Shown here: positions 1 to 64,000 of the stretch, in pieces
Layout of the letters: each line of letters opens with the position of its first letter
Numbering within the stretch: the first letter of the stretch is position 1
IMG/VR virus record: IMGVR_UViG_3300032288_001804
Span: 32,428-96,427 of that record
Strand: one strand, 5' to 3'
Length of the DNA stretch: 64,000 nt
DNA from: a virus
Program-made: the position numbers and the translations under genes
Notes under the pieces: model-generated
The model's database searches: none
What the model was told of the DNA's origin: nothing
The model's input: only the letters and a program-made list of their open reading frames with translations

Positions 1-3000
1 GTAGCTAACGGAGAATTTTCTAAAAATGCTTTACGCTTTAGCCAACGTTCATCTATTTTTTTAGCTGTTGGCTCAACAAACTCCCAAAGAGTATCTGTTA
101 AGTTTTCACCATATACATATAGTGCAGCTTTTTTACCTCTCTTTGAAGCCTTTTCAATTTCTGATACAAGCTTTTGAAGATCTGATTCTTCTGTAACACC
201 AAGGTTTTCTAAGTCATTAGTAATTTTATCAGCTAGTTCTATAAAAGAATCTAGATAATCACTAAGATTTTTAACACGATAAATACTAGTTTCAGATACA
301 CCAAGGTTTTTAATCTCCTCAATTCTACCAGCAATCTTTTTAGAAATCATATTTAATTGCTGAAGACTGTTAACAAATGCTATAGCAAGCTTTCTATTTT
401 CTTCTACAAGATCTTTAATATGTCTAGTTCTATTAGACTGGTAATTACTAAGAGTAGAAGTAATATATGCAAGATCCCTACTATCGTCAGTTGTTAATAG
501 GAGGGCAAGTTCCTGGTACTCTTCTTTAGTGGTAGCTTGAAGCTGATCACTAAATAGTTTGTACATTGAATCAATAGTATTTTTAAGTTGGGCATGTGTC
601 TTCTTAGCAGTCTCATCATCAACCGCATTATCCAACTCCTTAATGAAATCATTTATTTCTTTAGCGTATTGTACAGCATCCTGCTCTAAAGATTCTGCAG
701 TACCTATTGATGTATCTATATTAAACTTCTCGGATAGCATTTCATTTGCTAAATCCATAAAAGAAGTATTAACTCCTAGGTCACTAAGCTTAGGTCCAGC
801 ACCAAATAGTTTTCTAAAGAACTTTTTAATTTGATAAAGTATATTAGAAATCATTTCGCTGAATGAATTCGGCATAGGTGTGCTAGAAAGCTGAGCCTGT
901 GCTGCTATAGTCAACGCATGTACAATAATTTCTTCTGAAAATCCTTGTGGATCACCTTCAAGTTCAGGGTATTGCTTTAAAAAGTTTTCTTGTAAACCTA
1001 ATTTACCTAATTCAGACCAAGCCTTCTTAGCTAGTTTTTGAAATAACTCTGGATTTTCTTTTGCTAAGTACTTTACAAAAGGGTGAGCAAACTCGTGAAA
1101 TAAAGTCTTTGTACTTAATGCACCATCTACTATATATACTTTTCCATTATAAAAGAATGCTGGTGCATTATTATAAGGAGCATTTGTATTCTTAGTAAGT
1201 TCTATTGCCTCATCTTTACTAATAAATTGAACCTCAGGTTCACCAAACACATTTAGCATGTTCATACTAGCTGCTAAGTTTTTTACAACTTGCATTGCTT
1301 GAACATGTTCTGATTGCTCTTGAGTTAATGTATTTGATAATAAATCATTTATTGCCTCATTATCTTCTTCATAAGTAAGGCTTATCATATCATCGATAGC
1401 TTCAATTTCCTTGATAAACCACGCCCTATCTATACCATTTTCCTGAGAACTAGGTGAGTTAGGTTGTATAGGTATCGGAGTTTTAAGTACTTTTATGTAA
1501 TACTTTTGAGGTCCGTTTCTTAAATCATTCTCCTCTTTTACAACATCTAAGTAGCGTATATTACCATTAAGTCTGTTGTAGGCATTAACCTCATTTATAG
1601 CATTGGTGTAACCACCTTGCGATAAATACTTTTTGTTATATATGTTTGTGTCACCATTCAGCTTCATAAGATGTTTCTTAAACTGAGCTGGTGTTAAATC
1701 ATAAATGTTTTTATTATACTGCGGAGTATCTGTTGCTATATCTACAATGGCGTCATTGCTAAATGCAACTAGATATTGACTATCCGAGAACATTGTATAG
1801 TCAAGTCCTCTATAACCTCTATCTTTAAGAAAATTAAAGAAGTCATTTTGAATAGCTAATCCTTCTGGAGAATTATCAAGTATATTGAAATCAGTACCAG
1901 TTTGTTTTGTAAACTCAGATCTAAGTGCTCTATACTCTTTAGCGTCTCCTTGTAAAAATCCTTTAGTATCTACACTTACTTGTCTTACATTTTTACCGTA
2001 GTCTTTTGCCTCTGCTTTATCAACAGTAAAATAGTTAACATCTCTATTGTCTAGAGTATTATATCCTTGATATACAGTTTTAATGTCATCATTAGTTTCT
2101 TCAGTTTCCTGTATAGTATCTTCTATAAAAGAAAAATATCTGAACCCTGGAGCATTAAACTTATAAATGTCTTTCTTAAATGGGGCAAAGTAAATTAAGT
2201 CCATGATATCTTTACCACGGCCCATATTTATTTTTGCTTCAAAGATTTGCTTCCAGTCTTTCCAGTAGTTATCAAATATTTCTGGATAGTTACCTTCTCC
2301 AGTTCTTAAAAAGAAATCTAAAACGTATCTCTTAGGTCTGGTTTCACCAGTTTCTTCATCAATCTCAAATGCTGTAGGATGTTCAATATACCCGGTAATT
2401 GTAACACTTTCACCCTTTTTATGGTCACGTCCTATAAATGCAGTTTGGAATGTCCATGATGGAAATATGTTTTTTAGATTTTTATACCAAGATTGATCTT
2501 CCAAAAATGGTATGATCTCTTCATTAAATTTATTACGACCTAAAGCTGAACCAACACTTGATCTACGCTGCATGTAACCTAGACCTTTGGTTTGAATCCA
2601 GTTTAAAAATTGTTGAGCATTTGCTTCTTTTCTAAAATGATCTAGTGTAATAACACCATCAATATCATGTAAGTCTTCACTAAAGCTTCTATATGTAGCA
2701 CCGTATCTTCTTAATACTTGTGAACCAGATAACTTATAGGCTTTACCCTCAGGATCTAAAGAGTTAAATAGCTTTTGTAATACATCTGCTGCAAAAGGAT
2801 CTGCAGATAATGTAGTGTAATAGTTTTTTTGTTCTAGTAGATTACCCTTTTTGTCATAGAGCATGCCATCGCGGACCTCTATACCACGCATCCACTTTTT
2901 GAAATCCTTCTTATAGATATCATCTACTAAATCAAAAAGTAAATCATTAAGCTTTTCAGCATTGTACTTAGTAAAAGGTTTACCATGTATTGCTTTATGT

Positions 3001-3872
3001 ACGAAGTTGTATATAGCAGCTAAAGCTGTTTTAAGAACTGTTACTGCATAAGGGCTTTTAAAACCTTTTTTCTCAAAGAAAGATTTATCAATATCTGGAT
3101 TTTCAAAGTCTACCTTCTCACGTAAATCTGGTCTATAGTTAAGTAAACCTTCTGTAATAAACTCAATAATAACTTGTTTATGAGCCCAAGCGTTTTTAGG
3201 TGCACCTCTACGCTCTGAAGGGTCATCAACGGTTTCTTCAATGATCTCTAAATCAGCTTGTTGAACAGCATTGTTTTTAGTTAGGGTATCATATTTATCA
3301 TATAATTCTTCATACTTATTCCAAAGCTTAATGTTAAACCATAGGTCTTTGGCTATTTTAGACTTTCTACCTAAAAATGTATAAGCAATATTAGCAGTTT
3401 GTTTTGCTAGCCCTTTATCAGAAAGATTTTTTGGTATCGCTAGGAGTTTCTGGAGCATATCAAAAGCTGCAACAGGGGGGCCTAATTCGCCTTTATCCCA
3501 TCTTCCTGCTGTACTCATTTGCTCTGCTAAACCAGTCCACTCTTGGCTACCTTCTTCAATAATATCAATACGTAGTGATCTTATAAAATCATATAAGGAA
3601 TCTCTAAACTCTTTTTGTTGACCTTCAAACTTTTGATAAGCCTTAAGATTACCCTTAAAGTTTCTTACCTTAAACTTTTTAAGATCTTGTCTTTTAGCTT
3701 CATAGTAGTCTCTGCGTTCTGGATAGGCTTCTTGTAAAGTATCTAAAATAGCAAAAGGATCAATTAAAGAACCTTTATCTTCAGTAAGTAGTAAATAATT
3801 ACTTACATCATAGTCCCCTAACAATCTTCTTGCTGCTTCTAATGAAGGATTAAAAATTTGACAACTAGCCAT
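1..3872 (-). CDS. Giant virion cargo polyvalent protein, truncated by the window edge (>1290 aa): degenerate zincin, nucleotidyltransferase, ADP-ribosyltransferase-like and HExxH zincin domains
   Basis: Not in the ORF track. Translated by hand from ATG at 3872 (MASCQIFNPS…); the frame stays open to position 1. Motifs: LSGSQ…DLHDIDG (~2660-2735), AKINMGRGKDIMDL (~2195-2237), VYQG…YFT…DRGYRGLD…YLVAF (~1760-2075), TLFHEFAHP (~1080-1106). Starts 3 nt after the RNAP stop. Confidence 0.9.
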   Translation of the reverse strand, partial: MASCQIFNPSLEAARRLLGDYDVSNYLLLTEDKGSLIDPFAILDTLQEAYPERRDYYEAKRQDLKKFKVRNFKGNLKAYQKFEGQQKEFRDSLYDFIRSLRIDIIEEGSQEWTGLAEQMSTAGRWDKGELGPPVAAFDMLQKLLAIPKNLSDKGLAKQTANIAYTFLGRKSKIAKDLWFNIKLWNKYEELYDKYDTLTKNNAVQQADLEIIEETVDDPSERRGAPKNAWAHKQVIIEFITEGLLNYRPDLREKVDFENPDIDKSFFEKKGFKSPYAVTVLKTALAAIYNFVHKAIHGKPFTKYNAEKLNDLLFDLVDDIYKKDFKKWMRGIEVRDGMLYDKKGNLLEQKNYYTTLSADPFAADVLQKLFNSLDPEGKAYKLSGSQVLRRYGATYRSFSEDLHDIDGVITLDHFRKEANAQQFLNWIQTKGLGYMQRRSSVGSALGRNKFNEEIIPFLEDQSWYKNLKNIFPSWTFQTAFIGRDHKKGESVTITGYIEHPTAFEIDEETGETRPKRYVLDFFLRTGEGNYPEIFDNYWKDWKQIFEAKINMGRGKDIMDLIYFAPFKKDIYKFNAPGFRYFSFIEDTIQETEETNDDIKTVYQGYNTLDNRDVNYFTVDKAEAKDYGKNVRQVSVDTKGFLQGDAKEYRALRSEFTKQTGTDFNILDNSPEGLAIQNDFFNFLKDRGYRGLDYTMFSDSQYLVAFSNDAIVDIATDTPQYNKNIYDLTPAQFKKHLMKLNGDTNIYNKKYLSQGGYTNAINEVNAYNRLNGNIRYLDVVKEENDLRNGPQKYYIKVLKTPIPIQPNSPSSQENGIDRAWFIKEIEAIDDMISLTYEEDNEAINDLLSNTLTQEQSEHVQAMQVVKNLAASMNMLNVFGEPEVQFISKDEAIELTKNTNAPYNNAPAFFYNGKVYIVDGALSTKTLFHEFAHPFVKYLAKENPELFQKLAKKAWSELGKLGLQENFLKQYPELEGDPQGFSEEIIVHALTIAAQAQLSSTPMPNSFSEMISNILYQIKKFFRKLFGAGPKLSDLGVNTSFMDLANEMLSEKFNIDTSIGTAESLEQDAVQYAKEINDFIKELDNAVDDETAKKTHAQLKNTIDSMYKLFSDQLQATTKEEYQELALLLTTDDSRDLAYITSTLSNYQSNRTRHIKDLVEENRKLAIAFVNSLQQLNMISKKIAGRIEEIKNLGVSETSIYRVKNLSDYLDSFIELADKITNDLENLGVTEESDLQKLVSEIEKASKRGKKAALYVYGENLTDTLWEFVEPTAKKIDERWLKRKAFLENSPLA

Positions 3873-3875
3873 CTT

Positions 3876-6800
3876 TTAGCATTTATTGAGTTCTTGTATT
3901 TTATTTAAGATATCTTCACGAGTTACTCGTATGAATTTTTTAGGTGCCACAACTTCATAGTTCTTGTTCTTGTACCCAAATTCTTCGTAAAGCCTCTTAG
4001 ACAAATATACGAAAGTTTTAGGGGCTTTTGCCCTCTTTTGGTTTACATTTTCACCATTAACATCAGCACCAATCATGTATTGCCCATAGCCAGCAGCATT
4101 CCAGAATATCTTATTATCGTAATCTTTAGCTGCAGTCTTAAGAGCTTGAATACTATTCTCAATAGCTTTTACATTTAAATCGTAGTTATCATCATTCATT
4201 TGCTGACTTACAACATCTTGATAGCCCAATTTACTTGTTAAGCCAAATGAGTTTGTATGCTCTTGTGAAAGTGCAAATACTGAGTCATTTGTTTCTAAAG
4301 CTTTAGCAGTTGGATTAGCTGCGCCATTATACACAAACAAGTAATTTTTTCTATCTTTAAGAAGTTGGTTTATGGCTAGTTTAATGTCTACTCCTTCAGG
4401 TGCCTTTTCTACAATGAAACTTGGGCTTTGGTAGTTATCTCTAAATGTTTGCACTGTACCAAATGATCCAGTAAGATCTGCTGCAGGATTTTTAGAAGCT
4501 TTCCACAAAGGTTGATCTAGGGTATAGTTTCTAACTTTATATCTACTAGCTGTATTCTTATATGAATTAACTGTACTAAACTTATTAAAGTAACTATTAA
4601 CAAGATTCCAAGTCATTAACTTATTAGCTTCCATATAGTTAAGCATGCTTTCTAAGATTGGAGTCAATCTTGTATCCGGCATGATTTGTCCTATACCATA
4701 CTCCCCTTTAGAGTTAAACCCTGTAGTAAACATGGTATATATAGGTAAGTTGCTGAAGAACTTTGAAATCTCCTGAGCCTCGCTCGAGGTCATGTTAGCA
4801 GTTTCAATTAAGTTATATGGGTCCATTAACTCAACTAAGTCTTCGTGGAATCTATTTATTCTATCCGCATCTAGCTTACTAGACTTAAATTTAATAACAC
4901 GCTCTTTAGTTTTTGCTTCATCAGCAGTTAAGAAGTCTAATACTTTATACTTCTGTACAAGATCAGGATACTTCTCTTTGATATCAAGAAGTCTTTTTGC
5001 ATATGACTTAGTAGGACTCTTTAAAATATAGTACTGGTTAAATGTATTATCCAAAGCCATATCTCTTAAGGTATGCTCATATGCAAAAGTTGTAGCTTCT
5101 TTTTCTAACTCGGCCTCTGTAAAGTCTTCATACTTAGCAGCTGTAAAATCTTTTTTATACTGGATATAGTCATCTCGTTTAATGATTTCAGATACTGGTA
5201 TTGCATTTCTTAAGTACTCACGCTCCATTACATATCTACCATATTCGCGTATGTTTTGGAACATAGTTGATCTAATTGCACCAAATGCAAATGGTAGTTC
5301 TGGATTAGTAATATTAATGTTTTCTTTACCGCTATTAGATTGTAAGTTTTCAAACTCTTCTACCAATTTTTGCTTATCAAAATACATCATTGGTATAGTA
5401 GTCTTGTCTTTTAACTTAACGTTTTTAACAAATACCGATACAGGAGACTTAGTTGTTGGCTTAAGTTTTACTGCCTTAGATGCAACTTGCAAACTTTTGT
5501 AATACTTAATAGAGTCAAGGTCCAAATTACGCATGTAGTTCTGGAACATAAACATTACCAAGTCATTTCTGAAGTTAGAAATAAAAGATTCTTGGTCACC
5601 AAATGTATCAGAAACTGTATCCTTAAAGCCTTTACTTCCTAACTTTTTAAGTAAATAATCATTTACCAACTTAGAGTCTCTAATGGTAAATAGATTCTTA
5701 TAGATATCAGCCATAAATTCTGATATACCAAAGCTTGATATAGATGAGTCGTCTAGGATCTTATTGATAACGTCATCTCCTAATCTTTCATCTTCACGTA
5801 ATTGGTCAGCTTGATATTGTCTCAAGTTAGTCTCAAATAAACTTGCTGCAACTTGTGTATCTAAATTGGTAGTACGCTTAACTGCAGTAATTACTTTAGA
5901 CATATCTTCTATATCTAGGAAGTGTAATAACAATGCTAGCTGATCCGTGCTTTCAAAATCAAGTTCATCTTGTAAGTGATCTTCAAAGTATTGTTGATTA
6001 AAGATTTGATCTTTTAATGATCCTGCAATAGCTGTTGCTGCGTTTTTAATTCCTTTTGAGTAAAGTACTACATCACCATCATCATTAGTGTCTGTATAAG
6101 CTAACATTTCTGGGAAGTTCATAAGAACTTTTCTACGCGCTTCACTTCTAAAGAAATTTGGGTTTGATAATTCAATACCCAAAGGTCCTGCGTATGCCGA
6201 TCTAGCTTTTTTAACTTCTGTAATATATTGACGTATAATAGGTTGTGATACAAAGTAAGCAGCTTGTCTAATAGGTACACCAGCTTGAACCATTAATAGT
6301 AATGCTGGAGCTACAAAGTTGTTACCTTGAATATCAAAGATCCACGGATCTTTAGCAATATCTACCCAACCATTGATAAGTTGAGAAATAACATCTGATA
6401 CTTTGTTTATACCATCTGCATCATATAAATTACTTAATGATATAGCAGGACCGTCTGGAGTTAGTAATGTGTTATGCGGCAAATAAATAGTTTGCTCTTT
6501 CATAACTTTATTACCCTTACTATCCTCATCAATTTTATAACTAGGTTGTAAATAAGCACCAACAGTATTAAAGATTACGCTATAGGTATTGTCTACGGCA
6601 CCTTGACCTAGAGTTCTCTTACCAATGCTATTAGAACCATGCTTATAGATATTATATTCTATTTCAAATATTCTAGTACCTTTAATTTTATCACCTCTTT
6701 CAGTAAATACATTTTGTAAAGAGTCGTATGGTCTTACTTTAGAAGCAAGCTCCTGTGCAATAGGTAATACAATATCAGTTGCATTAGGTGTGATAAGATC

Positions 6801-9800
6801 TACATAGTTACTCTCTAAAGAAAGTATATCCATGATGTCTGTGATAACATCATTTTGGAAATCCTCTGCTATAGATACTGAGCCATCTTCATTTTTGGTA
6901 AGCTTATACATTAAAGTGGTAAGCTTATCAATGTCAAAGTCACCTCCTGATTTAGCTACAATTTCTGCTGGAAGTACAATTTGATTACTACCTTCTGGTA
7001 AGAACTCATATACTTCCATAAACTCCATAGAGTTTAGACCTTGCACAGGAATACGCACACCAGCTAAAGAAACAAGCTTGCGATTATCATCTTCATTTAA
7101 CCAGCTTTCATCTTTAAGAAGTTGGTTAAGAGCTTGAAGACGAGTAAGTGATTGCCCTTTTCTTGCAGCATCCTCAATCATCTCAGTAACCTTTGGTAAG
7201 TCTAAAAGCTTTTTATATTCTCCTTGAATACCAATCTTAATTTTCATGGCCATTGTCTTACCATCTTTTTTTCTATAGAATGGTAAGTCGTTAGTGCCTA
7301 ATACTTCTAAACGCTCCTTAGAGTCTTTGTTAGCATTAAAGAAATCACGGTTAGTATAACCAGCACCTGACACTTGAACTAAAGCCTCTCCTGTAACCTT
7401 TTGCTTAATAAGCTTTTTATTAATAATAGATACAAGAACCTTTTCAATTTCAGCCGCTGCTAGAGATACATCTAGAGAAGATTTTAATTTACCTTCTTTA
7501 TTAAGCTTAACAAAATCTAAGTGGTGCTCAGCAAGTTCACGCTTGGTTAATTGACTTTCTATATAAGCAAATAACTTATCTAAAGGTCCTGTTGGTTTAC
7601 CATTTTCATACGTCCAACCTATTTCATCTAATAACTCTTGTTTCTTTTGAGCCATAAGATTTTCAAGGTTGCCTTGAAAACGTTTAATTAAGCTATAGTT
7701 TTTAGATTCTCTACGCTTAGTTCTATCATCTCCAATTTTATTCCAATTAGCAATCCTAACTTCTTTAGGCATATCTGGTTGAAAGTCTGTAGGTACACCA
7801 TTCTCCATTAGCCCAGACTCAATAAGTTTACGCAACTGAGTAGGGAATGTAGTTTTATTCTTATACTTAGGTGCAATCTCTAATTGCTTCTTGAAATACT
7901 TTAAGAATATATCGTTAGGAGTAAACATGTACCCGTCTTCTGTAAATGCCAACTCACGGTTAGTGGCATCTTCAGAATTTTTATAAAACTTATCTGGTTT
8001 ACCATTAGGTGTAATAGTAGCAATCTTAGATCCTGATCCAAATAAAGCATAGTCTACCTTTTGTTCAACCATCTTATTGTGAAGCTTTTCAAGATCGGAG
8101 CCTTCAATAGTAGATGGGATTAATGGTACCAATGAGAATTTATGGAACGCTGTAAGTGGTAAGCCATTTGTTGCAAGTGGTCCCCAGTATTGCATTTTAA
8201 GTACAGGGAAGAATTCTTTAATTCTAGTCTGATCAATATTCTTCTTAGCCAATACATCTCTATATAATAACTCTTGTGTATCTGACCATGCACCCATCAT
8301 AATGCTAAGTGCTTTATAACCATCAAAAGTTATCCAACCCTGAGCATCCCCTTCTTTCATTTCACGGTATGGCTTAGCACGTTCGCTAACAATTTTATTA
8401 ACTTCCTCGTCTGTTAATTTACCGCTTTTATAACCAGGTGAGTTTTTAATAGAAGTTCTAATATCATCTTCAATAGCAGCATAGTATAATGATTTTGTTT
8501 CAACATCTTCTAATACTGCACTTCTAAATTGTTCACCATAAGACTTATCTACACTTTGACCTGTATACCAGCTACTTGAACGATAGCTAGCTTTATCAGG
8601 GGCAAATACAACATTATTTAAATAACGTAACATTGCAGGGTCTGTTCTTGGAATAATACCACCGCTATTAATACCGGCGTTACGTTTTTGAAACTCCTCC
8701 TTAGCCATGTTATACAAAGCTGGATCACCATGATAGAGCAATACAGTTTCTACATTATGTATAAAACTATTATAAACATGCGTTTTAATTGCAATGTTTC
8801 TAGTTTCGTTTCTACTTAGCCTTTTAGCTTTTGCATCATCACCAGCATAGATCTCTTGAATCTTATCATGCATAGTGTTATCTATATACTCAGCCTCTAC
8901 TAGTTTTTCAGTAAACTCATTTATCTTATTTGCAAAGTATACTTTTATAACATCATCTGCTATTCTCTTTTTAAGGTCACTTGATTCTGGTAAATCTAAA
9001 TAGTCACGTAGTCTACCACCATACTCAGCAGGAATATTCATTAACTCCTCCTGAAGCTCAGGTCTAATCATGTCTGAGAATATCACAAACTTTTGACCCT
9101 CTACACCATAAGTAGATTTACCTACTGGTATCATACGCTCAACAGCATTAGCTGGTAAAGCCTTTACCCTATTGATACGATCAAGCTCGGCCTCTAAATA
9201 TCCTAGTAAGATATTAAACGCTGCAGCTTCACCATTAGTACCAAGTGCAAACTCTCTAGGGTTTACATAATACTTTCTATTAGATAAGTGATATACAAGT
9301 ATTGTAGATTTATCTGCAGGGGTAGTTCCCATAGGTAAACCATGAATAACACTTACGTGAAAATCTGTAAGACGCTTTGTAAATTCATCTGAGTCTGATG
9401 CAGCAATACCATTATTAGCTTCACCATTAACAGTAAATGAAACACCTGCTAGATTATTAATATCTATGGTAATCTTTTCATTAGATCCAACCTCTTCTTT
9501 AATAGAACGCTTAGGACCATTAGGCTTTGACATGTCAAAAAGCTCATGGATTGTAATAAGGCGCTTTCTCTTAGGATCTGGATTATTACTTACAAACGGA
9601 TTACGTAGTCCAGACAAGTGATTCATCTCAGGCTTTGCAGTAAGAGTATTAAAATCAGGTGCTTCCTGTAATTCTCTAATCATTTGAGTAATGGTATTGT
9701 TTTCCATAAACTCATACTGCGCATCACCAGCTGCATTTAATACCATGAAGTCTGAATAATCATCGGTATATGTAGCTTGAATCTTTTGTAAAGAGTTGTA

Positions 9801-12800
9801 GAATCCGCGTAAGCCTTTTAGAACTTCACCATTGTCCCTAATCTTTTTAGTAGGGTTAATCAAGTCATCAATTTTTCTTACAATGACTATATTCTTTGGC
9901 TTGTTTTCAGCAATAGCCTTATCATTATGAAGCTTTATAGCCTCAATGCGATCAAAGATAACTTTAGCTGGATTAGGAATCATCTTATTTAATGCGGCAA
10001 CAATTTTAGATTTGTTGTCAAAATAAATTCCTACATCTTGTAAAAACTTAATTCTATTAAGATTGCTATATTGCGATACATAGTCGTTATATATAGCATC
10101 AATATCTAAGAAGTTATTACCATTTATATCAGGTTTGATATACTTAGTAGTAACTGTTTTAAATCTATCATTCCAGTCACGGCCTATTTTAGCATCTGCT
10201 GTTGAAGCTCCTCCCACTTTAGCACTATACTCATACTCAGTTCTAATAATATTACCTTCTTCATCTCGCTCAAGTACATTAGTAGTTCTATCTACAACTA
10301 AAGCAACAAGTGGTACACGAGTTTTATTGAATGCATCATTAAACTGTGTCCATAAGTTTTGAGCATTAGCCGTCATCTGTGTATCAGGATTGCCAAGTTT
10401 AATTAGCAATTCTTGTATAAACGGATAGTCTTCTTTTGAATCTTGTAAACGAGTATACATTTCTTGTGGGCTATTAGCACCCTGAAGTATTCTAGTTATA
10501 CGATTCCAAGCAATACCAAAATCCATTAACGTGTTAAAGCCTAAATTGTTTAGAGCTTTATCACCATTAGACTCTAAAGCATGTAAGCTTTTAATTAAAT
10601 AGATTACACTCTCGTTAGCAAGATCAAGTAGTGATGCTTCATTACCTCTTCTATCATGACCATCTCTACTCTTAAATTCACCAGTATCTTCAAATAGTAA
10701 TACTGCTTTTTCTGCAGCTGTAACAAAATCTGAGAAGCGAGACTTCTTATTGTAATAAGCAATAATACCTTTATCACTTTCAGTATCCCAGTTATCTGTT
10801 GCCCATACTAATGCATCTTGCTGATTTAAAAGTCTTTGCTTTTCACTATCTGTTGTAGCATTTGCTATTTGGACATCTAGTGCTTCAATAGCTTCTTCTA
10901 TTTTAGTCTTAGCATAAGTTAAAGCTGCATCTCTACCTTTTGGTATGGATAGGAGAGCCGTTGTGTAATATGCTTTATCGCCGGAACCATCTTCGGTTAC
11001 ACCAATTCTTAGGTTAACAAAATCGGATACTAATGAATCTAAAGTATCCACTAATTCCATAGAGTTACGCATAGTAAGTAAAGGTGTACTATAGTTTTCA
11101 TCTATAGACTCAGCCCCCTTATTCATTACTTGCTGTCTAATCTCTGCAGGTAAGTTTTGCTCAGAGTAACTATACTCAGTTAATCTTCCAAACTGTAACT
11201 TGTTATAAATATCATTAGCATAAGTCAACGCTTCCTGGTTTAAAACCATGTCGTTGTAACTCTGTGCCCCAAATAATTCAAGGAAGAAATCAAGAATTTT
11301 CCTAAAGATACTACGTTGTGTAACATCTTTAATTTGCATTTTACCACCAGATAGCATGTAAGCTCTAAACTCTTCAGCTAGGAACTCCTCAAGTTCAAGA
11401 TCACTTGCTTTAGCAAAGTCTCTATATACACCTTTGTAAGTTCTAAAATTACCGCTACGCTTTCTAGTTTTTTCATAAAGCTCTTGTCTTTGAGCATCAG
11501 TCATGAACATACGGGTAAACCCGTGCCATGCCTCGTGATATAAGTCTGAGTAATTAGCGCCTTCAAAAAGTATAATAGCATTTTGATACCACTTTGCAAC
11601 TGATGTAGGGTCATAAGTATTAACCTCATTCATTAAATTTTCAAGTGGGAAGTAGTTTTTAAATATGCTATTATCAAACCACTTCTTAGCTTCTTCTAAC
11701 TTAGCCTTTAATTCGTCTGGACTAAGCTGTGCAATATCAAAGCGTAATCCGTATTGTCTAACAAAATCTCTAGCTTGTTTTTTATTTCTAGAAAGCCCTT
11801 GGAATTCATCATCCTCAAGGCTATCATTCTTAACAATCTCATTTATAACTTCCCAAGCTGATTTCTTAGGTGCTTCTTCAACTTTTTCAACCGGAGTTTC
11901 TTCAGTAGTTTTAGCAGCTTTCTTTTTAGTAGTCGGTTTAGTAGTAGCAGACTTCTTACCTTTATTTGTTTTAGTAGGTGCAGCTGCTTTCTTTTTCTCG
12001 TAGTTTAAGATCTTCTCAAAAGTTTCCGAGCTAGGGTCAAACTTAATATGACCATTGAGCCCTACTATTTGATTATCTTTATTAAGTGGTATATTGATAT
12101 AAAAGTTATCTTTAATGTAATCTACATAGTTAACTTCATTTTTTGTTTTAAGCCACTCACCATCTTTGTCATTGATTGTGAAGTTGTCAAATAAACCACT
12201 AATGTTACCAAGTACATTTGATTTAATATGAAGACGTCTCTTATAGACTTTGTAATAGCCAGTACCTTTAGTTCTTTTTCTAGCTATAGGATCTTCAATA
12301 ATAGTATTCTCGTCTAACTTATCTACGTAAGCTTTATCTTTTTGATTATTTATAACGGTTTTACCATTAAGAAATCCAGCTTTTATTTCTTTCTCAGTAA
12401 CCTCAGTTCCTGATACATAAAACTTTTCAAAAAGATGTTTATATATAGCATCTTCTACTGCAGCTTCATTTTCTAAATCAATGCTTTTTCCAGATAGCTT
12501 TAACGTAGGACCAAGTCCTTTAATATAGTTATATTCAATTCCTGATTCGGGTAAGTATATAAATTCAGACAAATATTTGTTTTTCTCATCCACACTAAGC
12601 TCACGCTTATCACCTAATTCATTTACTTCAACTACAGGTCTAGCAATTAATCGAGCAAGTTTTCTAGCAATATCACTAGACATTCCTCTACTAATAATAG
12701 GGATGGCTCCATTAACACCATTAATGTAAAATACTTGGTTAGTTTTAGTTTGTCCAGAAGCCTGGTAATTTTTTTCAGGTACGATAACTGGCTTAAATAC

Positions 12801-13856
12801 TTGATTAATAAAGTTAACTTTACTAATTGGAGTAAGCAAGTTATAGTCTACATACATAGCACCTAAAGAAGTTCCAGAAATAGGAACTGTAACCCAGTTC
12901 TCTGGTTTGTTAAAATTCTCTTTAGTGTATGCAAATAAGTTTGTCATAAACTTAATCTCGGCGTCAAGAATTTCTTGAGCCTTTTCTACAGATATACCTT
13001 TACGTTTAGCAATATCTTCTGGAGCAAGTACACGTTTTCCTATATTCTCTGCAGCAGCTCTACCAGATCTAGCTTCAAAGTAAATAGGTTTACCATTGTT
13101 TTTATTTGTAACGTTATAATCTTTGTCAAAGAATAATAGATTACCACTTGCATCAGTAACAGCTAATAAAAGATTGTCAGCTCTTGAGTAAGCTGTAGTA
13201 TCATATATATCATCCTTCTTTACTTGAGTCTGTAATGCACCTCTTGGTATTGCAGTTAAGTGATAACCAAAATTATTACCCTTAGCATTGTTAGTTATAT
13301 GTAGGATAAAATCGTAGTAAAATGCTTTTGCTGGGTCTGGTACCCGGTCTTCAAGTTTAGTACCTGCGTTAACTAAGTTTTGCAAACCTGTTGTAGAAAA
13401 AAGGCTATCAACAATATAGTTAAATGATGTAGCAAGTTCTAGTTTATTACCTGCTGGTAATTCGCCACTTGTAGATTGCTCAATTGAAGATTTAACTTCA
13501 GCTTCAGCAATATCTTCAGCGGCTTGTCCGGTTCCTAAATACTGTTGAACTTTAGCATAGTCTTCAAACTCTATCATTTTCTCAGTAACAAAGTTTACGT
13601 TAAACCCTGTTTTAAGTAAATGCATAGTCACGTTGTTGTTAATGAAAGCAGCCTGGCTAACAATACTTGGTATTATTTGAGTATACGCTTCAGTAACTAA
13701 TTGGTCTTCTGTATTTTTAGAAATAAGATCTACAAGATCTCTCATGTAGGTCTCTGGGTTTATCGGAGTATTATTTGAAAATGCTTCATAAAAATCACGA
13801 TATACCATTTGGTAAAGCGAGTCTCTTTCCTTTTGACTTATACTACAGATTGCCAT
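3876..13856 (-). CDS. Virion-packaged single-chain crAss-type DNA-dependent RNA polymerase, with an upstream zincin domain and a C-terminal macro-like domain
   Basis: Catalytic-loop motif RIPVQGLNSM…KSGGDFDIDKL (DFDID ~6927-6941), typical of crAss-like vRNAP such as phi14:2 gp66. Also KRNAG and DAQGW motifs and LYHEAWH…EEFLAEEF (11523-11537). Located in the cargo cluster. Confidence 0.93.
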   Translation of the reverse strand: MAICSISQKERDSLYQMVYRDFYEAFSNNTPINPETYMRDLVDLISKNTEDQLVTEAYTQIIPSIVSQAAFINNNVTMHLLKTGFNVNFVTEKMIEFEDYAKVQQYLGTGQAAEDIAEAEVKSSIEQSTSGELPAGNKLELATSFNYIVDSLFSTTGLQNLVNAGTKLEDRVPDPAKAFYYDFILHITNNAKGNNFGYHLTAIPRGALQTQVKKDDIYDTTAYSRADNLLLAVTDASGNLLFFDKDYNVTNKNNGKPIYFEARSGRAAAENIGKRVLAPEDIAKRKGISVEKAQEILDAEIKFMTNLFAYTKENFNKPENWVTVPISGTSLGAMYVDYNLLTPISKVNFINQVFKPVIVPEKNYQASGQTKTNQVFYINGVNGAIPIISRGMSSDIARKLARLIARPVVEVNELGDKRELSVDEKNKYLSEFIYLPESGIEYNYIKGLGPTLKLSGKSIDLENEAAVEDAIYKHLFEKFYVSGTEVTEKEIKAGFLNGKTVINNQKDKAYVDKLDENTIIEDPIARKRTKGTGYYKVYKRRLHIKSNVLGNISGLFDNFTINDKDGEWLKTKNEVNYVDYIKDNFYINIPLNKDNQIVGLNGHIKFDPSSETFEKILNYEKKKAAAPTKTNKGKKSATTKPTTKKKAAKTTEETPVEKVEEAPKKSAWEVINEIVKNDSLEDDEFQGLSRNKKQARDFVRQYGLRFDIAQLSPDELKAKLEEAKKWFDNSIFKNYFPLENLMNEVNTYDPTSVAKWYQNAIILFEGANYSDLYHEAWHGFTRMFMTDAQRQELYEKTRKRSGNFRTYKGVYRDFAKASDLELEEFLAEEFRAYMLSGGKMQIKDVTQRSIFRKILDFFLELFGAQSYNDMVLNQEALTYANDIYNKLQFGRLTEYSYSEQNLPAEIRQQVMNKGAESIDENYSTPLLTMRNSMELVDTLDSLVSDFVNLRIGVTEDGSGDKAYYTTALLSIPKGRDAALTYAKTKIEEAIEALDVQIANATTDSEKQRLLNQQDALVWATDNWDTESDKGIIAYYNKKSRFSDFVTAAEKAVLLFEDTGEFKSRDGHDRRGNEASLLDLANESVIYLIKSLHALESNGDKALNNLGFNTLMDFGIAWNRITRILQGANSPQEMYTRLQDSKEDYPFIQELLIKLGNPDTQMTANAQNLWTQFNDAFNKTRVPLVALVVDRTTNVLERDEEGNIIRTEYEYSAKVGGASTADAKIGRDWNDRFKTVTTKYIKPDINGNNFLDIDAIYNDYVSQYSNLNRIKFLQDVGIYFDNKSKIVAALNKMIPNPAKVIFDRIEAIKLHNDKAIAENKPKNIVIVRKIDDLINPTKKIRDNGEVLKGLRGFYNSLQKIQATYTDDYSDFMVLNAAGDAQYEFMENNTITQMIRELQEAPDFNTLTAKPEMNHLSGLRNPFVSNNPDPKRKRLITIHELFDMSKPNGPKRSIKEEVGSNEKITIDINNLAGVSFTVNGEANNGIAASDSDEFTKRLTDFHVSVIHGLPMGTTPADKSTILVYHLSNRKYYVNPREFALGTNGEAAAFNILLGYLEAELDRINRVKALPANAVERMIPVGKSTYGVEGQKFVIFSDMIRPELQEELMNIPAEYGGRLRDYLDLPESSDLKKRIADDVIKVYFANKINEFTEKLVEAEYIDNTMHDKIQEIYAGDDAKAKRLSRNETRNIAIKTHVYNSFIHNVETVLLYHGDPALYNMAKEEFQKRNAGINSGGIIPRTDPAMLRYLNNVVFAPDKASYRSSSWYTGQSVDKSYGEQFRSAVLEDVETKSLYYAAIEDDIRTSIKNSPGYKSGKLTDEEVNKIVSERAKPYREMKEGDAQGWITFDGYKALSIMMGAWSDTQELLYRDVLAKKNIDQTRIKEFFPVLKMQYWGPLATNGLPLTAFHKFSLVPLIPSTIEGSDLEKLHNKMVEQKVDYALFGSGSKIATITPNGKPDKFYKNSEDATNRELAFTEDGYMFTPNDIFLKYFKKQLEIAPKYKNKTTFPTQLRKLIESGLMENGVPTDFQPDMPKEVRIANWNKIGDDRTKRRESKNYSLIKRFQGNLENLMAQKKQELLDEIGWTYENGKPTGPLDKLFAYIESQLTKRELAEHHLDFVKLNKEGKLKSSLDVSLAAAEIEKVLVSIINKKLIKQKVTGEALVQVSGAGYTNRDFFNANKDSKERLEVLGTNDLPFYRKKDGKTMAMKIKIGIQGEYKKLLDLPKVTEMIEDAARKGQSLTRLQALNQLLKDESWLNEDDNRKLVSLAGVRIPVQGLNSMEFMEVYEFLPEGSNQIVLPAEIVAKSGGDFDIDKLTTLMYKLTKNEDGSVSIAEDFQNDVITDIMDILSLESNYVDLITPNATDIVLPIAQELASKVRPYDSLQNVFTERGDKIKGTRIFEIEYNIYKHGSNSIGKRTLGQGAVDNTYSVIFNTVGAYLQPSYKIDEDSKGNKVMKEQTIYLPHNTLLTPDGPAISLSNLYDADGINKVSDVISQLINGWVDIAKDPWIFDIQGNNFVAPALLLMVQAGVPIRQAAYFVSQPIIRQYITEVKKARSAYAGPLGIELSNPNFFRSEARRKVLMNFPEMLAYTDTNDDGDVVLYSKGIKNAATAIAGSLKDQIFNQQYFEDHLQDELDFESTDQLALLLHFLDIEDMSKVITAVKRTTNLDTQVAASLFETNLRQYQADQLREDERLGDDVINKILDDSSISSFGISEFMADIYKNLFTIRDSKLVNDYLLKKLGSKGFKDTVSDTFGDQESFISNFRNDLVMFMFQNYMRNLDLDSIKYYKSLQVASKAVKLKPTTKSPVSVFVKNVKLKDKTTIPMMYFDKQKLVEEFENLQSNSGKENINITNPELPFAFGAIRSTMFQNIREYGRYVMEREYLRNAIPVSEIIKRDDYIQYKKDFTAAKYEDFTEAELEKEATTFAYEHTLRDMALDNTFNQYYILKSPTKSYAKRLLDIKEKYPDLVQKYKVLDFLTADEAKTKERVIKFKSSKLDADRINRFHEDLVELMDPYNLIETANMTSSEAQEISKFFSNLPIYTMFTTGFNSKGEYGIGQIMPDTRLTPILESMLNYMEANKLMTWNLVNSYFNKFSTVNSYKNTASRYKVRNYTLDQPLWKASKNPAADLTGSFGTVQTFRDNYQSPSFIVEKAPEGVDIKLAINQLLKDRKNYLFVYNGAANPTAKALETNDSVFALSQEHTNSFGLTSKLGYQDVVSQQMNDDNYDLNVKAIENSIQALKTAAKDYDNKIFWNAAGYGQYMIGADVNGENVNQKRAKAPKTFVYLSKRLYEEFGYKNKNYEVVAPKKFIRVTREDILNKIQELNKC

Positions 13857-16800
13857 TATTCACAACGATTTTTAAGATTTTTTAAAAAGTTATTTTGCGC
13901 TTGAGCTGTACTCATCTTCTCAGCCTCGCTAGCAAGTTTTGCCTGAGCATCCTTATCATTAGCTAAAGTTTCCGCATTAGACTTTGATTCATTCATAACT
14001 TCTTCAGTTTCAGGTTTTGGTGCAGGAGCTTTCTTCTTTTTACCAGGTGAGACAACCATCTTATCTATATCATCCACAAGCGACTCATCTAGAACTTCAC
14101 CTATAGCATCCTCGTCATTCAAAGGTACAACAGTAACTTGTTTTTTACTAACTTTTTTAACCTTAACTATACGACCATCATTAAGTTTAATGATCATACC
14201 TACTTCAGGTTTTGCTTTAGTTACTTCTTCCGTTTCAACAACTTCAGGCTCTCTAATAACATCTTCAACAGTAATACCATATAACTTAAGCTCGTCAACT
14301 ATTTTCTTAATTCTTTGGTTTAAATCATTGATTTTAACTAAGTTACCTGAAGCTATAGCCGCAACTTGTTCACCTCTTAGCTTAGATAATTTATCAGTAA
14401 GGGCATCAATTCTTTTTTGCTGCTTAGCTTTTTCTGCTTCAACCAATGCATCCTCTTCTTCTTGAGTTCTAGTAACTTCTGAACCTGCGGGTCTTCCATA
14501 ACCAGTTACTTCAAAGATGTCACGAGATGTATTTAGCTTTAATAGTATGCTAGGCTTTTCTTCAGTACCTGTATTTAAACTATTAAGTGATCTAACTACA
14601 CCATTAGAATTAGTAGAAAGCTGTATAGGTAGGATGTAAATGTCTGTAATATCTTCCCCGGTAGCTTGGCGAATTAATTCACGGTATGCTAACTGCTGGA
14701 TAGTGTGCCCACGCTCATATTGGAATTCATCTGCAGGGTCATTATAACTATCAACAAGATTTCTTGTAGAAGTCTTTAAGTCAATAATACCTAAGTTACC
14801 TTCTTTATCATATACAAGAAAGTCAATTTCCCCAGCACGTGGTCCTGCAATATCACCAAATAAAGTTGGAATACTACCTATTATCTTAAGACCCTTACCG
14901 TTTAGATATTGTTTAACTTCAACCATTGTGTTGTACAATGCACTTGGAAAAGTCGCACTATACTGCATCATTTTCTCACCACTCTCGGAGTCAACCTTAC
15001 CAGATAACTCTTCTAGTTTTTGTTTTACTTGCTCTGGTGTAGTTAATTTACCGTCAAAGAAATCACGGAAAATGGGGTCAAGTACATTACCACGGTTAGC
15101 TGCAGTTGTATTAGTAAACTTCTTGGCTAAGATATCCCTAACGATATCACTAACACGAGCTACTTTATTACCATCCTTTTCATATCCACCTTCTACTTTA
15201 GTAACTCCACTTGCTTTAAAGCTATCGCTAAGTTTCTTAATTAAAGCTTGTACTTTTTTATCAGCCTCAGCAAATTCAGCATCTGCTTGGAACTGAGCTA
15301 GTGCTTGCTCTTTTGTTGTACCTGTAGAGTGTAAAGCAGTAACTTGATCTTCAGTTAATCCATTTATATCTTCTGGCAACCAACCCCTTGCAAATAAATC
15401 ATCTCTAATCTGCTGAAAATCAAGTGGTTTAGGTTCTTCTGGTTTTTCTTCAACAGGAGCTTCAGTTTTACTTTTTTTCCAATTTTCAATAATTGTAACT
15501 GCCTTTGGGTTAGTTTGAACAAAGTTTCTAAAGCCCATGTTGCTTTCTTTTATCTTGGCAACGGCTGATACTTTTTTATAAGCATCATAAAGTAAATCGG
15601 AAAGATCCTTAGGTAGATTATCAACAGGAGTGTTAATGTCTATCTTATCTATATCCTCTTCTGTAACTATTTCATCACTAGGTATAACCTCAGGAATTTC
15701 TTCAGTAACTTTTTCACGTTCGCTGCGAGGCTCAATACCAAGTAAAGGACTAATGAGTTTATCATATCTATCATAGATCTCATTGTACATCTGTAACTCT
15801 AATGGAGACAACTTACTTTCATCTACATTACCTTCCGTATCTCTATAATTATCTATATTAGGTATTGCTTTACGTAAGTCTTCTCGCTCTTGAGCTCTTA
15901 GCTTAGCTACTTTTTCTTCATTAGTTTCTTCAGGTATAACCGCTTCTTCTTCTTCAATAGCAACTTCCTCTAACACCTCATCCTTTGGTTCTTCAACAGA
16001 TTCCATAGCAGGAGACTTTCTACGCTCACCCGGCTTTTGTAAGTAGTCCGTTTGATCAATAGTTAATCCTACTAATGCTACAGCTTGCTTTAATACATTG
16101 TCATCAGAACTTTTTATCTTAAACGCGTTCTTAATAAACTTTTTAATAGAGTTTATTACTTGAGTAAATGTACTTTCTTTTGGAGTTCTGGTAGATTTAA
16201 CTTGAATAAGTAACGCTTGAAACTGTGGGTTAGTCATTACTTCATTAATAAAACTAACAGGTGATGACATACCTAATGGTATTTTACCACCAAAATCATC
16301 AAGTAAAGATGGATCAGTTTGAGCTGCTGCTTTTATAGCATCCATCATTTCTTCTACCTCAGCTGCAAATTCTTCATCTTGTAAAAAATCTGTAGTCAAA
16401 GACATCATCATACCTTTTAATACAAGGTACTCTGCTCTATAGTCATTGTCTTTATAATTAGAAGACGCATATCTAAAATCAATAATGAGCCCGTTTTTAG
16501 GATCATGTGAAATAGGTACGCTATGCTTAGGTCTAATGGTAACTTTCATGTCACCTTTGTTTAGACTTAAAATCTTTTGAGCTAATTTCTTTTCTGCTGA
16601 AGTTGCAAACTTACTATTAATAATAAAATTGCAAAGGTCATCCATAGATACTACGGCTTCTCCATAAGCATCAATACCTAACTCATTAGCATAATCTTGT
16701 ACGGTGCGATTGTCTTGACCATTCTTTTTCTTATGTGCAAAACTAAAATACTCTTCTAGTAAACCAAGTTCTGCAGCAGCTTGGCGGATAGGTCTTTCTT

Positions 16801-19800
16801 TAACAACTTTATCATATACCTTTTCATAGTTATCAAACATTTCTTCAATAGCCGGTATACGAAGATCATTTCCTTTTATAGGTTGTAATGTCTTGGCATC
16901 AATTAATGTTGGATATCTATCATTTTTTTCAAATGCCTCAATATCATCTACACTTACAAATACACCTTGTTGCTCAAATAAAGCTTTTAAGAATGCATTT
17001 TGAATCATACCCTTCATGAACTTCTTTTTCTGTTCCCTAAGGATATCATTACGCTTTTCATATACACGTTTTAAAGAATAACCAATGTTATTTTTAAATT
17101 CATTAAAGCCGTTAGGATCGGTTAACATATTAACCCATCTAGCCATATTTCTATTATCAGTACCTAATGAATGCCAATCATTATACATGGTAAACATATC
17201 GTTAAGCTCTTCTGCTAAGAATGGTCTAACGTTGTTAGTAGTGGTCATATCATTAAAGTACTTATCAAAAGCACTCTTTAAAACAGTTCTATACTCGTCT
17301 AATGCATCTTGAGATGTTAAATCATCTAATGTAAACTCTGTTTCATCTTCTGCATTTTTCTTTTCAAGATTCTCAACAAAAGATTTTCTAGCAGCTTCTA
17401 ATTCTTTTTTCTCTTCTACAGTAAGTGTGCTTTTTCCAGCAAGACTTAAAAGAGTAGAATAAATAGAAGATGCATTAGCAAGGTTTTCAAGATTATCTGC
17501 TTCACGTGTTAAACGTTTTGCAGTTTTAAGATCTCCGTTTTCTTCGTTTATCTTAGCCTGAGTTCTTAGCGATTTAACATCATCTTGCATTTGAGATACA
17601 GAGAATATTTTAGATGCACGCATTCCAGGCATTCTAGAGAAACTAGGAATTGCGTTAAACTTCTCTTGTATACCTTGTAATCTATCTAGTGTTTCTTCAA
17701 AAGTCTTACTTGAATATACCGCAAAGAAAGTAGCTTCCTCATGAGCATTATAATTGTTTACTTCTGCAGCATAAGCCTCAGGATTAGTAAACTTATTAAT
17801 GCTGTTTGGATTGTACTTATTAGGCATTACCTCACGGAATTTTTCAAAGCGCTCTCCCAAGTCTTCTACATTTCTAATAGATTTTTCTAATCTAGAAAAG
17901 TATTTTGCTTGATCCGCTTCTACATAATCTTCACCTAAAGCATTAGCCAACTCTTCAGCATTAAGATTTCTCATGTCTTTTAGGTTATCTATAAGAACAT
18001 CTAATCTTCCGGCCTGAGAAAGTGTATGCACATAACTTATCGTTGCATCATTTCTAATATCACGTTGATCTTTTTCATCACTTAAAGCTTCAGCTACATG
18101 CCCAACTCTTGCATAGTTAATTTGTTCTCCACCAGCTTTATCAAATAGTTTGTAAAACTCTGCGGGATCATCAGCAGCTTTTTGTGCGGCAGTTAAAACT
18201 CTATTAGCTTGATCATTTAATTCTTGCGCATACTGCTCATAGTTTTCTTTACCATGCCAAGTCTTTTTACCAAGCTCAATTACTGGATTTGCAACTGATT
18301 TTACTAATGAAGTACCAGTGTATATTGCACCACCGCTTAATAAACCTTGTGCAAAAACTTCTAAACCTTCTTTACTATATTGACTATTAGCTCCTACAAG
18401 TATAGACTCACCCATTATTCCCTTATGGAACTTAATAGGATCTTGAAACTTAGTAGTATAGTAGTGGTCAACACCTTTAATTGCACCTTCTTGGAATAAT
18501 TCCTGAACACCTTCTGGTACGTTTTTACCTAAGTAGTCAAGTAATCTTCCAGGAGTCTGCATCATAGCATGTTTTAAATATGCTTTCTTACCCCACTTTT
18601 TAATATTGTTTTCAATAAGCTCATAACTAGCTTTACCAGCTGCACCAGCTATAGTAGACTTTACTAAATGCTTATTATAGTTTTTTACAAATTGATCTGC
18701 TAAACTTCTTTTTACTGTACCATGTCCAATGATTTTTTCAAAACCAAAGGCGTTGGTCATATATATAATAGGGAGATTTATAAGTGTAACAGCTTTACCA
18801 TTTTGCTCAGCAATAGTTAAAATCTTTGACGCATCTTCACCAGTTGGTCCAGTAGAAAGCTTTTGCTTAGCATCAGTTAACTCATTATATAATTGCTCAT
18901 AGCGATTTTTATCAGTTACCTCGTTATTTTGATTAACAAGAGATTGCATTTCTTTAGTAATGCTAGCAATTTTCTTTTGTTGAACTGCACCATATTCTTG
19001 TCTACCAGATTCTATTTTTTCTAGTATAGCACCACCACCTTCAGTTTGAGCCTCATTAATACCAAATCTTATACGTTGCAAATCTGCATAGCCACCACCA
19101 ATAGATGCACTTAGTGCTAATATTCCATTTAAATCATTTGCTTCATCAAGACCTTTTAACGTATTCTTAAAAGGATTAACTTCTTTTGCAAAACCAATAC
19201 CGGCACCTTTTATACCACCTAAGCCTTGTCTACCCTCCCAAAGCATTCTAACTTTGTTTATATTATCAGCTTTAGCAAATGCACTTAATGCGGTTTTTAC
19301 ATTTTTTCCTTTTTGAAGAAGAGATGGGATACGAAGTAAATTTCTAGCAGCTGCTGCGTCTAATGGTTTAGTAGCTGCACTAAGGCCCAATCTTGAACCA
19401 ACAGTTTTAGCACCAAATAAAGCAAGCTCTTCAGTTAAAACACCTGCAGCTATACCTAACGTAGGAGCTAAGTTTGCAAAAAAGTTTACAGAGCTACCAG
19501 CAAATCCTGGCTTACTTGACATCATAATAGACATACCATCTTGGTATGCTTTAGCACCTTCTATATCAGGAGTAGCATCAAATAAATCACTAGGCTTTGT
19601 ATATGGTTTTAAGTAATCTTTAGTAAAACCCCACATAGTACTAGGAAGGTATTTAGCCATCCTAATGAAATCACTACCTACTGTACCATTCTCATTATAG
19701 TATTGCTCACTATCAAAGTTTGCAGGATTAAGACCAAGTATATCTACATCTGGATGTGCGTAATATCTTTTTAAATTAAATCCTTCACTACCCGCACCAA

Positions 19801-20047
19801 ATTGACTTGGCTGTGAAAAACGCAAAGGATCAACCTTAGTATTAGCAATTTCAGAAATCTTACTATTCCAATCTTTAATTGAAGGGATTCCCGTATTTGT
19901 AACTTTTATAGGTGTTGTAGTTTTTGACTTATAATCTGGAGCAGGATTAGCAGAAGCTGCCGCAGGAGCTGCTAGCGGCTTTGTTTTCATGTTATCCCAA
20001 AATTCAAAAACAGAAGGTGTGCCTTGCGGAGTTTGTTCGTTTGCCAT
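13856..20047 (-). CDS. Giant cargo/ejection protein with a Gly/Ala-rich hydrophobic N-terminal region, coiled coils and a C-terminal PD-(D/E)xK nuclease domain
   Basis: 2063 aa. Motifs AANRGNVLD…GEIDFLVYDKEGNLGIIDLKTS…HTIQQLAY (~14680-15105). TAATG stop/start overlap with the RNAP gene. Confidence 0.8.
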   Translation of the reverse strand: MANEQTPQGTPSVFEFWDNMKTKPLAAPAAASANPAPDYKSKTTTPIKVTNTGIPSIKDWNSKISEIANTKVDPLRFSQPSQFGAGSEGFNLKRYYAHPDVDILGLNPANFDSEQYYNENGTVGSDFIRMAKYLPSTMWGFTKDYLKPYTKPSDLFDATPDIEGAKAYQDGMSIMMSSKPGFAGSSVNFFANLAPTLGIAAGVLTEELALFGAKTVGSRLGLSAATKPLDAAAARNLLRIPSLLQKGKNVKTALSAFAKADNINKVRMLWEGRQGLGGIKGAGIGFAKEVNPFKNTLKGLDEANDLNGILALSASIGGGYADLQRIRFGINEAQTEGGGAILEKIESGRQEYGAVQQKKIASITKEMQSLVNQNNEVTDKNRYEQLYNELTDAKQKLSTGPTGEDASKILTIAEQNGKAVTLINLPIIYMTNAFGFEKIIGHGTVKRSLADQFVKNYNKHLVKSTIAGAAGKASYELIENNIKKWGKKAYLKHAMMQTPGRLLDYLGKNVPEGVQELFQEGAIKGVDHYYTTKFQDPIKFHKGIMGESILVGANSQYSKEGLEVFAQGLLSGGAIYTGTSLVKSVANPVIELGKKTWHGKENYEQYAQELNDQANRVLTAAQKAADDPAEFYKLFDKAGGEQINYARVGHVAEALSDEKDQRDIRNDATISYVHTLSQAGRLDVLIDNLKDMRNLNAEELANALGEDYVEADQAKYFSRLEKSIRNVEDLGERFEKFREVMPNKYNPNSINKFTNPEAYAAEVNNYNAHEEATFFAVYSSKTFEETLDRLQGIQEKFNAIPSFSRMPGMRASKIFSVSQMQDDVKSLRTQAKINEENGDLKTAKRLTREADNLENLANASSIYSTLLSLAGKSTLTVEEKKELEAARKSFVENLEKKNAEDETEFTLDDLTSQDALDEYRTVLKSAFDKYFNDMTTTNNVRPFLAEELNDMFTMYNDWHSLGTDNRNMARWVNMLTDPNGFNEFKNNIGYSLKRVYEKRNDILREQKKKFMKGMIQNAFLKALFEQQGVFVSVDDIEAFEKNDRYPTLIDAKTLQPIKGNDLRIPAIEEMFDNYEKVYDKVVKERPIRQAAAELGLLEEYFSFAHKKKNGQDNRTVQDYANELGIDAYGEAVVSMDDLCNFIINSKFATSAEKKLAQKILSLNKGDMKVTIRPKHSVPISHDPKNGLIIDFRYASSNYKDNDYRAEYLVLKGMMMSLTTDFLQDEEFAAEVEEMMDAIKAAAQTDPSLLDDFGGKIPLGMSSPVSFINEVMTNPQFQALLIQVKSTRTPKESTFTQVINSIKKFIKNAFKIKSSDDNVLKQAVALVGLTIDQTDYLQKPGERRKSPAMESVEEPKDEVLEEVAIEEEEAVIPEETNEEKVAKLRAQEREDLRKAIPNIDNYRDTEGNVDESKLSPLELQMYNEIYDRYDKLISPLLGIEPRSEREKVTEEIPEVIPSDEIVTEEDIDKIDINTPVDNLPKDLSDLLYDAYKKVSAVAKIKESNMGFRNFVQTNPKAVTIIENWKKSKTEAPVEEKPEEPKPLDFQQIRDDLFARGWLPEDINGLTEDQVTALHSTGTTKEQALAQFQADAEFAEADKKVQALIKKLSDSFKASGVTKVEGGYEKDGNKVARVSDIVRDILAKKFTNTTAANRGNVLDPIFRDFFDGKLTTPEQVKQKLEELSGKVDSESGEKMMQYSATFPSALYNTMVEVKQYLNGKGLKIIGSIPTLFGDIAGPRAGEIDFLVYDKEGNLGIIDLKTSTRNLVDSYNDPADEFQYERGHTIQQLAYRELIRQATGEDITDIYILPIQLSTNSNGVVRSLNSLNTGTEEKPSILLKLNTSRDIFEVTGYGRPAGSEVTRTQEEEDALVEAEKAKQQKRIDALTDKLSKLRGEQVAAIASGNLVKINDLNQRIKKIVDELKLYGITVEDVIREPEVVETEEVTKAKPEVGMIIKLNDGRIVKVKKVSKKQVTVVPLNDEDAIGEVLDESLVDDIDKMVVSPGKKKKAPAPKPETEEVMNESKSNAETLANDKDAQAKLASEAEKMSTAQAQNNFLKNLKNRCE

Positions 20048-20049
20048 AA

Positions 20050-23000
20050 TTAATTTATCAAGTCTTGTGGGCTATAAATTAAGTTTGGGTTATTACGCTT
20101 CCTATCAATACTTAACTGCGTTAAATAACCACCATTATCTAAAAGCTGTTGTCTTAATTGTTCAGCAAAATAAAATCCTGGTATTGTTCCTTTACTTGCG
20201 TATTGTGATTCAATTTGCTGTGGTGCAACTAATCCTTTAACATCATCCGCTGTTAATATTTGACCATTGAGCACATAGTTATCATACTTATCTTGTGTGA
20301 TATTAAATATACCAGATCCAGGAATATTAACTGTAGCTTTTCCCATAGCCCAAAGAGCTAAATCTACCCAGTCTGATTTTATAGTACGCTTGTATAATGT
20401 ATTTGTAGCTTGAGCTTTAGGTATTAATGCTGTAAAGACTAAGTCTTTATTATTAGATTGGAAACCTAGTGCCTTAGCTTTTTCACCATTAAGTGTAATT
20501 TGATAAGCAGTCATATTAGCTGTACCAGCTACAGGGTAAGTTCTTATTTGACCTGCTGCTAAGTCAAGCTTGTCAAAGTTACCTATGTTACCTTGATTCT
20601 TAATATCTGCTTGTAAGCTTGATAATAAACCTAATAGCTTATCAGCATTTTTAGAGTGGTTGTTTTCTAATGCCCCCCAACGCCAATCTTTAATTTCATT
20701 ATCACTTACCTCAAGTTTATCAAGAAGATCGACATAAGGCATGTTTACCAAAAATGGTTTTTGATAATATTCGCCGTCAGATTTTCTATTTGATATAGTA
20801 CTCTTAAGGTTATCTATAAGGCCAACAAAATCTTGGTTACCGGTACCAGATGCTAAATCAACTGCTTCATTAAAGTTAATCGCATAGGGTTGTGCAGTAA
20901 TACCACCTTGACCCTTATATGCATCAGCTATAAGATTTCTAGGAGTATATGTTTGTAAGTCTGTGTTTTTATCCGCAGCTGCAATTCCATATTCTCTTTT
21001 AAACGTATCGTAACCTATTACAGGAATTTCAGGAAATTCTAAGTATGCTGCTGGTTGACCCATGCTTTCTTGAACTTTTGAATAGTCTTGGTATACTTGC
21101 CACTCACTAGTTCTACCTTCTGAAGTCCAAGTTTCCATTATTGCTTCTTTTAAAAGCTCCTTACCATTAATACCATTATCATTTAATCTATTAACAATAC
21201 TTGCAACTTCGGAAGGATTTCCTTCAAATGCTAAATTATCAAACCATGCATTTGGATCATAGTTTAATGCCTTATTTCCTTTTTCCGCAAGTCGTTGAGC
21301 AATTTTAGGATTTAATTTATTTTGATCCAAAACAGCACCGTAAACTTCTCCACCAAATGTTGGATTATATGCACCAGCTAAAGCAGCATAACTTGAAGCA
21401 AAATTGCTTGCAGTATTAGCATTAGCTTCTAAAGCATTTGTTGTTGTAATTACTGCATCTGCTATAACATCTGCAGCTGCCCATACTTTAGGGTTACTAT
21501 AAACTTGATCTTTAAACTCTTGTTCAGTTTTAACTGCTTTTAACGGAGCACCATTAGCTGGACTATTTTCAGCATTAATAGTACCCATTTGTTTAAAGAT
21601 ATACTTATCCATAAAGTCTCTTAGCTCGGTACCGCTACCATAAGCTAACATACCAGGATTAGTTTCCATCTTAGCACCTACTTTTGCAATGTTATATTGG
21701 TCTACAATAATCATTGCTTTTTCAGTTTGAGATTGTATGCTAGCTAATGAAACTTTATCCATTACAGTTGTTTTATCAACATCATCTCTAAATAATGGAT
21801 CTTTACTATATTCTGCTACTACTCTATCAAAGCTATCTGCTGTAACAATACCCAATTTCATATATGGGAACATGTCACTATTTTTAATTTGACCATCGTC
21901 TCCAATAAGCCCTAATCTATCTGGACCAGGAAACATTTTCTTTATAGAAGCAAGTGCGCTTTTCTTTTCGCTAGGTGTTCCAAATGCAGCTTTATCCTGA
22001 TACTTTCTTAGTAATAAATCTACAGTTGCAACTTTTGCATCATCAAGACTTTGGTTCTTAAAATCTAAACCTGCTGTAATAGCATTTTTAGTTTGAATAT
22101 TTTGAGCAGTTAACGCAAGACCGGTATCCCATAAATTTTGCAAAAAGGATTTATCCCCAGGTAGTTGAATATTTTTATATTCCTGAGTCATTTCAGGATT
22201 AACCTCCCCAACAAGATTTTCACGAGAATCATCTTCAGATAATAATGGAATAGGCATTAAAGTTCCTAAGGCATTAAACTTTTTAAGACTTGTACCTGCT
22301 ACAGATTTTCTAGCTTCAGTACGAGTTTGATCCGCTAAATATGATGGAACGCTATCCGTATCTAATGCAAATTTCACATAATCTTGAGCAGCGTTAACAA
22401 CTGCTTCTACAGATGCACTATCTGCATTAGCTTCTAAGATAGCATCAAACTGTGCTTTTCTTGGATTAGCTGCTGCAGCTGCAACACCAAATGGATTTTG
22501 AAATTTGTCAAATACATATTGGTTAAAGTCGTTTACATCTTGCTCAGTTTGTATTACATTCTCAGGGTTACGGAATTCTGGTTTTCCATATTTCTCTGTA
22601 AATGGTAAATTTTGAAATGCTGTACGTGTGGTATCACTAGAAGTCTCGGCTGCAGCTTGTGCTGTAGCAGTACCTGTAGTATCGCTTGGCGCAACATAAT
22701 TATTAGCTAATAATGTATCCGCTACGGTAGACGTAGTATCCGGTGCAGCAAACGCCGTTCTTGTAGAATCTACTTGCGGAATATTTGTTGTAGAAGCTTG
22801 AGCTGTACTATCTGTAGATGCACCTGTTTGTGTAGCAGATGTATTTTGTTGTTGTACAGCATCTCCAGAAGATTCAGTTCCACCACCAGTATTTACACCA
22901 GCTTGTTTAGCAGCTTCTTCTTGAGCACCTGCACCATCTAAAAATGATAATTGGCTTTTGTCTGTAACACCTAGGGTAGAAAGTTTATCTGCACCCATGC

Positions 23001-24528
23001 TATTCCAAACAACTTCACTACCATGTCCTCTTAATTGGTGAATATAAAACTCAAGCTCGTTTTCTTTCTTTTCTTTTTCTGATTTGGCTTGCGAAGTAGT
23101 AGCATTATTTTTTGCTAGTTCCCCTGCGTCAAGAATACTTTGCATACCAAATGCATCTGCACCGGCATCCTCTAATAATAATTTCTTGAGGCTATCATCT
23201 AAGAAACCCGCTGATTTACCAGATCTAGAAGAACCTAGTCTACTATCCCAAAGTTTTTTCTCAAGATCATTAGCGTAGTCATAAGCAGCCTTCTTCCATT
23301 GGTTCTCTATCTCCATTCCTTTAAGAGAAACCTGATGCGAGAAGTTCAAGTTTTCTAAATATATTGGGTCAGCTTTTACATCCTGCTTTTGTGTAAGTTG
23401 TGCATATGATGAAGCTGCAGTAGCTAAGTCATTACTTAATAAACCTCTAGCTAAAATAGCATCAGCTCTAGCAGCTAATGCGCTTTGTGATAATCCTTCA
23501 ATTGCTGTAGGAGATGTAATATCTAAAGATTGTGTATAGTAATCATCAGTTTGCTCAGCAACTTGACCATCATCATTTAATCGGCGATAGTATTCAATAA
23601 GGTCTTTATCAAGTTCTGGGTCAACACCCTTTTCCTTAATATAGTTTTCTGCTACTTCTTTTTTAGCATTAATAGTTTCTTTATTACTCTGAGCTATCTT
23701 TTTATTTTCAAGATTGGCTTTATTTTCAGACTCAATAACTTGGCGTATATAATCCGCTTCTGCAGCTTGTGCACTACCAAATTCTGATGCTTTTGATTCA
23801 CCGTATTGCTTACGTTGTAAATAAGCAGATACATTATACATATCAGCAACTTGCTGTTCATTACCGTATTTAGAAAGGAAGTAATTGTATAATGGCACCT
23901 CCATTGGAGTACCATTAGTAGTAGTATAAATATAACGACCATCCGAAGACACCGTTTGCATTTCTAGTTTACTAGATGTAGCAAATTTTACAGCATCATC
24001 AACTACGTTTACAAATGGAACATACTTAGGTGCGCTCATTGCTAAAGCTTCTTGCTCAGTAGAGTTAGCAAAATCTTGTGCTTTATATTGCAAATACTGA
24101 ACACCACCATCCCAATACTTACCGCCGCATTCTTTTGGATTTAAACAATTTCTAAAGAACTCTGCACGATCATACTCATTATAAACATCCTTTGTAAAGT
24201 TAACATCTTTGGCAAATAACTTATTGGTTGTCAATGGTTTAAATACCTGAAAAGCAGCCCGTTGGTTATCTTCTATAGATAAATCTACACCAGCTAATCT
24301 TTGTATTTCATTATTAGCTTTTGAGAAAAAATCATTTCTCATTGTAGACGTATCCTGTCTTGTAAGAGGTGAGTTTAATAATGTACCATAAATACTGTTA
24401 ACACGCTCATACCCAGCTTCATACTGCGCATTCTTGGTGTCAAGAACAGTTTTATAAAAATTAAAATCCGGCTGATACGGTTGTATCTGCGGTATGTATT
24501 TATTACTTCCTTGTAAGTACGTTGCCAT
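20050..24528 (-). CDS. Large cargo/ejection protein
   Basis: 1492 aa. Helical N-terminus (PQIQPYQPDFNFY…), T/A/S-rich central linker, position between muzzle and RNAP genes as in crAss-like phages. Confidence 0.7.
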   Translation of the reverse strand: MATYLQGSNKYIPQIQPYQPDFNFYKTVLDTKNAQYEAGYERVNSIYGTLLNSPLTRQDTSTMRNDFFSKANNEIQRLAGVDLSIEDNQRAAFQVFKPLTTNKLFAKDVNFTKDVYNEYDRAEFFRNCLNPKECGGKYWDGGVQYLQYKAQDFANSTEQEALAMSAPKYVPFVNVVDDAVKFATSSKLEMQTVSSDGRYIYTTTNGTPMEVPLYNYFLSKYGNEQQVADMYNVSAYLQRKQYGESKASEFGSAQAAEADYIRQVIESENKANLENKKIAQSNKETINAKKEVAENYIKEKGVDPELDKDLIEYYRRLNDDGQVAEQTDDYYTQSLDITSPTAIEGLSQSALAARADAILARGLLSNDLATAASSYAQLTQKQDVKADPIYLENLNFSHQVSLKGMEIENQWKKAAYDYANDLEKKLWDSRLGSSRSGKSAGFLDDSLKKLLLEDAGADAFGMQSILDAGELAKNNATTSQAKSEKEKKENELEFYIHQLRGHGSEVVWNSMGADKLSTLGVTDKSQLSFLDGAGAQEEAAKQAGVNTGGGTESSGDAVQQQNTSATQTGASTDSTAQASTTNIPQVDSTRTAFAAPDTTSTVADTLLANNYVAPSDTTGTATAQAAAETSSDTTRTAFQNLPFTEKYGKPEFRNPENVIQTEQDVNDFNQYVFDKFQNPFGVAAAAANPRKAQFDAILEANADSASVEAVVNAAQDYVKFALDTDSVPSYLADQTRTEARKSVAGTSLKKFNALGTLMPIPLLSEDDSRENLVGEVNPEMTQEYKNIQLPGDKSFLQNLWDTGLALTAQNIQTKNAITAGLDFKNQSLDDAKVATVDLLLRKYQDKAAFGTPSEKKSALASIKKMFPGPDRLGLIGDDGQIKNSDMFPYMKLGIVTADSFDRVVAEYSKDPLFRDDVDKTTVMDKVSLASIQSQTEKAMIIVDQYNIAKVGAKMETNPGMLAYGSGTELRDFMDKYIFKQMGTINAENSPANGAPLKAVKTEQEFKDQVYSNPKVWAAADVIADAVITTTNALEANANTASNFASSYAALAGAYNPTFGGEVYGAVLDQNKLNPKIAQRLAEKGNKALNYDPNAWFDNLAFEGNPSEVASIVNRLNDNGINGKELLKEAIMETWTSEGRTSEWQVYQDYSKVQESMGQPAAYLEFPEIPVIGYDTFKREYGIAAADKNTDLQTYTPRNLIADAYKGQGGITAQPYAINFNEAVDLASGTGNQDFVGLIDNLKSTISNRKSDGEYYQKPFLVNMPYVDLLDKLEVSDNEIKDWRWGALENNHSKNADKLLGLLSSLQADIKNQGNIGNFDKLDLAAGQIRTYPVAGTANMTAYQITLNGEKAKALGFQSNNKDLVFTALIPKAQATNTLYKRTIKSDWVDLALWAMGKATVNIPGSGIFNITQDKYDNYVLNGQILTADDVKGLVAPQQIESQYASKGTIPGFYFAEQLRQQLLDNGGYLTQLSIDRKRNNPNLIYSPQDLIN

Positions 24529-24539
24529 AGTTTATACTG

Positions 24540-24585
24540 TAAATATACGAAAAACTTTTAAAAGTTACTAAACTTAAAAAGTTTA
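24540..24585 (-). promoter_or_regulatory. Promoter-like TATATTTA with upstream palindrome TAAACTT-N3-AAGTTTA
   Basis: Intergenic, upstream of the cargo/RNAP genes. Perfect 7-3-7 inverted repeat at 24569-24585. Confidence 0.5.
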
Positions 24586-24591
24586 ACTTTC

Positions 24592-27186
24592 TTAAATTAA
24601 TCCTCCAAACATATAAGGTAATGCGCCTGTACCTGCTGCTTGTGCATATTGTGCAAATGCAGCTGCAGCATTTGGATCACCCATATTATACTGCTGTAAC
24701 ATTTGATTAAACATTTCAACCTCAGGATTTCCAGGATCTTGAATGCTCATACCTTTACCACCAAAAATAACTTGCGCGGCTTTATCTGCAGAAACACCTC
24801 TTCTCATAAGATCATTCATCCTTTGTAATTGTGATTCATACTCATCAAAAGATTTTTGACCTGTAAGATCTTTACCTTTGTTAAAGAATACTAAACCTGA
24901 TGGTTCATCTATAAGGAACTTGTTACCAGACATTGATTCAAGATTAGCTGATGTAGCTGCGTTAACGTCCATAGCATTTTTCAATGCTGTTGTTTGAGCA
25001 ATAAACTCATTTTGAGTTTGCTTATCATTTTGAATCTTTTGCGTCATTTCATCGTAGTAACGCTTAGAGTTTTCTAAGTTATAAGCGTTTGTCTTAAACG
25101 CTAAATCCGCACGAGCTTTCTCAGCATTGTTATAAATCTCATTGTTAGCATTAAAGTATTTACCTAATGTATTAGCAATTTGATTTGATGCTTGAGCCTG
25201 TGTTGAAGCAGCGGCTGCAGCATATCCTTGTGGACTTCCATAGATACCAGCGGCACGTAATGCACCTTGTGCTGTACCCTGTGTTTCAGCAACCTCACGA
25301 CTTGGATCTAAGTATGCTTGGTTAAAACCTACTGGAGCCATAGGGAAAGATGCAGGCATAACATTAGGTTGGTTTGCACCAATAGCTAAGTTAGCTACCA
25401 TGTTATTTACATCTGGTCCCCAATACTGTAGATCAGGTGTTGCTTGTGTATATGTAGGAGATTCCGGGGTTTCAACTGTACTTTCCGTATCCTTAACATC
25501 TTCAAAACCTACCCCTTCTTCTTTAAGACCTTTTACAAATAAACCTTGTCCTGCGGTAGTATTACCAAAGATATCGTCAACAGGAGATATCGCACGTCCT
25601 GCAGCATCTTGTTGATCGCTCATACCTCTTGGTACTAATGTAAAGTTCTCAAGTGTTTTTGCATATTCAGGATCATCAGCCGCAGCTTGAATACCCTTAT
25701 AAGCAGCTTGGAACATTGCAATTTGATCATCATTAAAAATCTCATCATCTTTAAAGCCAATATCTTTAGCTGTTTTTCTATAGACATTGTTTTTATTTCC
25801 ACCACCTTTATCCCAAGTTTTGTTTTTAGTGATAGGATCAATCTTACCTTCTACTTCCGCTTTAGTAATAGCAAAGACTTGTTTTTGAGCTTTTAAAAAG
25901 TTATCCAAAACTTCTTCTGCACTTTTAGATTTTAAAGCAGCTTTTCTAGATGAGCTAAGACCTGAAGCATCAACTTGACGCTTGTACTCTTCATACATGC
26001 GATCAACAATACCTTTATTTGCTGGATCTTTTAATACACCTTCAACATAAGAATAGTCATCAATGTATCCACCAAGACGTGGGTCTGTAACATCTGATTT
26101 TGGCAATTGTTTAGATACAGTAGTCTTAGTTACTTTTTGGTAACCACCATCAGCTTTTACTACATATACCTCTTGCTTATTTTTTGCTTTACCAAACTCT
26201 TCACGCACACGCTTTTGAAAATCTGGATCAGATTCATTTTCATTACGTGTAATAACCGTAGCATTCTCACTAGGTTTAAATTTAGTTACAGTAGTTGTAC
26301 GCCTTGAAGCTGGCTGCTGATTTCCAAATGGTGTATTAATTATGTTACCATAACCATCTACAACATAGGTCATACCTGTAACTCTATCTGTAACAATACG
26401 TGGTTGATTTTGTGCAGTACGCAAATTATTAATGCGTCTTTGCATTCTACGCATTCTACCACTTTGTGCTTTAGGTAATCCGCCATAACGAGCTTGTGGC
26501 ATTTCACCTTCAGCCATCTCGCTATCTTGCATAGTTTCCATTTGCTCATCATCAGAACCAGCTTGCATAGGCATAAGAGCAGAAGGATCTGCGCCTACAC
26601 GCATTAAGTATGGTAATGATAAAGCTGGAATATCTTCAAAGCCTTTGCTAGCTTCTTGAGCTAATGCAATTTGACCTAGTTTATCAATAGAATTTTTAAT
26701 ATTTAATTCAGCAGTACTAACATCCATTTTAGTAGCATTAGGATCTGCCATTACTTGTCTAGCATCATTAATAACACTACCGTATTTCTTAGCTGCGTCA
26801 GCATAAGAAATTTTAGAAGTTTTAGACTTACCTTTTTTAATAGGGTATCCAAAGTATTCTGCTAAGTCCTTTGGCATCTTTAGGAATTTACTAAAGATAA
26901 AGGAATCCTCGGTAGCACGCATAGGTACTCCACCATCAGCATGGGAAGGTCCGTTAATATTAAAGTGTGCTGGCAAACCACCAACATTAGGATCAAGAAT
27001 AGTTTCTCCACCCTCCGCTTCAATATTAGGATTTTCATAGTCAGGTTCTACAGATTTACGTGCTTCCGTTAAAGGTGCTCCTGCAGTATTGTGCACAGAC
27101 CAAGGTGCAATTTGCATAGGAATATTGGGGTAGTGTGTACCACCCCTTTTCATCTCTGGAAGTTTCTTAATAGTAACTTTTCTCAT
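24592..27186 (-). CDS. Internal virion/cargo protein with an N-terminal EAEGGE…GPSHADGGVP domain
   Basis: 864 aa. The EAEGGE/GPSHxxGG motif recalls Bacteroidota-phage internal and tape-measure-type proteins. Ala/Gln-rich helical C-terminus. Confidence 0.6.
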   Translation of the reverse strand: MRKVTIKKLPEMKRGGTHYPNIPMQIAPWSVHNTAGAPLTEARKSVEPDYENPNIEAEGGETILDPNVGGLPAHFNINGPSHADGGVPMRATEDSFIFSKFLKMPKDLAEYFGYPIKKGKSKTSKISYADAAKKYGSVINDARQVMADPNATKMDVSTAELNIKNSIDKLGQIALAQEASKGFEDIPALSLPYLMRVGADPSALMPMQAGSDDEQMETMQDSEMAEGEMPQARYGGLPKAQSGRMRRMQRRINNLRTAQNQPRIVTDRVTGMTYVVDGYGNIINTPFGNQQPASRRTTTVTKFKPSENATVITRNENESDPDFQKRVREEFGKAKNKQEVYVVKADGGYQKVTKTTVSKQLPKSDVTDPRLGGYIDDYSYVEGVLKDPANKGIVDRMYEEYKRQVDASGLSSSRKAALKSKSAEEVLDNFLKAQKQVFAITKAEVEGKIDPITKNKTWDKGGGNKNNVYRKTAKDIGFKDDEIFNDDQIAMFQAAYKGIQAAADDPEYAKTLENFTLVPRGMSDQQDAAGRAISPVDDIFGNTTAGQGLFVKGLKEEGVGFEDVKDTESTVETPESPTYTQATPDLQYWGPDVNNMVANLAIGANQPNVMPASFPMAPVGFNQAYLDPSREVAETQGTAQGALRAAGIYGSPQGYAAAAASTQAQASNQIANTLGKYFNANNEIYNNAEKARADLAFKTNAYNLENSKRYYDEMTQKIQNDKQTQNEFIAQTTALKNAMDVNAATSANLESMSGNKFLIDEPSGLVFFNKGKDLTGQKSFDEYESQLQRMNDLMRRGVSADKAAQVIFGGKGMSIQDPGNPEVEMFNQMLQQYNMGDPNAAAAFAQYAQAAGTGALPYMFGGLI

Positions 27187-27197
27187 CCTATAGATAT

Positions 27198-29915
27198 TTA
27201 TTCTAGTTCATAACCAGCATTAATCAATGCTTGAATTTCCGCATCACTTAAATAGTAAGTACCACCTTCTTGATATTGACCACCCATTTCAAAACCATGT
27301 TCTGGCGCAGTATAACCTTGTTTATTAAATCTATTAGCAATTTTACTGTAGCGATTAGACATTCTATTTTTTTGTCTAAACTCTCTAGCATCAAGATTTG
27401 CTGGTCCATAACCTTTCTCCTCATTATCAGTTAAGTACTGTTCTTTTTGATTTAGCTGGTCAAGTTTAGAACCAAGGTTTTGCAATCTGCTAGTAGCCAT
27501 TCTATTTCTAGCCTTTTCTAAAAAGCTTTTATCTGCATATCCTATATTAGGATTAAATGTACTTGTTAATCTTGTATAATTTGGAGTTAACTCTTCAGGA
27601 GTTGTACCTCTAGCATAGGGATTAAAGTTTTGTGTTGCAAATGGATCAAAGTTTTTAGATTTACTTGGATCACCATTTTGTGTAGTAATTAAGTTACCAT
27701 TAACATCATACTGTACAGAACCTTGTCCAGGCTGATTAGCTCGGATTTTCATTTTAAATCTATTAGGACCTTGTGTAATGTCATAACGATTAATGTTATT
27801 ATCCTTAAACCAAGTGTTATACTGAGCATTTGCACCAGGACCTACAGCAGGAGCACCAGGTACGGTAGTTCCAGCTGCACCAGCAGTTCCTTGACCTTGA
27901 CCTTTTAGCATCATATCGGCCATTGTTTGATTAAACAATGCATTGATATTACGCTTTGTTCTAAAACCAAACAAAGGAGTTTTAGTATAACCAGCTGCCA
28001 TTGCACCTAATAACTGTTGCATTGCAGGATTAAACTGATAGCCACCTGCACCGCCTCCACCTGTATTAGTAGTATTAGTAGTAGTACCCGGAGTTGTAGT
28101 TGAAGCTGCTGGAGTACCAGGTTTACTATAAAAGAAATCCTGATCAGTTGCGACTTTACTTGGATACTTTTTTTCAAGATCCTGAATAGCTTTATCTCTT
28201 TCAGCCTCTAAATTTTTTAATACATTAGGATCCGCATTAGGATTTTTTGAACTTGCAATTTTATTATTTGCAGCAGCTACCTCATAGTCAGTATCAAACT
28301 TTTTAAGAATATCTAAATACTCCTGTTGATACTTATCTTGATTATCACGGGTCATTCTTTGACGAGTAGACGTTGCATAGCCAGGACTATTTTTATGCGG
28401 AATTTGTGTAGTATACGTTAGTGGATTTTGAGCTGTTTCTTGTAACTGATTTCTATCAAGTTTAGCATCGCTAGCCCAGTTACCAGCCATAGTCATAAAA
28501 GCTTGAATATCTTCTTTTTTTGTGTTTGGGTCTGAAATCAAGCTACCCATTGTCTCATTATACCATTTTTCAAAACCAGCAGCATCAGTTGCTGTAGGTT
28601 TTACTATAGCCTTTTTTTGATATCTTGTTATACCACCATACTCTGCAGTAGTAGGTTGTTGTGATTTATTTATCATATCTTGTAGCTTTTGCATGTTTTG
28701 ATAAAATTCAGCATTAGTTTGTTTAGCTTTAGCAATAGGTTTTGAAAATGCATCTTGTGCAGAACTGTATAATCCTTGCATTAACTGAGCATTAGCTTGC
28801 TTAGCTTCATTGGGATCATACATTCCTGTGTAATAAGGGTTAAGAGGATTTTGACTATCAAACCCAAACTCTTGAAAATCACTACCACTCATACCCATAC
28901 CCATTTGAGCCATAGGCATTTCTTGCATCATTTCTTCTGGCATTTCTTGTTGAGCTTGCTCTTGACCTACACCTTGAAGTTGCTGAACCACAGCATCTAC
29001 AATCTGCATAGCTTGCTCCTCAGGAATACCCATCTCAATTAGCTTTTGATCTACTTCTTCAGGAGTAGCTCCTTGCTGTAAAGCTTGAGCTACCATTTGC
29101 ATTAGTTGCTCTTGAGAAGTTTGTTGAGAAGTTTGTTGAGGAGCTTGCATTCCCATTTGAGCAAATCCCATTTCTTCAAATTCACTAAGCTGACCTTTAC
29201 GCTTTTTACCTAAAGCTTTTTGAACTACAGCATTGGCTGACATGTCCTTTAGATAATTTAAAAAGTTATTAGGCTTCTCATAATACTCATAATTCTCAGT
29301 ATTATCGGTAAGCTTTTCTGGTGTAAAGAAACCACCACCCTTTTGAGCAGTTGGTATCCCGTAGTGACTACTATCCATTTTTATTGCATTTTGTATAGGA
29401 GATCCTGCCCCCATTTCATATTTAGGAAGATCTCCCATTTGTCCAAGTTGGTCCGTTGAACCTCCACCTTGAAATGCCATGTAAAGCTGGCCGCCTTTTT
29501 TTGCTGTTGCCATAGGATTTGTGTATGCGCTATTTTGATAGCCAGGTTCATATACAGGAACTTTTTCATTAGGGAAATCTGTAAACTGCCCAGTTGAAGT
29601 AAGCCACGGATATGATCCGTATTTTTTCATTGATGACGTTTCATAAAGATTAAAAGGGTCATTAAGATAATCCCTTTGTGTTTTCTTCATTCTATTTTGG
29701 TCTTGGTAGTTAAGAGCCATTGTTGCTCCTGAAACAAGACCGTGTACAGTATCTCTTAGATAAGGATGATTATCAATAAAGCCGCTCATACCACCCTTAG
29801 GTTGCTTAAGCTTTATATTAAGGTTATTATAAAGGTTTTCTAAATTAACATCACCAGGTTGACTTAACTTGGCAAATGGATTTTGAAACTTTATATATGG
29901 GCTTCCATTTATCAT
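27198..29915 (-). CDS. Low-complexity Gln/Met/Gly-rich internal virion protein with repeated xxxGG motifs
   Basis: 905-aa ORF in the cargo cluster with several AQxGG/YxxGG motifs. Confidence 0.6.
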   Translation of the reverse strand: MINGSPYIKFQNPFAKLSQPGDVNLENLYNNLNIKLKQPKGGMSGFIDNHPYLRDTVHGLVSGATMALNYQDQNRMKKTQRDYLNDPFNLYETSSMKKYGSYPWLTSTGQFTDFPNEKVPVYEPGYQNSAYTNPMATAKKGGQLYMAFQGGGSTDQLGQMGDLPKYEMGAGSPIQNAIKMDSSHYGIPTAQKGGGFFTPEKLTDNTENYEYYEKPNNFLNYLKDMSANAVVQKALGKKRKGQLSEFEEMGFAQMGMQAPQQTSQQTSQEQLMQMVAQALQQGATPEEVDQKLIEMGIPEEQAMQIVDAVVQQLQGVGQEQAQQEMPEEMMQEMPMAQMGMGMSGSDFQEFGFDSQNPLNPYYTGMYDPNEAKQANAQLMQGLYSSAQDAFSKPIAKAKQTNAEFYQNMQKLQDMINKSQQPTTAEYGGITRYQKKAIVKPTATDAAGFEKWYNETMGSLISDPNTKKEDIQAFMTMAGNWASDAKLDRNQLQETAQNPLTYTTQIPHKNSPGYATSTRQRMTRDNQDKYQQEYLDILKKFDTDYEVAAANNKIASSKNPNADPNVLKNLEAERDKAIQDLEKKYPSKVATDQDFFYSKPGTPAASTTTPGTTTNTTNTGGGGAGGYQFNPAMQQLLGAMAAGYTKTPLFGFRTKRNINALFNQTMADMMLKGQGQGTAGAAGTTVPGAPAVGPGANAQYNTWFKDNNINRYDITQGPNRFKMKIRANQPGQGSVQYDVNGNLITTQNGDPSKSKNFDPFATQNFNPYARGTTPEELTPNYTRLTSTFNPNIGYADKSFLEKARNRMATSRLQNLGSKLDQLNQKEQYLTDNEEKGYGPANLDAREFRQKNRMSNRYSKIANRFNKQGYTAPEHGFEMGGQYQEGGTYYLSDAEIQALINAGYELE

Positions 29916-29982
29916 AATGCTAATATACTCATTATACTATATAAGATACTGATTTCTTTAATAATTTCCTAGTTATCATAAC

Positions 29983-32900
29983 TTATTTTAAATTGTCCAA
30001 TACGCTTCTTGTATATTTATTTCTTTCACCTAATGGGACTAGTACTCCATCTTTTTTCACATTTCGTATATAGTTCTTAAGCATCTTTTCATAAGCTTGT
30101 TTTTTTACAGTAGCATCTTTTGTTGTAGAATACTGATTTGCTGCTCCAAAAAAGTTAGGATACTCATTTATAGGAAGACCGTTATAGACAAAGTCTAATG
30201 CAAGTACTTTTAAGTCAGGGTGTAACTTATCAAAAGAACCTTTTCCAAATTTTGTTTCATACTGCTCTAATGTGCGATTAAGATGTTCTTCTACATCATT
30301 ACGCATTAACGCAATAGCCTCATCTTTAGTAAGCCCCTTAGAATATCTACCAGCTTTAACATCATCATCTGTTAACTTATGACCATAACCTATTGTATCA
30401 TTACCACCTTCTTCAGAGGGATATGGATAAAACTTATCCTCTTTTAAGCCCCTATTAACACCATTCTCTTGTTCCATTAATCGTGTATAGTAATCTTCAG
30501 GTATTTTAAACTTTATAGGTTCTGACTTAGGTTTATTAACAGCGTTTATTACTTGATTAAATTGCTCCGATATACTTAGGGTTGGTTTTGGTGTACCAAT
30601 CATAGTTTGCAATTGTTCAAATACTCCAGGTTCTTTTTGTTCTATAGGATACTTCCCATTAAACATATCAGTAACCTTTTGAAATACTTGAGATGGTTCT
30701 TGTGGTTTAGGTTTATAACCAACTTGTTGCATCATATTCATAATACCACCCCCATCTTGTTTTCTTTCTATGTAACGCATTCTTTGTAAATCAGGATCAT
30801 AAACTAAGTTTTGATTTTTACCACCCCAATTACGATCGTTACTTAACATAAAATCTTTATACTCCATCCAACCGGTATCTCCAGGATGAGATTCTCCTGG
30901 TATGTGTGACTTTAACCAAACACCTGTATCAGGGTTAGTACTAAAGCCGTGATACATACCATCATAAGGATCTGGTTGCCAATGAGGATTTTTTTGTAAA
31001 GCTTCTTCAAAAGTTTTAGGCTTGCCTAATGCATCCCACATACCATAGTGATCGTATTGTCTAGGGTTGCCATATTGCCACTCGGAATCAGGTCTTCTAT
31101 TCTCAGGCGCTGTTTCACTGTAGTTTAAAAAATCTTGATAATCATCAGGTAATTCACCACCAGTTTGAGCTTGATTTAAATATAACTCGAAATCACCTTC
31201 ATCAAACATTTCATCATCTACAATAATATCTTGAAATGCTCTATTCCTATTTGCAAGTATTTCTTCTTCTGTAAATCCTCCAGCTTGAGCTTTAGGCAAT
31301 TCATCTTCGTTTGGTGTATCATTAGATACATATGAATCATGGATTTGTTTTAATAAGTCACCCCTGCCTCTAACAACTTTATATAAATCAAGATTTTTGC
31401 TATTTCCAGATTTTACATCCCTATCAATAATTTCTTGTATTTCTTCATTAGTATAGTTTTTTGTAGGATCAATCCCCATGTTCATACGCCACTCATTTGT
31501 GCGTGATCTTACTTCAGTAGGACTATAATAATAATCAATTATATCTTTACTACTACCAACTTTTTTTTGATTTTTAAATGGTAATTTAATAGATATTATT
31601 TCATCTGAAGCAGGCGGCAAACTACCTTTTGGTACAGCATCTTCTCCTAAAAATCTAGCAGTTATAGTTGAAGGAGTAATTTGACCATATGGTAATTTAT
31701 AATCAGATGGTATTATATTATTCAATATAGGGTCGTTAAAATTATATTCCGGCAGACCATTATATTGTCCAAGTAGATATATATTATCATCTTGTGGAAA
31801 ATTATAGTCAAACCAATGACTTCTTTCATGCGCAATAATAGATGGATTACCAAAGCTTTCCGATGGTATATTTACAGATTTTTCATCATGTTTATAAACA
31901 CCACTTGACCCTGGATTTTCTGATATATACTCACCCGTATCACCCCAAGGTTGCATGTTTACACTTTCAATAGCACCTAGCCTTTTATTAGCAATATCTG
32001 TAAACTGTGGAAGTGTAGCTCTTTTCGTATACCAATTTTTTTCCCAAGCTTTAACGTCATCTAAATTATTAAAATAAGTATCTGCGGATTGTGTATTAGC
32101 AATTTGAGATTTCATTGACTCCTGCATTTCAGGTGATTGTTTATTATACCTACGCACAAAATCAGGGTCTGACATTGCCTGTTGCCAAGGATTATATGTA
32201 CTAAAGTCAATATGCTCATAAGGATATCTTTTACCTGACGCTATTCTTACACCGGAATCAGCGTTTGGCATAAAGCTTTGAAAATTATATATAGGACCGC
32301 TACCAAAATAGTTTACATCATTAAGAGCTCGCTTATTAGCATCATGGGGTAACTCTCCTTGTTCTCTATAGACTAAGTATTGTTTTTCATATTCTTGTTT
32401 TTGCTCTGGATTTAAACCTAGAAGTGAATCGCGTTTTACTAAACCTTTCATCTGAGCTTTAGGTAGTGACTTTATCTTAATTCTTTTAAGACTTGGTACT
32501 GAGATATCTCCGCCATATGCTTTATATTGAGGTTGACTTTCACTTTGCATCTCCCATAAATTTAATGCTTGCTGCCAAGGAAATAGTTTATATGCTGGTT
32601 TCATAACATCATTTATGATTGGAGCAGCATATTTTACTTTACCAAACTTTCCTAAAGCTGGTACAGCAGAAAATATACTTAAAGCTTGATCTAAAGTTGG
32701 ATTTTGATTTCCAGAGTTTTTCCAATTTGCATATGCTTCATTAGCATCATCCCATGACATAATTCCAGTTGGTTCTACAAATTCTATTAAAGATCCTATA
32801 GGACTATTAGGTTGTTGATCTTGTGATAAATTTCCAGGTTCTACACTTTCACCTGTTCTAGGCGCACTTAAATCAATAGTTTTATATTTAGATGTATTGC

Positions 32901-33210
32901 TAACCTGTTTTAAATTTTCTTTAGTGGGACCAACTTGTCTTAAAAATTCAGGTTTGTTTCCACCAAATGTTGGAGTTGCACTATTTGTTTGTGCCTTAGG
33001 TAATCTACCCCCATAGACCATCATAGGTATTTCATATACGGCAGTACCTGGAAATGTATAGTTACCTCCAGGCTGCATCATTTTAGCATTGCCTAAATTA
33101 TCAATACCCAATACAGGGTATGGTACACCCTGCATTGTTATATCACCACTTGGAATAATAGTATCCTCACCAGGATATTTCCATTGTCCATACTTACTTA
33201 CTTTAGCCAT
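29983..33210 (-). CDS. Modular virion protein with a HExxH zincin domain and a C-terminal GH24/T4-type lysozyme
   Basis: IIAHERSHW (31816-31830) with downstream PTEVRSR. C-terminal LMEQENG…EGGNDTIGYGHKLT…LTKDEAIALMRNDV…DFVYNG lysozyme signature (~30000-30480). Confidence 0.8.
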   Translation of the reverse strand: MAKVSKYGQWKYPGEDTIIPSGDITMQGVPYPVLGIDNLGNAKMMQPGGNYTFPGTAVYEIPMMVYGGRLPKAQTNSATPTFGGNKPEFLRQVGPTKENLKQVSNTSKYKTIDLSAPRTGESVEPGNLSQDQQPNSPIGSLIEFVEPTGIMSWDDANEAYANWKNSGNQNPTLDQALSIFSAVPALGKFGKVKYAAPIINDVMKPAYKLFPWQQALNLWEMQSESQPQYKAYGGDISVPSLKRIKIKSLPKAQMKGLVKRDSLLGLNPEQKQEYEKQYLVYREQGELPHDANKRALNDVNYFGSGPIYNFQSFMPNADSGVRIASGKRYPYEHIDFSTYNPWQQAMSDPDFVRRYNKQSPEMQESMKSQIANTQSADTYFNNLDDVKAWEKNWYTKRATLPQFTDIANKRLGAIESVNMQPWGDTGEYISENPGSSGVYKHDEKSVNIPSESFGNPSIIAHERSHWFDYNFPQDDNIYLLGQYNGLPEYNFNDPILNNIIPSDYKLPYGQITPSTITARFLGEDAVPKGSLPPASDEIISIKLPFKNQKKVGSSKDIIDYYYSPTEVRSRTNEWRMNMGIDPTKNYTNEEIQEIIDRDVKSGNSKNLDLYKVVRGRGDLLKQIHDSYVSNDTPNEDELPKAQAGGFTEEEILANRNRAFQDIIVDDEMFDEGDFELYLNQAQTGGELPDDYQDFLNYSETAPENRRPDSEWQYGNPRQYDHYGMWDALGKPKTFEEALQKNPHWQPDPYDGMYHGFSTNPDTGVWLKSHIPGESHPGDTGWMEYKDFMLSNDRNWGGKNQNLVYDPDLQRMRYIERKQDGGGIMNMMQQVGYKPKPQEPSQVFQKVTDMFNGKYPIEQKEPGVFEQLQTMIGTPKPTLSISEQFNQVINAVNKPKSEPIKFKIPEDYYTRLMEQENGVNRGLKEDKFYPYPSEEGGNDTIGYGHKLTDDDVKAGRYSKGLTKDEAIALMRNDVEEHLNRTLEQYETKFGKGSFDKLHPDLKVLALDFVYNGLPINEYPNFFGAANQYSTTKDATVKKQAYEKMLKNYIRNVKKDGVLVPLGERNKYTRSVLDNLK

Positions 33211-36200
33211 TAGCGAGGAGATAAAGTTTCTTTCATATTGTTAATCTTATAAAGCATCTTGGTGTTATTCTGACCAGGTGCATTTTCTCTAATAAGTCTT
33301 AATCTGTTTACATAGTGGCGGAACTTCTTACGTTGGAAAGCTGGCTTACTATAATTAATATTATTAGGATTTAACAAAGATATATAACCATTTGCTTGTG
33401 TATCCCACATTTGAGTTACAAATCCGGTGTATTCGCCACGGTCTCTGGTTAAATCTACAAATTGGTTAAAGCGATATTTATTCTCTTCTTTAGAATATAG
33501 TATGTCTACGTATGTTGGAGTATATGTAGGATACTGCATTGCAAGAGCCGGGTTATTCTTTGGGTGTAAGTTTAATCTCAACTCACCAGATACCTGCTCA
33601 GAGTTATATACTATAGCTTTATTAAAGTTATAATCAAGTACATGAAATCTGTCATAACCATCTTGGCTATAAATATAAGCCTCAAGTATATATTCCATGC
33701 TCTTAATAGATGTAACAGTTTGGCCGTTAGAAACTACTTCTTCTACTTCAAATGGATAATCAACTCCATAGAAGTTTGTATAGCTTGAAGTACTTTCATT
33801 ATGCTTCCAGATGTTAGGACCCTTAGTTGTAAGAATACTCATCTTAGATGGCATCATTAAATCAGGATGCCAGTCATGAAATGAGATAAATGCTTTAGCT
33901 TTAGGATCATAACTTACCGTCCAAGATGCATCTTCAAAATACAATGGATCGCCTAGTGTTACAGTTATTGAGGTAACCTGACCATTAATAACCTTCTTAA
34001 AGATATCCTTCTTATCATAGACAAGTCCTGAAGGCGCATCTATTTTTAATTTAAAATCTCTTTTAGTAAAGTATATAATTTGATTTTTATTATCAAATGA
34101 TGCTTGACAACCAATACCTGCTATAGGATTTCTTACTAATTCAAAATCTGGAAAATCTTCTAAAAGCTTATATGGTAAGTATTTTGCAAACCACCACTTT
34201 AATCCTGCTGTAGAAATCTCTTCTAAAGATTGACCAATACCAAATATTTTACCTTGGCTTTGAGCAATATAATATAGTCCTAATGGAGTATTGATAACGC
34301 TCAATGGATCTTGAGTAGATGCATATTGGTAAGCAGAGTCTGCATTACTAAAGCTTTGTAATGGTTGTGAGAATAAACTACCATCTCCAATATTAATCTT
34401 TGTACCTAAATCCAATTCTAAATTTTCTACAGTACGTGTCATTACTGGTGAATCTTTTTCAGTAAAAATTATCACACCACTTTGGTCATATGGTTTAACA
34501 GATATCACCTTAGACTTAAAGTCTTTATAGTTAAATGTTAAAAAGACTTGCCAGTAATCTTTAACCGCCTCTAAGTTTTGAGGCAAAGAATATATAAGAC
34601 GGTTAGGATAATAAGTAAAACATTTCTCAGCTACATATGGATTGTAACTAATAGGTTGAACATTACCCCAACTAATTAAATCATGGTACGTCTTAGAAAT
34701 ACCAAGAGACATATCATACTTAAAGAAATTACCAGCTTTGATAATACTAGGTTCAAATAGTGCTTCAGTATCTGCATATCTGTATGGGTCATAGAATCTT
34801 TGATCATCTTGGTTACCCCAGTCACGATAGCTTATGTTAAGCTCTGTTTCTACAAAGAAATCTCTAACCCCAGATTGGAATAAATAAAAAAATGCATTCT
34901 TTACACCAAATCTAAAGCTAACATTAAAGTTGGTACCACCACCACCTAATGAACCAGAAGGTGAATAGTTTCTTCTATCTAAATGATGATAGTTAGATGG
35001 AATATCCCAAGTATTTGAGCTTATACTACCTGGTGATAATAAATCACCTACCATGCTACCAAGAGCTCCCATTGCATCATACTCGCTTAAATTAGCCCAA
35101 TATCTTGGATATGATATCATATAGTGTAGCCCATAATCAAACTGGGTACCATCTGGTTGACCATAAAGCCAATCTCTAAAATAGAAGAAAGTATTTTTTT
35201 CGGTATATCTTCCTATGTATACGTCACCACCATATACAATAGAACCTGGTACTTTTTTACCTTTATCATTTTGTGTTAATGTTGCAAATGTAGTATTACT
35301 GCATGAACCAAAATTACCATCAATTGGTTTTACAATAGTTCTGCAGCCTGAAGGAACTTGTAATACACTATCAATTTGACCATAAAGGTTAGGTCTTCTT
35401 ATTTTAAATCCAGCATAGTATGATGAAGCTGTAGTATCAAAATCTTGCTTAATAATATCTAAAAAATCATATTCATTTGCAGTTAGTCCTGCTGTAGTAT
35501 CATTATCAATATCAAATTGAACACCAATTGTAGTAAGAGAATTATCTACTATACTTGGATCAGCAATATTATTACTTGCTTCAAACATTACAGCTCTTCC
35601 TCTATATAAATTATTTACTCGATAGCTTACTTGTGTACTATCTGATGCGGGAAAAGTTTGTAGTAAATTATCTAAGTAATAAGATCGCTCAACTTTACGA
35701 CGATGGTTACCTATTTGTACATTACCAATAATGTTATTTGTTAAATCACCATGTGATAAATATCTATAGGCATACTGTCTATATTTTGTACTAGCTTTTA
35801 TAAGCTCTACGAAATTAGAAAGACCCATTCCCCAGTAACTCATAAATGTAACTATACCATAGGTTGAAGCAATACCTGGGTCTAGCATTTGCTGACCAGA
35901 TAATTCAAGATCTAAATTTTCACTAAAGCCAATTTTTACTTTAGAGTCCTTATAAAAATCATTATCAGAAAGTGTATGATAAAAACCAGTTACATCATAG
36001 TTTTGACCATATCCGAAAATTGCATTCCACGCCTGATTATTACCTCCTAAATTAAATAGGTTATTGGTATCATTAATACCAGACTCAACAGTATCATCAG
36101 ATCCTGGACCTTGTATTTGACCATCTACATATAAAGGAACTTCAAACTTAGCAACATCTGGAATATCATTAGCGGGGTCATCCCAATATGGGTCTGGCGT

Positions 36201-38567
36201 ACTACCTTCAAAATTACCACCATTAATAGCATCCATGTGAGTATTAATGTTTCCACTACCATATGTAAGAGCATTGGTGTATGATCCGCCACCTCCACCA
36301 CCAACTTCCTCACCCTTAATATATTGACCAAGCCATAATTCTTTAGGACCTTGTTGAGATCTTGTTTTACGACCTCTAGCTTTTATCATAGCTTCTGCCA
36401 TACCTATAACAACTGCTACTGAAAAAGCTAAATCTGTAATAAGCTTGTGACGAGGATGTTTAGGTACTTCACTAAATGCACCATTAACATTATTTGTATA
36501 TCCTCTTTGTCCATATAAAACAACTTCTTGAGGTGTAAGATATGGCGATATTACTTGTGTATCAGGTGAGTGAAATGTAAATATATCTCTAAATACTTTA
36601 CTAGGTGGTGGATAAAGTTGTCCATTATCGCTAGGTCCACCTGGTATATCTTTAGTAGATAGGGATGGGTCAGGTTGTAAAGAATTATAAGGATAGTTTT
36701 GATAAAGAATTTCATCAGCACCATCTTTATCTTCCTTATAAGATCTTACGTTGTTTATGATACCTTTTGCAATAACTGTTTTATTACCTTGGCGAGAAGA
36801 TCTTAAAATCTCATAGCCTACAATACCAGGTATAACATTACCTTGATTATCTAATGGAGGTAGGATATTATCAAACTCTACTCCCAGTATACGTATTCTT
36901 GCAGGTGAATTATCGGCATTACTTACAATGTGATTAGATGCATCATTATATGATACGGAACCATTGCTATTGTAAAATATAATATCAGCTGGCATTTTAT
37001 GATGACGTAGTGGTTTACCACATAAATCATAATCACTGTTAAGATTAGTGTTTGGGTATGGGTAGGAGGCTGGTGCTGTCCACGGGTGATCCGCATTATT
37101 AGCATCCCAAACAACAGGTTGATTATCTGGATAAATCTCAGTTGATTGCCAGTAACCCATTCTTCCCTTAGCTGTTATAATACCACCATCATCTTGAGTT
37201 ATAGATAACCCAGGATCAGTAATAAACGCTGTATTGTATACTTGCCAAACTGCAGTTTCATTATTTATAACATCATTAGTTATAGATGGTTGTGCAGTTT
37301 CCCAAGAATATGCTGGACGTCCTGGTATATGATATGACGAAGATGTATCTCCTGTGTTATAAACCCAGCGAATAAAAAACGCATAGATTTCATCACGCAT
37401 ATATCCATTAACATTACCGCCTTTAAAATAGTAATCGGCAGGATATTCTGTAACTACCCATTTAGCAGATATCTGATTAGCTAAAGGCTGATAGTTAAAG
37501 CTAAATCTAGACTTAGGAGATGTTCTTATTAAATAATCATTTACCGCAAAAATGCCCTCAGAAGTTTCTGTTATAGCATTTCTTACTACTAATGATGGTA
37601 AAGGTACATCTTGTAATGTATCCGGTATTTCAGGAATTTCAACAGTTCTTGAATTTGTACTATATAAACCAATGCGCTTAGCAACAGTTTGTTGATTAAC
37701 AAACTTTACTATTACAAGCTCAAACTGATCATATAAATCAGTTTCCATATCATTAACCACTAGCTGTAAACCTTCGCTAATATTATCATGATTAAACAAA
37801 GATTGAATATTGCTAGGTGGATAATAGTCAGTTACACGTTCTCCATTTAAAGCATAGGCTACAAACGCAAAGTATGATCCGTTAAGTAAAGTACCACCTG
37901 ATAAACTTTTAGTAAGTTCAACACATGGTGTCTTAACAATTTTAGCTATTCTAATTTTTTCACAATCTAGCTGTAATGGATATATTGGTTTACAATCCTC
38001 ACATGGTCCTGAGTTTACATCTTGTGTAATATAAGGAACACCGGGCCAAGGTTGATCAAATGGTGCATTTCTAATATCACCAATGTTTAAAGCTCTATCA
38101 GGATTATTACCATCTACAAAATATACTTGAAAAGAGCAATCATAGTTTTGTTTTGCCTCACCAGTTACAACATTATATTTTGTAAAATTTAAACAAGGAT
38201 CATTAACAATAGTATGATAAGAACAAGTACTTGCTACAAATAACCCAATTTCCGAATTACCATTTTCTCCTGAAGTAATAACCCACTTATCATCAAACAC
38301 ATGTATTGCACCGTTTATTTGATATGGTGCTGTTGTTTGAGCCCCAGGAGGAACGCATAAAGTATTAGAAGGCTCATTACCTAAAACACCTACATTACCA
38401 TCTGTTGAATTATTTACAGCATTGCGGGCATGCGACCAGCACGACTCTGGAAAATAAACATCATCGTAATCTTTTACTAAACCTTTTGAAAAAGTGTCAC
38501 TTTGCGCAGTAATCATTGTAGTAGTACCACTGCTTTTACCACTTTTACCTGATACTTTCTTAGCCAT
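33210..38567 (-). CDS. Muzzle / tail stabilisation protein (crAss Tstab-like)
   Basis: 1785 aa, beta-rich. Motifs FSKGLVKD…ARNA, YMRDEIYAFFI, SWTVSYDP…FISFHDWHP. Directly follows the ring/tubular genes. Confidence 0.8.
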   Translation of the reverse strand: MAKKVSGKSGKSSGTTTMITAQSDTFSKGLVKDYDDVYFPESCWSHARNAVNNSTDGNVGVLGNEPSNTLCVPPGAQTTAPYQINGAIHVFDDKWVITSGENGNSEIGLFVASTCSYHTIVNDPCLNFTKYNVVTGEAKQNYDCSFQVYFVDGNNPDRALNIGDIRNAPFDQPWPGVPYITQDVNSGPCEDCKPIYPLQLDCEKIRIAKIVKTPCVELTKSLSGGTLLNGSYFAFVAYALNGERVTDYYPPSNIQSLFNHDNISEGLQLVVNDMETDLYDQFELVIVKFVNQQTVAKRIGLYSTNSRTVEIPEIPDTLQDVPLPSLVVRNAITETSEGIFAVNDYLIRTSPKSRFSFNYQPLANQISAKWVVTEYPADYYFKGGNVNGYMRDEIYAFFIRWVYNTGDTSSSYHIPGRPAYSWETAQPSITNDVINNETAVWQVYNTAFITDPGLSITQDDGGIITAKGRMGYWQSTEIYPDNQPVVWDANNADHPWTAPASYPYPNTNLNSDYDLCGKPLRHHKMPADIIFYNSNGSVSYNDASNHIVSNADNSPARIRILGVEFDNILPPLDNQGNVIPGIVGYEILRSSRQGNKTVIAKGIINNVRSYKEDKDGADEILYQNYPYNSLQPDPSLSTKDIPGGPSDNGQLYPPPSKVFRDIFTFHSPDTQVISPYLTPQEVVLYGQRGYTNNVNGAFSEVPKHPRHKLITDLAFSVAVVIGMAEAMIKARGRKTRSQQGPKELWLGQYIKGEEVGGGGGGSYTNALTYGSGNINTHMDAINGGNFEGSTPDPYWDDPANDIPDVAKFEVPLYVDGQIQGPGSDDTVESGINDTNNLFNLGGNNQAWNAIFGYGQNYDVTGFYHTLSDNDFYKDSKVKIGFSENLDLELSGQQMLDPGIASTYGIVTFMSYWGMGLSNFVELIKASTKYRQYAYRYLSHGDLTNNIIGNVQIGNHRRKVERSYYLDNLLQTFPASDSTQVSYRVNNLYRGRAVMFEASNNIADPSIVDNSLTTIGVQFDIDNDTTAGLTANEYDFLDIIKQDFDTTASSYYAGFKIRRPNLYGQIDSVLQVPSGCRTIVKPIDGNFGSCSNTTFATLTQNDKGKKVPGSIVYGGDVYIGRYTEKNTFFYFRDWLYGQPDGTQFDYGLHYMISYPRYWANLSEYDAMGALGSMVGDLLSPGSISSNTWDIPSNYHHLDRRNYSPSGSLGGGGTNFNVSFRFGVKNAFFYLFQSGVRDFFVETELNISYRDWGNQDDQRFYDPYRYADTEALFEPSIIKAGNFFKYDMSLGISKTYHDLISWGNVQPISYNPYVAEKCFTYYPNRLIYSLPQNLEAVKDYWQVFLTFNYKDFKSKVISVKPYDQSGVIIFTEKDSPVMTRTVENLELDLGTKINIGDGSLFSQPLQSFSNADSAYQYASTQDPLSVINTPLGLYYIAQSQGKIFGIGQSLEEISTAGLKWWFAKYLPYKLLEDFPDFELVRNPIAGIGCQASFDNKNQIIYFTKRDFKLKIDAPSGLVYDKKDIFKKVINGQVTSITVTLGDPLYFEDASWTVSYDPKAKAFISFHDWHPDLMMPSKMSILTTKGPNIWKHNESTSSYTNFYGVDYPFEVEEVVSNGQTVTSIKSMEYILEAYIYSQDGYDRFHVLDYNFNKAIVYNSEQVSGELRLNLHPKNNPALAMQYPTYTPTYVDILYSKEENKYRFNQFVDLTRDRGEYTGFVTQMWDTQANGYISLLNPNNINYSKPAFQRKKFRHYVNRLRLIRENAPGQNNTKMLYKINNMKETLSPR

Positions 38568-38569
38568 AT

Positions 38570-39481
38570 TTAGACAGCGTTATTTGTTCTATAATTTGGT
38601 GCAAATGGAAAATAAGACTTGAACATGTCGTAGTACTTAGAGTACATTGCTTTACGGTTCATAGCCCATAGTTTTTCCATTTCGGAGAAGTTAGGAGTAT
38701 TAACAATAGTAAGTGCATTATTTCTAGCAGCTCTATACTCTTGTGATACAAGTTGATATTGTGCTGCTACATTTTCTCCATCCATTACTAAGTTTTCAAG
38801 TATACGTTTTTTAATAGCATACTCATAATACTCATTAAGCATTGGATGATCTGGTATTAATAGGTCACCATTTTCATCTGTAAATGTTCCTTGATAGTTA
38901 ATATAAACCGAAGCAGTTTCTAATGTTGTATACAACCAACCGTCTTTAATCCAAGCTTCATCAACATATGAATGAAAAAGATTTGGCCAATTGCAATCTA
39001 CATATTTAGAATTTCTAAATCTTAAAGGGAAAAAGTTTTTGTACGCTCTTCTTTCAGTATTTACTACTTGAATAATTTGATACTCCGAAGTTTTTTCACA
39101 TTTGCTAAAGCATACCGGTTGTTGTGGTAATGAATCATTAGTGCAATATGCTTGCTCTACCCAAGGTTTCCATGTTGGTGTAACATCTTGAACATTAGTA
39201 CCTTGTGCAGGTACAACTAAATCATACCCTTGTGATACTGCAAGAGCATAGTTCATAACATAGAAATCTTCTGGTAAACGTACTCTACCTTTTTCAACCT
39301 CAAGAATAGTTTCCTTTGTCATGTTAATTCTAAGACCTAAATCATAATTAACACGCATTGCAACTTTGATAAGTTGTGCAGGATCAATTCTATTCTCTAA
39401 TGTAAGAGTTCTTAAATCTATCTTGACATCTTCAAGAAGAGATTCAAAGGTTCTATATTTAAGTGTGTAATTGTAGTTCAT
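38570..39481 (-). CDS. Tail ring / tail tubular protein
   Basis: IKDGWLYT…VYINYQG…DENGDLLIPD resembles crAss ring proteins. Adjacent to the muzzle gene. Confidence 0.7.
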   Translation of the reverse strand: MNYNYTLKYRTFESLLEDVKIDLRTLTLENRIDPAQLIKVAMRVNYDLGLRINMTKETILEVEKGRVRLPEDFYVMNYALAVSQGYDLVVPAQGTNVQDVTPTWKPWVEQAYCTNDSLPQQPVCFSKCEKTSEYQIIQVVNTERRAYKNFFPLRFRNSKYVDCNWPNLFHSYVDEAWIKDGWLYTTLETASVYINYQGTFTDENGDLLIPDHPMLNEYYEYAIKKRILENLVMDGENVAAQYQLVSQEYRAARNNALTIVNTPNFSEMEKLWAMNRKAMYSKYYDMFKSYFPFAPNYRTNNAV

Positions 39482-39482
39482 G

Positions 39483-40157
39483 TTAAGGTCTTAGTAAACT
39501 TTGTTTATCATCAATTGCGGTATCTGAAGGAATAGCCATGCTAAACTTAAGATCATTATACACCTGGGCCTCAATTTGGCTAAATAAATAATCCGGTACA
39601 ATAAGAGGTTGATCTTGTCTTTTAATACAATCTGGTTGAGTATCACATGTATATGGAGAAAGATCCTGTTCAAAAATGCCTTCTACAGATACCGCCTCCC
39701 AATCTACATTAGGAAAATAAAGATATCCGTTAAGATACCAATAGTACTTTTGCTTATTGTATTTGTAGCCTGATGTCTTAGCCATAGAGTTATATAGCGC
39801 GGGCTCTGTTTTATATACTTGAGTAGAATCATCGACTGAAGCTACAGTTCTAAATAATGGGCCATATGAGCTATCCATTACTCCGGGAATTTTATCTTTA
39901 GTGCGCTTTACCATAATGTTTGATTTAACATCACAGCATGCTTCAACTTTATCTACCTCGATAAGGTCAACACATGGAAGCCTCCTAAAGAAACTATTAA
40001 ACCTTAATATCTCATTAAGGCTATCTTGCTTCTTAATAAAGAACTTAGCATGTTTCATTATTAAGCTAAATATGTATCTATCTGTAAGAAAGGCGTCCTC
40101 AGTTGAACCCTTTACTATATTTCTAACTCTAGATACTGCTTCTCCTATTGTAGTCAT
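39483..40157 (-). CDS. Tail ring protein
   Basis: YYWYLNGYLYF…VEGIFE motif and synteny. Confidence 0.65.
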   Translation of the reverse strand: MTTIGEAVSRVRNIVKGSTEDAFLTDRYIFSLIMKHAKFFIKKQDSLNEILRFNSFFRRLPCVDLIEVDKVEACCDVKSNIMVKRTKDKIPGVMDSSYGPLFRTVASVDDSTQVYKTEPALYNSMAKTSGYKYNKQKYYWYLNGYLYFPNVDWEAVSVEGIFEQDLSPYTCDTQPDCIKRQDQPLIVPDYLFSQIEAQVYNDLKFSMAIPSDTAIDDKQSLLRP

Positions 40158-40162
40158 ATTTT

Positions 40163-40753
40163 TTAAAATTCAAATTCATTATATACTGAAAGTAAAAAAT
40201 CATCCTCCGGCATATGCAGGTTATAATCAATATACTTTCTAGGATTAAAGTATAGTTGAGATACGGGTTTTGTTTTATCTATACTTAAGTACATCTTCCA
40301 TTTCTCAGGATATACTTTAGCAAGCTCGCGTTTAAATTGTCTTACCGCATTAAACGCCCATATTTCTCTATCTTTAATCTTATACTTACTATTATAGTTT
40401 GAGAAAAATATTTTACCTATAGTACCATCTGTTTCCCAGTTCATTGTACTCACTTTATAACCACACTCAAAAGACTTCTTATAGTCTACAACCTGCTTTT
40501 TTCTTGCAGGACACGCGCCAATAAATACATATCCTAACCCTTCTGGTAACTCAATACCATCTCGTGTATTGATTACCGTTCTCCATATCTTCTCACAATG
40601 TGTTGCTATAACGCTTTTAAACGTTAGATAGTCCACATCATCATAACCTTTATGCTTTTCTTTAAAAGCTTTTAAGGTTTTAGCAGTTACTGTTTTAGTA
40701 ACCGGCTTTCTAAATCTGGGAGCATTTAAGTCTGGTTTTCTTATAGCCTGCAT
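40163..40753 (-). CDS. IHF/HU-like basic DNA-binding protein of the crAss structural module
   Basis: Basic protein with GIELPEGLGYVFI…FNAVRQFKRELA, an HU-like arm pattern. Conserved position before the ring genes. Confidence 0.55.
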   Translation of the reverse strand: MQAIRKPDLNAPRFRKPVTKTVTAKTLKAFKEKHKGYDDVDYLTFKSVIATHCEKIWRTVINTRDGIELPEGLGYVFIGACPARKKQVVDYKKSFECGYKVSTMNWETDGTIGKIFFSNYNSKYKIKDREIWAFNAVRQFKRELAKVYPEKWKMYLSIDKTKPVSQLYFNPRKYIDYNLHMPEDDFLLSVYNEFEF

Positions 40754-40830
40754 ATTCTCCTATTATAATTTACAAAATTTCTTCCAGCTTTAAAAGTAAT
40801 ACTTAATCGATTGAGAAACAAATATTAGTG

Positions 40831-40858
40831 AAAAACCCCCGAGCCATTGCCCGAGGGT
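40831..40858 (-). terminator. Rho-independent terminator
   Basis: Minus strand ACCCUCGGGC-AAUG-GCUCGGGGGU followed by UUUU. Confidence 0.75.
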
Positions 40859-40895
40859 CTCTCTTGGTTAGTCACGCTAAACCAACAAACGTGGA

Positions 40896-41450
40896 CTATA
40901 ATACACCTAATGTAGTCACTGCAATAGTGGCTCCAAATGAATAATCTGTACCAGAGTTGCAATAACTTTCTATTTTAATATAGTATGTTGTTGCAGGGGT
41001 TAAGTTAGTTATAGTATAACTTGTAGCACCATACACACTTGAAGGTGAGAATGGACCTACAGGATTAGTAGCTATTGTAAAATTGTAATAATCAGCTCCT
41101 GTATCTTCCCAACTGATTATAAGCGTTGTTGTACCAATGTAACTTGGATGTACATTAATAGGAGGTAAGCAGTCTGTGTTTAGAGAGTTAACAGACATAG
41201 CCTGATACGCATTCTCTAATGATGCTCCAGCGGGTAATGCTGGATAACTATCTCCATTTGCTAATAGTTTTCCAAAGTTAATTATACTATAGTTACCATG
41301 TTTTACACAGGTATCCTGAATAGTCTCATAGCATGGAGTTGGATCCGGGCATTTGATATCAGGGGGACAAGTATATGAAGGTGCAGTTGTAAGGGGGAGA
41401 TCCTTACAACCGCATTTATTATCTGAACAATTACAAGTTTTGCAAGCCAT
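40896..41450 (-). CDS. Cys-rich fibre/decoration protein with a C-terminal fibronectin type III domain
   Basis: Cys-rich N-terminus. TTLIISW…TSYTITNLTPATTYYIKIESYC FN3 signature. Confidence 0.65.
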   Translation of the reverse strand: MACKTCNCSDNKCGCKDLPLTTAPSYTCPPDIKCPDPTPCYETIQDTCVKHGNYSIINFGKLLANGDSYPALPAGASLENAYQAMSVNSLNTDCLPPINVHPSYIGTTTLIISWEDTGADYYNFTIATNPVGPFSPSSVYGATSYTITNLTPATTYYIKIESYCNSGTDYSFGATIAVTTLGVL

Positions 41451-41460
41451 AGTTTATATT

Positions 41461-42978
41461 TTATAAAGTTGTACCAGGATAGAATGGTCCAGTTTCGCTA
41501 GATGCTCCAGCAACCATTGTCATTCTAGTTTGATATGTAGTTGCGGTAGTTAAACTACCAAATGTATAATTATAGGCTATTCCTGTAGGAGGATTTACAA
41601 TTGCTGTACTAGAAACAATTCCGGTAAAACTATTATCCCATAATTCTAAATAGTAAGTTACTGGACCTACATAAGTTGGAGTAAATGTAGCTCTAAGCTG
41701 ATCAACTGCTACTGGAGTAATTGTTAATGCTGGAACAGCATTACCTGCTACAAACTCTGTAAAGGTTAGTTCACATTTTTGACCAGTTGATGTAATCAAA
41801 TTTAGACCTCCTGTACCAGTAGTAATTTGATAAGCATAAGCTCCAATACAACCTGTATTAAATGTACCAGGTGCTTCTACTGAAAAATCGATAGTTATAC
41901 TAGTTCCAACTAATGTGCATAAATCAAAACCAGTATTATAATTAAAATATACTCCATTACAATCTGTAATTTGAAGTTGAACATTACCTGCACAAACAAC
42001 GCCAGCTGGAATACTACCTTGAAAGTCTACTGTTAATGTAGTAGTTCCTGGGTCATATGATGAGTTAGCAAGACTTAACATAACTTGATTACAAGCATTA
42101 CAGCAGTTAGTCACAACATTATTTAATGCTGCACGCATATCGCATACTGTAATCCATAAGTTTTGTACTGCTGCTGATAATGTATTAAAATCACCGCTTG
42201 CAGCAGTAACCCATCCTGGGATAAGACCCATAGCTGCATATGGTTGTGATAGTGGTGCTGCACTCTCTAAACCTTCACATTGTTTAGCTAGTACATCATT
42301 AACAACAGTTTGTGCTATTGCACCATTACCTACTACAGCTGTTTTAAGATCGCATAATTCAGCCTCCATTGCTTCTACAAATGTTACAATAGGGATATCT
42401 GTAGATGGTGAGAGGCAACTTGTTGGAACAGTGATTTCGCCGCTATCTGGTGTACAAGGTAATACACAATCCTCAAGTGTTTGTACACGGCTTTGTAACG
42501 ATAAAATGTCTGATTGAACTACCGCTAACGCATCTGCAATTTCACAAACTCTAATACCAATAGCGGTTGCATATTCAGTAAGAGTCATTGTTGTTACTTG
42601 CTGACCAAATTGATTTAGGTAGTAAAAACAAGGTGCAATAGATATAATACAATTATCAGGACATACAGGTACATCTGGTGTAACACCTCCTGAAGCATTT
42701 TGCAATTCACAAAGCTTATCTATAATAAACTGAATAAGGTCATGAATATTCTCAGGCTTAGGACAAATAGGTGGAAAGCATGATAGATCAAAACCAGCAA
42801 TGTCTAGTTGATCTATTAATGTACAAAGCTCTGTTGCTACTTTATAAGTAACATCAGAAATGCTATCCCCTTTGCATAAAGTAATGCATGGAATATCTGG
42901 TCCCTGCCAGATTACGCAGTTACTTGAAACAGGATTGCATCCTGCTTGTGTATTTGTTGGTTGAATCGGTGTTGCCAT
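41461..42978 (-). CDS. Cys-rich tail fibre-like protein (coiled coil plus Ig/FN3-like C-terminus)
   Basis: SNCVIWQGPDIPC motif, heptad segment ILSLQSRVQTLE, ends FGSLTTATTYQTRM. Confidence 0.6.
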   Translation of the reverse strand: MATPIQPTNTQAGCNPVSSNCVIWQGPDIPCITLCKGDSISDVTYKVATELCTLIDQLDIAGFDLSCFPPICPKPENIHDLIQFIIDKLCELQNASGGVTPDVPVCPDNCIISIAPCFYYLNQFGQQVTTMTLTEYATAIGIRVCEIADALAVVQSDILSLQSRVQTLEDCVLPCTPDSGEITVPTSCLSPSTDIPIVTFVEAMEAELCDLKTAVVGNGAIAQTVVNDVLAKQCEGLESAAPLSQPYAAMGLIPGWVTAASGDFNTLSAAVQNLWITVCDMRAALNNVVTNCCNACNQVMLSLANSSYDPGTTTLTVDFQGSIPAGVVCAGNVQLQITDCNGVYFNYNTGFDLCTLVGTSITIDFSVEAPGTFNTGCIGAYAYQITTGTGGLNLITSTGQKCELTFTEFVAGNAVPALTITPVAVDQLRATFTPTYVGPVTYYLELWDNSFTGIVSSTAIVNPPTGIAYNYTFGSLTTATTYQTRMTMVAGASSETGPFYPGTTL

Positions 42979-43007
42979 TATATATAATTTACAAAAAAAT
43001 TTACGTT

Positions 43008-43772
43008 TTAACTAGGTTCTGGGCAAATAATTGGAGTAGGTTCAGCAGTAATTTGTCCACATGCTGGTGTATAATACGTTGCCGCTAAATCAGCTAGTTC
43101 TTTTTTAATAAGTATTTTTTCGGTGTTAATATCACATTCGCTATTAATACCATACTTTAAGTTCTTAAACATTTTATAGTAAGCATTTGCAAACTGAGTA
43201 TTAGTTCTAATATCACATTGCGAAGGCATCTTATAAAATACTCTATTTGGAGCAGGTATAATCCTGGTATATTTAGGTGGTTCTGGGCCAAGGCAGCAAT
43301 CACAATCTTCATAAGATTTTATTACTGTTACATCATCTCCAGATTCGGCTGCAATTTGATCAACTACTTCCCAGCAACCTGTTTGATCAATTGCTGAATT
43401 AGGACTAGTAATATTGATAACAGCTCCTAAAAAAGGTACAAGTCCTAATTCAGCTTGAGAATAAACCGTAAATATTTGTTTTGTCTTACAGTTTTTTATA
43501 GTAAAATAAGTAGGACAAGGATCATTATATATACTAACAGTCTCATTTGCTGGTGCTAATTGTACAAATGTATCGCATTCAGAACATGATTCTGTACAAC
43601 AAACATTTACTAATGTATAAATACCAGGAAAAGATAGATTATCAATAGTTATAACATTACCATTGTCATAAAGATCAAACCAAAAATTATAAGTACTAGA
43701 ACCTTCATCCCCTATTTGAAGATATATTTCATGGTTAGTACCACATCTTTTTATTATTGCACAGCAAGCCAT
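43008..43772 (-). CDS. Cys-rich structural protein (tail hub/fibre-associated)
   Basis: 254 aa. Shares a Cys module with the neighbouring vWA protein. Confidence 0.5.
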   Translation of the reverse strand: MACCAIIKRCGTNHEIYLQIGDEGSSTYNFWFDLYDNGNVITIDNLSFPGIYTLVNVCCTESCSECDTFVQLAPANETVSIYNDPCPTYFTIKNCKTKQIFTVYSQAELGLVPFLGAVINITSPNSAIDQTGCWEVVDQIAAESGDDVTVIKSYEDCDCCLGPEPPKYTRIIPAPNRVFYKMPSQCDIRTNTQFANAYYKMFKNLKYGINSECDINTEKILIKKELADLAATYYTPACGQITAEPTPIICPEPS

Positions 43773-43773
43773 A

Positions 43774-45573
43774 TTAGTTACATTGATATTTTAAACAACA
43801 TTCGCAATCATCATAAGCTTTAATAACAGTTACATTAACAAATTCACCTGTACAATTAAAGGTTTCTAAAATTGTCCAACAAGTATTTGGATAATCTGCA
43901 ATTTGAATAACCTTACCAGAATACAAACTTAAATCTGTATTTGAATGAAAATATATTTCAGGATTATCACAGTTAGTAATAAGATAGCATGGATTAATTT
44001 GTATAAATTCCTCACACTCTTGACAAGTTGTAAATGAACTTGTAATAGTTACTATACCTATTGGAGTTGAGTTAGCACAATTACTAGATACTGTAACAAA
44101 TAAACATTCCTCTAAACCCTCAAATACTATAATGCTTCCTACATATGCTGCTAGATAATCAAATCCTAAGTTATTAGTATTTACAGTTGCATATAAACTA
44201 CCATCTTTACAGTTAATTAAATCATAGCAACAAGTAGTATAATTTGATGTTGAGCATTCGCACTCACCAGTTATAGTATTTAAAACACAAGGACTACTAC
44301 ATATAGCAGGTGTTTCAGTATTTGGACAAAGTAAACTTTGCACTATACTATCTTTAATAGCTGCTAAAGATATAGAATCAAATAATGACATAAAATAATC
44401 AGGATCTCCTGCAATATTGTTACTACAAAATCTATTAGTAGATGTATATGTACAAGACCAGTTTACACAAGGAGTAAATATTGGACTAGTATTAAGACTG
44501 CAAGGTGTAGTAGACCAAGCTGGATTTGTAACACCTGATGTACCACCTGTATTACCTACTAATGAATCTCTTGTTGCATAATATTCTAGTGTGCCAGTAC
44601 CTGTAGTTTCACCAACTATCATTAATGTTATATCGCATGCAACTGGTGTACCTGCTGATCCAGATTTTATAGTTTGAGCTAAATCCATAGCCCCATTATA
44701 AGCTTGACATCTATATAGTTGATAGTTTGAGTTAGTACAACTTCCAGAACCAAGTGTTGTATTAGGAACCACTGTACCATTGTATGTACCAGAATAAGCC
44801 CAACTTGGAAAACCGTCTGTGATAAATAAGATTCTTCTTGCTACGGTAGGGTCTGAATTTCTATTATTTGGACCAGTAATATTATCATAGCCTACAGATA
44901 ATCCACTAACTGTATTTGTGCTTCCTGCTGAATATACAATAAAATTTGATATAGCTTGTTTTATAGTTCCACCAGTAGGACTACTTGTCCATGCTGTTGG
45001 TCCACCTGATAAGTCTAAAATATTTTGATCATTTGATAACTGAAGTGCATTGTTAAATCTTACAATACCTATTTGAACATCACCACTAACTATTCTATCT
45101 TCACCATTAGTTCCGTTAATATCATCAACTAATGTTACTAGAAAAGCTTTTAAGTTATCTAGTTCTGTTTGACTTATAGAAGATGATGCGTCAACAACTA
45201 ATGTTAAATCCATTTTACAATTAGCTGGTGCACCAACACATAATCCAGATGCAGCATTATAAGTATAACCTTCTGGACATACAGGTGTTGAACTTTCACA
45301 TAATTGATTACTAGTATTGTAAGTATAACCTGGAGGACATCCACATTGACTAGCTAATGCATCTAAACAATCTTGACAAATATCAAAAGACAACAATACA
45401 CCTAATGTTTCAGGTGAAATTGCTGAATCTTTAATTACTTCCCAACAAGTATCTGGATATTGTTGAGTATAGATAAATTTACCAAAATAGGTATCTATGG
45501 TAGGCGTTAGCGTACTATCTGTATAGATATCCGGTAATAATCCAGCACAATCATGTAATCTGTATGTTGCCAT
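43774..45573 (-). CDS. vWA (MIDAS) domain protein flanked by EGF-like and Cys-repeat modules; putative adhesin/receptor-binding protein
   Basis: MDLTLVVDASSSI (DxSxS), QIGIVRF, GSTNTVSGL, RRILFITDG. CPPGYTYN/CPEGYTYN repeats. Confidence 0.8.
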   Translation of the reverse strand: MATYRLHDCAGLLPDIYTDSTLTPTIDTYFGKFIYTQQYPDTCWEVIKDSAISPETLGVLLSFDICQDCLDALASQCGCPPGYTYNTSNQLCESSTPVCPEGYTYNAASGLCVGAPANCKMDLTLVVDASSSISQTELDNLKAFLVTLVDDINGTNGEDRIVSGDVQIGIVRFNNALQLSNDQNILDLSGGPTAWTSSPTGGTIKQAISNFIVYSAGSTNTVSGLSVGYDNITGPNNRNSDPTVARRILFITDGFPSWAYSGTYNGTVVPNTTLGSGSCTNSNYQLYRCQAYNGAMDLAQTIKSGSAGTPVACDITLMIVGETTGTGTLEYYATRDSLVGNTGGTSGVTNPAWSTTPCSLNTSPIFTPCVNWSCTYTSTNRFCSNNIAGDPDYFMSLFDSISLAAIKDSIVQSLLCPNTETPAICSSPCVLNTITGECECSTSNYTTCCYDLINCKDGSLYATVNTNNLGFDYLAAYVGSIIVFEGLEECLFVTVSSNCANSTPIGIVTITSSFTTCQECEEFIQINPCYLITNCDNPEIYFHSNTDLSLYSGKVIQIADYPNTCWTILETFNCTGEFVNVTVIKAYDDCECCLKYQCN

Positions 45574-45707
45574 TATTTAGTTTCTTTTACCTGCACACTT
45601 GGTTTATAAGTATGCACGCATTTTACGCAAATTTGTTTACCATCTGGTGCAGTACGTCTTTGACATCCACACCCTAATTTTGCTCCACAGTTTGGACATT
45701 TACTCAT
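45573..45707 (-). CDS. 44-aa Cys-rich Zn-finger-like protein
   Basis: Hand translation MSKCPNCGAKLGCGCQRRTAPDGKQICVKCVHTYKPSVQVKETK. Fills the intergenic gap, TAATG overlap with the next gene, preceded by AAAACCAAC. Confidence 0.75.
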   Translation of the reverse strand: MSKCPNCGAKLGCGCQRRTAPDGKQICVKCVHTYKPSVQVKETK

Positions 45708-45731
45708 AATATGTTGGTTTTAAAGTTACTA

Positions 45732-46289
45732 TTAGCAAGTTCCGCATCCGCACCCACATGATAGCTTATCTAGTTTAGCTAACACGTAAGTGTAGATAGC
45801 CATACCCTCTTCAGGTGTATGACAATATTCTACTTTTGCTTTAGCTGCTTTTAGCATTGTCGATAGGAGGTTTATTTCCCGCAACTTTTCTTTCATTGGG
45901 CCTACTGGCTCGCAATTAGGAACATCTAGGCAACAAAGCAAGTTATTAATTTTATTTAAGGCTTGAGATATACGCAAATGGTTGTATTCTACATATACCA
46001 CATCATTAGGTGCTACACTGTAGCGAATAACATATACCCCATCCGGTAAATCATTTCTATATGAATCACAGTTTGTAAGCTGTAATCCTAAATCACACGC
46101 AGTAAGATTTACTACAAACTCAGTACCCATATCTGTAATCTCTGCACTTGTAGTAAATCCAGGTGCGGTAATTTGCAACTTAGGACATTCTACTGGTACA
46201 TTTTGATTATAGGTAGTCATGTCTACTATACGCAGTAAACAGTTACTTAAAGTATCTGGAAATTCTAAAGCTAATTGATGTTGTGCCAT
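45732..46289 (-). CDS. Tail hub-like structural protein
   Basis: DLPDGVYVIRYSV motif, C-terminal helical Cys-rich region, synteny. Confidence 0.55.
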   Translation of the reverse strand: MAQHQLALEFPDTLSNCLLRIVDMTTYNQNVPVECPKLQITAPGFTTSAEITDMGTEFVVNLTACDLGLQLTNCDSYRNDLPDGVYVIRYSVAPNDVVYVEYNHLRISQALNKINNLLCCLDVPNCEPVGPMKEKLREINLLSTMLKAAKAKVEYCHTPEEGMAIYTYVLAKLDKLSCGCGCGTC

Positions 46290-46301
46290 AGTACTAAGTT
46301 A

Positions 46302-46309
46302 CAAAGATA
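46302..46309 (-). promoter_or_regulatory. Bacteroidota -7 promoter element TATCTTTG
   Basis: Exact TAnnTTTG match between the terminator and ATG 46289. Confidence 0.55.
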
Positions 46310-46321
46310 TAGTGTAAAAAT

Positions 46322-46359
46322 AAAAAAAGGGAGGGAGTTTTTTAACCCCTCCCTTTTTT
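46322..46359. terminator. Rho-independent terminator (potentially bidirectional) after the 441-aa structural gene
   Basis: A-run GGGAGGG…CCCTCCC T-run inverted repeat. Confidence 0.85.
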
Positions 46360-46376
46360 ATAAGTTTTAGTTAAGA

Positions 46377-47702
46377 TTAAAGAATCGGTGCAGTTACCGG
46401 CTCAACTGGAATACAAGTACTTGGGCAAGTATACTCAGTTAGTGTAGTACAACCTGAACCTGCATTTTCCAACCATGCTGTTACAAAATCTTCAAAATCT
46501 GTATTGCGACCATCTGTAACAATTTCTAACAAGTACTGGTCATTATCAAATGTTCCAGTTGGGTTGTTGAAACGTGGTACATTGTGTTGAATGTAATAGC
46601 GAGTATAAGTGTTGTTTTTATTAATAGCATCAAATACATCTGTACCATTAGTAATCTCACGGATACGCAAATCTTGTCCAGTATAGAAAGGTTGTTGCAT
46701 GTAACCTTCAGTTAAGATAAGGTCACGGATGATGTTTTCACCATAACCAGCTCCTTGGATTGCATCACAAGTATTAGTTGCGCAAAGACCTTGGAAAGCA
46801 CATGGGTCACCGTTAAGATCTACTTCAGAAGCATAAATTTTAACTGGCTCCAATTTAGCAATGATAGAATCATTTGGGTAGAAAGTACATGTTCCAAAAG
46901 TAGTATCTACATAAGCTCCGTTAATGATAAGACCTCCAAGAGTATCTTCAGGTGTAGCATTAGCAGGAAGAGTAGAAGGATTTTGAACATATCCCAACAA
47001 CAAATCTAAGTTTGTTGTAGAAGAAGTACCATCTCCAATTTGAGCCCAAGTTGTTCCAGCATCAGTTGAATAAGTAAGCTGAACTTGAATAAATGGGTTA
47101 ATCAAAGGTGAGTTCAACAATTGGTAAGCCCAGTTAACATATACAATCAATGGGTTAACAGGAGTTGGAGCAATTGCATCAGCAGGACAACATCCAGTGT
47201 AAGCAGCTGCAATATAGTAAGTGTTACGAGTTAACGTACGCAATACTGGAGAACCTTTGATGTCTACACGTAAGTTGTAAGTTTCACCACACAAAAACTC
47301 TTTAGTACAAGAAGCGCTATACGTAGGGGACTCTGGATCAAAGTTGTTTTGATTAAGACCTACAGTAAGCTGAGCTTGTTGTTTCTCACAAGAATCAACA
47401 ACATAGAAAGATGATACATACTTAGGGTTGATAGTCTTAGACTTTACAGTCTCAGAGTATCCACCGTGATAAGGACCAATTTTGTCATTTGGGTGAATAG
47501 AAGTTGAAATTAATACTAAAGGACAACTTGTAGTTGTTGGTCCTGCTAAGTCAGCTGGTGTTACCCAAGTCTTAGGATCTACAAAAGTAAATTGCGCAGG
47601 ACGAGTTTCTGGAGTAAAAGCTGAACTAGCTAGACCTCCTGTTGTAGTAAAACCATCGGTTCCTACAAACGTCTTTTGAAAGGCGTGATTAAAATAAGCC
47701 AT
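46377..47702 (-). CDS. Abundant structural protein, probably auxiliary capsid protein
   Basis: 441 aa with its own promoter-like motif and strong terminator. Position matches crAss auxiliary capsid genes. Confidence 0.55.
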   Translation of the reverse strand: MAYFNHAFQKTFVGTDGFTTTGGLASSAFTPETRPAQFTFVDPKTWVTPADLAGPTTTSCPLVLISTSIHPNDKIGPYHGGYSETVKSKTINPKYVSSFYVVDSCEKQQAQLTVGLNQNNFDPESPTYSASCTKEFLCGETYNLRVDIKGSPVLRTLTRNTYYIAAAYTGCCPADAIAPTPVNPLIVYVNWAYQLLNSPLINPFIQVQLTYSTDAGTTWAQIGDGTSSTTNLDLLLGYVQNPSTLPANATPEDTLGGLIINGAYVDTTFGTCTFYPNDSIIAKLEPVKIYASEVDLNGDPCAFQGLCATNTCDAIQGAGYGENIIRDLILTEGYMQQPFYTGQDLRIREITNGTDVFDAINKNNTYTRYYIQHNVPRFNNPTGTFDNDQYLLEIVTDGRNTDFEDFVTAWLENAGSGCTTLTEYTCPSTCIPVEPVTAPIL

Positions 47703-47767
47703 TGTTTTTTGTTTTTAAGGGTTATAAATATATATTTAATATAAGAAAAGTATTTCTACTTTCCAAA

Positions 47768-48289
47768 TTATTTTAAGAAAAGTAATTTGTACTTAGTAGA
47801 GTTTATAGCATCCTTAACTAAGTCTAGGTTATTTACTATCTCAGAGTATGGCATCATACCCTGTAGTTTATTTACCATATTATACATATCTCTAAGATAG
47901 GCCACAGCATCTGCTGTATTATCTAAAGTACGTATTGGCATTTCTTTATAGCTTAATATTTTCTCGGCCACACCTTGATAGCCTTCTATAAGAGTATCGG
48001 CATGACCGTGTAAGCCATCATAAAAATCACCAAGAGCTTTATGAGCAGCATAAGAACCTTCTCCTGTAATTTTTAAATGTAATCTATGAAAACTTACAGC
48101 AGCATTCATCATCTCTGTTGCACATGCAGCAGTCATAGTATCTAATGAGCTACCTCCTACTCCAGCATCAGGAGTAGGCTGTGGTTTTGCAGGCTCTTCT
48201 TTAGGTTGAGTTACAGTAACCGTAGGTCTACTAAGTTTTTTAATAGGCTCAGGATTTCTCTTTAATAAGTTTCTTGGTTGTTCAGCCAT
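47768..48289 (-). CDS. Ferritin/Dps-like four-helix protein with a disordered N-terminal extension
   Basis: HRLHLKITG…SYAAHKALGDFYDGL…DTLIEGYQG…KYKLLFLK, characteristic of phage Dps-like proteins. Confidence 0.75.
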   Translation of the reverse strand: MAEQPRNLLKRNPEPIKKLSRPTVTVTQPKEEPAKPQPTPDAGVGGSSLDTMTAACATEMMNAAVSFHRLHLKITGEGSYAAHKALGDFYDGLHGHADTLIEGYQGVAEKILSYKEMPIRTLDNTADAVAYLRDMYNMVNKLQGMMPYSEIVNNLDLVKDAINSTKYKLLFLK

Positions 48290-48291
48290 GA

Positions 48292-48996
48292 TTAGTTATT
48301 TTGTTCAGAAGCATTAGACTCCCGAGTATATTGATTAAATGATTCTATATCTCCGGCAAGAATTGATGCTGCTACATCTACAAGTACTTCAACAACATCA
48401 TCTGGAAATTCGCATAATACTTCTTCTGTTGATGTCTGTAGGGTATAGGGGTCTGCGCAACCCAGAATTTGAATTCTTGTTGGAACTTTATAGTAAGTTG
48501 CTTTAATAGATTTTACAGTAAACTCATCATTAGTATAAACTTTAACTTTACTTGACATCATCGTTGCAAAAGTCTCACGCCATTCAAAACTTGGCTTACG
48601 CAAAAAATCATTAAGTAAAACACTAACGTTAGCCTCCTCTGCTAAATATACCACCATATCTTTCTCCTCATTGCAGCATTTACTTACTGCTTTAACATCT
48701 ATTCTTTTAAACTCCATCCAGTCATCTGGTAATGCTTCAGTAATAACATATTTATCACCATAAGTAAAAGCAAGATCTTCAGATTTAAGCATAATCATAA
48801 GATCATCAATCTTACGATTACTTTGCTCATCCCCTTGTCTAAGAATATTGTTACCAACAAGTTGACGGCGCACCCACTCTATTTGAGCTTTATTAAAAGC
48901 TTCAACTATTTGCCAACATTCAAAGTTGTCATAGTCTTGGCTATCAAGCTTGTTGAGTCGCTCCTTAATCTTTATTTGTATGGTAGTATTATTCAT
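48292..48996 (-). CDS. Ring / head-tail adaptor protein
   Basis: LNKLDSQDY…FNKAQ…YYKVP…CEFPDDVVEVLVD resembles crAss ring proteins. Confidence 0.65.
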   Translation of the reverse strand: MNNTTIQIKIKERLNKLDSQDYDNFECWQIVEAFNKAQIEWVRRQLVGNNILRQGDEQSNRKIDDLMIMLKSEDLAFTYGDKYVITEALPDDWMEFKRIDVKAVSKCCNEEKDMVVYLAEEANVSVLLNDFLRKPSFEWRETFATMMSSKVKVYTNDEFTVKSIKATYYKVPTRIQILGCADPYTLQTSTEEVLCEFPDDVVEVLVDVAASILAGDIESFNQYTRESNASEQNN

Positions 48997-49142
48997 TTCT
49001 TAGAACCACCTTTTTTCTTAATAACACCGCGTCCTTTAAGAATATCAGCTTTGGTTATTTTACCATCTTTATTAAGATCTGGAAATTTTTTTGATCCCCC
49101 AGCTTTCATTTTAACAGAACCACAAGTTGCACACTTTTTCAT
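48993..49142 (-). CDS. 49-aa basic microprotein with an EF-hand/dockerin-like loop
   Basis: Hand translation MKKCATCGSVKMKAGGSKKFPDLNKDGKITKADILKGRGVIKKKGGSKK. ATGA overlap with the next gene. Confidence 0.7.
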   Translation of the reverse strand: MKKCATCGSVKMKAGGSKKFPDLNKDGKITKADILKGRGVIKKKGGSKK

Positions 49143-49154
49143 AGTATTATAGTT

Positions 49155-49400
49155 TTAGCATTTCCATTTTCTAAGTGACTTATTAATCCTGCTATTAGGA
49201 TCATTAGCCGTTTTAGCACTAGTAAGCTTCTTCTTCATCCCAGACATTCTTGCACAAAAGCTTTTCTTTCTAGGCCCACCCTCTGGTTGAGGTGCTTTAA
49301 TATCATGACCTGCAGCTTTTAAAGATGCACGTCCTTTAGCGTTAAGTCCTCCACTTGGAGACTTACCTTCTTTTCTTTGCCATGCTGGACTTTTTGCCAT
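49155..49400 (-). CDS. 81-aa basic phage protein (DUF6321-like)
   Basis: GGLNAKGRAS…RKKSFCARMSG…SRINKSLRKWKC. Confidence 0.75.
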   Translation of the reverse strand: MAKSPAWQRKEGKSPSGGLNAKGRASLKAAGHDIKAPQPEGGPRKKSFCARMSGMKKKLTSAKTANDPNSRINKSLRKWKC

Positions 49401-49626
49401 TGTCTTTAGGATAAGGGTTTTCTCTATGCCATTTTTTTGTAGCTGCTACTCCTTCGCGTACTGTTTTTGCACCAGCTTTTTTAGTAAGGTTTATGGTATC
49501 CCATTCACCTTTATCTTTAGTAGGATGGTTAACCATTATATCCCCGGGTTTGCCTTTACCTATCTTGTTAGTCTTTTTATAAACCACATGTTTTTCACCT
49601 CCGGCAGATACTCTAGTCTTTGCCAT
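49363..49626 (-). CDS. 87-aa basic protein (start revised to MAKTRV…)
   Basis: ATG at 49626 lies just after the upstream stop. The longer start at 49713 would overlap the 49628-49777 ORF. Confidence 0.65.
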   Translation of the reverse strand: MAKTRVSAGGEKHVVYKKTNKIGKGKPGDIMVNHPTKDKGEWDTINLTKKAGAKTVREGVAATKKWHRENPYPKDNGKKSSMAKKRR

Positions 49627-49627
49627 A

Positions 49628-49777
49628 CTATTTCTTTTTAGCAGTCTTAGCAGACTGGATAAAATCTTTTTTGCTAGGAGCACCCTTTGCCCCTGGCTTA
49701 CGCATCTTCTCACCAGAGCCGGCAGCTATGCGAGCTCTTTTAGCATGAATGTTAGCGTATAATCCTTGCTTTGCCAT
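49628..49777 (-). CDS. 49-aa basic microprotein
   Basis: Hand translation MAKQGLYANIHAKRARIAAGSGEKMRKPGAKGAPSKKDFIQSAKTAKKK. Tightly tiled with its neighbours. Confidence 0.75.
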   Translation of the reverse strand: MAKQGLYANIHAKRARIAAGSGEKMRKPGAKGAPSKKDFIQSAKTAKKK

Positions 49778-49778
49778 A

Positions 49779-49919
49779 CTATTTATTTTTAGCCATTTTT
49801 TTAAATGTCATTGCTAATGCTTTCCGTTTAGGAGTGCATGTAGCTTTAGTCATAGGTGTACAGTAACCTTTATGTTTAGGATTAACAGCTTTTTGAATCC
49901 ACTTTTTATCTTTAGCCAT
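49779..49919 (-). CDS. 46-aa basic microprotein
   Basis: Hand translation MAKDKKWIQKAVNPKHKGYCTPMTKATCTPKRKALAMTFKKMAKNK. Confidence 0.7.
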   Translation of the reverse strand: MAKDKKWIQKAVNPKHKGYCTPMTKATCTPKRKALAMTFKKMAKNK

Positions 49920-49924
49920 AAAGA

Positions 49925-50050
49925 TTATTTTTTACAACCACAACCAGATTTCTTGGAAGCCGTAGCACCACCTTTTTTATAGGTGGTACCATTGGGCTTA
50001 CCATATGAAATCATTTTCTTTTTTTGTTCAGGCGTTAATAAAGGGTTCAT
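49925..50050 (-). CDS. 41-aa basic microprotein
   Basis: Hand translation MNPLLTPEQKKKMISYGKPNGTTYKKGGATASKKSGCGCKK. ATGA overlap with the upstream ORF. Confidence 0.6.
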   Translation of the reverse strand: MNPLLTPEQKKKMISYGKPNGTTYKKGGATASKKSGCGCKK

Positions 50051-50232
50051 CCTTTACGCTTTGGGCTTACTTCAGCAGATTTATTACCACCACCTGAGCG
50101 ACCTTTAGCTACACGCTGAACTTGTGCAGAAGCGTTTCCGCCACCAACACGTCCACCAGGAGTTTTTTGTACCATAACGGAAGCATTAGGATTTTTAACA
50201 CCACCTGTCATCATTTTTTTAACCTTTTTCAT
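50047..50232 (-). CDS. 61-aa basic Gly-rich protein with internal repeats
   Basis: MKKVKKMMTGG…, with three imperfect (GG)N-x-S-x-x-V repeats. Confidence 0.65.
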   Translation of the reverse strand: MKKVKKMMTGGVKNPNASVMVQKTPGGRVGGGNASAQVQRVAKGRSGGGNKSAEVSPKRKG

Positions 50233-50257
50233 TTTAGTATGTTTAATATAAAGATAA

Positions 50258-51277
50258 TTACATATTCCAATACTTCTCCACTTTTTTAGAAATTTGTACT
50301 AAAACATCTTCATTAAGTGGGTTTTTAAAGAACTCTACAATCTCAGCTTGGTTTCTTCCTAGCATTGTATTAGTATCTTTAGTGTATATAATTCCATCTG
50401 TTTTTGCAACAATAAACTTATAATAAGTAGCATCCTTCACAATCGCTTTAAGCTTAAGTGTTTCCATGTCAGCGTTTGCAGCATCTAAGAATGTTTGCGC
50501 AGCACGTATAGGATTTCTTTCCGTGCTTTCTCCATTAATAAAGTTATCCATAATATCGTAAATGATATCATTAGGGGTAGACTTTTTATACTGGGCACTT
50601 GCAATATCCACAACTTTTGCAACATAAAACAACTTATTAGTGTTCTTATCATAAAGTTTTTGCAATTCAGCAAGAGCTTTGTTACGAAGCTTTTTAACCT
50701 CAGTTTTAGTTGAAGCTGTTTCTTCATACTTGTCTAAATAAAAACGTGCGTTCTTATTCATTTTTAATTTAGCATCATCATAGCTTTTTGCTACAATACT
50801 AAATCCTCCGGCGTTAATTGCGTAAAGCTTGATAAGATCATAAGAATCTTTTTCAGGCTCTAAAAATACGGGGTCGTTACCACAACGTATTGTTATTTTA
50901 TTCCAGAACTCATCATTGTCTGGACGTAATAATTTAACTTTATTCCAGAAATCAGGATCTTCTGGACTTATAACATTTGCAGCTAATTCTTTTTCAAGCT
51001 CAGATACAACTGTTCTAATTTCTTTAATCTTTGCTTCACGCTCTTCAGGATCAGCAATTTTTTTAATCTCAGGAGCAAATTCATTAAGTCCTGTTAAGTA
51101 ACGTTTTACACCGTTATTCTCAAGACATGCTAACTGCTCTTCATGGGATACCCCTTCAAAAAGGGTTAAGCCATATTTCTCAAGACCCATATTTGAGTTT
51201 TGATTGTTAAAATAAGGTCTAATTGCAATAGGACCTTTCTTAAGGTGTGCCACCTTTTCTACTAAAGTAAAGCTCAT
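50258..51277 (-). CDS. Conserved crAss-like protein downstream of the MCP (function unknown)
   Basis: 339-aa ORF directly after the MCP, as in the crAss core gene block. Confidence 0.6.
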   Translation of the reverse strand: MSFTLVEKVAHLKKGPIAIRPYFNNQNSNMGLEKYGLTLFEGVSHEEQLACLENNGVKRYLTGLNEFAPEIKKIADPEEREAKIKEIRTVVSELEKELAANVISPEDPDFWNKVKLLRPDNDEFWNKITIRCGNDPVFLEPEKDSYDLIKLYAINAGGFSIVAKSYDDAKLKMNKNARFYLDKYEETASTKTEVKKLRNKALAELQKLYDKNTNKLFYVAKVVDIASAQYKKSTPNDIIYDIMDNFINGESTERNPIRAAQTFLDAANADMETLKLKAIVKDATYYKFIVAKTDGIIYTKDTNTMLGRNQAEIVEFFKNPLNEDVLVQISKKVEKYWNM

Positions 51278-51317
51278 AACTTGTTGGTTTTATTTTATTG
51301 GTTTTTGTAAAGGTAGT

Positions 51318-51346
51318 AAAAAGGGGGAGGCTTTCAACTCTCCCCC
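51318..51346 (-). terminator. Terminator after the major capsid gene
   Basis: GGGGGAG…CUCCCCC followed by UUUUU on the minus strand. Confidence 0.8.
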
Positions 51347-51366
51347 AGTTTACATATATTCTAAGA

Positions 51367-53004
51367 TTAGAATGATCCGCCAGTGATTGGGTTACGCATA
51401 ACAATCTTTAATACTTTGGTTGGGTCTTTAACCCAGATCGCAGGCATTGTTTGAGTCATGAATACGCGGTATCCATTGAATTGTCCAGAGCTTTGGAAAC
51501 CTTGGGTACGTCCCATGTAATCCATAGTTCCGTTTTGGTACCACCACTTCAATTGATTATCCCAAGATAACTTCAACAAGAAGATGTTGTCATTAGTGTT
51601 ATCTGTGATATCAAAGATAATGAAGCTATAAGAAGACAATGGGAAACCATCAATGATTGGGTTTTCAATGTCATTGGTGTGTAGGTTATCAAACGCTGGG
51701 TTCAACACAAACTTCACGTTAGCCAAGAATGGAATAACATAAGAAGTAAATGCAAATCCGTAGTTCAAGTCCATACCTTTACCAGTGATTGCTCCAATAC
51801 CATTGTTTTCAGCAGCTTGGATCAACAATCCTGAAGCCATAGCTTCACGCTTGATTGCTTCGTTAACCATGCGCATACCGCCCATACCGGTTTGTACAAT
51901 CAATTGACGCTTAGGATCTGGACCTTGGAACTCAACCTTACCAGCATAGAAGTTGTAAAGCTCAGAGCGGAACAAGTCAAGGTTGAAGTTAGACTTGTTA
52001 TAGATACGCTTGAATGAGTTATCCAATTGCTTCCAAAGACCCACAGATAAACGGATATCATCTGGACCATCTTGACGTACACGTCCACCTTGTCCCCACA
52101 TTAAGTAGGTCTCGATGTCATTAGCTACTTTAGTCAAGTGAGCTGCTTCCATTGTAGTCATGAAGGTACGAGACAATGAACCATTACCCATTGCACGCTT
52201 AACATAATCCTTACCCATGCGAGATACCATAGTATCTAGGTTAGCAATAGATGGATCAATGTTCTTGTCAAAGTTACGCCAGATTTCTACTACTGGTACA
52301 GTACCATCTGCATTCATACCACCCTTGATCATAAGATCCGCGCGAGATGAAATAGAATAGTGTACGTGTGCCTCAGCTCCTCCTACAAAGTTGTAGAACT
52401 CGCGGAAACCTGTTGCAGTAACGATGTCTGAGAAACGCTCTCCATACTCGCCACGTGCAGAACCTTTACGGAAGATTTTAGTACCAGGTGCAAGGATAGA
52501 AGTATCCAAACCATAACTATTATCATTGTTTACTAATTGTACGGTGTAAACAAAACCGTCACCTACTGGAACAATATCATCAGCAGTGATGTACATTTCA
52601 GCACCGTTGTACTTGTCATAAGTGATGATATCACCATGTCCAAATTCACGACGTGAAATTTTGATTTGGAAAGTTGTACCATCAGCACCAAGTGTTAATG
52701 ATTCACCTTCATCAGTAGTTAAAACTTCGTCAACAATGTAAGGAAGATCCATTACAATTGGCGTTTGCCATTTGTACTCTCCACGAGCATTATCAACATT
52801 AATTACGTTCTTTCCACCAAAGCTAGACATTTGGTACAAAGGCATTTCTACCTTTTGTGCCATTGCCCAAAGATCTACTGGTCCTAAATCCATAGGTTCA
52901 GCATTCTTGAGCATGTTAACCAAGTGGTAAGAATCTACGTGTGAACTAGCTGCGTAGTTGGTATCGCGTAGAAATATACCATTGTTTAAAACTGGAGTTG
53001 CCAT
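51367..53004 (-). CDS. Major capsid protein (crAss-like)
   Basis: 545 aa. Order portal, acidic protein, this gene. IETYLMWG…GLWKQL motif and a strong downstream terminator. Confidence 0.85.
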   Translation of the reverse strand: MATPVLNNGIFLRDTNYAASSHVDSYHLVNMLKNAEPMDLGPVDLWAMAQKVEMPLYQMSSFGGKNVINVDNARGEYKWQTPIVMDLPYIVDEVLTTDEGESLTLGADGTTFQIKISRREFGHGDIITYDKYNGAEMYITADDIVPVGDGFVYTVQLVNNDNSYGLDTSILAPGTKIFRKGSARGEYGERFSDIVTATGFREFYNFVGGAEAHVHYSISSRADLMIKGGMNADGTVPVVEIWRNFDKNIDPSIANLDTMVSRMGKDYVKRAMGNGSLSRTFMTTMEAAHLTKVANDIETYLMWGQGGRVRQDGPDDIRLSVGLWKQLDNSFKRIYNKSNFNLDLFRSELYNFYAGKVEFQGPDPKRQLIVQTGMGGMRMVNEAIKREAMASGLLIQAAENNGIGAITGKGMDLNYGFAFTSYVIPFLANVKFVLNPAFDNLHTNDIENPIIDGFPLSSYSFIIFDITDNTNDNIFLLKLSWDNQLKWWYQNGTMDYMGRTQGFQSSGQFNGYRVFMTQTMPAIWVKDPTKVLKIVMRNPITGGSF

Positions 53005-53030
53005 GTTTTTTTTGTTTATTTAAGGGTTAA

Positions 53031-54233
53031 TTATCGTTTAAAAAAGCTATCGTTTCTAGGAATACGGCGTTGTACTTTCTCCTCGCTTTCAACTACTGGA
53101 GAACTTACAGTGCGTCGTGCTTCCTCAGTTTTCAATTGGCGCACAGTTTTTTCAACTTGTGCTTGTTTACCTTGATCTTTAATTCTTGCTTTATAACCAT
53201 CTGGGTCAGAAAGCAACCATAAAGCCTCAGCAATTAAATCATGTCTTGGTTCAACATATTGGTATTTCTCCAATAAGTGTCCTAACATGTTAGTTGGTTT
53301 ACCTGAAATAGAAGGGTAGTTAGGTTGAACAAGACCAGCGTATAACATACCTTGTGTCTTTTTATCTAACTTCATTCCACCAAGATCACCATTCTTTAAC
53401 GTTTCATATACATTGTGCATGTATTGTTGAGCTGCAGCTTGCTGTTGTTTTTTCATATGCTCTTGTTGAGCAAGTTTTTGAGCAACAACAGATTCTTGCA
53501 TCTTATCCAACTTTGGCTTAAACTTAAGAGCTTTTGACTCTAGGTCTCCGCGATCACGCCATTGATCAATTTCTTCTTCAATCTCGTCTTCATTACCAAA
53601 GTTGGTAGCTCTTAAATATTCACGTACTATATATTCTTGATCATTTTTATCTCTAGGATCAAGTTGACGATGTTCTTCAACTTCCGCCAAAATTCTAAAT
53701 AGTCCGCGAAGATCTTCTCCACCATCTGCTACATATTTAGCAGCGGCTTGCAACTCTTCAGGTAGTGCTTCAAAAAATTCACGAGGTGTATCCTGGCGAA
53801 CTTTATTTTCACGCTCACTAAAGTTTGCTTCAAGAAGCTCTTCAAAATCTTTTAGTGTATACTCTTCAATTGGCTTATCATCATCAAAAGGTACAATTTG
53901 TCCTTTGTCAATAAGCTTTTTTACAAGCTCCGCTGTACCACTTTTATCTAACTTAGGACGACCTGTAGCTTTAGGTGCTTCAATATCTTCTTCATCATTA
54001 AGTGGTTCATCTAAAAGATTATCTACTTCTGTTTTAGAAATAGGTTTTTCTTTTTCTTCATCATCCTCCTCATTAGGAGTGTCAAGGAACGAGGTGTCAA
54101 CTTTGGGATCCGTGAACACCGACGGCTTTTTTTCTTCAGGAAGCATGATATTATCAGCTCCTGGAATTCCCAATAATTCATCGAGGTTAACTTCAACTTG
54201 TGAAACCTCTGTAGTTTCTTTTTCTGTAGACAT
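53031..54233 (-). CDS. Acidic scaffold-like protein
   Basis: Highly acidic N-terminus and coiled coils, located between portal and MCP. Confidence 0.65.
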   Translation of the reverse strand: MSTEKETTEVSQVEVNLDELLGIPGADNIMLPEEKKPSVFTDPKVDTSFLDTPNEEDDEEKEKPISKTEVDNLLDEPLNDEEDIEAPKATGRPKLDKSGTAELVKKLIDKGQIVPFDDDKPIEEYTLKDFEELLEANFSERENKVRQDTPREFFEALPEELQAAAKYVADGGEDLRGLFRILAEVEEHRQLDPRDKNDQEYIVREYLRATNFGNEDEIEEEIDQWRDRGDLESKALKFKPKLDKMQESVVAQKLAQQEHMKKQQQAAAQQYMHNVYETLKNGDLGGMKLDKKTQGMLYAGLVQPNYPSISGKPTNMLGHLLEKYQYVEPRHDLIAEALWLLSDPDGYKARIKDQGKQAQVEKTVRQLKTEEARRTVSSPVVESEEKVQRRIPRNDSFFKR

Positions 54234-54344
54234 GTTTGTTGGTTTTAGTATTAATGTCCTATTAACAATATAGGCAAATCTATTTAAATAAATTTAATAA
54301 GTTTTAATGTTGCAAAAAAAATTCGGCATTAGATAGCTATACCC

Positions 54345-57101
54345 TTATTTTTTCTTCTTTTCAGTGTTCTTTTTTTGCGCATCAAACTTGTTTTTATTCT
54401 CCATTGCAATAGCTAATTGGTTATCTGAGATCTGCTTTTGCACAGCTAATTTTTCACGTTCAAGATCCATTTTAGCCGCTTCATTTCTTACACGATTCCC
54501 TTCCTTCTCACGCTGTAACCCCATTGCTTGCTGGTATTCTTCACCTTTTTGAATTTTCTCAAGCATATCAGCATAGTCACTTTGCATGTTTTGATTTAAA
54601 TCTTGCATAGCTCCATAACCTGCAGATCTAATCTCAGCCTCAACAATTCTAGCTTCACGATCTTTTTGATTCTCACTAGCCTCAAATTCCATCTTCATCT
54701 TCTGCTCTTGTTGCTTAGCCTGGATCATTTGCTCTTGCATTTGTTGTTGTTGCTGCATTTCCTGTTGTCTTTGTTGCTCCATGCGCTCATCAGACTTCTT
54801 AAGAATTTGATCAACTTCAGCAATAGACTCAGCTTTCATGATGTTACCTAGATCATAGATACTAGCACCTGAAGTATTATTCTGAATAGCTAATTGTTTA
54901 AGTTGTTCAAGAACAGCTCTATGATTAGCCTTAGTAGTACAGAAAACATTAAGATCTCTTAATAGTAGATCTGTACCATTCATCTCAAAGTTCTTTGTTT
55001 CTTCGGTATTAGTGATATATCTAAGACGCAGTGACGGCTTAGTAGAATGGTAATGCTGGGCCAAGTCAGTGCGCATCTGGTGTACACGTGGCATCAAGTA
55101 ATCCGAGTGCTGTACAAATAGCATTTCAGTTTGTGCATAAGATCCTGATACAGCTTGCTCAACACCTGTTGCTGTATTAGTTTGTCCAATTTGCTGACCC
55201 ATACGCTGTGGTGTAATACCAATTACCTCAAAGGCTTGTTGCTTAAAGTAATTAGCCAACTGGATACGAGTCATTAAACGGTTACTTTGCTCAAGATCAA
55301 GCTTTTGATAATGTTGAAAAGCAAGTGGGTTTTCAGTATTAGTAATAGAAGTATCCAATGGTAACATCTGGAAGTTCTTCATTGCTACATACGCCTTGGC
55401 TAAGTTATTCTTTCCCCAATCTTCTCCTAATGAGTGACGAGGTAAAGAGTTTTGGTCTAACAAGATTACAGTACCAAGTTCATCTACAAGGATATCCGCA
55501 ATCTGGTTATTAACAATATTATATCCAATTTGGTAAGGCTTCATTAAGTCTACAAGAGCTACAGATCTTGTATTACGGTCTGAGAACACGGAGCCTTCCA
55601 CAGGTAACTTGCAACCATACAATGAATTATCACCCTTGAATTGGAATTTCATAGGTGCAATATTGTTTTGGTTCATTCCTAAATATATTGGATTAATACC
55701 TCCAGGAGATTTAGTTCCCCAGAATGATGGGTGATGTGGACCAATCTTAACTCCACCCCATACCTCATTAATCCAAATCCAATCTATATGCTCACCAAAT
55801 ACTAAGTTATCCTTAGTTTTATTTTTAACAAGGCGTGTATTATAAATAGGTTTATCTACAACTTTATAGTCTTCAGTTACAATATCTTGTTGCACTGTAC
55901 CATCATCATAAATTTTAGTAAGGTGTCCTATTTTACGTTGAGACTTCCAATATGCTGTAGTAACACGTAATAAGTTAACTTGTCCAAAATCAAAAAAGTC
56001 TTCTGTATCACGCATGATCCAGTTAACAATATCACCACCAACTAATGTGTTATCCCACATAGAAGTGTATTGGCGATATCCTAAGGATGGCATTTGTGTA
56101 TTCCAGTCGTGAGTCTTAGTACCATCATAGTAGCTACCATCATTTTGATAACCTTGAATAGGATAACCTGCAGAGCGCACTGGATAAATAGCCTCAAGAC
56201 TTTCTAGTTGCTCTTGTGTCATTAACCAGCCATAAGCATCAATAACATCAGCTACAGTCATCATATCAAATTTACCTACCCAGCTAGCATCTGACATATA
56301 GCGGATCTCAGGTGACTTATGATAAAATGTAAGAATAGGATTCCATAACTCAATTTGGTAATCATCTTCCATCATCTTAAAATGCCAAAATTCGCGGTCT
56401 GTAATAAGCATATCACGGAATCCGCGTTCTTCTAGCTCATCCATTTTAAATCTTTCGGTATCAACTTGAAGCTGGTGCTCAGCCCACTGCTCTACCATTG
56501 ACTTATATGTCTTACTAAAATAACTTTCAATTTGAGGCAATGACTTAATACTTTCAGGAGCCATTGCTTGTTGATATTGTTCGCTATCTTCAGCAAGTCC
56601 CATTTGAGATAATGTTAATCTCATTTGCTCCTCAGCGTCAGCAATAATTGCTTTTTCTAACTCAGCACGCTTAAGCTCTAACATCTCATTATAAGATGTT
56701 TCATCAACTCCTCTAAATGTAACACGAGTATTGCGTTTTGCAAACTCTGCTACAAGTGTATTAATTACATTAGGAATAATAGGATAAAACTTAAGCTCTA
56801 ATGCACTTACATCCTCTTTAGTTAAAGTTTCAATAAGGTCTGCATACTCATTATCTTCTTCTACAATGTAGTCACTCTTATCTATAATACCTTTTGCAAG
56901 CTTATAGTTCTTTAAGAAACGACGTGCATTTCTACGTACTACACGTAAGCCTTGCCATTCTAGCCAGTCTAGGTTCCAGTTAGCCCAGTCTTTATCTTTT
57001 TTATCTTTAGGTAAAAACTGGATGGGCTGATTAAGAGTACCCATTTTGTTGTACTCAACCTTGGCTCCCGCCTTTACCTGCATGGCATTATATATTTCCA
57101 T
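54345..57101 (-). CDS. Portal protein
   Basis: 918 aa directly after the terminase. YPIIPNVINTL, LVDLMKPYQ..YNIV, GITPQRMG motifs and a Gln-rich C-terminal coiled coil. Confidence 0.88.
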   Translation of the reverse strand: MEIYNAMQVKAGAKVEYNKMGTLNQPIQFLPKDKKDKDWANWNLDWLEWQGLRVVRRNARRFLKNYKLAKGIIDKSDYIVEEDNEYADLIETLTKEDVSALELKFYPIIPNVINTLVAEFAKRNTRVTFRGVDETSYNEMLELKRAELEKAIIADAEEQMRLTLSQMGLAEDSEQYQQAMAPESIKSLPQIESYFSKTYKSMVEQWAEHQLQVDTERFKMDELEERGFRDMLITDREFWHFKMMEDDYQIELWNPILTFYHKSPEIRYMSDASWVGKFDMMTVADVIDAYGWLMTQEQLESLEAIYPVRSAGYPIQGYQNDGSYYDGTKTHDWNTQMPSLGYRQYTSMWDNTLVGGDIVNWIMRDTEDFFDFGQVNLLRVTTAYWKSQRKIGHLTKIYDDGTVQQDIVTEDYKVVDKPIYNTRLVKNKTKDNLVFGEHIDWIWINEVWGGVKIGPHHPSFWGTKSPGGINPIYLGMNQNNIAPMKFQFKGDNSLYGCKLPVEGSVFSDRNTRSVALVDLMKPYQIGYNIVNNQIADILVDELGTVILLDQNSLPRHSLGEDWGKNNLAKAYVAMKNFQMLPLDTSITNTENPLAFQHYQKLDLEQSNRLMTRIQLANYFKQQAFEVIGITPQRMGQQIGQTNTATGVEQAVSGSYAQTEMLFVQHSDYLMPRVHQMRTDLAQHYHSTKPSLRLRYITNTEETKNFEMNGTDLLLRDLNVFCTTKANHRAVLEQLKQLAIQNNTSGASIYDLGNIMKAESIAEVDQILKKSDERMEQQRQQEMQQQQQMQEQMIQAKQQEQKMKMEFEASENQKDREARIVEAEIRSAGYGAMQDLNQNMQSDYADMLEKIQKGEEYQQAMGLQREKEGNRVRNEAAKMDLEREKLAVQKQISDNQLAIAMENKNKFDAQKKNTEKKKK

Positions 57102-57104
57102 AGC

Positions 57105-59318
57105 TTATCTTAAGTTTTTAAATGCTTGTCTTGGTAATTTCATACCATTAAAAGTATGGCCCCCACCGCCAATGTGACGAAAAGGGCTCTTATTTAATTT
57201 ACTGAATTTATTAGAGTTATCCAAGTTTTTTGCTAGTCCAGTTTCCTCATAGCGCTTTTTATAACCCCTATTTGCTTGTTGCACTTTAGCAAAAGCAATT
57301 AATGCTGCAAATGATACAAGTCTATCCACGTTAACTCCATCACGATATGCCATCATCTCTTTCATCAACATGATATCTGGTATACGCTCTATACCGTAAG
57401 TTGTTTTAACAACTTTACCATCATCTGTAGTTTCTTGATGAAGCTCCTCTCTTATGAATTCAATAGCATAACTTATCATATGACTCTTAAATAAAGTCCC
57501 GGTATTACGCCATCCATATTCCTGAAACACATTAGCATTAGCACCAATATCTTTTAAAAATAATATTTGACTTCGTGGTACAAGATAGCGCTGTTTTTTT
57601 CTATGAATCATGTGTTGAATAAATAAACTAATATTGTTTTCAACAATTGTCCAGGCATTATACCACTCAACAATCATCTCTAGACGCTCGTGAGTTTTAG
57701 CTATATCGTCAAAGCGGCCACACCAAGCAGCTACTATTTTATCGTTTTCAATAAAAGTTTCTACTTTTTCACCATCATTACGGGTTACCTCAACTGCTGT
57801 TTTATAAACATAAATAGAGCACAATGATTCTGAGGTGGTAGTTTTTCCTTCACCTACGGGGTCAATACTTGCATAGTACATCCCAAATTCAGGATCCTTG
57901 CAAGGTCTTTCCCATACTACTAAAGTACCGGTTTTATCCTCAGTATTTTTAGTAATAGGAAATTCTATAATAGGCAACTTATTAGTTTCTCGTGTAGCTA
58001 CCTGACCCTTTTCATCCCTATAGATATCTAAAAATTCATAGGGATACATTTTATCTTCTATTCTTCTTATCTGAGAAGTAACTAAGTGACCTGGGAATAC
58101 TGATACAGTTCTAAAGTCAAATGCTTCTTTGATATTTCTAGGGTGCTGGGATATACGAAGTTGGTATTCTTGCGGATCTAATTCTTTTTTCCAAGTAGCA
58201 AACTGCTCATCTAATGCCTTTAATGCTTCTTCCACTTTAGAATTACCATACTCATCAATAAACGGTGGCATTGACCATTGCTCAGGAATAAATAAACCTG
58301 TTTTACCTATTTGGCCAGTTTCATCTATTAAGTTAGACTCTACTGAGTATATATCATTCGCATCCGGGCGCGTAATCATTTTCTTTAAAGGTTCACACTG
58401 AGACAAGTCACCCACAGATCCTGCAGCAATGAACATACCTGTAGTCATAAAACCTGATTTCATAGCAGGTCGGATATACTCAAAGGTTGTATCCATCTTA
58501 GGAGCAATACCAGCTTCCTCATGGAAAAAGTATTTACAAGGTCCCCCTACCCCGTTAGTCGGATCTTTTTCAAAGGACATCCCTTGCATTACGCCTTTGA
58601 GACCTACTTCCGATTTACGCTTGCTTAGTGGATCTACAGTTTCAATTTTCTGCTGCCACATCATAACCTTATTAGGGTTCATAGGGCGGTACCATGCTGT
58701 ATGTTTATTTAAGAAAGCCTCGTATTCATTTAAGAATTTCCAAGTACCTTTCTCATTGATATAGTCTTTAAGGCTAGCACCCATCTTAAGAGTAATACCT
58801 TCCTCAAACCATATTTGATTAATAAGTTTACCGGCGTGAAAATAGCTAGATGCAATTTGACGTTTCTTTAATATTGCAGAATGTTTATAGTTTAATTCTG
58901 CAAGTATCTCATATAGCGCCATGTGATATTGTGCATCACGTACATCAGCAAAACCAAACCTTTGAGTCTCCTTATTAAATATAGGTAGGAAGTTTAGCCA
59001 CATGTAGTAGTCACGGGGTATGTACCACGCATTACCATTATTTTTATAAATAGCACCTACCTTACATTTATTCTTTTGGTCATTCCAATAAATAATAAAG
59101 TCTTTAGTTCCTTGAGGCGCTTTACAGTAAAATCCAATGTCATTAAATATCCTAGCTTGTTCATTGAACATTTTGCTGACCTCATCAAAATGGTATTGAC
59201 CAGGCTCCTTAAATATACCCTCTACAAATTCCTTAAAATCATTACGAGTAGGAAAAGTAGTCACTGACCATTCTCCATTTTCCCATGTAGGAATTTCTAT
59301 GTTATATTCTTTTAGCAT
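57105..59318 (-). CDS. terL: Terminase large subunit
   Basis: Walker A-like LKKRQIASSY, Walker B FFHEEAG, RNase H-like ASIDPV…IVENN…VDRL. Confidence 0.92.
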   Translation of the reverse strand: MLKEYNIEIPTWENGEWSVTTFPTRNDFKEFVEGIFKEPGQYHFDEVSKMFNEQARIFNDIGFYCKAPQGTKDFIIYWNDQKNKCKVGAIYKNNGNAWYIPRDYYMWLNFLPIFNKETQRFGFADVRDAQYHMALYEILAELNYKHSAILKKRQIASSYFHAGKLINQIWFEEGITLKMGASLKDYINEKGTWKFLNEYEAFLNKHTAWYRPMNPNKVMMWQQKIETVDPLSKRKSEVGLKGVMQGMSFEKDPTNGVGGPCKYFFHEEAGIAPKMDTTFEYIRPAMKSGFMTTGMFIAAGSVGDLSQCEPLKKMITRPDANDIYSVESNLIDETGQIGKTGLFIPEQWSMPPFIDEYGNSKVEEALKALDEQFATWKKELDPQEYQLRISQHPRNIKEAFDFRTVSVFPGHLVTSQIRRIEDKMYPYEFLDIYRDEKGQVATRETNKLPIIEFPITKNTEDKTGTLVVWERPCKDPEFGMYYASIDPVGEGKTTTSESLCSIYVYKTAVEVTRNDGEKVETFIENDKIVAAWCGRFDDIAKTHERLEMIVEWYNAWTIVENNISLFIQHMIHRKKQRYLVPRSQILFLKDIGANANVFQEYGWRNTGTLFKSHMISYAIEFIREELHQETTDDGKVVKTTYGIERIPDIMLMKEMMAYRDGVNVDRLVSFAALIAFAKVQQANRGYKKRYEETGLAKNLDNSNKFSKLNKSPFRHIGGGGHTFNGMKLPRQAFKNLR

Positions 59319-59484
59319 GCTTCTTTTTTAGACTATGTAATAAGTCTTTTAGTTCTTTAAAACCTCTAGGTTTTGCTTGCCCATTAAGATAAGATTCAAC
59401 ATCCTCTCTACGGACCGCATACCATTTTTCTTGAAAGATGTTATAGTGTAACAAGTAATCATAAAGATAATCACATTTGGTCAT
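59302..59484 (-). CDS. 60-aa hypothetical protein (start revised to MTKCDY…)
   Basis: ATG at 59484 lies near the upstream stop. The longer start is a shadow of the 59471 ORF. Confidence 0.55.
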   Translation of the reverse strand: MTKCDYLYDYLLHYNIFQEKWYAVRREDVESYLNGQAKPRGFKELKDLLHSLKKKHAKRI

Positions 59485-59995
59485 ATGCAAGCCCCGCCCC
59501 GCCTCGAGCACGGCTCGCCTGCTCTTCCTGGAGGTCTTTGTACGCGCCTTTGTAGGCTTCGCGGATTTGCTGGAATTTTGCTGCTGTGTTTGTAAGCGCT
59601 GTGATGTTGCCGTCTCTTCCATCTGTGATACTTGTTGTGGCCATGTAGTTTGCTAAACGGTCAAGCATTTGCTTAATACCGTTATACGCCCTCATGGTCG
59701 GGGTTTCATATAATTGTTTACAAAGTTCTAATGCGCCTGGGATACCATCATCCTCAGAACTAAACTCTGCGTTTATCTCTGCTAATATAATCTCTTCTTT
59801 GTCATCTTCAGCAAGATTAAAAAAAGGATTTAAGTCTGGATTAGGACAAGTCATGTAAAATAAGTACTGATATATCTTTAGGTAATCTTCTGGATAATCA
59901 TCCATAATTTTCTTAAGGGTACTTATTGTATAACAATGCTCAGTAGGCACAATAACATTGTTTTGTATATCAAATAGTTTGACTATCATCTTCAA
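59471..59995 (-). CDS. Conserved protein upstream of terL; possible small terminase
   Basis: Helical 174 aa ending RARGG. The call rests on position only. Confidence 0.4.
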   Translation of the reverse strand: MKMIVKLFDIQNNVIVPTEHCYTISTLKKIMDDYPEDYLKIYQYLFYMTCPNPDLNPFFNLAEDDKEEIILAEINAEFSSEDDGIPGALELCKQLYETPTMRAYNGIKQMLDRLANYMATTSITDGRDGNITALTNTAAKFQQIREAYKGAYKDLQEEQASRARGGAGLAYDQM

Positions 59996-60611
59996 TCTTT
60001 TTTATTTCATAATAATAACTATTAGAATCTTCAGATACCCACTTATCAGATTGGGCCTCAACGGACTCTATATGCGTATCTACTTTAAATGTAGAAGGTT
60101 CTACAGGAAATGGCTTTGTAACCCAATTAGAATCTCTCCAGTATATTCTATTATTAGGTTGACAAAGTAAATAACCATCATCTGCAATTAAAATATGCCC
60201 ACATTTATAATCAGATGGCTCATCAGAGTAAGGATTTTTATACCAATCTACTGTCATTAAATATGTAGCCCATATCATACTACCATCTTTTAAAACTACT
60301 TGACAGCGTTTTTCATATAGATAATCATATGTAATAACAGATATATTTTCTGAAAAGCAATCCCATAGTTGTTTAAAGTGAAATGGAATATCAGCTTTAG
60401 GTATTTCCATGTATATTTCTGAAATAGGTACTCTTGATCTAAGCATACCATAATCAGTCATTACGTGAAACGTTAGTATTTTACCAGCTAAGGATTGTAC
60501 AGCAAATGCATAAGCTTTATGATAAGTATTGCTATCAGCGTCATCTTTTGTAAAATGTGATGCTTTTACATAACACTTAAAAAGTTCTATATTTTCATTA
60601 AGCTTTGACAT
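59970..60611 (-). CDS. Hypothetical phage protein
   Basis: 213-aa ORF with aromatic conserved-looking motifs (QLWDCFS, YLMTVDW, QPNNRI). Confidence 0.6.
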   Translation of the reverse strand: MSKLNENIELFKCYVKASHFTKDDADSNTYHKAYAFAVQSLAGKILTFHVMTDYGMLRSRVPISEIYMEIPKADIPFHFKQLWDCFSENISVITYDYLYEKRCQVVLKDGSMIWATYLMTVDWYKNPYSDEPSDYKCGHILIADDGYLLCQPNNRIYWRDSNWVTKPFPVEPSTFKVDTHIESVEAQSDKWVSEDSNSYYYEIKKIEDDSQTI

Positions 60612-61419
60612 TTTCCTTTAGTCTATTAATAATGTTTATAACTTCAGTCTTAAGATATGGTACATCATATTGTACAATTTCTTGTACAACTGGCTCACCA
60701 AAATCATTATACTTCACAATTCTATTGTCATACGCATCCTTACCAGCTTCCTCAAATAGTATATGTTCTATAATCATTTTACCCGGTTTCAATCTAGGGT
60801 TATGTTTAATAATCATGTACATATAAAAACTTAACTGCAAAGAATAATGGTTAAGATTACAGTCATCCAAATGGTTGACTGGATCAAGCATCTTATCAGT
60901 AATTCCTTCCCAGTTAGTGTAACCGGTGGTTTTAATTTCTTTATTTGTTTTATAATCATAGATGTTAACCCTACCGTTTACCACCTCAACTCTATCTGCT
61001 TGGCCACATAACCCTGCACTCTTAAGATACATCATATGTTCGGGATATACACCATCACCAAGCTTTTGATCTGGTGCATTTTTAATACCATCTATTTCAA
61101 TAGGTTTAAAAACGGGTACTACAATGTCTTCCCTACTAATACTATCACATGATAATAAATCACGTTCTCTCTGTGCATGGTACCAAGTACCAAGACTCAT
61201 AGCTCTATTAGATTCACTTTTCCAAGCTTCTTTAATAGCTTCTGGCGTCATACCATACCACTTGCTTTTTTTACTCTTAGCTGACTTAGCAGCTATAGTA
61301 TCAGCATCAAATGGTTTTTTAAATTTAGATATGACACTAGTTACACTAGTCCATGAGATGTTCTCATTAGGATCAATGCTGCTATAACTATGAGTCTCGG
61401 GTTTAAATATTATCGCCAT
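60598..61419 (-). CDS. PD-(D/E)xK (Cas4/RecB-like) exonuclease; start revised to MAIIFK…
   Basis: SVTSVI, LGTWYH, PEHMMY…LCGQADRV…IYDYKTNK, YSLQLSFY. Confidence 0.85.
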   Translation of the reverse strand: MAIIFKPETHSYSSIDPNENISWTSVTSVISKFKKPFDADTIAAKSAKSKKSKWYGMTPEAIKEAWKSESNRAMSLGTWYHAQRERDLLSCDSISREDIVVPVFKPIEIDGIKNAPDQKLGDGVYPEHMMYLKSAGLCGQADRVEVVNGRVNIYDYKTNKEIKTTGYTNWEGITDKMLDPVNHLDDCNLNHYSLQLSFYMYMIIKHNPRLKPGKMIIEHILFEEAGKDAYDNRIVKYNDFGEPVVQEIVQYDVPYLKTEVINIINRLKENVKA

Positions 61420-61729
61420 TATTTTCCAGTTTCGCATTTAGATCATCTTCTTCTTCTTCTGTCATTACAGCAAACCATCTTCCGTGAGGGCATGCTGAAG
61501 ACATACTATAGGTTTTATATTTTAACGAACATCCACAATCACCGCAACAAGGTTGAGTTCCAGGCACCTCGCACTTGTTACCTTTAAGATCAATAAGAGG
61601 ACACGTGCTACATATATCATATCTGTAACTTGCTATCTTTTCAATCTTTTTACGAGTAAAGTAATAGTTAATTACTCCCTCTAGAATTAGCCATTTATTC
61701 TTCCAGATTTTCTTGATCTTGTTTACCAT
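61403..61729 (-). CDS. Zn-finger protein
   Basis: CSTC…C…CCGDCGC…CPHGRW. Confidence 0.7.
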   Translation of the reverse strand: MVNKIKKIWKNKWLILEGVINYYFTRKKIEKIASYRYDICSTCPLIDLKGNKCEVPGTQPCCGDCGCSLKYKTYSMSSACPHGRWFAVMTEEEEDDLNAKLENNGDNI

Positions 61730-62084
61730 ATCGTTTTTCTATAACGGTTTGTTTTATCTCTTTATAACTTTCTAGTTCTTGTTGTATCTCTAGGAGACGT
61801 TTAAGTCGGCTATCCGTTAAACTATAAGCCTGGTACTTATTAAAGGTTTTTGGGACAGGCGCCTTTTGGTACTCCCTATAGACATCAATAGTTCTACCTA
61901 ATGTTTTTGGCATTACTTCAAAAGTGCCAAGATTTATAACATCAAGTCTAGGTGACGTTAAGTTAGTCATTTGCTTTCGCAAACCTCCCCAATAAAAGTC
62001 GAGAATATCTTTAACAAGATTCTCGTCTAGTTGAAGATCACTCGCTACTTCGCTGTAAAGGGTTTTCGCTTTCTTGGGATTCAA
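61695..62084 (-). CDS. HU/IHF-like DNA-binding protein
   Basis: LYSEVASDLQLDENLVKDILD…RLDVINLGTFEV, an HU-fold pattern. Confidence 0.7.
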   Translation of the reverse strand: MNPKKAKTLYSEVASDLQLDENLVKDILDFYWGGLRKQMTNLTSPRLDVINLGTFEVMPKTLGRTIDVYREYQKAPVPKTFNKYQAYSLTDSRLKRLLEIQQELESYKEIKQTVIEKRYGKQDQENLEE

Positions 62085-62442
62085 CTCTTACCATTTTATA
62101 GTCTAACAAAATATTACCCGTTGTTTGGATCATAATCTCTGGGTTAAGCTTAATGCGTTTCTTAGCCTTACCATTTTTAAATACATTTACCAAACCGCGT
62201 CGCTGACCTTTAGATATTGCATTTCTTACGGATTGGCTATTGCCGAAAATGTTATTATCGGCAACAGCATTACAAAAATCCGCAAGTTCTTTTTCACCTG
62301 ATATTGCTAAGTAGGTTAAGCAATTAAGGTCACGATCAGATACTGAAATGTTTTTTAAATGGCAATGCACATTAAGCTGAAAACGTACTATGTCCCATAG
62401 GTTCATACGTACTTTTTTCTGTACTTGATTTACTACTGCCAT
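62038..62442 (-). CDS. Winged-helix DNA-binding protein
   Basis: SDRDLNCLTYL…SQSVRNAISKGQRRGLV…IKLNP wHTH pattern. Confidence 0.6.
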   Translation of the reverse strand: MAVVNQVQKKVRMNLWDIVRFQLNVHCHLKNISVSDRDLNCLTYLAISGEKELADFCNAVADNNIFGNSQSVRNAISKGQRRGLVNVFKNGKAKKRIKLNPEIMIQTTGNILLDYKMVRVESQESENPLQRSSE

Positions 62443-62448
62443 AATAAA

Positions 62449-62724
62449 TTACTTTTCTTTTCTTAAAACGCGTTTTCTAATCTCAGCCGTTTCTTCTGCA
62501 GTCTCCGGTGCATCATCACTTTCTTGTGGAGCTGGTGCCATTATCTGTGCTTGGCGCATTTGAGCTACTAAACGTCTTGCACGCAACTCTTCAATTTCTG
62601 TAGCAAGTGTTTCATAGTCTTTTTGCAATTGAAGAACTTGAATTTGCTCGCTGTAAAAAGCCATTAACTCAGCTTTTTTCTCCTCAATTTGTTCAGGAGT
62701 AAACATTTCTTGTTGGTTTTCCAT
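62449..62724 (-). CDS. Coiled-coil hypothetical protein (start revised to MENQQ…)
   Basis: ATG at 62724 lies downstream of a TATATTTG promoter-like element. The longer start would run through the promoter. Confidence 0.65.
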   Translation of the reverse strand: MENQQEMFTPEQIEEKKAELMAFYSEQIQVLQLQKDYETLATEIEELRARRLVAQMRQAQIMAPAPQESDDAPETAEETAEIRKRVLRKEK

Positions 62725-62748
62725 AACTTTTATATATTTAGGTTTAGA

Positions 62749-62756
62749 CAAATATA
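62749..62756 (-). promoter_or_regulatory. Bacteroidota -7 promoter element TATATTTG
   Basis: Exact TAnnTTTG match ~25 nt upstream of ATG 62724, just after a terminator. Confidence 0.6.
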
Positions 62757-62788
62757 TAATAAAAAGTTTAAACTCCAAATGTTTAGAC

Positions 62789-62820
62789 AAAAAAATACCC
62801 AGGCACGTTTGCCCAGGTAC
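62789..62820 (-). terminator. Rho-independent terminator
   Basis: UACCUGGGCA-AACG-UGCCUGGGUA followed by a U run. Confidence 0.8.
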
Positions 62821-62851
62821 CTTAACCTAAATCATATTAACCAATATAGAA

Positions 62852-63202
62852 TTAAGACTTTTTAGAGTCTTCTTTCTTTGCTTTGATGTAACCAGTAAGT
62901 TCTGCAATGTTAGTGCTTAACTGCGTCATGTGAGTAGTTAAGTTATCCATCTTCAGATCAAGCTTCTCATGAGCAGCTTTCTGGTCTTCTTTAAGTATTT
63001 CCATGCGGTTATAAATAGTTTCTTCCTTGTGAGTAAGATCAGTCTCTAGAGATTCCATATCACCGGCAAGCTTATCTACTTTCCCTCTTAACTTCCCCAG
63101 GTCTTGTTTCAGTGCAAAGTACGCTGATAATCCTGAGCCTATTGTCATCACTATCCAGATAACATCTTTGGTGCTAAACATCCATGTTTCCGCTGATCCC
63201 AT
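62852..63202 (-). CDS. Single-TM plus coiled-coil membrane protein (holin-like candidate)
   Basis: VIWIVMTIGSGLSAYFAL hydrophobic helix followed by heptads. Confidence 0.55.
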   Translation of the reverse strand: MGSAETWMFSTKDVIWIVMTIGSGLSAYFALKQDLGKLRGKVDKLAGDMESLETDLTHKEETIYNRMEILKEDQKAAHEKLDLKMDNLTTHMTQLSTNIAELTGYIKAKKEDSKKS

Positions 63203-63203
63203 T

Positions 63204-63830
63204 TTAATAAATCTTTTGTAGTATTGCTAATTCTGAGTAAATATTATTGTTAGGGTGAGCGCTGCCCCAAGTAGCTATTACTTCTAAGGTATTGCTAATA
63301 GTTGTGTCAAAATCTGTGTTATTCTCTACTGTAAAGTTAGTGCCTTCAAATGCATTAGATGCATCTTTGGTGTAAGTAAAAATACCACCAGACATAATGC
63401 TTGCTGATCCCGCAACACCTAGTGTACGTATAGTAAAATAAACATTAAGCTCCCAGTGTTTATCTGTACAAGCGGGTAATGTAATAGGTCCTGTATCTGC
63501 TAGTATAACAGAATCAGACATTATTTCTAGTCTCAACGGAGTTCCGTTTCTAGCACCTAAGTGACCTAACATTTTTAGGTGAAATGAATCACCTACTTTA
63601 AATGTATTTGCAGGAACTGTAAGTTGACCAATTCCAGGACCTAATAAACTACCAGGATCAGTTGTATCTGTAATAGAAGAGCTGTTTTTAAGTTCAGCAA
63701 ATAGACCTTTACCTAAGTTACTTTGCTCTAGACCAGTAGCAATAGCATCAAGACCTTGTAAGACCTTAAGTTCATAATTAAAGTTAGAGCCTTTATCTCC
63801 TTCTTTAGGGTTTCCGTTTCCTAGTGACAT
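63204..63830 (-). CDS. Beta-rich structural/decoration-like protein
   Basis: 208-aa ORF with beta-strand patterns. Confidence 0.45.
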   Translation of the reverse strand: MSLGNGNPKEGDKGSNFNYELKVLQGLDAIATGLEQSNLGKGLFAELKNSSSITDTTDPGSLLGPGIGQLTVPANTFKVGDSFHLKMLGHLGARNGTPLRLEIMSDSVILADTGPITLPACTDKHWELNVYFTIRTLGVAGSASIMSGGIFTYTKDASNAFEGTNFTVENNTDFDTTISNTLEVIATWGSAHPNNNIYSELAILQKIY

Positions 63831-63844
63831 ATTATTATAATTTA

Positions 63845-64000
63845 CTACATTTCTTCCGGTTCTGCAAGTGGTGATCCAGGAATTTGAATATCAAGTACTT
63901 GTGGGTCTTGATACTCTTGTCCATAATTTGTTAGTGCAGTTACTAACTCTTCTTTGGTATCATATATGAAAGATACCGGTTGTCCTGTTGTGAACTCACA
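63845..64000 (-). CDS. 3' end of a hypothetical protein
   Basis: Open frame …CEFTTGQPVSFIYDTKEELVTAL…EPEEM*. Confidence 0.55.
   Translation of the reverse strand, partial: CEFTTGQPVSFIYDTKEELVTALTNYGQEYQDPQVLDIQIPGSPLAEPEEM

What the first reader, a model, noticed from the sequence alone, without database searches (positions are those of the whole stretch)
3861..13870. Terminal-cysteine 'daisy chain' linking the giant ejected proteins head-to-tail
Seen: by my reading, the 3326-aa RNAP has only two Cys, residue 4 (MAIC) and the last residue (…LNKC). The upstream 2063-aa protein ends …NRCE and has only one other Cys. The downstream giant starts MASC and has no further Cys in the ~1290 aa visible. 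So over ~6,700 aa, four of five Cys sit at facing termini, in gene order. The genes are also tightly coupled (TAATG overlap at 13856; 3-nt gap at 3873-3875). Known: proteins ejected through the periplasm can be Cys-depleted (N4 vRNAP has none). Inference: the C-terminal Cys of protein n bonds to the N-terminal Cys of protein n+1 (disulfide, or a shared metal ion). This would give one reducible chain that is packaged stoichiometrically, threaded in order through the tail and released in the reducing cytoplasm.
Basis: partly seen in the sequence, partly recalled or inferred. Interest (0 to 1): 0.9.

Follow-up and report, generated by a model that had tools for sequence, protein, structure and literature searches.

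The report
Cysteine-tipped chain of giant phage cargo proteins
Three giant proteins of this crAss-like phage, with its particle-borne RNA polymerase in the middle, have almost no cysteine except one at each end that faces the next protein. Relatives gain such a pair where a gene is split and lack it where genes are fused, which suggests the proteins are tied end to end, probably by disulfide bonds that nobody has tested.

Summary
In 8,127 residues the three giants hold five cysteines. Four sit at the inward-facing ends: upstream protein C-end, RNA polymerase both ends, downstream protein N-end. The full 2,738-aa downstream protein has only Cys4.

This is not chance.
- In 76 distinct related loci, 130 of 131 gene junctions carry a cysteine on both facing termini. 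None carries just one.
- The outer ends of the row never carry one (0/52 and 0/63).
- Extra genes in the row (574-754 aa) have exactly two cysteines, one at each end.
- Upstream+polymerase fusions have no cysteine at the fused junction and keep the C-terminal one.
- Cultured phi14:2, crAss001 and Rudgehvirus, and uncultured Suoliviridae and Intestiviridae, obey the same rule. crAss001 does so even though its gene order is broken.

Pairing of C-end(n) with N-end(n+1) is therefore well supported. The bond chemistry and a role in ordered ejection are inferred.

The closest precedent is the cryo-EM disulfide Cys1715(gp27)-Cys5(gp26) in cyanophage A4, whose proteins show no detectable homology to these. 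I found no paper describing this for Crassvirales. This scan has noted the same pattern before, in 112 findings from at least 104 genomes.

The parts
13856..20047 (-). First chain member ('up', 2063 aa), in the same position as phi14:2 g067 and crAss001 gp47. No N-terminal Cys.
   Evidence: Family of 31 homologues: every full-length member has a Cys in its last 1-8 residues and none has an N-terminal Cys. Weak PD-(D/E)XK nuclease match at residues 1649-1821, below the Pfam cut-off.
13862..13864 (-). Codon of Cys2062, second-to-last residue of 'up' (ends NRCE). Proposed bonding partner of Cys4 of the polymerase.
   Evidence: junction sequence; conservation; junction statistics.
16631..16633 (-). 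Codon of Cys1139, the single internal Cys of 'up'.
   Evidence: present at positions 1112-1145 in relatives of 63% identity or more, absent in distant family members. Not explained by the chain model.
3876..13856 (-). Second chain member: 3326-aa virion RNA polymerase (crAss gp66 family), with Cys only at residues 4 and 3326.
   Evidence: Of 97 homologues (25-96% identity, 2.0-5.2 kaa), nearly all have a Cys at positions 3-6 and in the last 1-8 residues, with few or no others.
13845..13847 (-). Codon of Cys4 of the polymerase (MAIC).
   Evidence: invariant column C4 in alignment A1.
6927..6941 (-). Catalytic DFDID motif (residues 2306-2310) of the polymerase.
   Evidence: Invariant D2306, D2308 and D2310 in A1; profile hit to PDB 6VR4 over this region.
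3879..3881 (-). Codon of Cys3326, last residue of the polymerase. Proposed bonding partner of Cys4 of the downstream giant.
   Evidence: The AlphaFold model of the last 300 aa puts it 2 residues after a terminal helix (residues 287-298 of the model, pLDDT about 80) on a confident alpha/beta domain.
1..3872 (-). Third chain member ('down'), equivalent to phi14:2 g065, with an invariant HExxH zincin motif. It is 2738 aa in full and only its first 1290 aa lie in the window. Its single Cys is residue 4.
   Evidence: In a family of 41 homologues, 40 have a Cys near the N-end (39 at positions 3-5, 37 of them as the only Cys) and none has a C-terminal Cys.
3861..3863 (-). Codon of Cys4 of 'down' (MASC).
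   Evidence: invariant column C4 in A2 and A4.
2073..3608 (-). N-terminal module of 'down' (about residues 90-600, with an LSGS...HDIDG motif). In other phages this module is a separate gene with a Cys at each end.
   Evidence: 41-48% identity to the free-standing proteins L046 19107-20831 (574 aa, Cys 3 and 572) and L055 17950-19701 (583 aa, Cys 4 and 581). Alignment A4.

Best explanation
The giant cargo proteins of crAss-like phages are joined head to tail after translation. The one cysteine near the C-end of each protein bonds to the one cysteine at positions 3-6 of the next protein, most likely as a disulfide. In this phage that would make a three-link chain: upstream protein, virion RNA polymerase, then the zincin-bearing downstream protein. 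The chain would be the covalent equivalent of the single fused polyprotein that other crassviruses encode.

Removing almost all other cysteines would leave only the intended pairs able to form. Which end meets which would be set by non-covalent docking of the terminal segments.

Shown here: the cysteine rule, its conservation, and its tracking of gene splits and fusions. Inferred: that the bond is a disulfide, that it forms inside the particle, and that it keeps the proteins together during packaging and ejection until the reducing host cytoplasm releases them.
For: 1. This phage has 5 Cys in 8,127 aa, and 4 of them sit at the inward-facing ends.
2. All three protein families keep the polarity up[-,C], RNAP[C,C], down[C,-] down to 22-25% identity.
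3. In 76 distinct IMG/VR loci, 130 of 131 junctions have Cys on both facing ends, 0 have it on one end, and the outer ends have none (0/52 and 0/63). Of 287 Cys in 516,271 residues, 266 are terminal.
4. Splits create pairs. L049 has a 602-aa protein (Cys 3 and 601) that matches the N-terminal part of other polymerases. L046 (574 aa) and L055/L082 (583 aa) match residues about 90-600 of this phage's own downstream giant and carry a Cys at each end. L050 has a 754-aa insert with Cys 3 and 752. These arise in separate clades of a polymerase tree.
5. Fusions lack pairs. The N-terminal part of P0091, P0093 and P0097 hits an 'up' profile at E 1e-20 to 1e-28, and P0086 matches 'up' by BLAST. None has a Cys at the fusion point and all keep the C-terminal Cys. 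L096 is 4320 aa with its only Cys as the last residue, and the next gene starts MFC. Suoliviridae cr1_1, cr118_1, cr4_1, cr10_1, cr60_1, cr130_1, cr272_1 and cr7_1 behave the same way.
6. Cultured phages follow the rule: phi14:2 g067, g066 and g065, crAss001 gp47, gp50 and gp49 despite the inverted gene order, and Rudgehvirus jaberico.
7. There is a direct structural precedent for such a bond. In cyanophage A4, cryo-EM shows a disulfide between Cys1715 of gp27 and Cys5 of gp26 (PMC12002296). These are the only Cys in those 1717-aa and 1114-aa proteins.
8. crAss001 particles do contain disulfides, including the gp57 dimer, which replaces capsid auxiliary protein gp36 at the portal vertex (PMC10172136).
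9. Recombinant gp66 is active and was crystallised in DTT/TCEP, so the cysteines are not needed in oxidised form for catalysis.
Against: No experiment or structure shows a bond between these proteins. The crAss001 and phi14:2 papers I could read do not mention one.

Particles assemble in a reducing cytoplasm, and gut crassviruses live without oxygen, so an oxidant is not obvious. A crude CxxC motif scan found no thiol oxidase or thioredoxin-like protein in this phage.

'up' keeps a conserved extra Cys1139. Oafivirinae giants have 13-39 internal Cys yet still keep the junction pair, so a proteome purged of cysteine is not required for the pairing.

The 'terminal' Cys can lie up to 9-11 residues from the C-end.

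The loci compared are related to one another, so the 130 of 131 count is not 130 independent events. The independent evidence is the handful of splits, fusions and rearrangements.
Confidence: 0.6

Rival explanations
1. The facing cysteines do meet, but they are bridged by a metal ion (for example Zn, Cu(I) or Fe, with further ligands from nearby Asp, Glu or His) rather than joined as a disulfide.
For: Pairwise occurrence at junctions fits any two-thiol clasp. A metal bridge could form in a reducing cytoplasm or an anoxic gut. Acidic residues often flank the C-terminal Cys, as in the DPFKC and NRCE endings.
Against: Two thiols alone make a weak site, and no conserved His or Cys lies nearby (contexts). 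The only solved analogue shows a disulfide. A single four-Cys site is excluded because the Cys count follows 2 x junctions, that is 2, 4 or 6.
Confidence: 0.12
2. Each terminal cysteine bonds to something other than the neighbouring cargo protein. Candidates are a portal, capsid-interior or tail protein, or a second copy of the same protein (C-C or N-N homodimers).
For: crAss001 virions have many structural disulfides. The copy numbers of the cargo proteins are unknown.
Against: This does not explain why the outermost N-end and C-end never carry a Cys (0/52 and 0/63). It does not explain why a split always creates two Cys and a fusion is always missing two. [C,C] proteins forming homotypic bonds would polymerise.
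Confidence: 0.08
3. The polymerase closes on itself (Cys4 bonded to Cys3326), and the upstream C-end bonds to the downstream N-end.
For: The Cys counts in three-member rows allow this pairing.
Against: Fused up+polymerase proteins have no Cys at the position of the polymerase N-end but keep the C-terminal Cys, and the next protein keeps its N-terminal Cys. Intestiviridae polymerase giants have the N-terminal Cys and no C-terminal one. So the two polymerase cysteines are not an obligate pair.
Confidence: 0.03
4. The cysteines have a role that does not involve bonding, such as a recognition or processing signal at protein ends, or a by-product of translational coupling sequences.
For: The genes are tightly coupled (TAATG overlap and 3-nt gap). 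The terminal sequence contexts are conserved.
Against: crAss001 and cr85_1 keep the pattern although the 'up' gene is on the other strand, so coupling sequences cannot be the cause. The Cys position floats (N-end 3-6, C-end -1 to -11) while the surrounding residues differ between clades. That pattern points to selection on the thiol itself.
Confidence: 0.05

Closest known systems
Cyanopodophage A4 (Anabaena phage A-4L) ejection proteins gp27 and gp26: disulfide Cys1715-Cys5 in the pre-ejectosome (PMC12002296)
   Same: The genes are adjacent. Protein n has its only Cys 3 residues from the C-end on a terminal helix, and protein n+1 has its only Cys at position 5. Both are otherwise Cys-free internal or ejected proteins, and cryo-EM shows the bond. 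The polymerase C-end here is also predicted to be a terminal helix just before the Cys.
   Different: A4 has one link between two proteins arranged in a fivefold ring, not a chain of 2-3 links, and includes no RNA polymerase. There is no detectable homology (hhalign probability below 1%). The paper treats the bond as a local stabiliser and does not describe a rule conserved across a phage order.
RNA-polymerase cargo block of cultured crassviruses: phi14:2 g067-g066-g065 (g066 = PDB 6VR4) and crAss001 gp47, gp50, gp49
   Same: These are the same protein families, found in virions by mass spectrometry. They show the identical Cys pattern: phi14:2 has 4 Cys in 5,398 aa, all terminal, and crAss001 has gp47 Cys2339, gp50 Cys5 and Cys2404, and gp49 Cys5.
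   Different: The papers I could read do not mention these cysteines or any link between the proteins. Proteins in this window are 15-90% longer. In crAss001 the upstream-type gene is on the other strand.
Single fused polyproteins (upstream + polymerase) of Suoliviridae and some environmental crassviruses, presumed to be cleaved (Drobysheva et al. preprint)
   Same: Same modules in the same order. The chain proposed here would be a covalent string equivalent to these polyproteins.
   Different: In the fusions the join is a peptide bond and there is no Cys at that point. Here the modules are separate genes with cysteine-tipped ends.
Schitoviridae (N4, DEV) ejection operon gp50-gp51-gp52
   Same: A giant virion RNA polymerase ejected together with partner proteins. 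Strong cysteine suppression is published (PMC11445570; N4 has zero Cys).
   Different: These have no terminal cysteines at all. The relay between the proteins is described as non-covalent (PMC13434306).

Membership tests
Crassvirales virion RNA polymerase (phi14:2 gp66 family) | Catalytic DFDxD motif in a two-barrel core | tested here: met
   GGDFDIDK with D2306, D2308 and D2310 invariant in 22 diverse homologues.
Crassvirales virion RNA polymerase (phi14:2 gp66 family) | Sequence homology to the solved gp66 structure | tested here: met
   Profile A1 against PDB hits 6VR4 at E=1.7e-44. The single sequence alone gave nothing. tblastn of the core finds phi14:2 g066 and annotated crass polymerases.
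Crassvirales virion RNA polymerase (phi14:2 gp66 family) | Packaged in the virion and ejected into the host | not testable with these tools
   Inferred from orthologues found by mass spectrometry in phi14:2 and crAss001 virions.
gp65-like polymerase-associated zincin protein ('down') | HExxH metalloprotease motif, and a gene directly after the polymerase | tested here: met
   H926, E927 and H930 invariant in A2. Gene position. No Pfam or PHROG family reached threshold.
A4-type disulfide between consecutive ejection proteins | A lone Cys near the C-end of protein n and a lone Cys at about position 3-6 of protein n+1, in otherwise Cys-poor proteins | tested here: met
   A4 itself checked.
A4-type disulfide between consecutive ejection proteins | An S-S bond actually present in the particle | not testable with these tools
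A4-type disulfide between consecutive ejection proteins | Homology to A4 gp27 or gp26 | tested here: not met
   hhalign of A1 and A2 against gp27 and gp26 gave probability below 1%. BLAST gave nothing. So this is an analogue, not a family member.

The most novel reading that the evidence does not exclude
Crassvirales build their injected cargo as a redox-cleavable, modular 'polyprotein' assembled after translation. Any module, such as the polymerase, a nuclease-like domain, an NTase-like domain or a zincin, can be cut out of a giant gene or inserted into the row as long as it carries a cysteine at each end. Docking of the ends followed by disulfide formation fixes the order and 1:1 stoichiometry. 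The string then passes through the tail as one thread and falls apart only in the reducing cytoplasm.
Probability: 0.35. Interest if true: 0.85.

Novelty: new variant of a known kind. Interest (0 to 1): 0.75.

Why it matters
Crassviruses are the most abundant phages of the human gut. How they store and deliver about 0.7 MDa or more of giant proteins, including the polymerase that starts infection, is an open question. The cargo was invisible in the crAss001 cryo-EM maps.

A conserved cysteine clasp at every cargo junction gives a concrete hypothesis for stoichiometry, packing order and release. It can be tested directly with gels, disulfide mass spectrometry or Cys-to-Ser changes in phi14:2 or crAss001.

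It also yields a simple annotation rule:
- true starts of these genes begin M-x(1-4)-C;
- a junction without a Cys pair signals a frameshift or an intron;
- free-standing modules that belong to the cargo row can be recognised by a cysteine at each end.

The A4 precedent suggests that this solution has arisen in unrelated podophages.

Tried and rejected
No co-fold of the terminal segments was obtained.

Searches that found nothing:
- PHROGs and Pfam on the polymerase.
- Single-sequence phmmer against PDB.
- tblastn of the N-terminal third of the polymerase against phages.
- The search for related loci with P0092 and P0086 in viral contigs. The metagenome scan then gave L096 and L097.
- BLAST of the N-terminal 1500 aa of L096, cr1_1 and cr118_1 against 'up' proteins was not significant. 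An 'up' HMM hit only P0091, P0093 and P0097. For the other fused forms, 'fusion' therefore rests on the extra ~1200 N-terminal residues and, for L096, the absence of a separate upstream giant.
- Foldseek of the polymerase C-terminal domain model gave no significant PDB match. The best hits were RNA 5'-phosphatase and dual-specificity phosphatase folds at E about 0.4-0.8, and these need a catalytic Cys that is absent here.

Papers:
- The Nature version of the gp66 paper is not held.
- The crAss001 paper's peptide tables are not held, so its reduced versus non-reduced mass spectrometry could not be re-read.
- Four literature searches found no description of terminal cysteines in crass cargo.

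Ideas rejected:
- Chance (about 2e-10 by my arithmetic, plus the conservation).
- One Zn(Cys)4 knot formed by four termini. The Cys number follows 2 x junctions.
- An obligate intramolecular bond within the polymerase. Fusions and Intestiviridae break that pair.
- Split-intein or native-chemical-ligation chemistry. There are no intein-sized segments, and the Cys is never residue 1 after Met removal.
- A lipoprotein-type N-terminal Cys. There is no signal peptide or lipobox.


Full report
WHAT IS THERE

The window is bases 32428-96427 of a 96,427-bp IMG/VR virus record. Three giant ORFs lie head to tail on the minus strand.

| Name | Window coordinates | Length | Cysteines |
|---|---|---|---|
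| up | 13856-20047 | 2063 aa | 1139, 2062 (ends NRCE) |
| polymerase | 3876-13856 | 3326 aa | 4 and 3326 (the last residue) |
| down | starts at 3872, runs off the window | 2738 aa in the whole record | 4 only |

'down' ends without a Cys. So there are 5 Cys in 8,127 residues (0.06%), against 1.0% for the whole predicted proteome. Four of the five lie at the ends that face the neighbouring protein. By my arithmetic the random expectation for this is about 2e-10.

Further upstream, three proteins of 864, 905 and 1075 aa have no Cys at all. By contrast, a block of five proteins at window 40896-46289 has 5-7% Cys.

IDENTITY OF THE PROTEINS

Neither Pfam, PHROGs nor a single-sequence PDB search recognises the middle protein. 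An alignment of 22 diverse homologues shows an invariant GGDFDIDK motif and an HExxH motif. The profile of that alignment hits the phi14:2 gp66 virion RNA polymerase structure 6VR4 at E=1.7e-44. 'down' has an invariant HExxH, like the zincin-bearing gp65 of phi14:2. 'up' has a weak PD-(D/E)XK nuclease signal.

CONSERVATION

Of 97 polymerase homologues at 25-96% identity, nearly all have a Cys at positions 3-6 and a Cys in the last 1-8 residues, with few or no others.
- The 'up' family (31 proteins) always has the C-terminal Cys in full-length members and never an N-terminal one. In the distant members it is the only Cys.
- In the 'down' family (41 proteins), 40 have a Cys near the N-end, 39 of them at positions 3-5. 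It is the only Cys in 37 of those, and no member has a C-terminal Cys.

I then fetched 80 related loci from IMG/VR and read their ORFs mechanically, taking the first ATG after a stop. In 76 distinct loci:
- 130 of 131 junctions have Cys on both facing termini;
- none has Cys on one side only;
- the one junction with none (L080) looks like a frameshift inside 'up';
- the outer N-end of the first member (0/52) and the outer C-end of the last member (0/63) never carry a Cys;
- of 287 Cys in 516,271 residues, 266 are terminal.

NATURAL EXPERIMENTS

Splits and insertions:
- In L049 the N-terminal part of the polymerase is a separate 602-aa gene with Cys 3 and 601, and the rest of the polymerase starts with Cys 4.
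- In L046 (574 aa, Cys 3 and 572) and L055/L082 (583 aa, Cys 4 and 581), a free-standing gene sits between the polymerase and 'down'.
- In L050 a 754-aa protein with no relatives in the set (Cys 3 and 752) sits in the same place.
- BLAST shows that the 574-aa and 583-aa proteins are 41-48% identical to residues about 90-600 of this phage's own 'down'. That stretch is Cys-free here because it is fused.
- The four-member rows fall in different clades of a polymerase-core tree.

Fusions:
- P0091, P0093 and P0097 carry an N-terminal region that hits an 'up' profile at E 1e-20 to 1e-28. P0086 matches 'up' by BLAST. None has a Cys near the fusion point and all keep the C-terminal Cys.
- The metagenome locus L096 has a 4320-aa protein whose only Cys is its last residue, followed by a gene starting MFC.
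- Eight Suoliviridae genomes have the same two-member layout, [-,C] then [C,-].
- Oafivirinae giants have many internal Cys, yet the junction pair is still there.
- In Intestiviridae (cr110_1 and the cultured Rudgehvirus jaberico), a zincin protein ending in Cys precedes a polymerase giant that starts M-x-C and has no C-terminal Cys.

Rearrangement:
- In crAss001 and cr85_1 the 'up'-type gene lies on the opposite strand, but the polarity of the cysteines is unchanged. The rule therefore belongs to the proteins, not to gene adjacency.
- phi14:2 has 4 Cys in 5,398 aa, all terminal.

WHAT THIS MEANS

The number of cysteines equals twice the number of junctions (2, 4 or 6), and both members of a pair appear or are absent together. 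This fits pairwise contact between the C-end of protein n and the N-end of protein n+1. It excludes a single four-Cys cluster. It also argues against an obligate bond within the polymerase, because fusions and Intestiviridae keep only one of the two polymerase cysteines.

The sequence around the cysteine differs by junction type. At the polymerase N-end it is typically C-x-L-N/S. At the 'down' N-end it is C-P-N or C-E/Q-V-K. That difference would allow specific docking of the right ends.

An AlphaFold model of the last 300 aa of the polymerase (35-row alignment, mean pLDDT 71, last 170 aa mostly 80-96) places the Cys two residues after a terminal helix.

WHY A DISULFIDE IS THE LEADING CHEMISTRY

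In cyanopodophage A4, cryo-EM shows the C-terminal helix of gp27 inserted into gp26 and fixed by a Cys1715-Cys5 disulfide (PMC12002296). In the A-4L genome these are the only Cys in the 1717-aa and 1114-aa products of adjacent genes. They have no detectable homology to the crass proteins, so this is an analogue rather than a relative.

crAss001 particles contain many disulfides, including the gp57 dimer, which replaces capsid auxiliary protein gp36 at the portal vertex. Recombinant gp66 is active in DTT, so the cysteines are not catalytic. Cysteine suppression in ejected proteins is documented for Schitoviridae, and N4 gp50, gp51 and gp52 have none. What sets Crassvirales apart is the retained junction pairs.

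LIMITS

No bond has been observed. Formation of a disulfide needs an oxidant, and both the assembly compartment and the gut are reducing. Two observations do not fit a strict 'only the intended pairs can form' argument: the conserved Cys1139 of 'up', and the Cys-rich Oafivirinae giants. Ordered threading through the tail and release by reduction are inference only. The crAss001 authors say merely that the order of extrusion is probably governed by packing and mutual interactions.

NOVELTY

Four full-text searches and three papers I read turned up no description of this in Crassvirales. This scan has flagged the same pattern before, in 112 findings from at least 104 genomes. I rate it a new variant of a known kind: a multi-link version, conserved across a phage order, of the single A4-type disulfide between ejection proteins.

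Noticed in passing
window 20050-24528 (minus strand, 1492 aa); also L021, L022, L032, L051, L063, L065, L067, L068: The protein just upstream of the chain (starts MATY[IL]QG) has exactly two Cys, at 128 and 134 (Cx5C). The same positions recur in many distant relatives, while other relatives have none. It has no terminal Cys, so it lies outside the chain.
   Followed up: partly
window 24592-33210 versus window 40896-46289: Three consecutive proteins of 864, 905 and 1075 aa have no Cys and may be further cargo. Five proteins of 184-599 aa have 5-7% Cys and are presumably external tail or fibre parts. Cysteine use in the virion module is sharply split in two.
   Followed up: no
window 16631-16633 (Cys1139 of the 2063-aa protein): An internal Cys conserved at positions 1112-1145 in all relatives of 63% identity or more, but absent in distant family members. 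Its partner or role is unknown.
   Followed up: partly
window 2073-3608 (residues about 90-600 of the downstream giant); L046 19107-20831, L055 17950-19701, L082 17425-19176: This N-terminal module, with an LSGS...HDIDG nucleotidyltransferase-like motif, is mobile. It is fused here, free-standing in three loci, and absent from the roughly 1,850-1,980-aa 'MxxCPN' forms of the protein. No Pfam family matched.
   Followed up: partly
chain ends in 50-63 related loci; here window 20018-20044 and the C-end of the downstream giant outside the window: The free ends of the chain carry opposite charge. Residues 2-11 of the first member are acidic (mean net charge -1.8). The last 8 residues of the last member are basic (+1.5), and the final residue is K or R in 46 of 63.
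   Followed up: partly
L089 17812-18103 (cr108_1, NC_055878): The polymerase gene is interrupted inside the catalytic motif: gp054 ends AKAGSD and gp053 starts at YDIDK, about 290 nt later. It looks like an intron and is annotated as two genes. No Cys pair marks this false junction.
   Followed up: no
L092 10083-10130 (cr110_1 gp40, NC_055879): The annotated start is probably 14 codons too early. An internal Met gives the usual M-S-C N-end.
   Followed up: partly
L080 1060-8267 and L084 7577-19931: The two exceptions to the rule look like frameshifts. In L080 the 'up' gene is split into 1613 + 789 aa with overlapping frames. In L084 the polymerase lacks its C-terminal Cys and is followed by a 361-aa ORF that ends in Cys.
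   Followed up: partly
L098, L099, L101 (cr130_1, cr272_1, cr7_1; Oafivirinae): These giants are read through many in-frame stops (recoded genomes) and carry 13-39 internal Cys. The cysteine purge is relaxed in this subfamily, although the junction pair persists.
   Followed up: no
window 3879-4388 (last 170 aa of the polymerase): A confidently predicted alpha/beta domain (pLDDT 80-96) with a conserved GYG...TFxYLS...FGYxNP signature and no significant PDB fold match.
   Followed up: partly

What the first reader, a model, noticed from the sequence alone, without database searches (positions are those of the whole stretch)
24592..33210. Recurrent [A/M/Y/F/K]xxGG (often LPKAQxGG) motif punctuates three cargo proteins: packaging tag or processing site
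Seen in the 1075-aa protein: MVYGG, LPKAQTN, KAYGG, LPKAQMKG, LPKAQAGG, AQTGG, KQDGG. In the 905-aa protein: AKKGG, FQGGG, PKYEMG, AQKGG, AQMG (twice), AEYGG, FEMGG, YQEGG. In the 864-aa protein: MKRGG, ARYGG, LPKAQSG and C-terminal YMFGG. Copies fall at termini and at domain boundaries. The tiny basic proteins carry the same motif (MMTGG, YKKGG, MKAGG, KKKGG). Known: adenovirus protease cuts (M/L/I)xGG|x, ASFV polyproteins are cut after GG, and T4 uses a capsid-targeting peptide. Inference: this is either a short linear signal that loads unrelated proteins into the head, or a maturation cleavage site that turns these ORFs into polyproteins, perhaps cut by the cargo zincins.
Basis: partly seen in the sequence, partly recalled or inferred. 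Interest (0 to 1): 0.8.

Follow-up and report, generated by a model that had tools for sequence, protein, structure and literature searches.

The report
Cap peptides on phage cargo modules
Three large proteins that this crAss-like phage probably carries in its particle and injects are built from swappable modules, each capped by the same short peptides, which look more like recognition or docking tags than proven cutting sites.

Summary

- **Enrichment:** the motifs are enriched in the three ORFs against the other 88 ORFs of the 96-kb genome.
- **Conservation:** they are conserved in the 864-aa and 905-aa families.
- **Module boundaries:** 125 of 180 internal BLAST segment ends of the 1075-aa ORF lie within 12 residues of a copy. 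Random anchors give 14%.

The "motif" is really three cap peptides:
- aromatic/basic-x-x-GG;
- (KRVKIKS)LPKAQxG;
- a C-terminal L-S-x-E-E-I...GYxΦE piece.

Caps abut where modules are fused. They sit at protein ends where genes are split. In a 1.84-billion-protein library, 31 of 49 tag-bearing proteins end with a terminal variant of the tag.

Selection acts on the peptide, not the DNA. I found no recognisable GG-protease. The closest complete relative keeps the junctions without the cargo zincin.

Best reading: recognition/docking caps (0.45). Cleavage is not excluded (0.3). The scan has already noted this junction in at least 12 other genomes. I found no published description.

The parts
29983..33210 (-). 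1075-aa modular cargo ORF. Module A is residues 1-75, a second module about 76-230, the HExxH zincin-like module B 256-637, module C about 686-860, and a lysozyme-like module about 895-1075.
   Evidence: 78 homologues share separate pieces, with HSP blocks at 1-75, 231-645, 680-860 and 905-1075. PHROG 4290 lysozyme domain E 1.6e-8 at residues 895-1010. HExxH at 461-465.
32983..33030 (-). End of module A plus a short junction: IPMMVYGG-R-LPKAQ-TN (residues 61-76).
   Evidence: PSSM score 19.8. 38 HSP ends fall in the 60-79 bin.
32443..32523 (-). Long junction KAYGG-DISVPS-LKRIKIKS-LPKAQ-MKG (residues 230-256).
   Evidence: PSSM score 35.3. This is the only internal match of the tag core in the genome. 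It was the first sequence of profile A3.
31813..31833 (-). AHERSHW, the HExxH motif of accessory zincin-like module B.
   Evidence: The module is absent from the close relative G001, which keeps its junctions. No match to Pfam MPTase-PolyVal.
31276..31302 (-). Junction E-LPKAQ-AGG (residues 637-645) at the C-terminal edge of module B.
   Evidence: PSSM score 28.5.
31156..31179 (-). Degenerate LPKAQ-type cap LNQAQTGG (residues 678-685) at the start of module C.
   Evidence: Homologues have ..SLPKAQTGIPADYQ.. or ..MPKAQDGLPADYE.. at the equivalent place. 22 HSP ends fall in the 680-699 bin.
30745..30765 (-). Junction remnant RKQDGGG (residues 816-822).
   Evidence: Homologue P0022 has ..YIERKKEGGSLPKAQ.. 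at the equivalent place. HSP ends cluster at 800-860.
27198..29915 (-). 905-aa cargo ORF. It is Gly/Gln-rich with many caps and no Pfam or PHROG family.
29331..29507 (-). Cluster of caps in the 905-aa ORF: TAKKGG..MAFQGGG (137-152), DLPKYEMGAG (162-171), IPTAQKGGG (187-195).
   Evidence: Each is conserved in at least 9 of the 16 aligned family members. In L021 the first site reads QRQYGG-GIPKAQ.
28890..29165 (-). Two AQMG caps (FAQMGM 251-256, MAQMGMGM 335-342) flanking a Gln-rich helical module.
   Evidence: Conserved in 11-12 of 16 sequences. The same module type is inserted inside the junction of 864-family homologues.
28632..28649 (-). TAEYGG cap (residues 423-428), a module insertion point.
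   Evidence: 6 of 16 homologues carry an insert of about 110 aa here, flanked by ARYGG and MKRGG.
27201..27299 (-). C-terminal array HGFEMGG-QYQEGG (873-885) followed by the C-cap TYYLSDAEIQALINAGYELE (886-905).
   Evidence: Conserved across the family. Relatives have 3-7 tandem Y-x-x-GG units. ORFs ending in the C-cap are followed by an ORF that starts with the N-terminal tag in 16 of 16 unique pairs.
24592..27186 (-). 864-aa conserved cargo ORF, the probable counterpart of crAss001 cargo protein 1.
   Evidence: 49 homologues, mostly full length at 45-98% identity. Weak similarity to the CARG1 domain. It sits between the muzzle gene and a gene I read as C2-like, as gp45 does.
27139..27186 (-). 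N-terminal tag MRKVTIKKLPEMKRGG (residues 1-16).
   Evidence: Conserved in 42 of the 50 aligned sequences. It matches the tag regex that otherwise hits only ORF starts and junctions.
26848..27027 (-). CARG1-like domain core (residues 54-113). The GGs at 59, 69 and 85 are inside it and are not linker motifs.
   Evidence: Near-invariant block. hhalign against gp45 478-543 gave E 0.0042. Pfam PF25725 was sub-threshold at E 0.24.
26458..26493 (-). Junction ARYGG-LPKAQ-SG (residues 232-243), a module insertion point.
   Evidence: G235, G236 and G243 are invariant in 50 sequences. About 15 homologues carry a 170-200 aa module inserted here with the junction duplicated around it. PSSM score 14.5.
24595..24615 (-). 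C-terminal cap YMFGGLI (residues 858-864).
   Evidence: Present as Y[MR]FGGLI in 35 of 50 aligned sequences.
48993..50232 (-). Seven tiny basic ORFs of 41-87 aa (pI 10.0-12.0). Five contain GG; four carry the basic or Met-type Φ-K-x-GG form.
   Evidence: The 49-aa ORF has 363 homologues at E<=0.01. Of the best 120, 112 contain GG, most often preceded by K at -2 and M/K/F/L/Y at -3.

Best explanation
The three ORFs lie between the tail muzzle gene and the giant RNA-polymerase-type genes. They are the C1-type cargo (ejection) proteins of a divergent crAss-like phage and are mosaics of exchangeable modules.

Each module carries short conserved cap peptides:
- an upstream cap, (K/R)-V-K-I-K-S-LPKAQ-x-G;
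- downstream caps, aromatic-or-basic-x-x-G-G, sometimes followed by L-(S/T)-x-E-E-I-x-x-L-x-x-x-G-Y-x-hydrophobic-E.

Where two modules share one ORF, the caps abut and give the YGG...LPKAQxGG junction. Where modules are separate genes, the caps sit at the protein ends.

**Shown:** the modular build, the caps at boundaries and termini, their position-independence, and peptide-level selection.

**Inferred:** the caps are recognition handles. A common partner binds them, either inside the procapsid, portal or tail lumen, or on a neighbouring cargo chain. This would recruit any module into the particle and hold the cargo as a flexible string that can be threaded N-to-C through the tail. Cutting at the caps is not required by this model and has not been shown.
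For: 1. **Boundaries.** 125 of 180 internal HSP ends of the 1075-aa ORF lie within 12 aa of six motif copies. Random anchors give 13.7%, and 0 of 5000 trials reached the observed value.
2. **Insertions duplicate the cap.** Whole modules are inserted inside a cap, which is then duplicated around the insert. This is seen in about 15 of 50 sequences of the 864-aa family at ARYGG-LPKAQ and in 6 of 16 of the 905-aa family at AEYGG.
3. **Termini.** 25 of 82 unique locus ORFs, from at least four protein families, start with M-(R/K)-(K/R)-V-x-I-x-x-LP. Internally the tag core matches only 7 times in 80,423 aa, and all 7 are junctions.
4. **C-terminal variant.** In the 1.84-billion-protein library, 49 of 57 profile hits carry the tag. 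Of those 49, 31 end with a terminal variant (..RVKIxxLP(K/N)NWK..), and 6 also start with the tag.
5. **C-cap.** 16 of the 78 homologues of the 1075-aa ORF, plus the 905-aa family, end in the C-cap. Three homologues show it fused directly to LPKAQ.
6. **Pairing.** Every ORF ending in the C-cap is followed by an ORF starting with the tag: 16 of 16 unique pairs, none without. The cultured phage Lbo-JY46 shows the same pairing.
7. **Conserved when fused.** G235, G236 and G243 are invariant in 50 sequences.
8. **Peptide-level selection.** Synonymous codon diversity at tag and junction residues is 0.318 (n=10) against 0.334 elsewhere (n=289), p 0.41. Junction copies use different codons.
9. **Tandem arrays.** 3-7 Y-x-x-GG units occur in tandem. 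This suits multivalent binding better than cutting.
[quoted passage not shown] The authors expect ejection N to C (PMC10172136, section 10 read in full and passages). gp45 is also enriched in aromatic-GG: 9 observed vs 3.4 expected, p 0.003, the top of 34 ORFs.
Against:
- Flanking of every module by the same short peptide is also the classic layout of a processed polyprotein.
- In the tiny proteins, a variable leader ends in a conserved Φ-K-x-GG just before a conserved core. This resembles a cleaved leader.
- A targeting role does not obviously need many copies per protein.
- Many of the 16 C-cap/N-tag pairs are the same orthologous gene pair. Only about four or five are independent.
- Assignment of the 864-aa ORF to the portal-bound CARG1 domain is weak: hhalign probability 8%, E 0.0042; Pfam below cut-off; no hit in a PDB profile search.
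Confidence: 0.45

Rival explanations
1. Maturation cleavage sites. The caps are cut, either after GG or just before LPKAQ, by a phage or host protease. Fused modules and tiny-protein precursors would then be released as separate products, as with adenovirus or African swine fever virus GG sites, or the T4 head protease acting on capsid-targeting leaders (these parallels are recalled).
For: - Each module is flanked on both sides by the same peptide, and inserts duplicate it.
- Gene fission and fusion happen exactly at the caps, so split and fused forms would converge on the same products.
- Tiny basic proteins have variable leaders ending in Φ-K-x-GG before a conserved core. Two tiny proteins are found fused right after KKKGG.
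- The 864-aa ORF has a 16-residue N-terminal piece ending in GG and two residues after its C-terminal GG.
- Three cargo or giant ORFs carry HExxH. A conserved Leu-Pro just after the putative cut would suit a metalloprotease (recalled knowledge).
- Iyer et al. 2017 predicted zincin processing of polyvalent proteins (PMC5512222, passages).
Against: - No C48, C5, C39, S78 or S77 family in this genome. No C39, C48 or S78 in the complete relative. Prok-JAB gave only a 12-residue noise match.
- The three ORFs have no cysteine.
- The module-B zincin is absent from the closest complete relative, which keeps its junctions. MPTase-PolyVal was not detected.
- Separately encoded proteins keep the caps at their ends, and 31 of 49 tag-bearing proteins end in the tag with nothing downstream to release.
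- Some N-terminal tags have no GG nearby, for example the 652-aa ORF of L001.
- Tandem arrays would give hexapeptides if cut.
- crAss001 virion bands at 150, 270 and >300 kDa fit uncut giants (PMC6235969, methods passage). A425-FGG-W of gp45 lies inside a continuous cryo-EM model.
Confidence: 0.3
2. Hinge or permissive linker only. The caps are flexible Gly-rich joints that merely tolerate module insertion and gene fission. They recur because modules move together with their flanks, and no partner reads them.
For: - The ORFs are Gly-rich, 7.7-8.7% G against 5.7% in the rest of the genome.
- The loose xxxGG pattern is only modestly above composition.
- Several GGs are not conserved.
- Module shuffling is extensive.
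Against: - A hinge does not need an invariant LPKAQ, a conserved basic strand or a distinct C-terminal variant. These are kept across very different modules and protein families.
- They are kept at free protein ends, where no hinge is needed.
- There is no DNA-level conservation that would make the caps recombination sites.
Confidence: 0.12
3. Snap-together joint. Separately encoded cargo proteins would then form one non-covalent chain, complementing the terminal-cysteine chain proposed earlier for the giants of this genome.
For: - C-cap followed by N-tag in 16 of 16 unique adjacent pairs, and no C-cap without a following tag.
- The same pairing occurs in Lbo-JY46.
- Where the 1492-aa gene is split in relatives, the break is followed by an N-tag ORF in both L011 and L016. 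L011 also carries a terminal C-cap, while L016 has only a C-cap-like segment about 40 residues before its end. Our unsplit gene has only a Thr/Ser-rich linker at this place.
- Opposite charges: the C-cap is acidic and the tag is basic.
- The giants have terminal cysteines, as the earlier notes e1-6028353 and e1-6028350 report.
Against: - This does not explain why the caps stay conserved when the modules are already covalently fused.
- It does not explain the C-terminal tag variant or the 5 N-tags without an upstream C-cap.
- Only about four or five gene pairs are independent.
- No co-variation test was possible.
Confidence: 0.13

Closest known systems
Cargo protein 1 (gp45) of Bacteroides phage crAss001 (Bayfield et al. 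2023, PMC10172136; PDB 7qog, 7qoi, 7qoj, 7qol, 8ckb; Pfam PF25725 crAss_CARG1)
   Same: - Same genomic place, after the muzzle gene and before the C2-like and RNA-polymerase genes.
- gp45 is also punctuated by aromatic-GG: AYGG 209, AFGG 332, AYCGG 391, AFGG 427, AYGG 562 and a basic GG-rich C-terminus. It shows 9 copies vs 3.4 expected.
- Short gp45 segments dock on tail and portal.
- The 864-aa ORF shows weak CARG1 similarity.
   Different: - gp45 has no LPKAQ and no KVKIKSLP strand.
- Here the equivalent is spread over three ORFs that also carry enzyme modules.
- The CARG1 match is below Pfam's cut-off, and neither the PF25725 search of this genome nor a PDB profile search found it.
- The paper does not mention the motif. 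The words cleav-, proteoly- and protease do not occur in its text.
Polyvalent proteins of phages and conjugative elements (Iyer, Burroughs, Anand, de Souza, Aravind 2017, PMC5512222)
   Same: - Large injected proteins that string together unrelated enzyme domains.
- Homologues of the 1075-aa ORF carry LysM, YkuD, SLT, glucosaminidase, amidase_2, VanY, SET and ART-PolyVal domains.
- The paper predicts processing by zincin-like peptidases.
   Different: - The passages I read describe no conserved junction peptide. The word 'linker' occurs 0 times and 'crAss' 0 times.
- The family's MPTase-PolyVal zincin was not detected here.
N-terminal capsid-targeting sequence of T4 internal proteins, removed by the T4 head protease (recalled, not checked in any call)
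   Same: A short shared terminal peptide on unrelated proteins that are packed into the head and injected. The tag and the cut site are combined in one element.
   Different: - Here the peptide also occurs internally and at C-termini.
- No S77-type head protease was found.
- The sequence is unrelated.
Encapsulin cargo-loading peptides (recalled, not checked in any call)
   Same: Short terminal peptides that load unrelated cargo into a shell built from an HK97-fold protein. This phage's major capsid protein matches a crAss-type major head protein family.
   Different: No shell-binding site is known in any crAss-like capsid. Here the copies are multiple, include internal ones, and are combined with GG units.
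   Same: Gly-Gly at the boundaries of structural or core protein precursors. Small basic DNA-associated proteins carry the site.
   Different: - No clan CE protease family was detected.
- The hydrophobic residue sits one place further from GG than the adenain rule requires.
- These are HK97-lineage phages.

Membership tests
crAss-like (Crassvirales-type) virion module | Syntenic TerL, portal, major capsid protein, tail and muzzle genes, followed by cargo and giant RNA-polymerase-type genes on one strand. | tested here: met
   PHROG hits: TerL 2.4e-58, portal 4.2e-92, major head protein 2.2e-31; the 1785-aa ORF matches a virion structural family at 1.4e-46. Gene order matches crAss001 gp19-gp47. 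The portal is only 22-32% identical to named phages.
Cargo protein 1 / Pfam PF25725 crAss_CARG1 | A match to the CARG1 portal-bound domain above Pfam's cut-off of 27 bits. | tested here: inconclusive
   - gp45 itself scores 222 bits.
- 864-aa residues 94-137 score 11.9 bits, E 0.24.
- 5 of 50 family members match at E<=1, best 0.025.
- hhalign E 0.0042, probability 8%.
- 5 of 30 ESM Atlas feature hits are CARG1 clusters, score 0.92.
- No match in the own-genome PF25725 search or the PDB profile search.
Cargo protein 1 / virion cargo | Physically present in virions and bound to portal or tail. | not testable with these tools
   This is an uncultured phage. Presence in the virion is inferred from synteny with crAss001.
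Polyvalent proteins (Iyer et al. 2017) | Two or more domains of disparate biochemical activity in one polypeptide of a phage or mobile element. | tested here: met
   The 1075-aa ORF has an HExxH module plus a lysozyme-like domain. Homologues add LysM, YkuD, SLT, glucosaminidase, SET, ART-PolyVal, VanY and amidase domains.
Polyvalent proteins (Iyer et al. 2017) | An MPTase-PolyVal zincin (PF18818) as the processing peptidase. | tested here: not met
   No match at E<=1 in the genome. The HExxH module of the 1075-aa ORF has no Pfam family.
GG-cleaved viral or leader-peptide systems (adenain C5, Ulp-like C48, double-glycine C39) | A cognate cysteine protease encoded by the element. | tested here: not met
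   No C5, C48 or C39 in G000. No C39 or C48 in the complete relative G001. The three ORFs have no Cys. A novel or host protease is not excluded.
GG-cleaved viral or leader-peptide systems | Experimentally observed termini after GG. | not testable with these tools
   No proteomic data are available for any LPKAQ carrier. No paper on Lbo-JY46 is in the library.
Head-maturation protease systems (T4 S77, HK97 S78) | A prohead protease gene in the head module. | tested here: not met
   No S78 or S77 in G000. No S78 in G001. The only ORF between portal and capsid genes is an acidic 400-aa protein with no PHROG family.
Terminal cargo-loading or targeting peptides (T4 capsid-targeting sequence, encapsulin loading peptides) | A short conserved peptide shared by unrelated cargo proteins and located at a terminus. 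| tested here: met
   N-terminal tag on 25 of 82 locus ORFs from at least four families. C-terminal variant on 31 of 49 tag-bearing proteins.
Terminal cargo-loading or targeting peptides | The peptide is necessary and sufficient for encapsidation and binds a shell, scaffold or portal site. | not testable with these tools
   Needs reporter fusions or binding assays.

The most novel reading that the evidence does not exclude
The caps form a general cargo code of a large clade of crAss-like phages. The code consists of the K-V-K-I-K-S-LPKAQ-x-G strand, its C-terminal NWK variant, the Φ-x-x-GG units and the GYxΦE C-cap. Under this reading, any module bearing them is recruited to a common site in the procapsid or tail lumen, strung into an ordered chain with its neighbours, and injected, whether the module is an enzyme or a 40-residue basic peptide. 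Evolution could then swap effectors freely, and a foreign protein could be loaded simply by adding the cap.
Probability: 0.3. Interest if true: 0.85.

Novelty: new variant of a known kind. Interest (0 to 1): 0.62.

Why it matters
crAss-like phages are among the most abundant viruses known. How they choose, pack and eject up to several megadaltons of protein cargo is unresolved.

A short, position-independent peptide code shared by all cargo modules would do three things:
- give a direct experimental handle on cargo loading and ordered ejection;
- explain how these phages shuffle injected effectors so freely;
- offer a simple tag for loading proteins into phage particles in laboratory systems.

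If the caps turn out to be cut instead, this would be the first maturation protease system for the group. Either outcome is testable in three cultured phages that carry parts of the code: Lbo-JY46, phi17:2 and crAss001.

Tried and rejected
**Rejected or unsupported readings**
- **DNA-level recombination site: rejected.** Junction copies use different synonymous codons. Synonymous diversity at invariant tag and junction residues equals that of the rest of the gene (0.318 vs 0.334, p 0.41).
- **Read-through or frameshift joining the 905-aa and 864-aa ORFs: rejected.** The spacers computed from the coordinates are 11, 12, 8, 14, 61 and -1 nt in different relatives, so there is no constant frame.
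- **Module-B zincin as the processing enzyme: disfavoured.**
- **The PKAQ copy in the 1492-aa ORF as a junction: rejected.** It has no GG context and a low PSSM score.
- **DUF5754 as module A: rejected.** The Pfam match in P0036 lies in a different small domain.
- **BLASTP of the 864-aa and 905-aa ORFs against gp45:** nothing significant.

**Searches that found nothing or little**
- tblastn of the 1075-aa and 864-aa ORFs against 50,697 phage records: no match.
- The viral-contig scans found only one relative contig.
- Profile of the 864-aa family against PDB: no gp45 hit.
- 8 of the 57 profile hits in the big library are unrelated repeat proteins, leucine-rich-repeat-like or cadherin-like. I dropped them from the counts.
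- Literature: 'LPKAQ' anywhere in the text gave 9 unrelated papers. 'Crassvirales' + 'cargo protein' + 'portal' from 2023 gave 5 papers (3 listed); none of those listed concerns such a motif (search listing only). 'crAss-like' + 'prohead protease' gave 11 papers (9 listed); none is relevant by title or abstract. 'Lbo-JY46' gave 0. The first search, 'crAss' + 'cargo proteins' + 'cleavage', was swamped by Neurospora crassa papers.

**Papers, and what I saw of each**
- PMC10172136: section 10 in full, plus passages.
- PMC5512222: passages only.
- PMC6235969: section 7 in full, plus methods passages.
- Figures, extended-data tables and supplements of these papers were not seen. They may hold gel labels or peptide maps that bear on cleavage.

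**Recalled, from no call:** T4 capsid-targeting sequence and head protease, encapsulin loading peptides, double-glycine leaders, ubiquitin-like GG ends, metalloprotease preference for a hydrophobic residue after the cut, and sticky aromatic-Gly low-complexity segments.

Full report
**Setting**

The window is the right-hand 64 kb of a 96,427-bp virus record. All late genes run on the minus strand in this order:
- TerL (57105-59318)
- portal (54345-57101)
- an acidic 400-aa ORF
- major capsid protein (51367-53004)
- seven tiny basic ORFs (48993-50232)
- tail genes
- a 1785-aa muzzle-type ORF (33210-38567)
- the three ORFs of the finding: 1075 aa, 905 aa and 864 aa
- giants of 1492, 2063, 3326 and 2738 aa

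The order matches crAss001 gp19 to gp50, in which gp44 is the muzzle, gp45 and gp46 are cargo proteins C1 and C2, and gp47-50 are polymerase-associated (PMC10172136 section 10).

The phage is a distant relative. Its portal is at most 31.7% identical to any named phage. The best matches are Leptolyngbya phage Lbo-JY46, csAssE-Sib and Cellulophaga phages. CheckV rates the record 81% complete.

- Exact PKAQ occurs five times in the window's ORFs, four of them in the three ORFs of the finding.
- A scoring matrix trained only on homologues of the 1075-aa ORF picks out that ORF's three copies and, independently, the 864-aa copy. Their scores (14.5-35.3) exceed the maximum of 20 shuffled proteomes (13.0).
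- Against the rest of the 91-ORF proteome, GG is 3.5-fold denser in the three ORFs and [FYWMKRQ]GG about 6-fold denser.

The loose xxxGG definition is weaker. Within-protein shuffles give p 0.027, 0.043 and 0.21 for the 864-, 1075- and 905-aa ORFs, and the capsid protein also reaches p 0.047. Part of the signal is therefore Gly-rich composition. The strong part is LPKAQ, the basic strand and the conserved copies.

**Conservation and boundaries**

The 1075-aa ORF has 78 homologues that share it piecewise. The shared blocks are residues 1-75, 231-645, 680-860 and 905-1075. Homologues combine these with LysM, YkuD, SLT, glucosaminidase, amidase, VanY, SET and ART-PolyVal domains. This is the polyvalent-protein build of Iyer et al. 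2017.

Of 180 internal HSP ends, 125 (69.4%) lie within 12 residues of six motif copies. Random anchors give 13.7%, and none of 5000 trials reached the observed value. The four other GGs of the protein collect only 18.9% of HSP ends.

Those 78 proteins hold 88 PKAQ copies in 85 distinct contexts.
- Leu precedes PKAQ in 70 of the 85 contexts.
- Gly stands at +2 or +3 after the Gln in 43-44 of the 85.
- A GG lies upstream within 24 residues in 63 of the 85, most often at a spacing of 2, 9-10 or 15 residues.

The 864-aa ORF differs from the 1075-aa ORF in having conserved full-length homologues: 49 of them, mostly at 45-98% identity.
- Its N-terminal MRKVTIKKLPxMKxGG, its ARYGG-LPKAQ-xG and its C-terminal YMFGGLI are kept.
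- G235, G236 and G243 are invariant in all 50 aligned sequences.
- Four other GGs (residues 347, 372, 461, 809) are not conserved.
- Three GGs (59, 69, 85) lie inside a near-invariant folded block.

In the 905-aa family (16 sequences from the loci), most listed copies are conserved. So is a C-terminal array (Y-x-x-GG units) followed by TYYLSDEEIQALINAGYELE.

**Caps, not just linkers**

Three results change the picture.

*1. Insertions duplicate the cap.* Whole modules are inserted inside a cap, and the cap is then duplicated around the insert.
- About 15 of the 50 sequences of the 864-aa family carry a 170-200 aa module between ..MFGG-TKRRLRRAQDG and ..QQGGE-LPKAQ-RG.
- 6 of the 16 sequences of the 905-aa family carry an insert of about 110 aa between ARYGG and MKRGG.

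*2. Caps sit at protein ends where modules are separate genes.* I examined 18 metagenome loci and one viral contig.
- 25 of 82 unique ORFs start with M-(R/K)-(K/R)-V-x-I-x-x-LP. They come from the 864-aa family, a 418-652 aa family, the second half of a split 1492-type gene, and others.
- Internally the tag core matches only 7 times in 80,423 residues, and every match is a junction.
- In this genome it occurs in real ORFs only at the 864-aa N-terminus and in the long junction of the 1075-aa ORF.

A profile of six long junctions was searched against 1.84 billion representative proteins and gave 57 hits at E<=0.001.
- 49 of the 57 carry the tag. The other 8 are unrelated repeat proteins.
- 31 of the 49 end with a terminal variant (GG...RVKIxxLP(K/N)NWK..).
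- 6 of the 49 also start with the tag.

*3. There is a third cap.* It reads ..GG-x3-8-L-(T/S)-x-x-E-I-x-x-Y-x-x-x-G-Y-x-Φ-E-E.
- It ends 16 of the 78 homologues of the 1075-aa ORF, and it ends the 905-aa family.
- In three proteins it is fused directly to LPKAQ.
- Every ORF ending in it is followed by an ORF that starts with the tag: 16 of 16 unique adjacent pairs, against 5 tags without it and 33 pairs with neither. Many of these pairs are orthologous, so only four or five are independent.

The cultured phage Lbo-JY46 shows the same pairing. Its 674-aa protein ends ..LIELGYDFEVV, and the next gene, of 484 aa, starts MKIRIIGLPKAQIG.

Cellulophaga phi17:2 gp041, annotated as a virion structural protein, has many F-Q-x-GG units but no LPKAQ.

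crAss001 gp45 has aromatic-GG units but no LPKAQ. Both gp041 and gp45 are the top ORFs of their regions for aromatic-before-GG, p 0.003.

**Level of selection**

Junction copies differ at synonymous sites. In 11 orthologues of the 864-aa gene, codon diversity at invariant tag and junction residues equals that of the rest of the gene: 0.318 (n=10) against 0.334 (n=289), p 0.41. The peptide is what is conserved, not a DNA recombination site.

**Tiny proteins**

The tiny ORFs have pI values of 10.0-12.0. The close relative G001 has seven small basic ORFs in the same stretch; six match ours, and the 87-aa ORF was not recovered.

In the 49-aa protein and its 52-aa G001 counterpart the middle differs, while KMK(A/S)GGS and the C-terminal KKGG are retained.

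The 49-aa protein has 363 homologues at E<=0.01.
- Of the best 120, 112 contain GG.
- K dominates at -2, and M, K, F, L or Y at -3.
- The core is a single EF-hand/dockerin-like loop.
- Dockerin_1 scores E 0.0031 for our protein, which is below Pfam's cut-off. A two-loop homologue passes the cut-off.
- Two tiny proteins are found fused right after KKKGG.

**Cut or not?**

Evidence that makes cutting less likely, or leaves it unsupported:
- I found no Pfam C48, C5, C39, S78 or S77 protease in this genome. I found no C39, C48 or S78 in the complete relative G001. Prok-JAB gave only a 12-residue noise match.
- The three ORFs contain no cysteine.
- HExxH motifs exist in the 1075-, 2738- and 3326-aa ORFs. 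MPTase-PolyVal was not detected. G001 keeps four LPKAQ junctions without any HExxH in its cargo cluster.
- In crAss001, gp45 residues 425-552 form one modelled domain on the portal, and that domain begins A-F-G-G-W, so this copy is uncut.
- Shkoporov et al. report crAss001 virion bands at 150, 270 and >300 kDa, which fit uncut giants. I could not see the gel labels.
- Tandem arrays of 3-7 Y-x-x-GG units and tags at extreme C-termini fit multivalent recognition better than cutting.

Evidence that keeps cutting open:
- Flanking of every module by the same peptide is the classic polyprotein layout.
- The leader-like N-termini of the tiny proteins resemble cleaved leaders.
- No proteomic data exist for any LPKAQ carrier.

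**Most likely mechanism**

I read the caps as recognition handles (confidence 0.45). A common partner would bind the amphipathic basic strand, its terminal variant and the Φ-x-x-GG units. That partner could sit in the procapsid, portal or tail lumen, or on neighbouring cargo chains. Binding would recruit each module and hold the cargo as a flexible string ready for N-to-C ejection.

This is inference. It rests on the position-independence of the caps and on the crAss001 precedent of short cargo segments docked on tail rings and portal.

The rivals are:
- cleavage sites (0.3);
- a pairwise snap-together joint between the C-cap and the next protein's N-tag (0.13), which would extend the terminal-cysteine chain that earlier notes proposed for the giants of this genome (cysteine positions);
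- a hinge with no reader (0.12).

**Identity of the 864-aa ORF**

It is probably the C1 counterpart, but the evidence is weak.
- hhalign aligns residues 93-181 with gp45 478-543, inside the CARG1 domain, at E 0.0042 and probability 8%.
- Pfam gives E 0.24 for residues 94-137.
- 5 of 50 family members match at E<=1.
- 5 of 30 ESM Atlas feature hits are CARG1 clusters.
- The own-genome PF25725 search and a PDB profile search found nothing.
- gp45 is present in the PDB as 'Cargo protein 1 gp45' (7qog and four more entries).

**Novelty**

I found no description of the junction or the caps in the searchable literature. The crAss001 structure paper does not use the words for cleavage or protease.

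This scan has already recorded the same junction in 13 earlier findings from at least 12 other genomes, and all of them left the cut-versus-dock question open. The earlier notes as listed do not mention the following points from this report, though I saw only their short summaries:
- the terminal forms of the tag, including the C-terminal variant;
- the third cap and its pairing with the next gene's tag;
- duplication of caps around inserted modules;
- the codon-level test;
- the absence of the zincin from a junction-keeping relative;
- the nature and spread of the tiny proteins.

**Limits**

- Supplementary files and figures were not seen.
- The ORF sets in the loci come from my own simple ORF caller (ATG starts only; 150 aa minimum in the loci, 40 aa in the genome).

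Noticed in passing
window 48993-49142 (-): The 49-aa tiny basic ORF is a single EF-hand/dockerin-like calcium-binding loop (FPDLNKDGKITKADILKGRG) between two K-x-GG units. It has 363 small homologues at E<=0.01, some with two loops that pass Pfam Dockerin_1, on contigs up to 125 kb. It could be a mini-dockerin, which would imply a cohesin-like partner in the particle.
   Followed up: partly
window 49155-49400 (-): The 81-aa tiny basic ORF matches Pfam DUF6321 (E 2.4e-18). The neighbouring 87-, 49-, 46-, 41- and 61-aa ORFs have pI 10-12 and no family. Together the seven ORFs carry a net charge of about +93, as expected of DNA-condensing internal proteins.
   Followed up: partly
window 53031-54233 (-): The only ORF between the portal and capsid genes is a 400-aa acidic protein (net charge -28) with no PHROG family. 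Its position suits a scaffolding protein, and it is a possible partner for the basic tags.
   Followed up: no
window 20050-24528 (-), about residues 520-650; loci L011 3018-6979 and L016 9876-14206: In two relatives the 1492-aa gene is split into two ORFs. In L011 the first half ends in the C-cap (..EEGYVFEETE); in L016 only a C-cap-like segment lies about 40 residues before the end. In both, the second half starts with a basic V-x-V/I..(A/L)P tag. The unsplit gene here has a Thr/Ser/Ala-rich linker at that place.
   Followed up: partly
genome C1:25731-26447 (outside the window, minus strand, downstream of the 2738-aa giant): Two more small basic ORFs carry the motif. A 53-aa ORF has RSGG, YKKGG and MKKGG. 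A 131-aa ORF has YLQKKGG followed by a helix-like segment.
   Followed up: no
window 3876-20047 (-) and genome C1:28083-36299: The giants have almost no cysteine except near their ends: 3326-aa ORF Cys 4 and 3326; 2738-aa ORF Cys 4; 2063-aa ORF Cys 1139 and 2062. This agrees with the earlier terminal-cysteine notes on this genome. Two of the giants also carry HExxH motifs (2738-aa residue 941, 3326-aa residue 789).
   Followed up: partly
L022 (Leptolyngbya phage Lbo-JY46, PP438436.1 62001-112000): A cultured cyanobacterial phage has the full crAss-like late module (muzzle, module-A protein, C-cap protein, LPKAQ-tagged protein, giants). It is the closest named relative by portal (31.7% identity). 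The library holds no paper on it.
   Followed up: partly
L002 41987-44515 (crAss001 gp45): By eye, the gp45 N-terminus (basic K-K-K-I-K-R-R..PPNI) resembles the 864-aa family N-terminal tag (R-K-V-T-I-K-K-LP..YPNI). Residues 559-590 look like an aromatic-GG unit followed by a C-cap-like helix. Neither resemblance was tested statistically.
   Followed up: no
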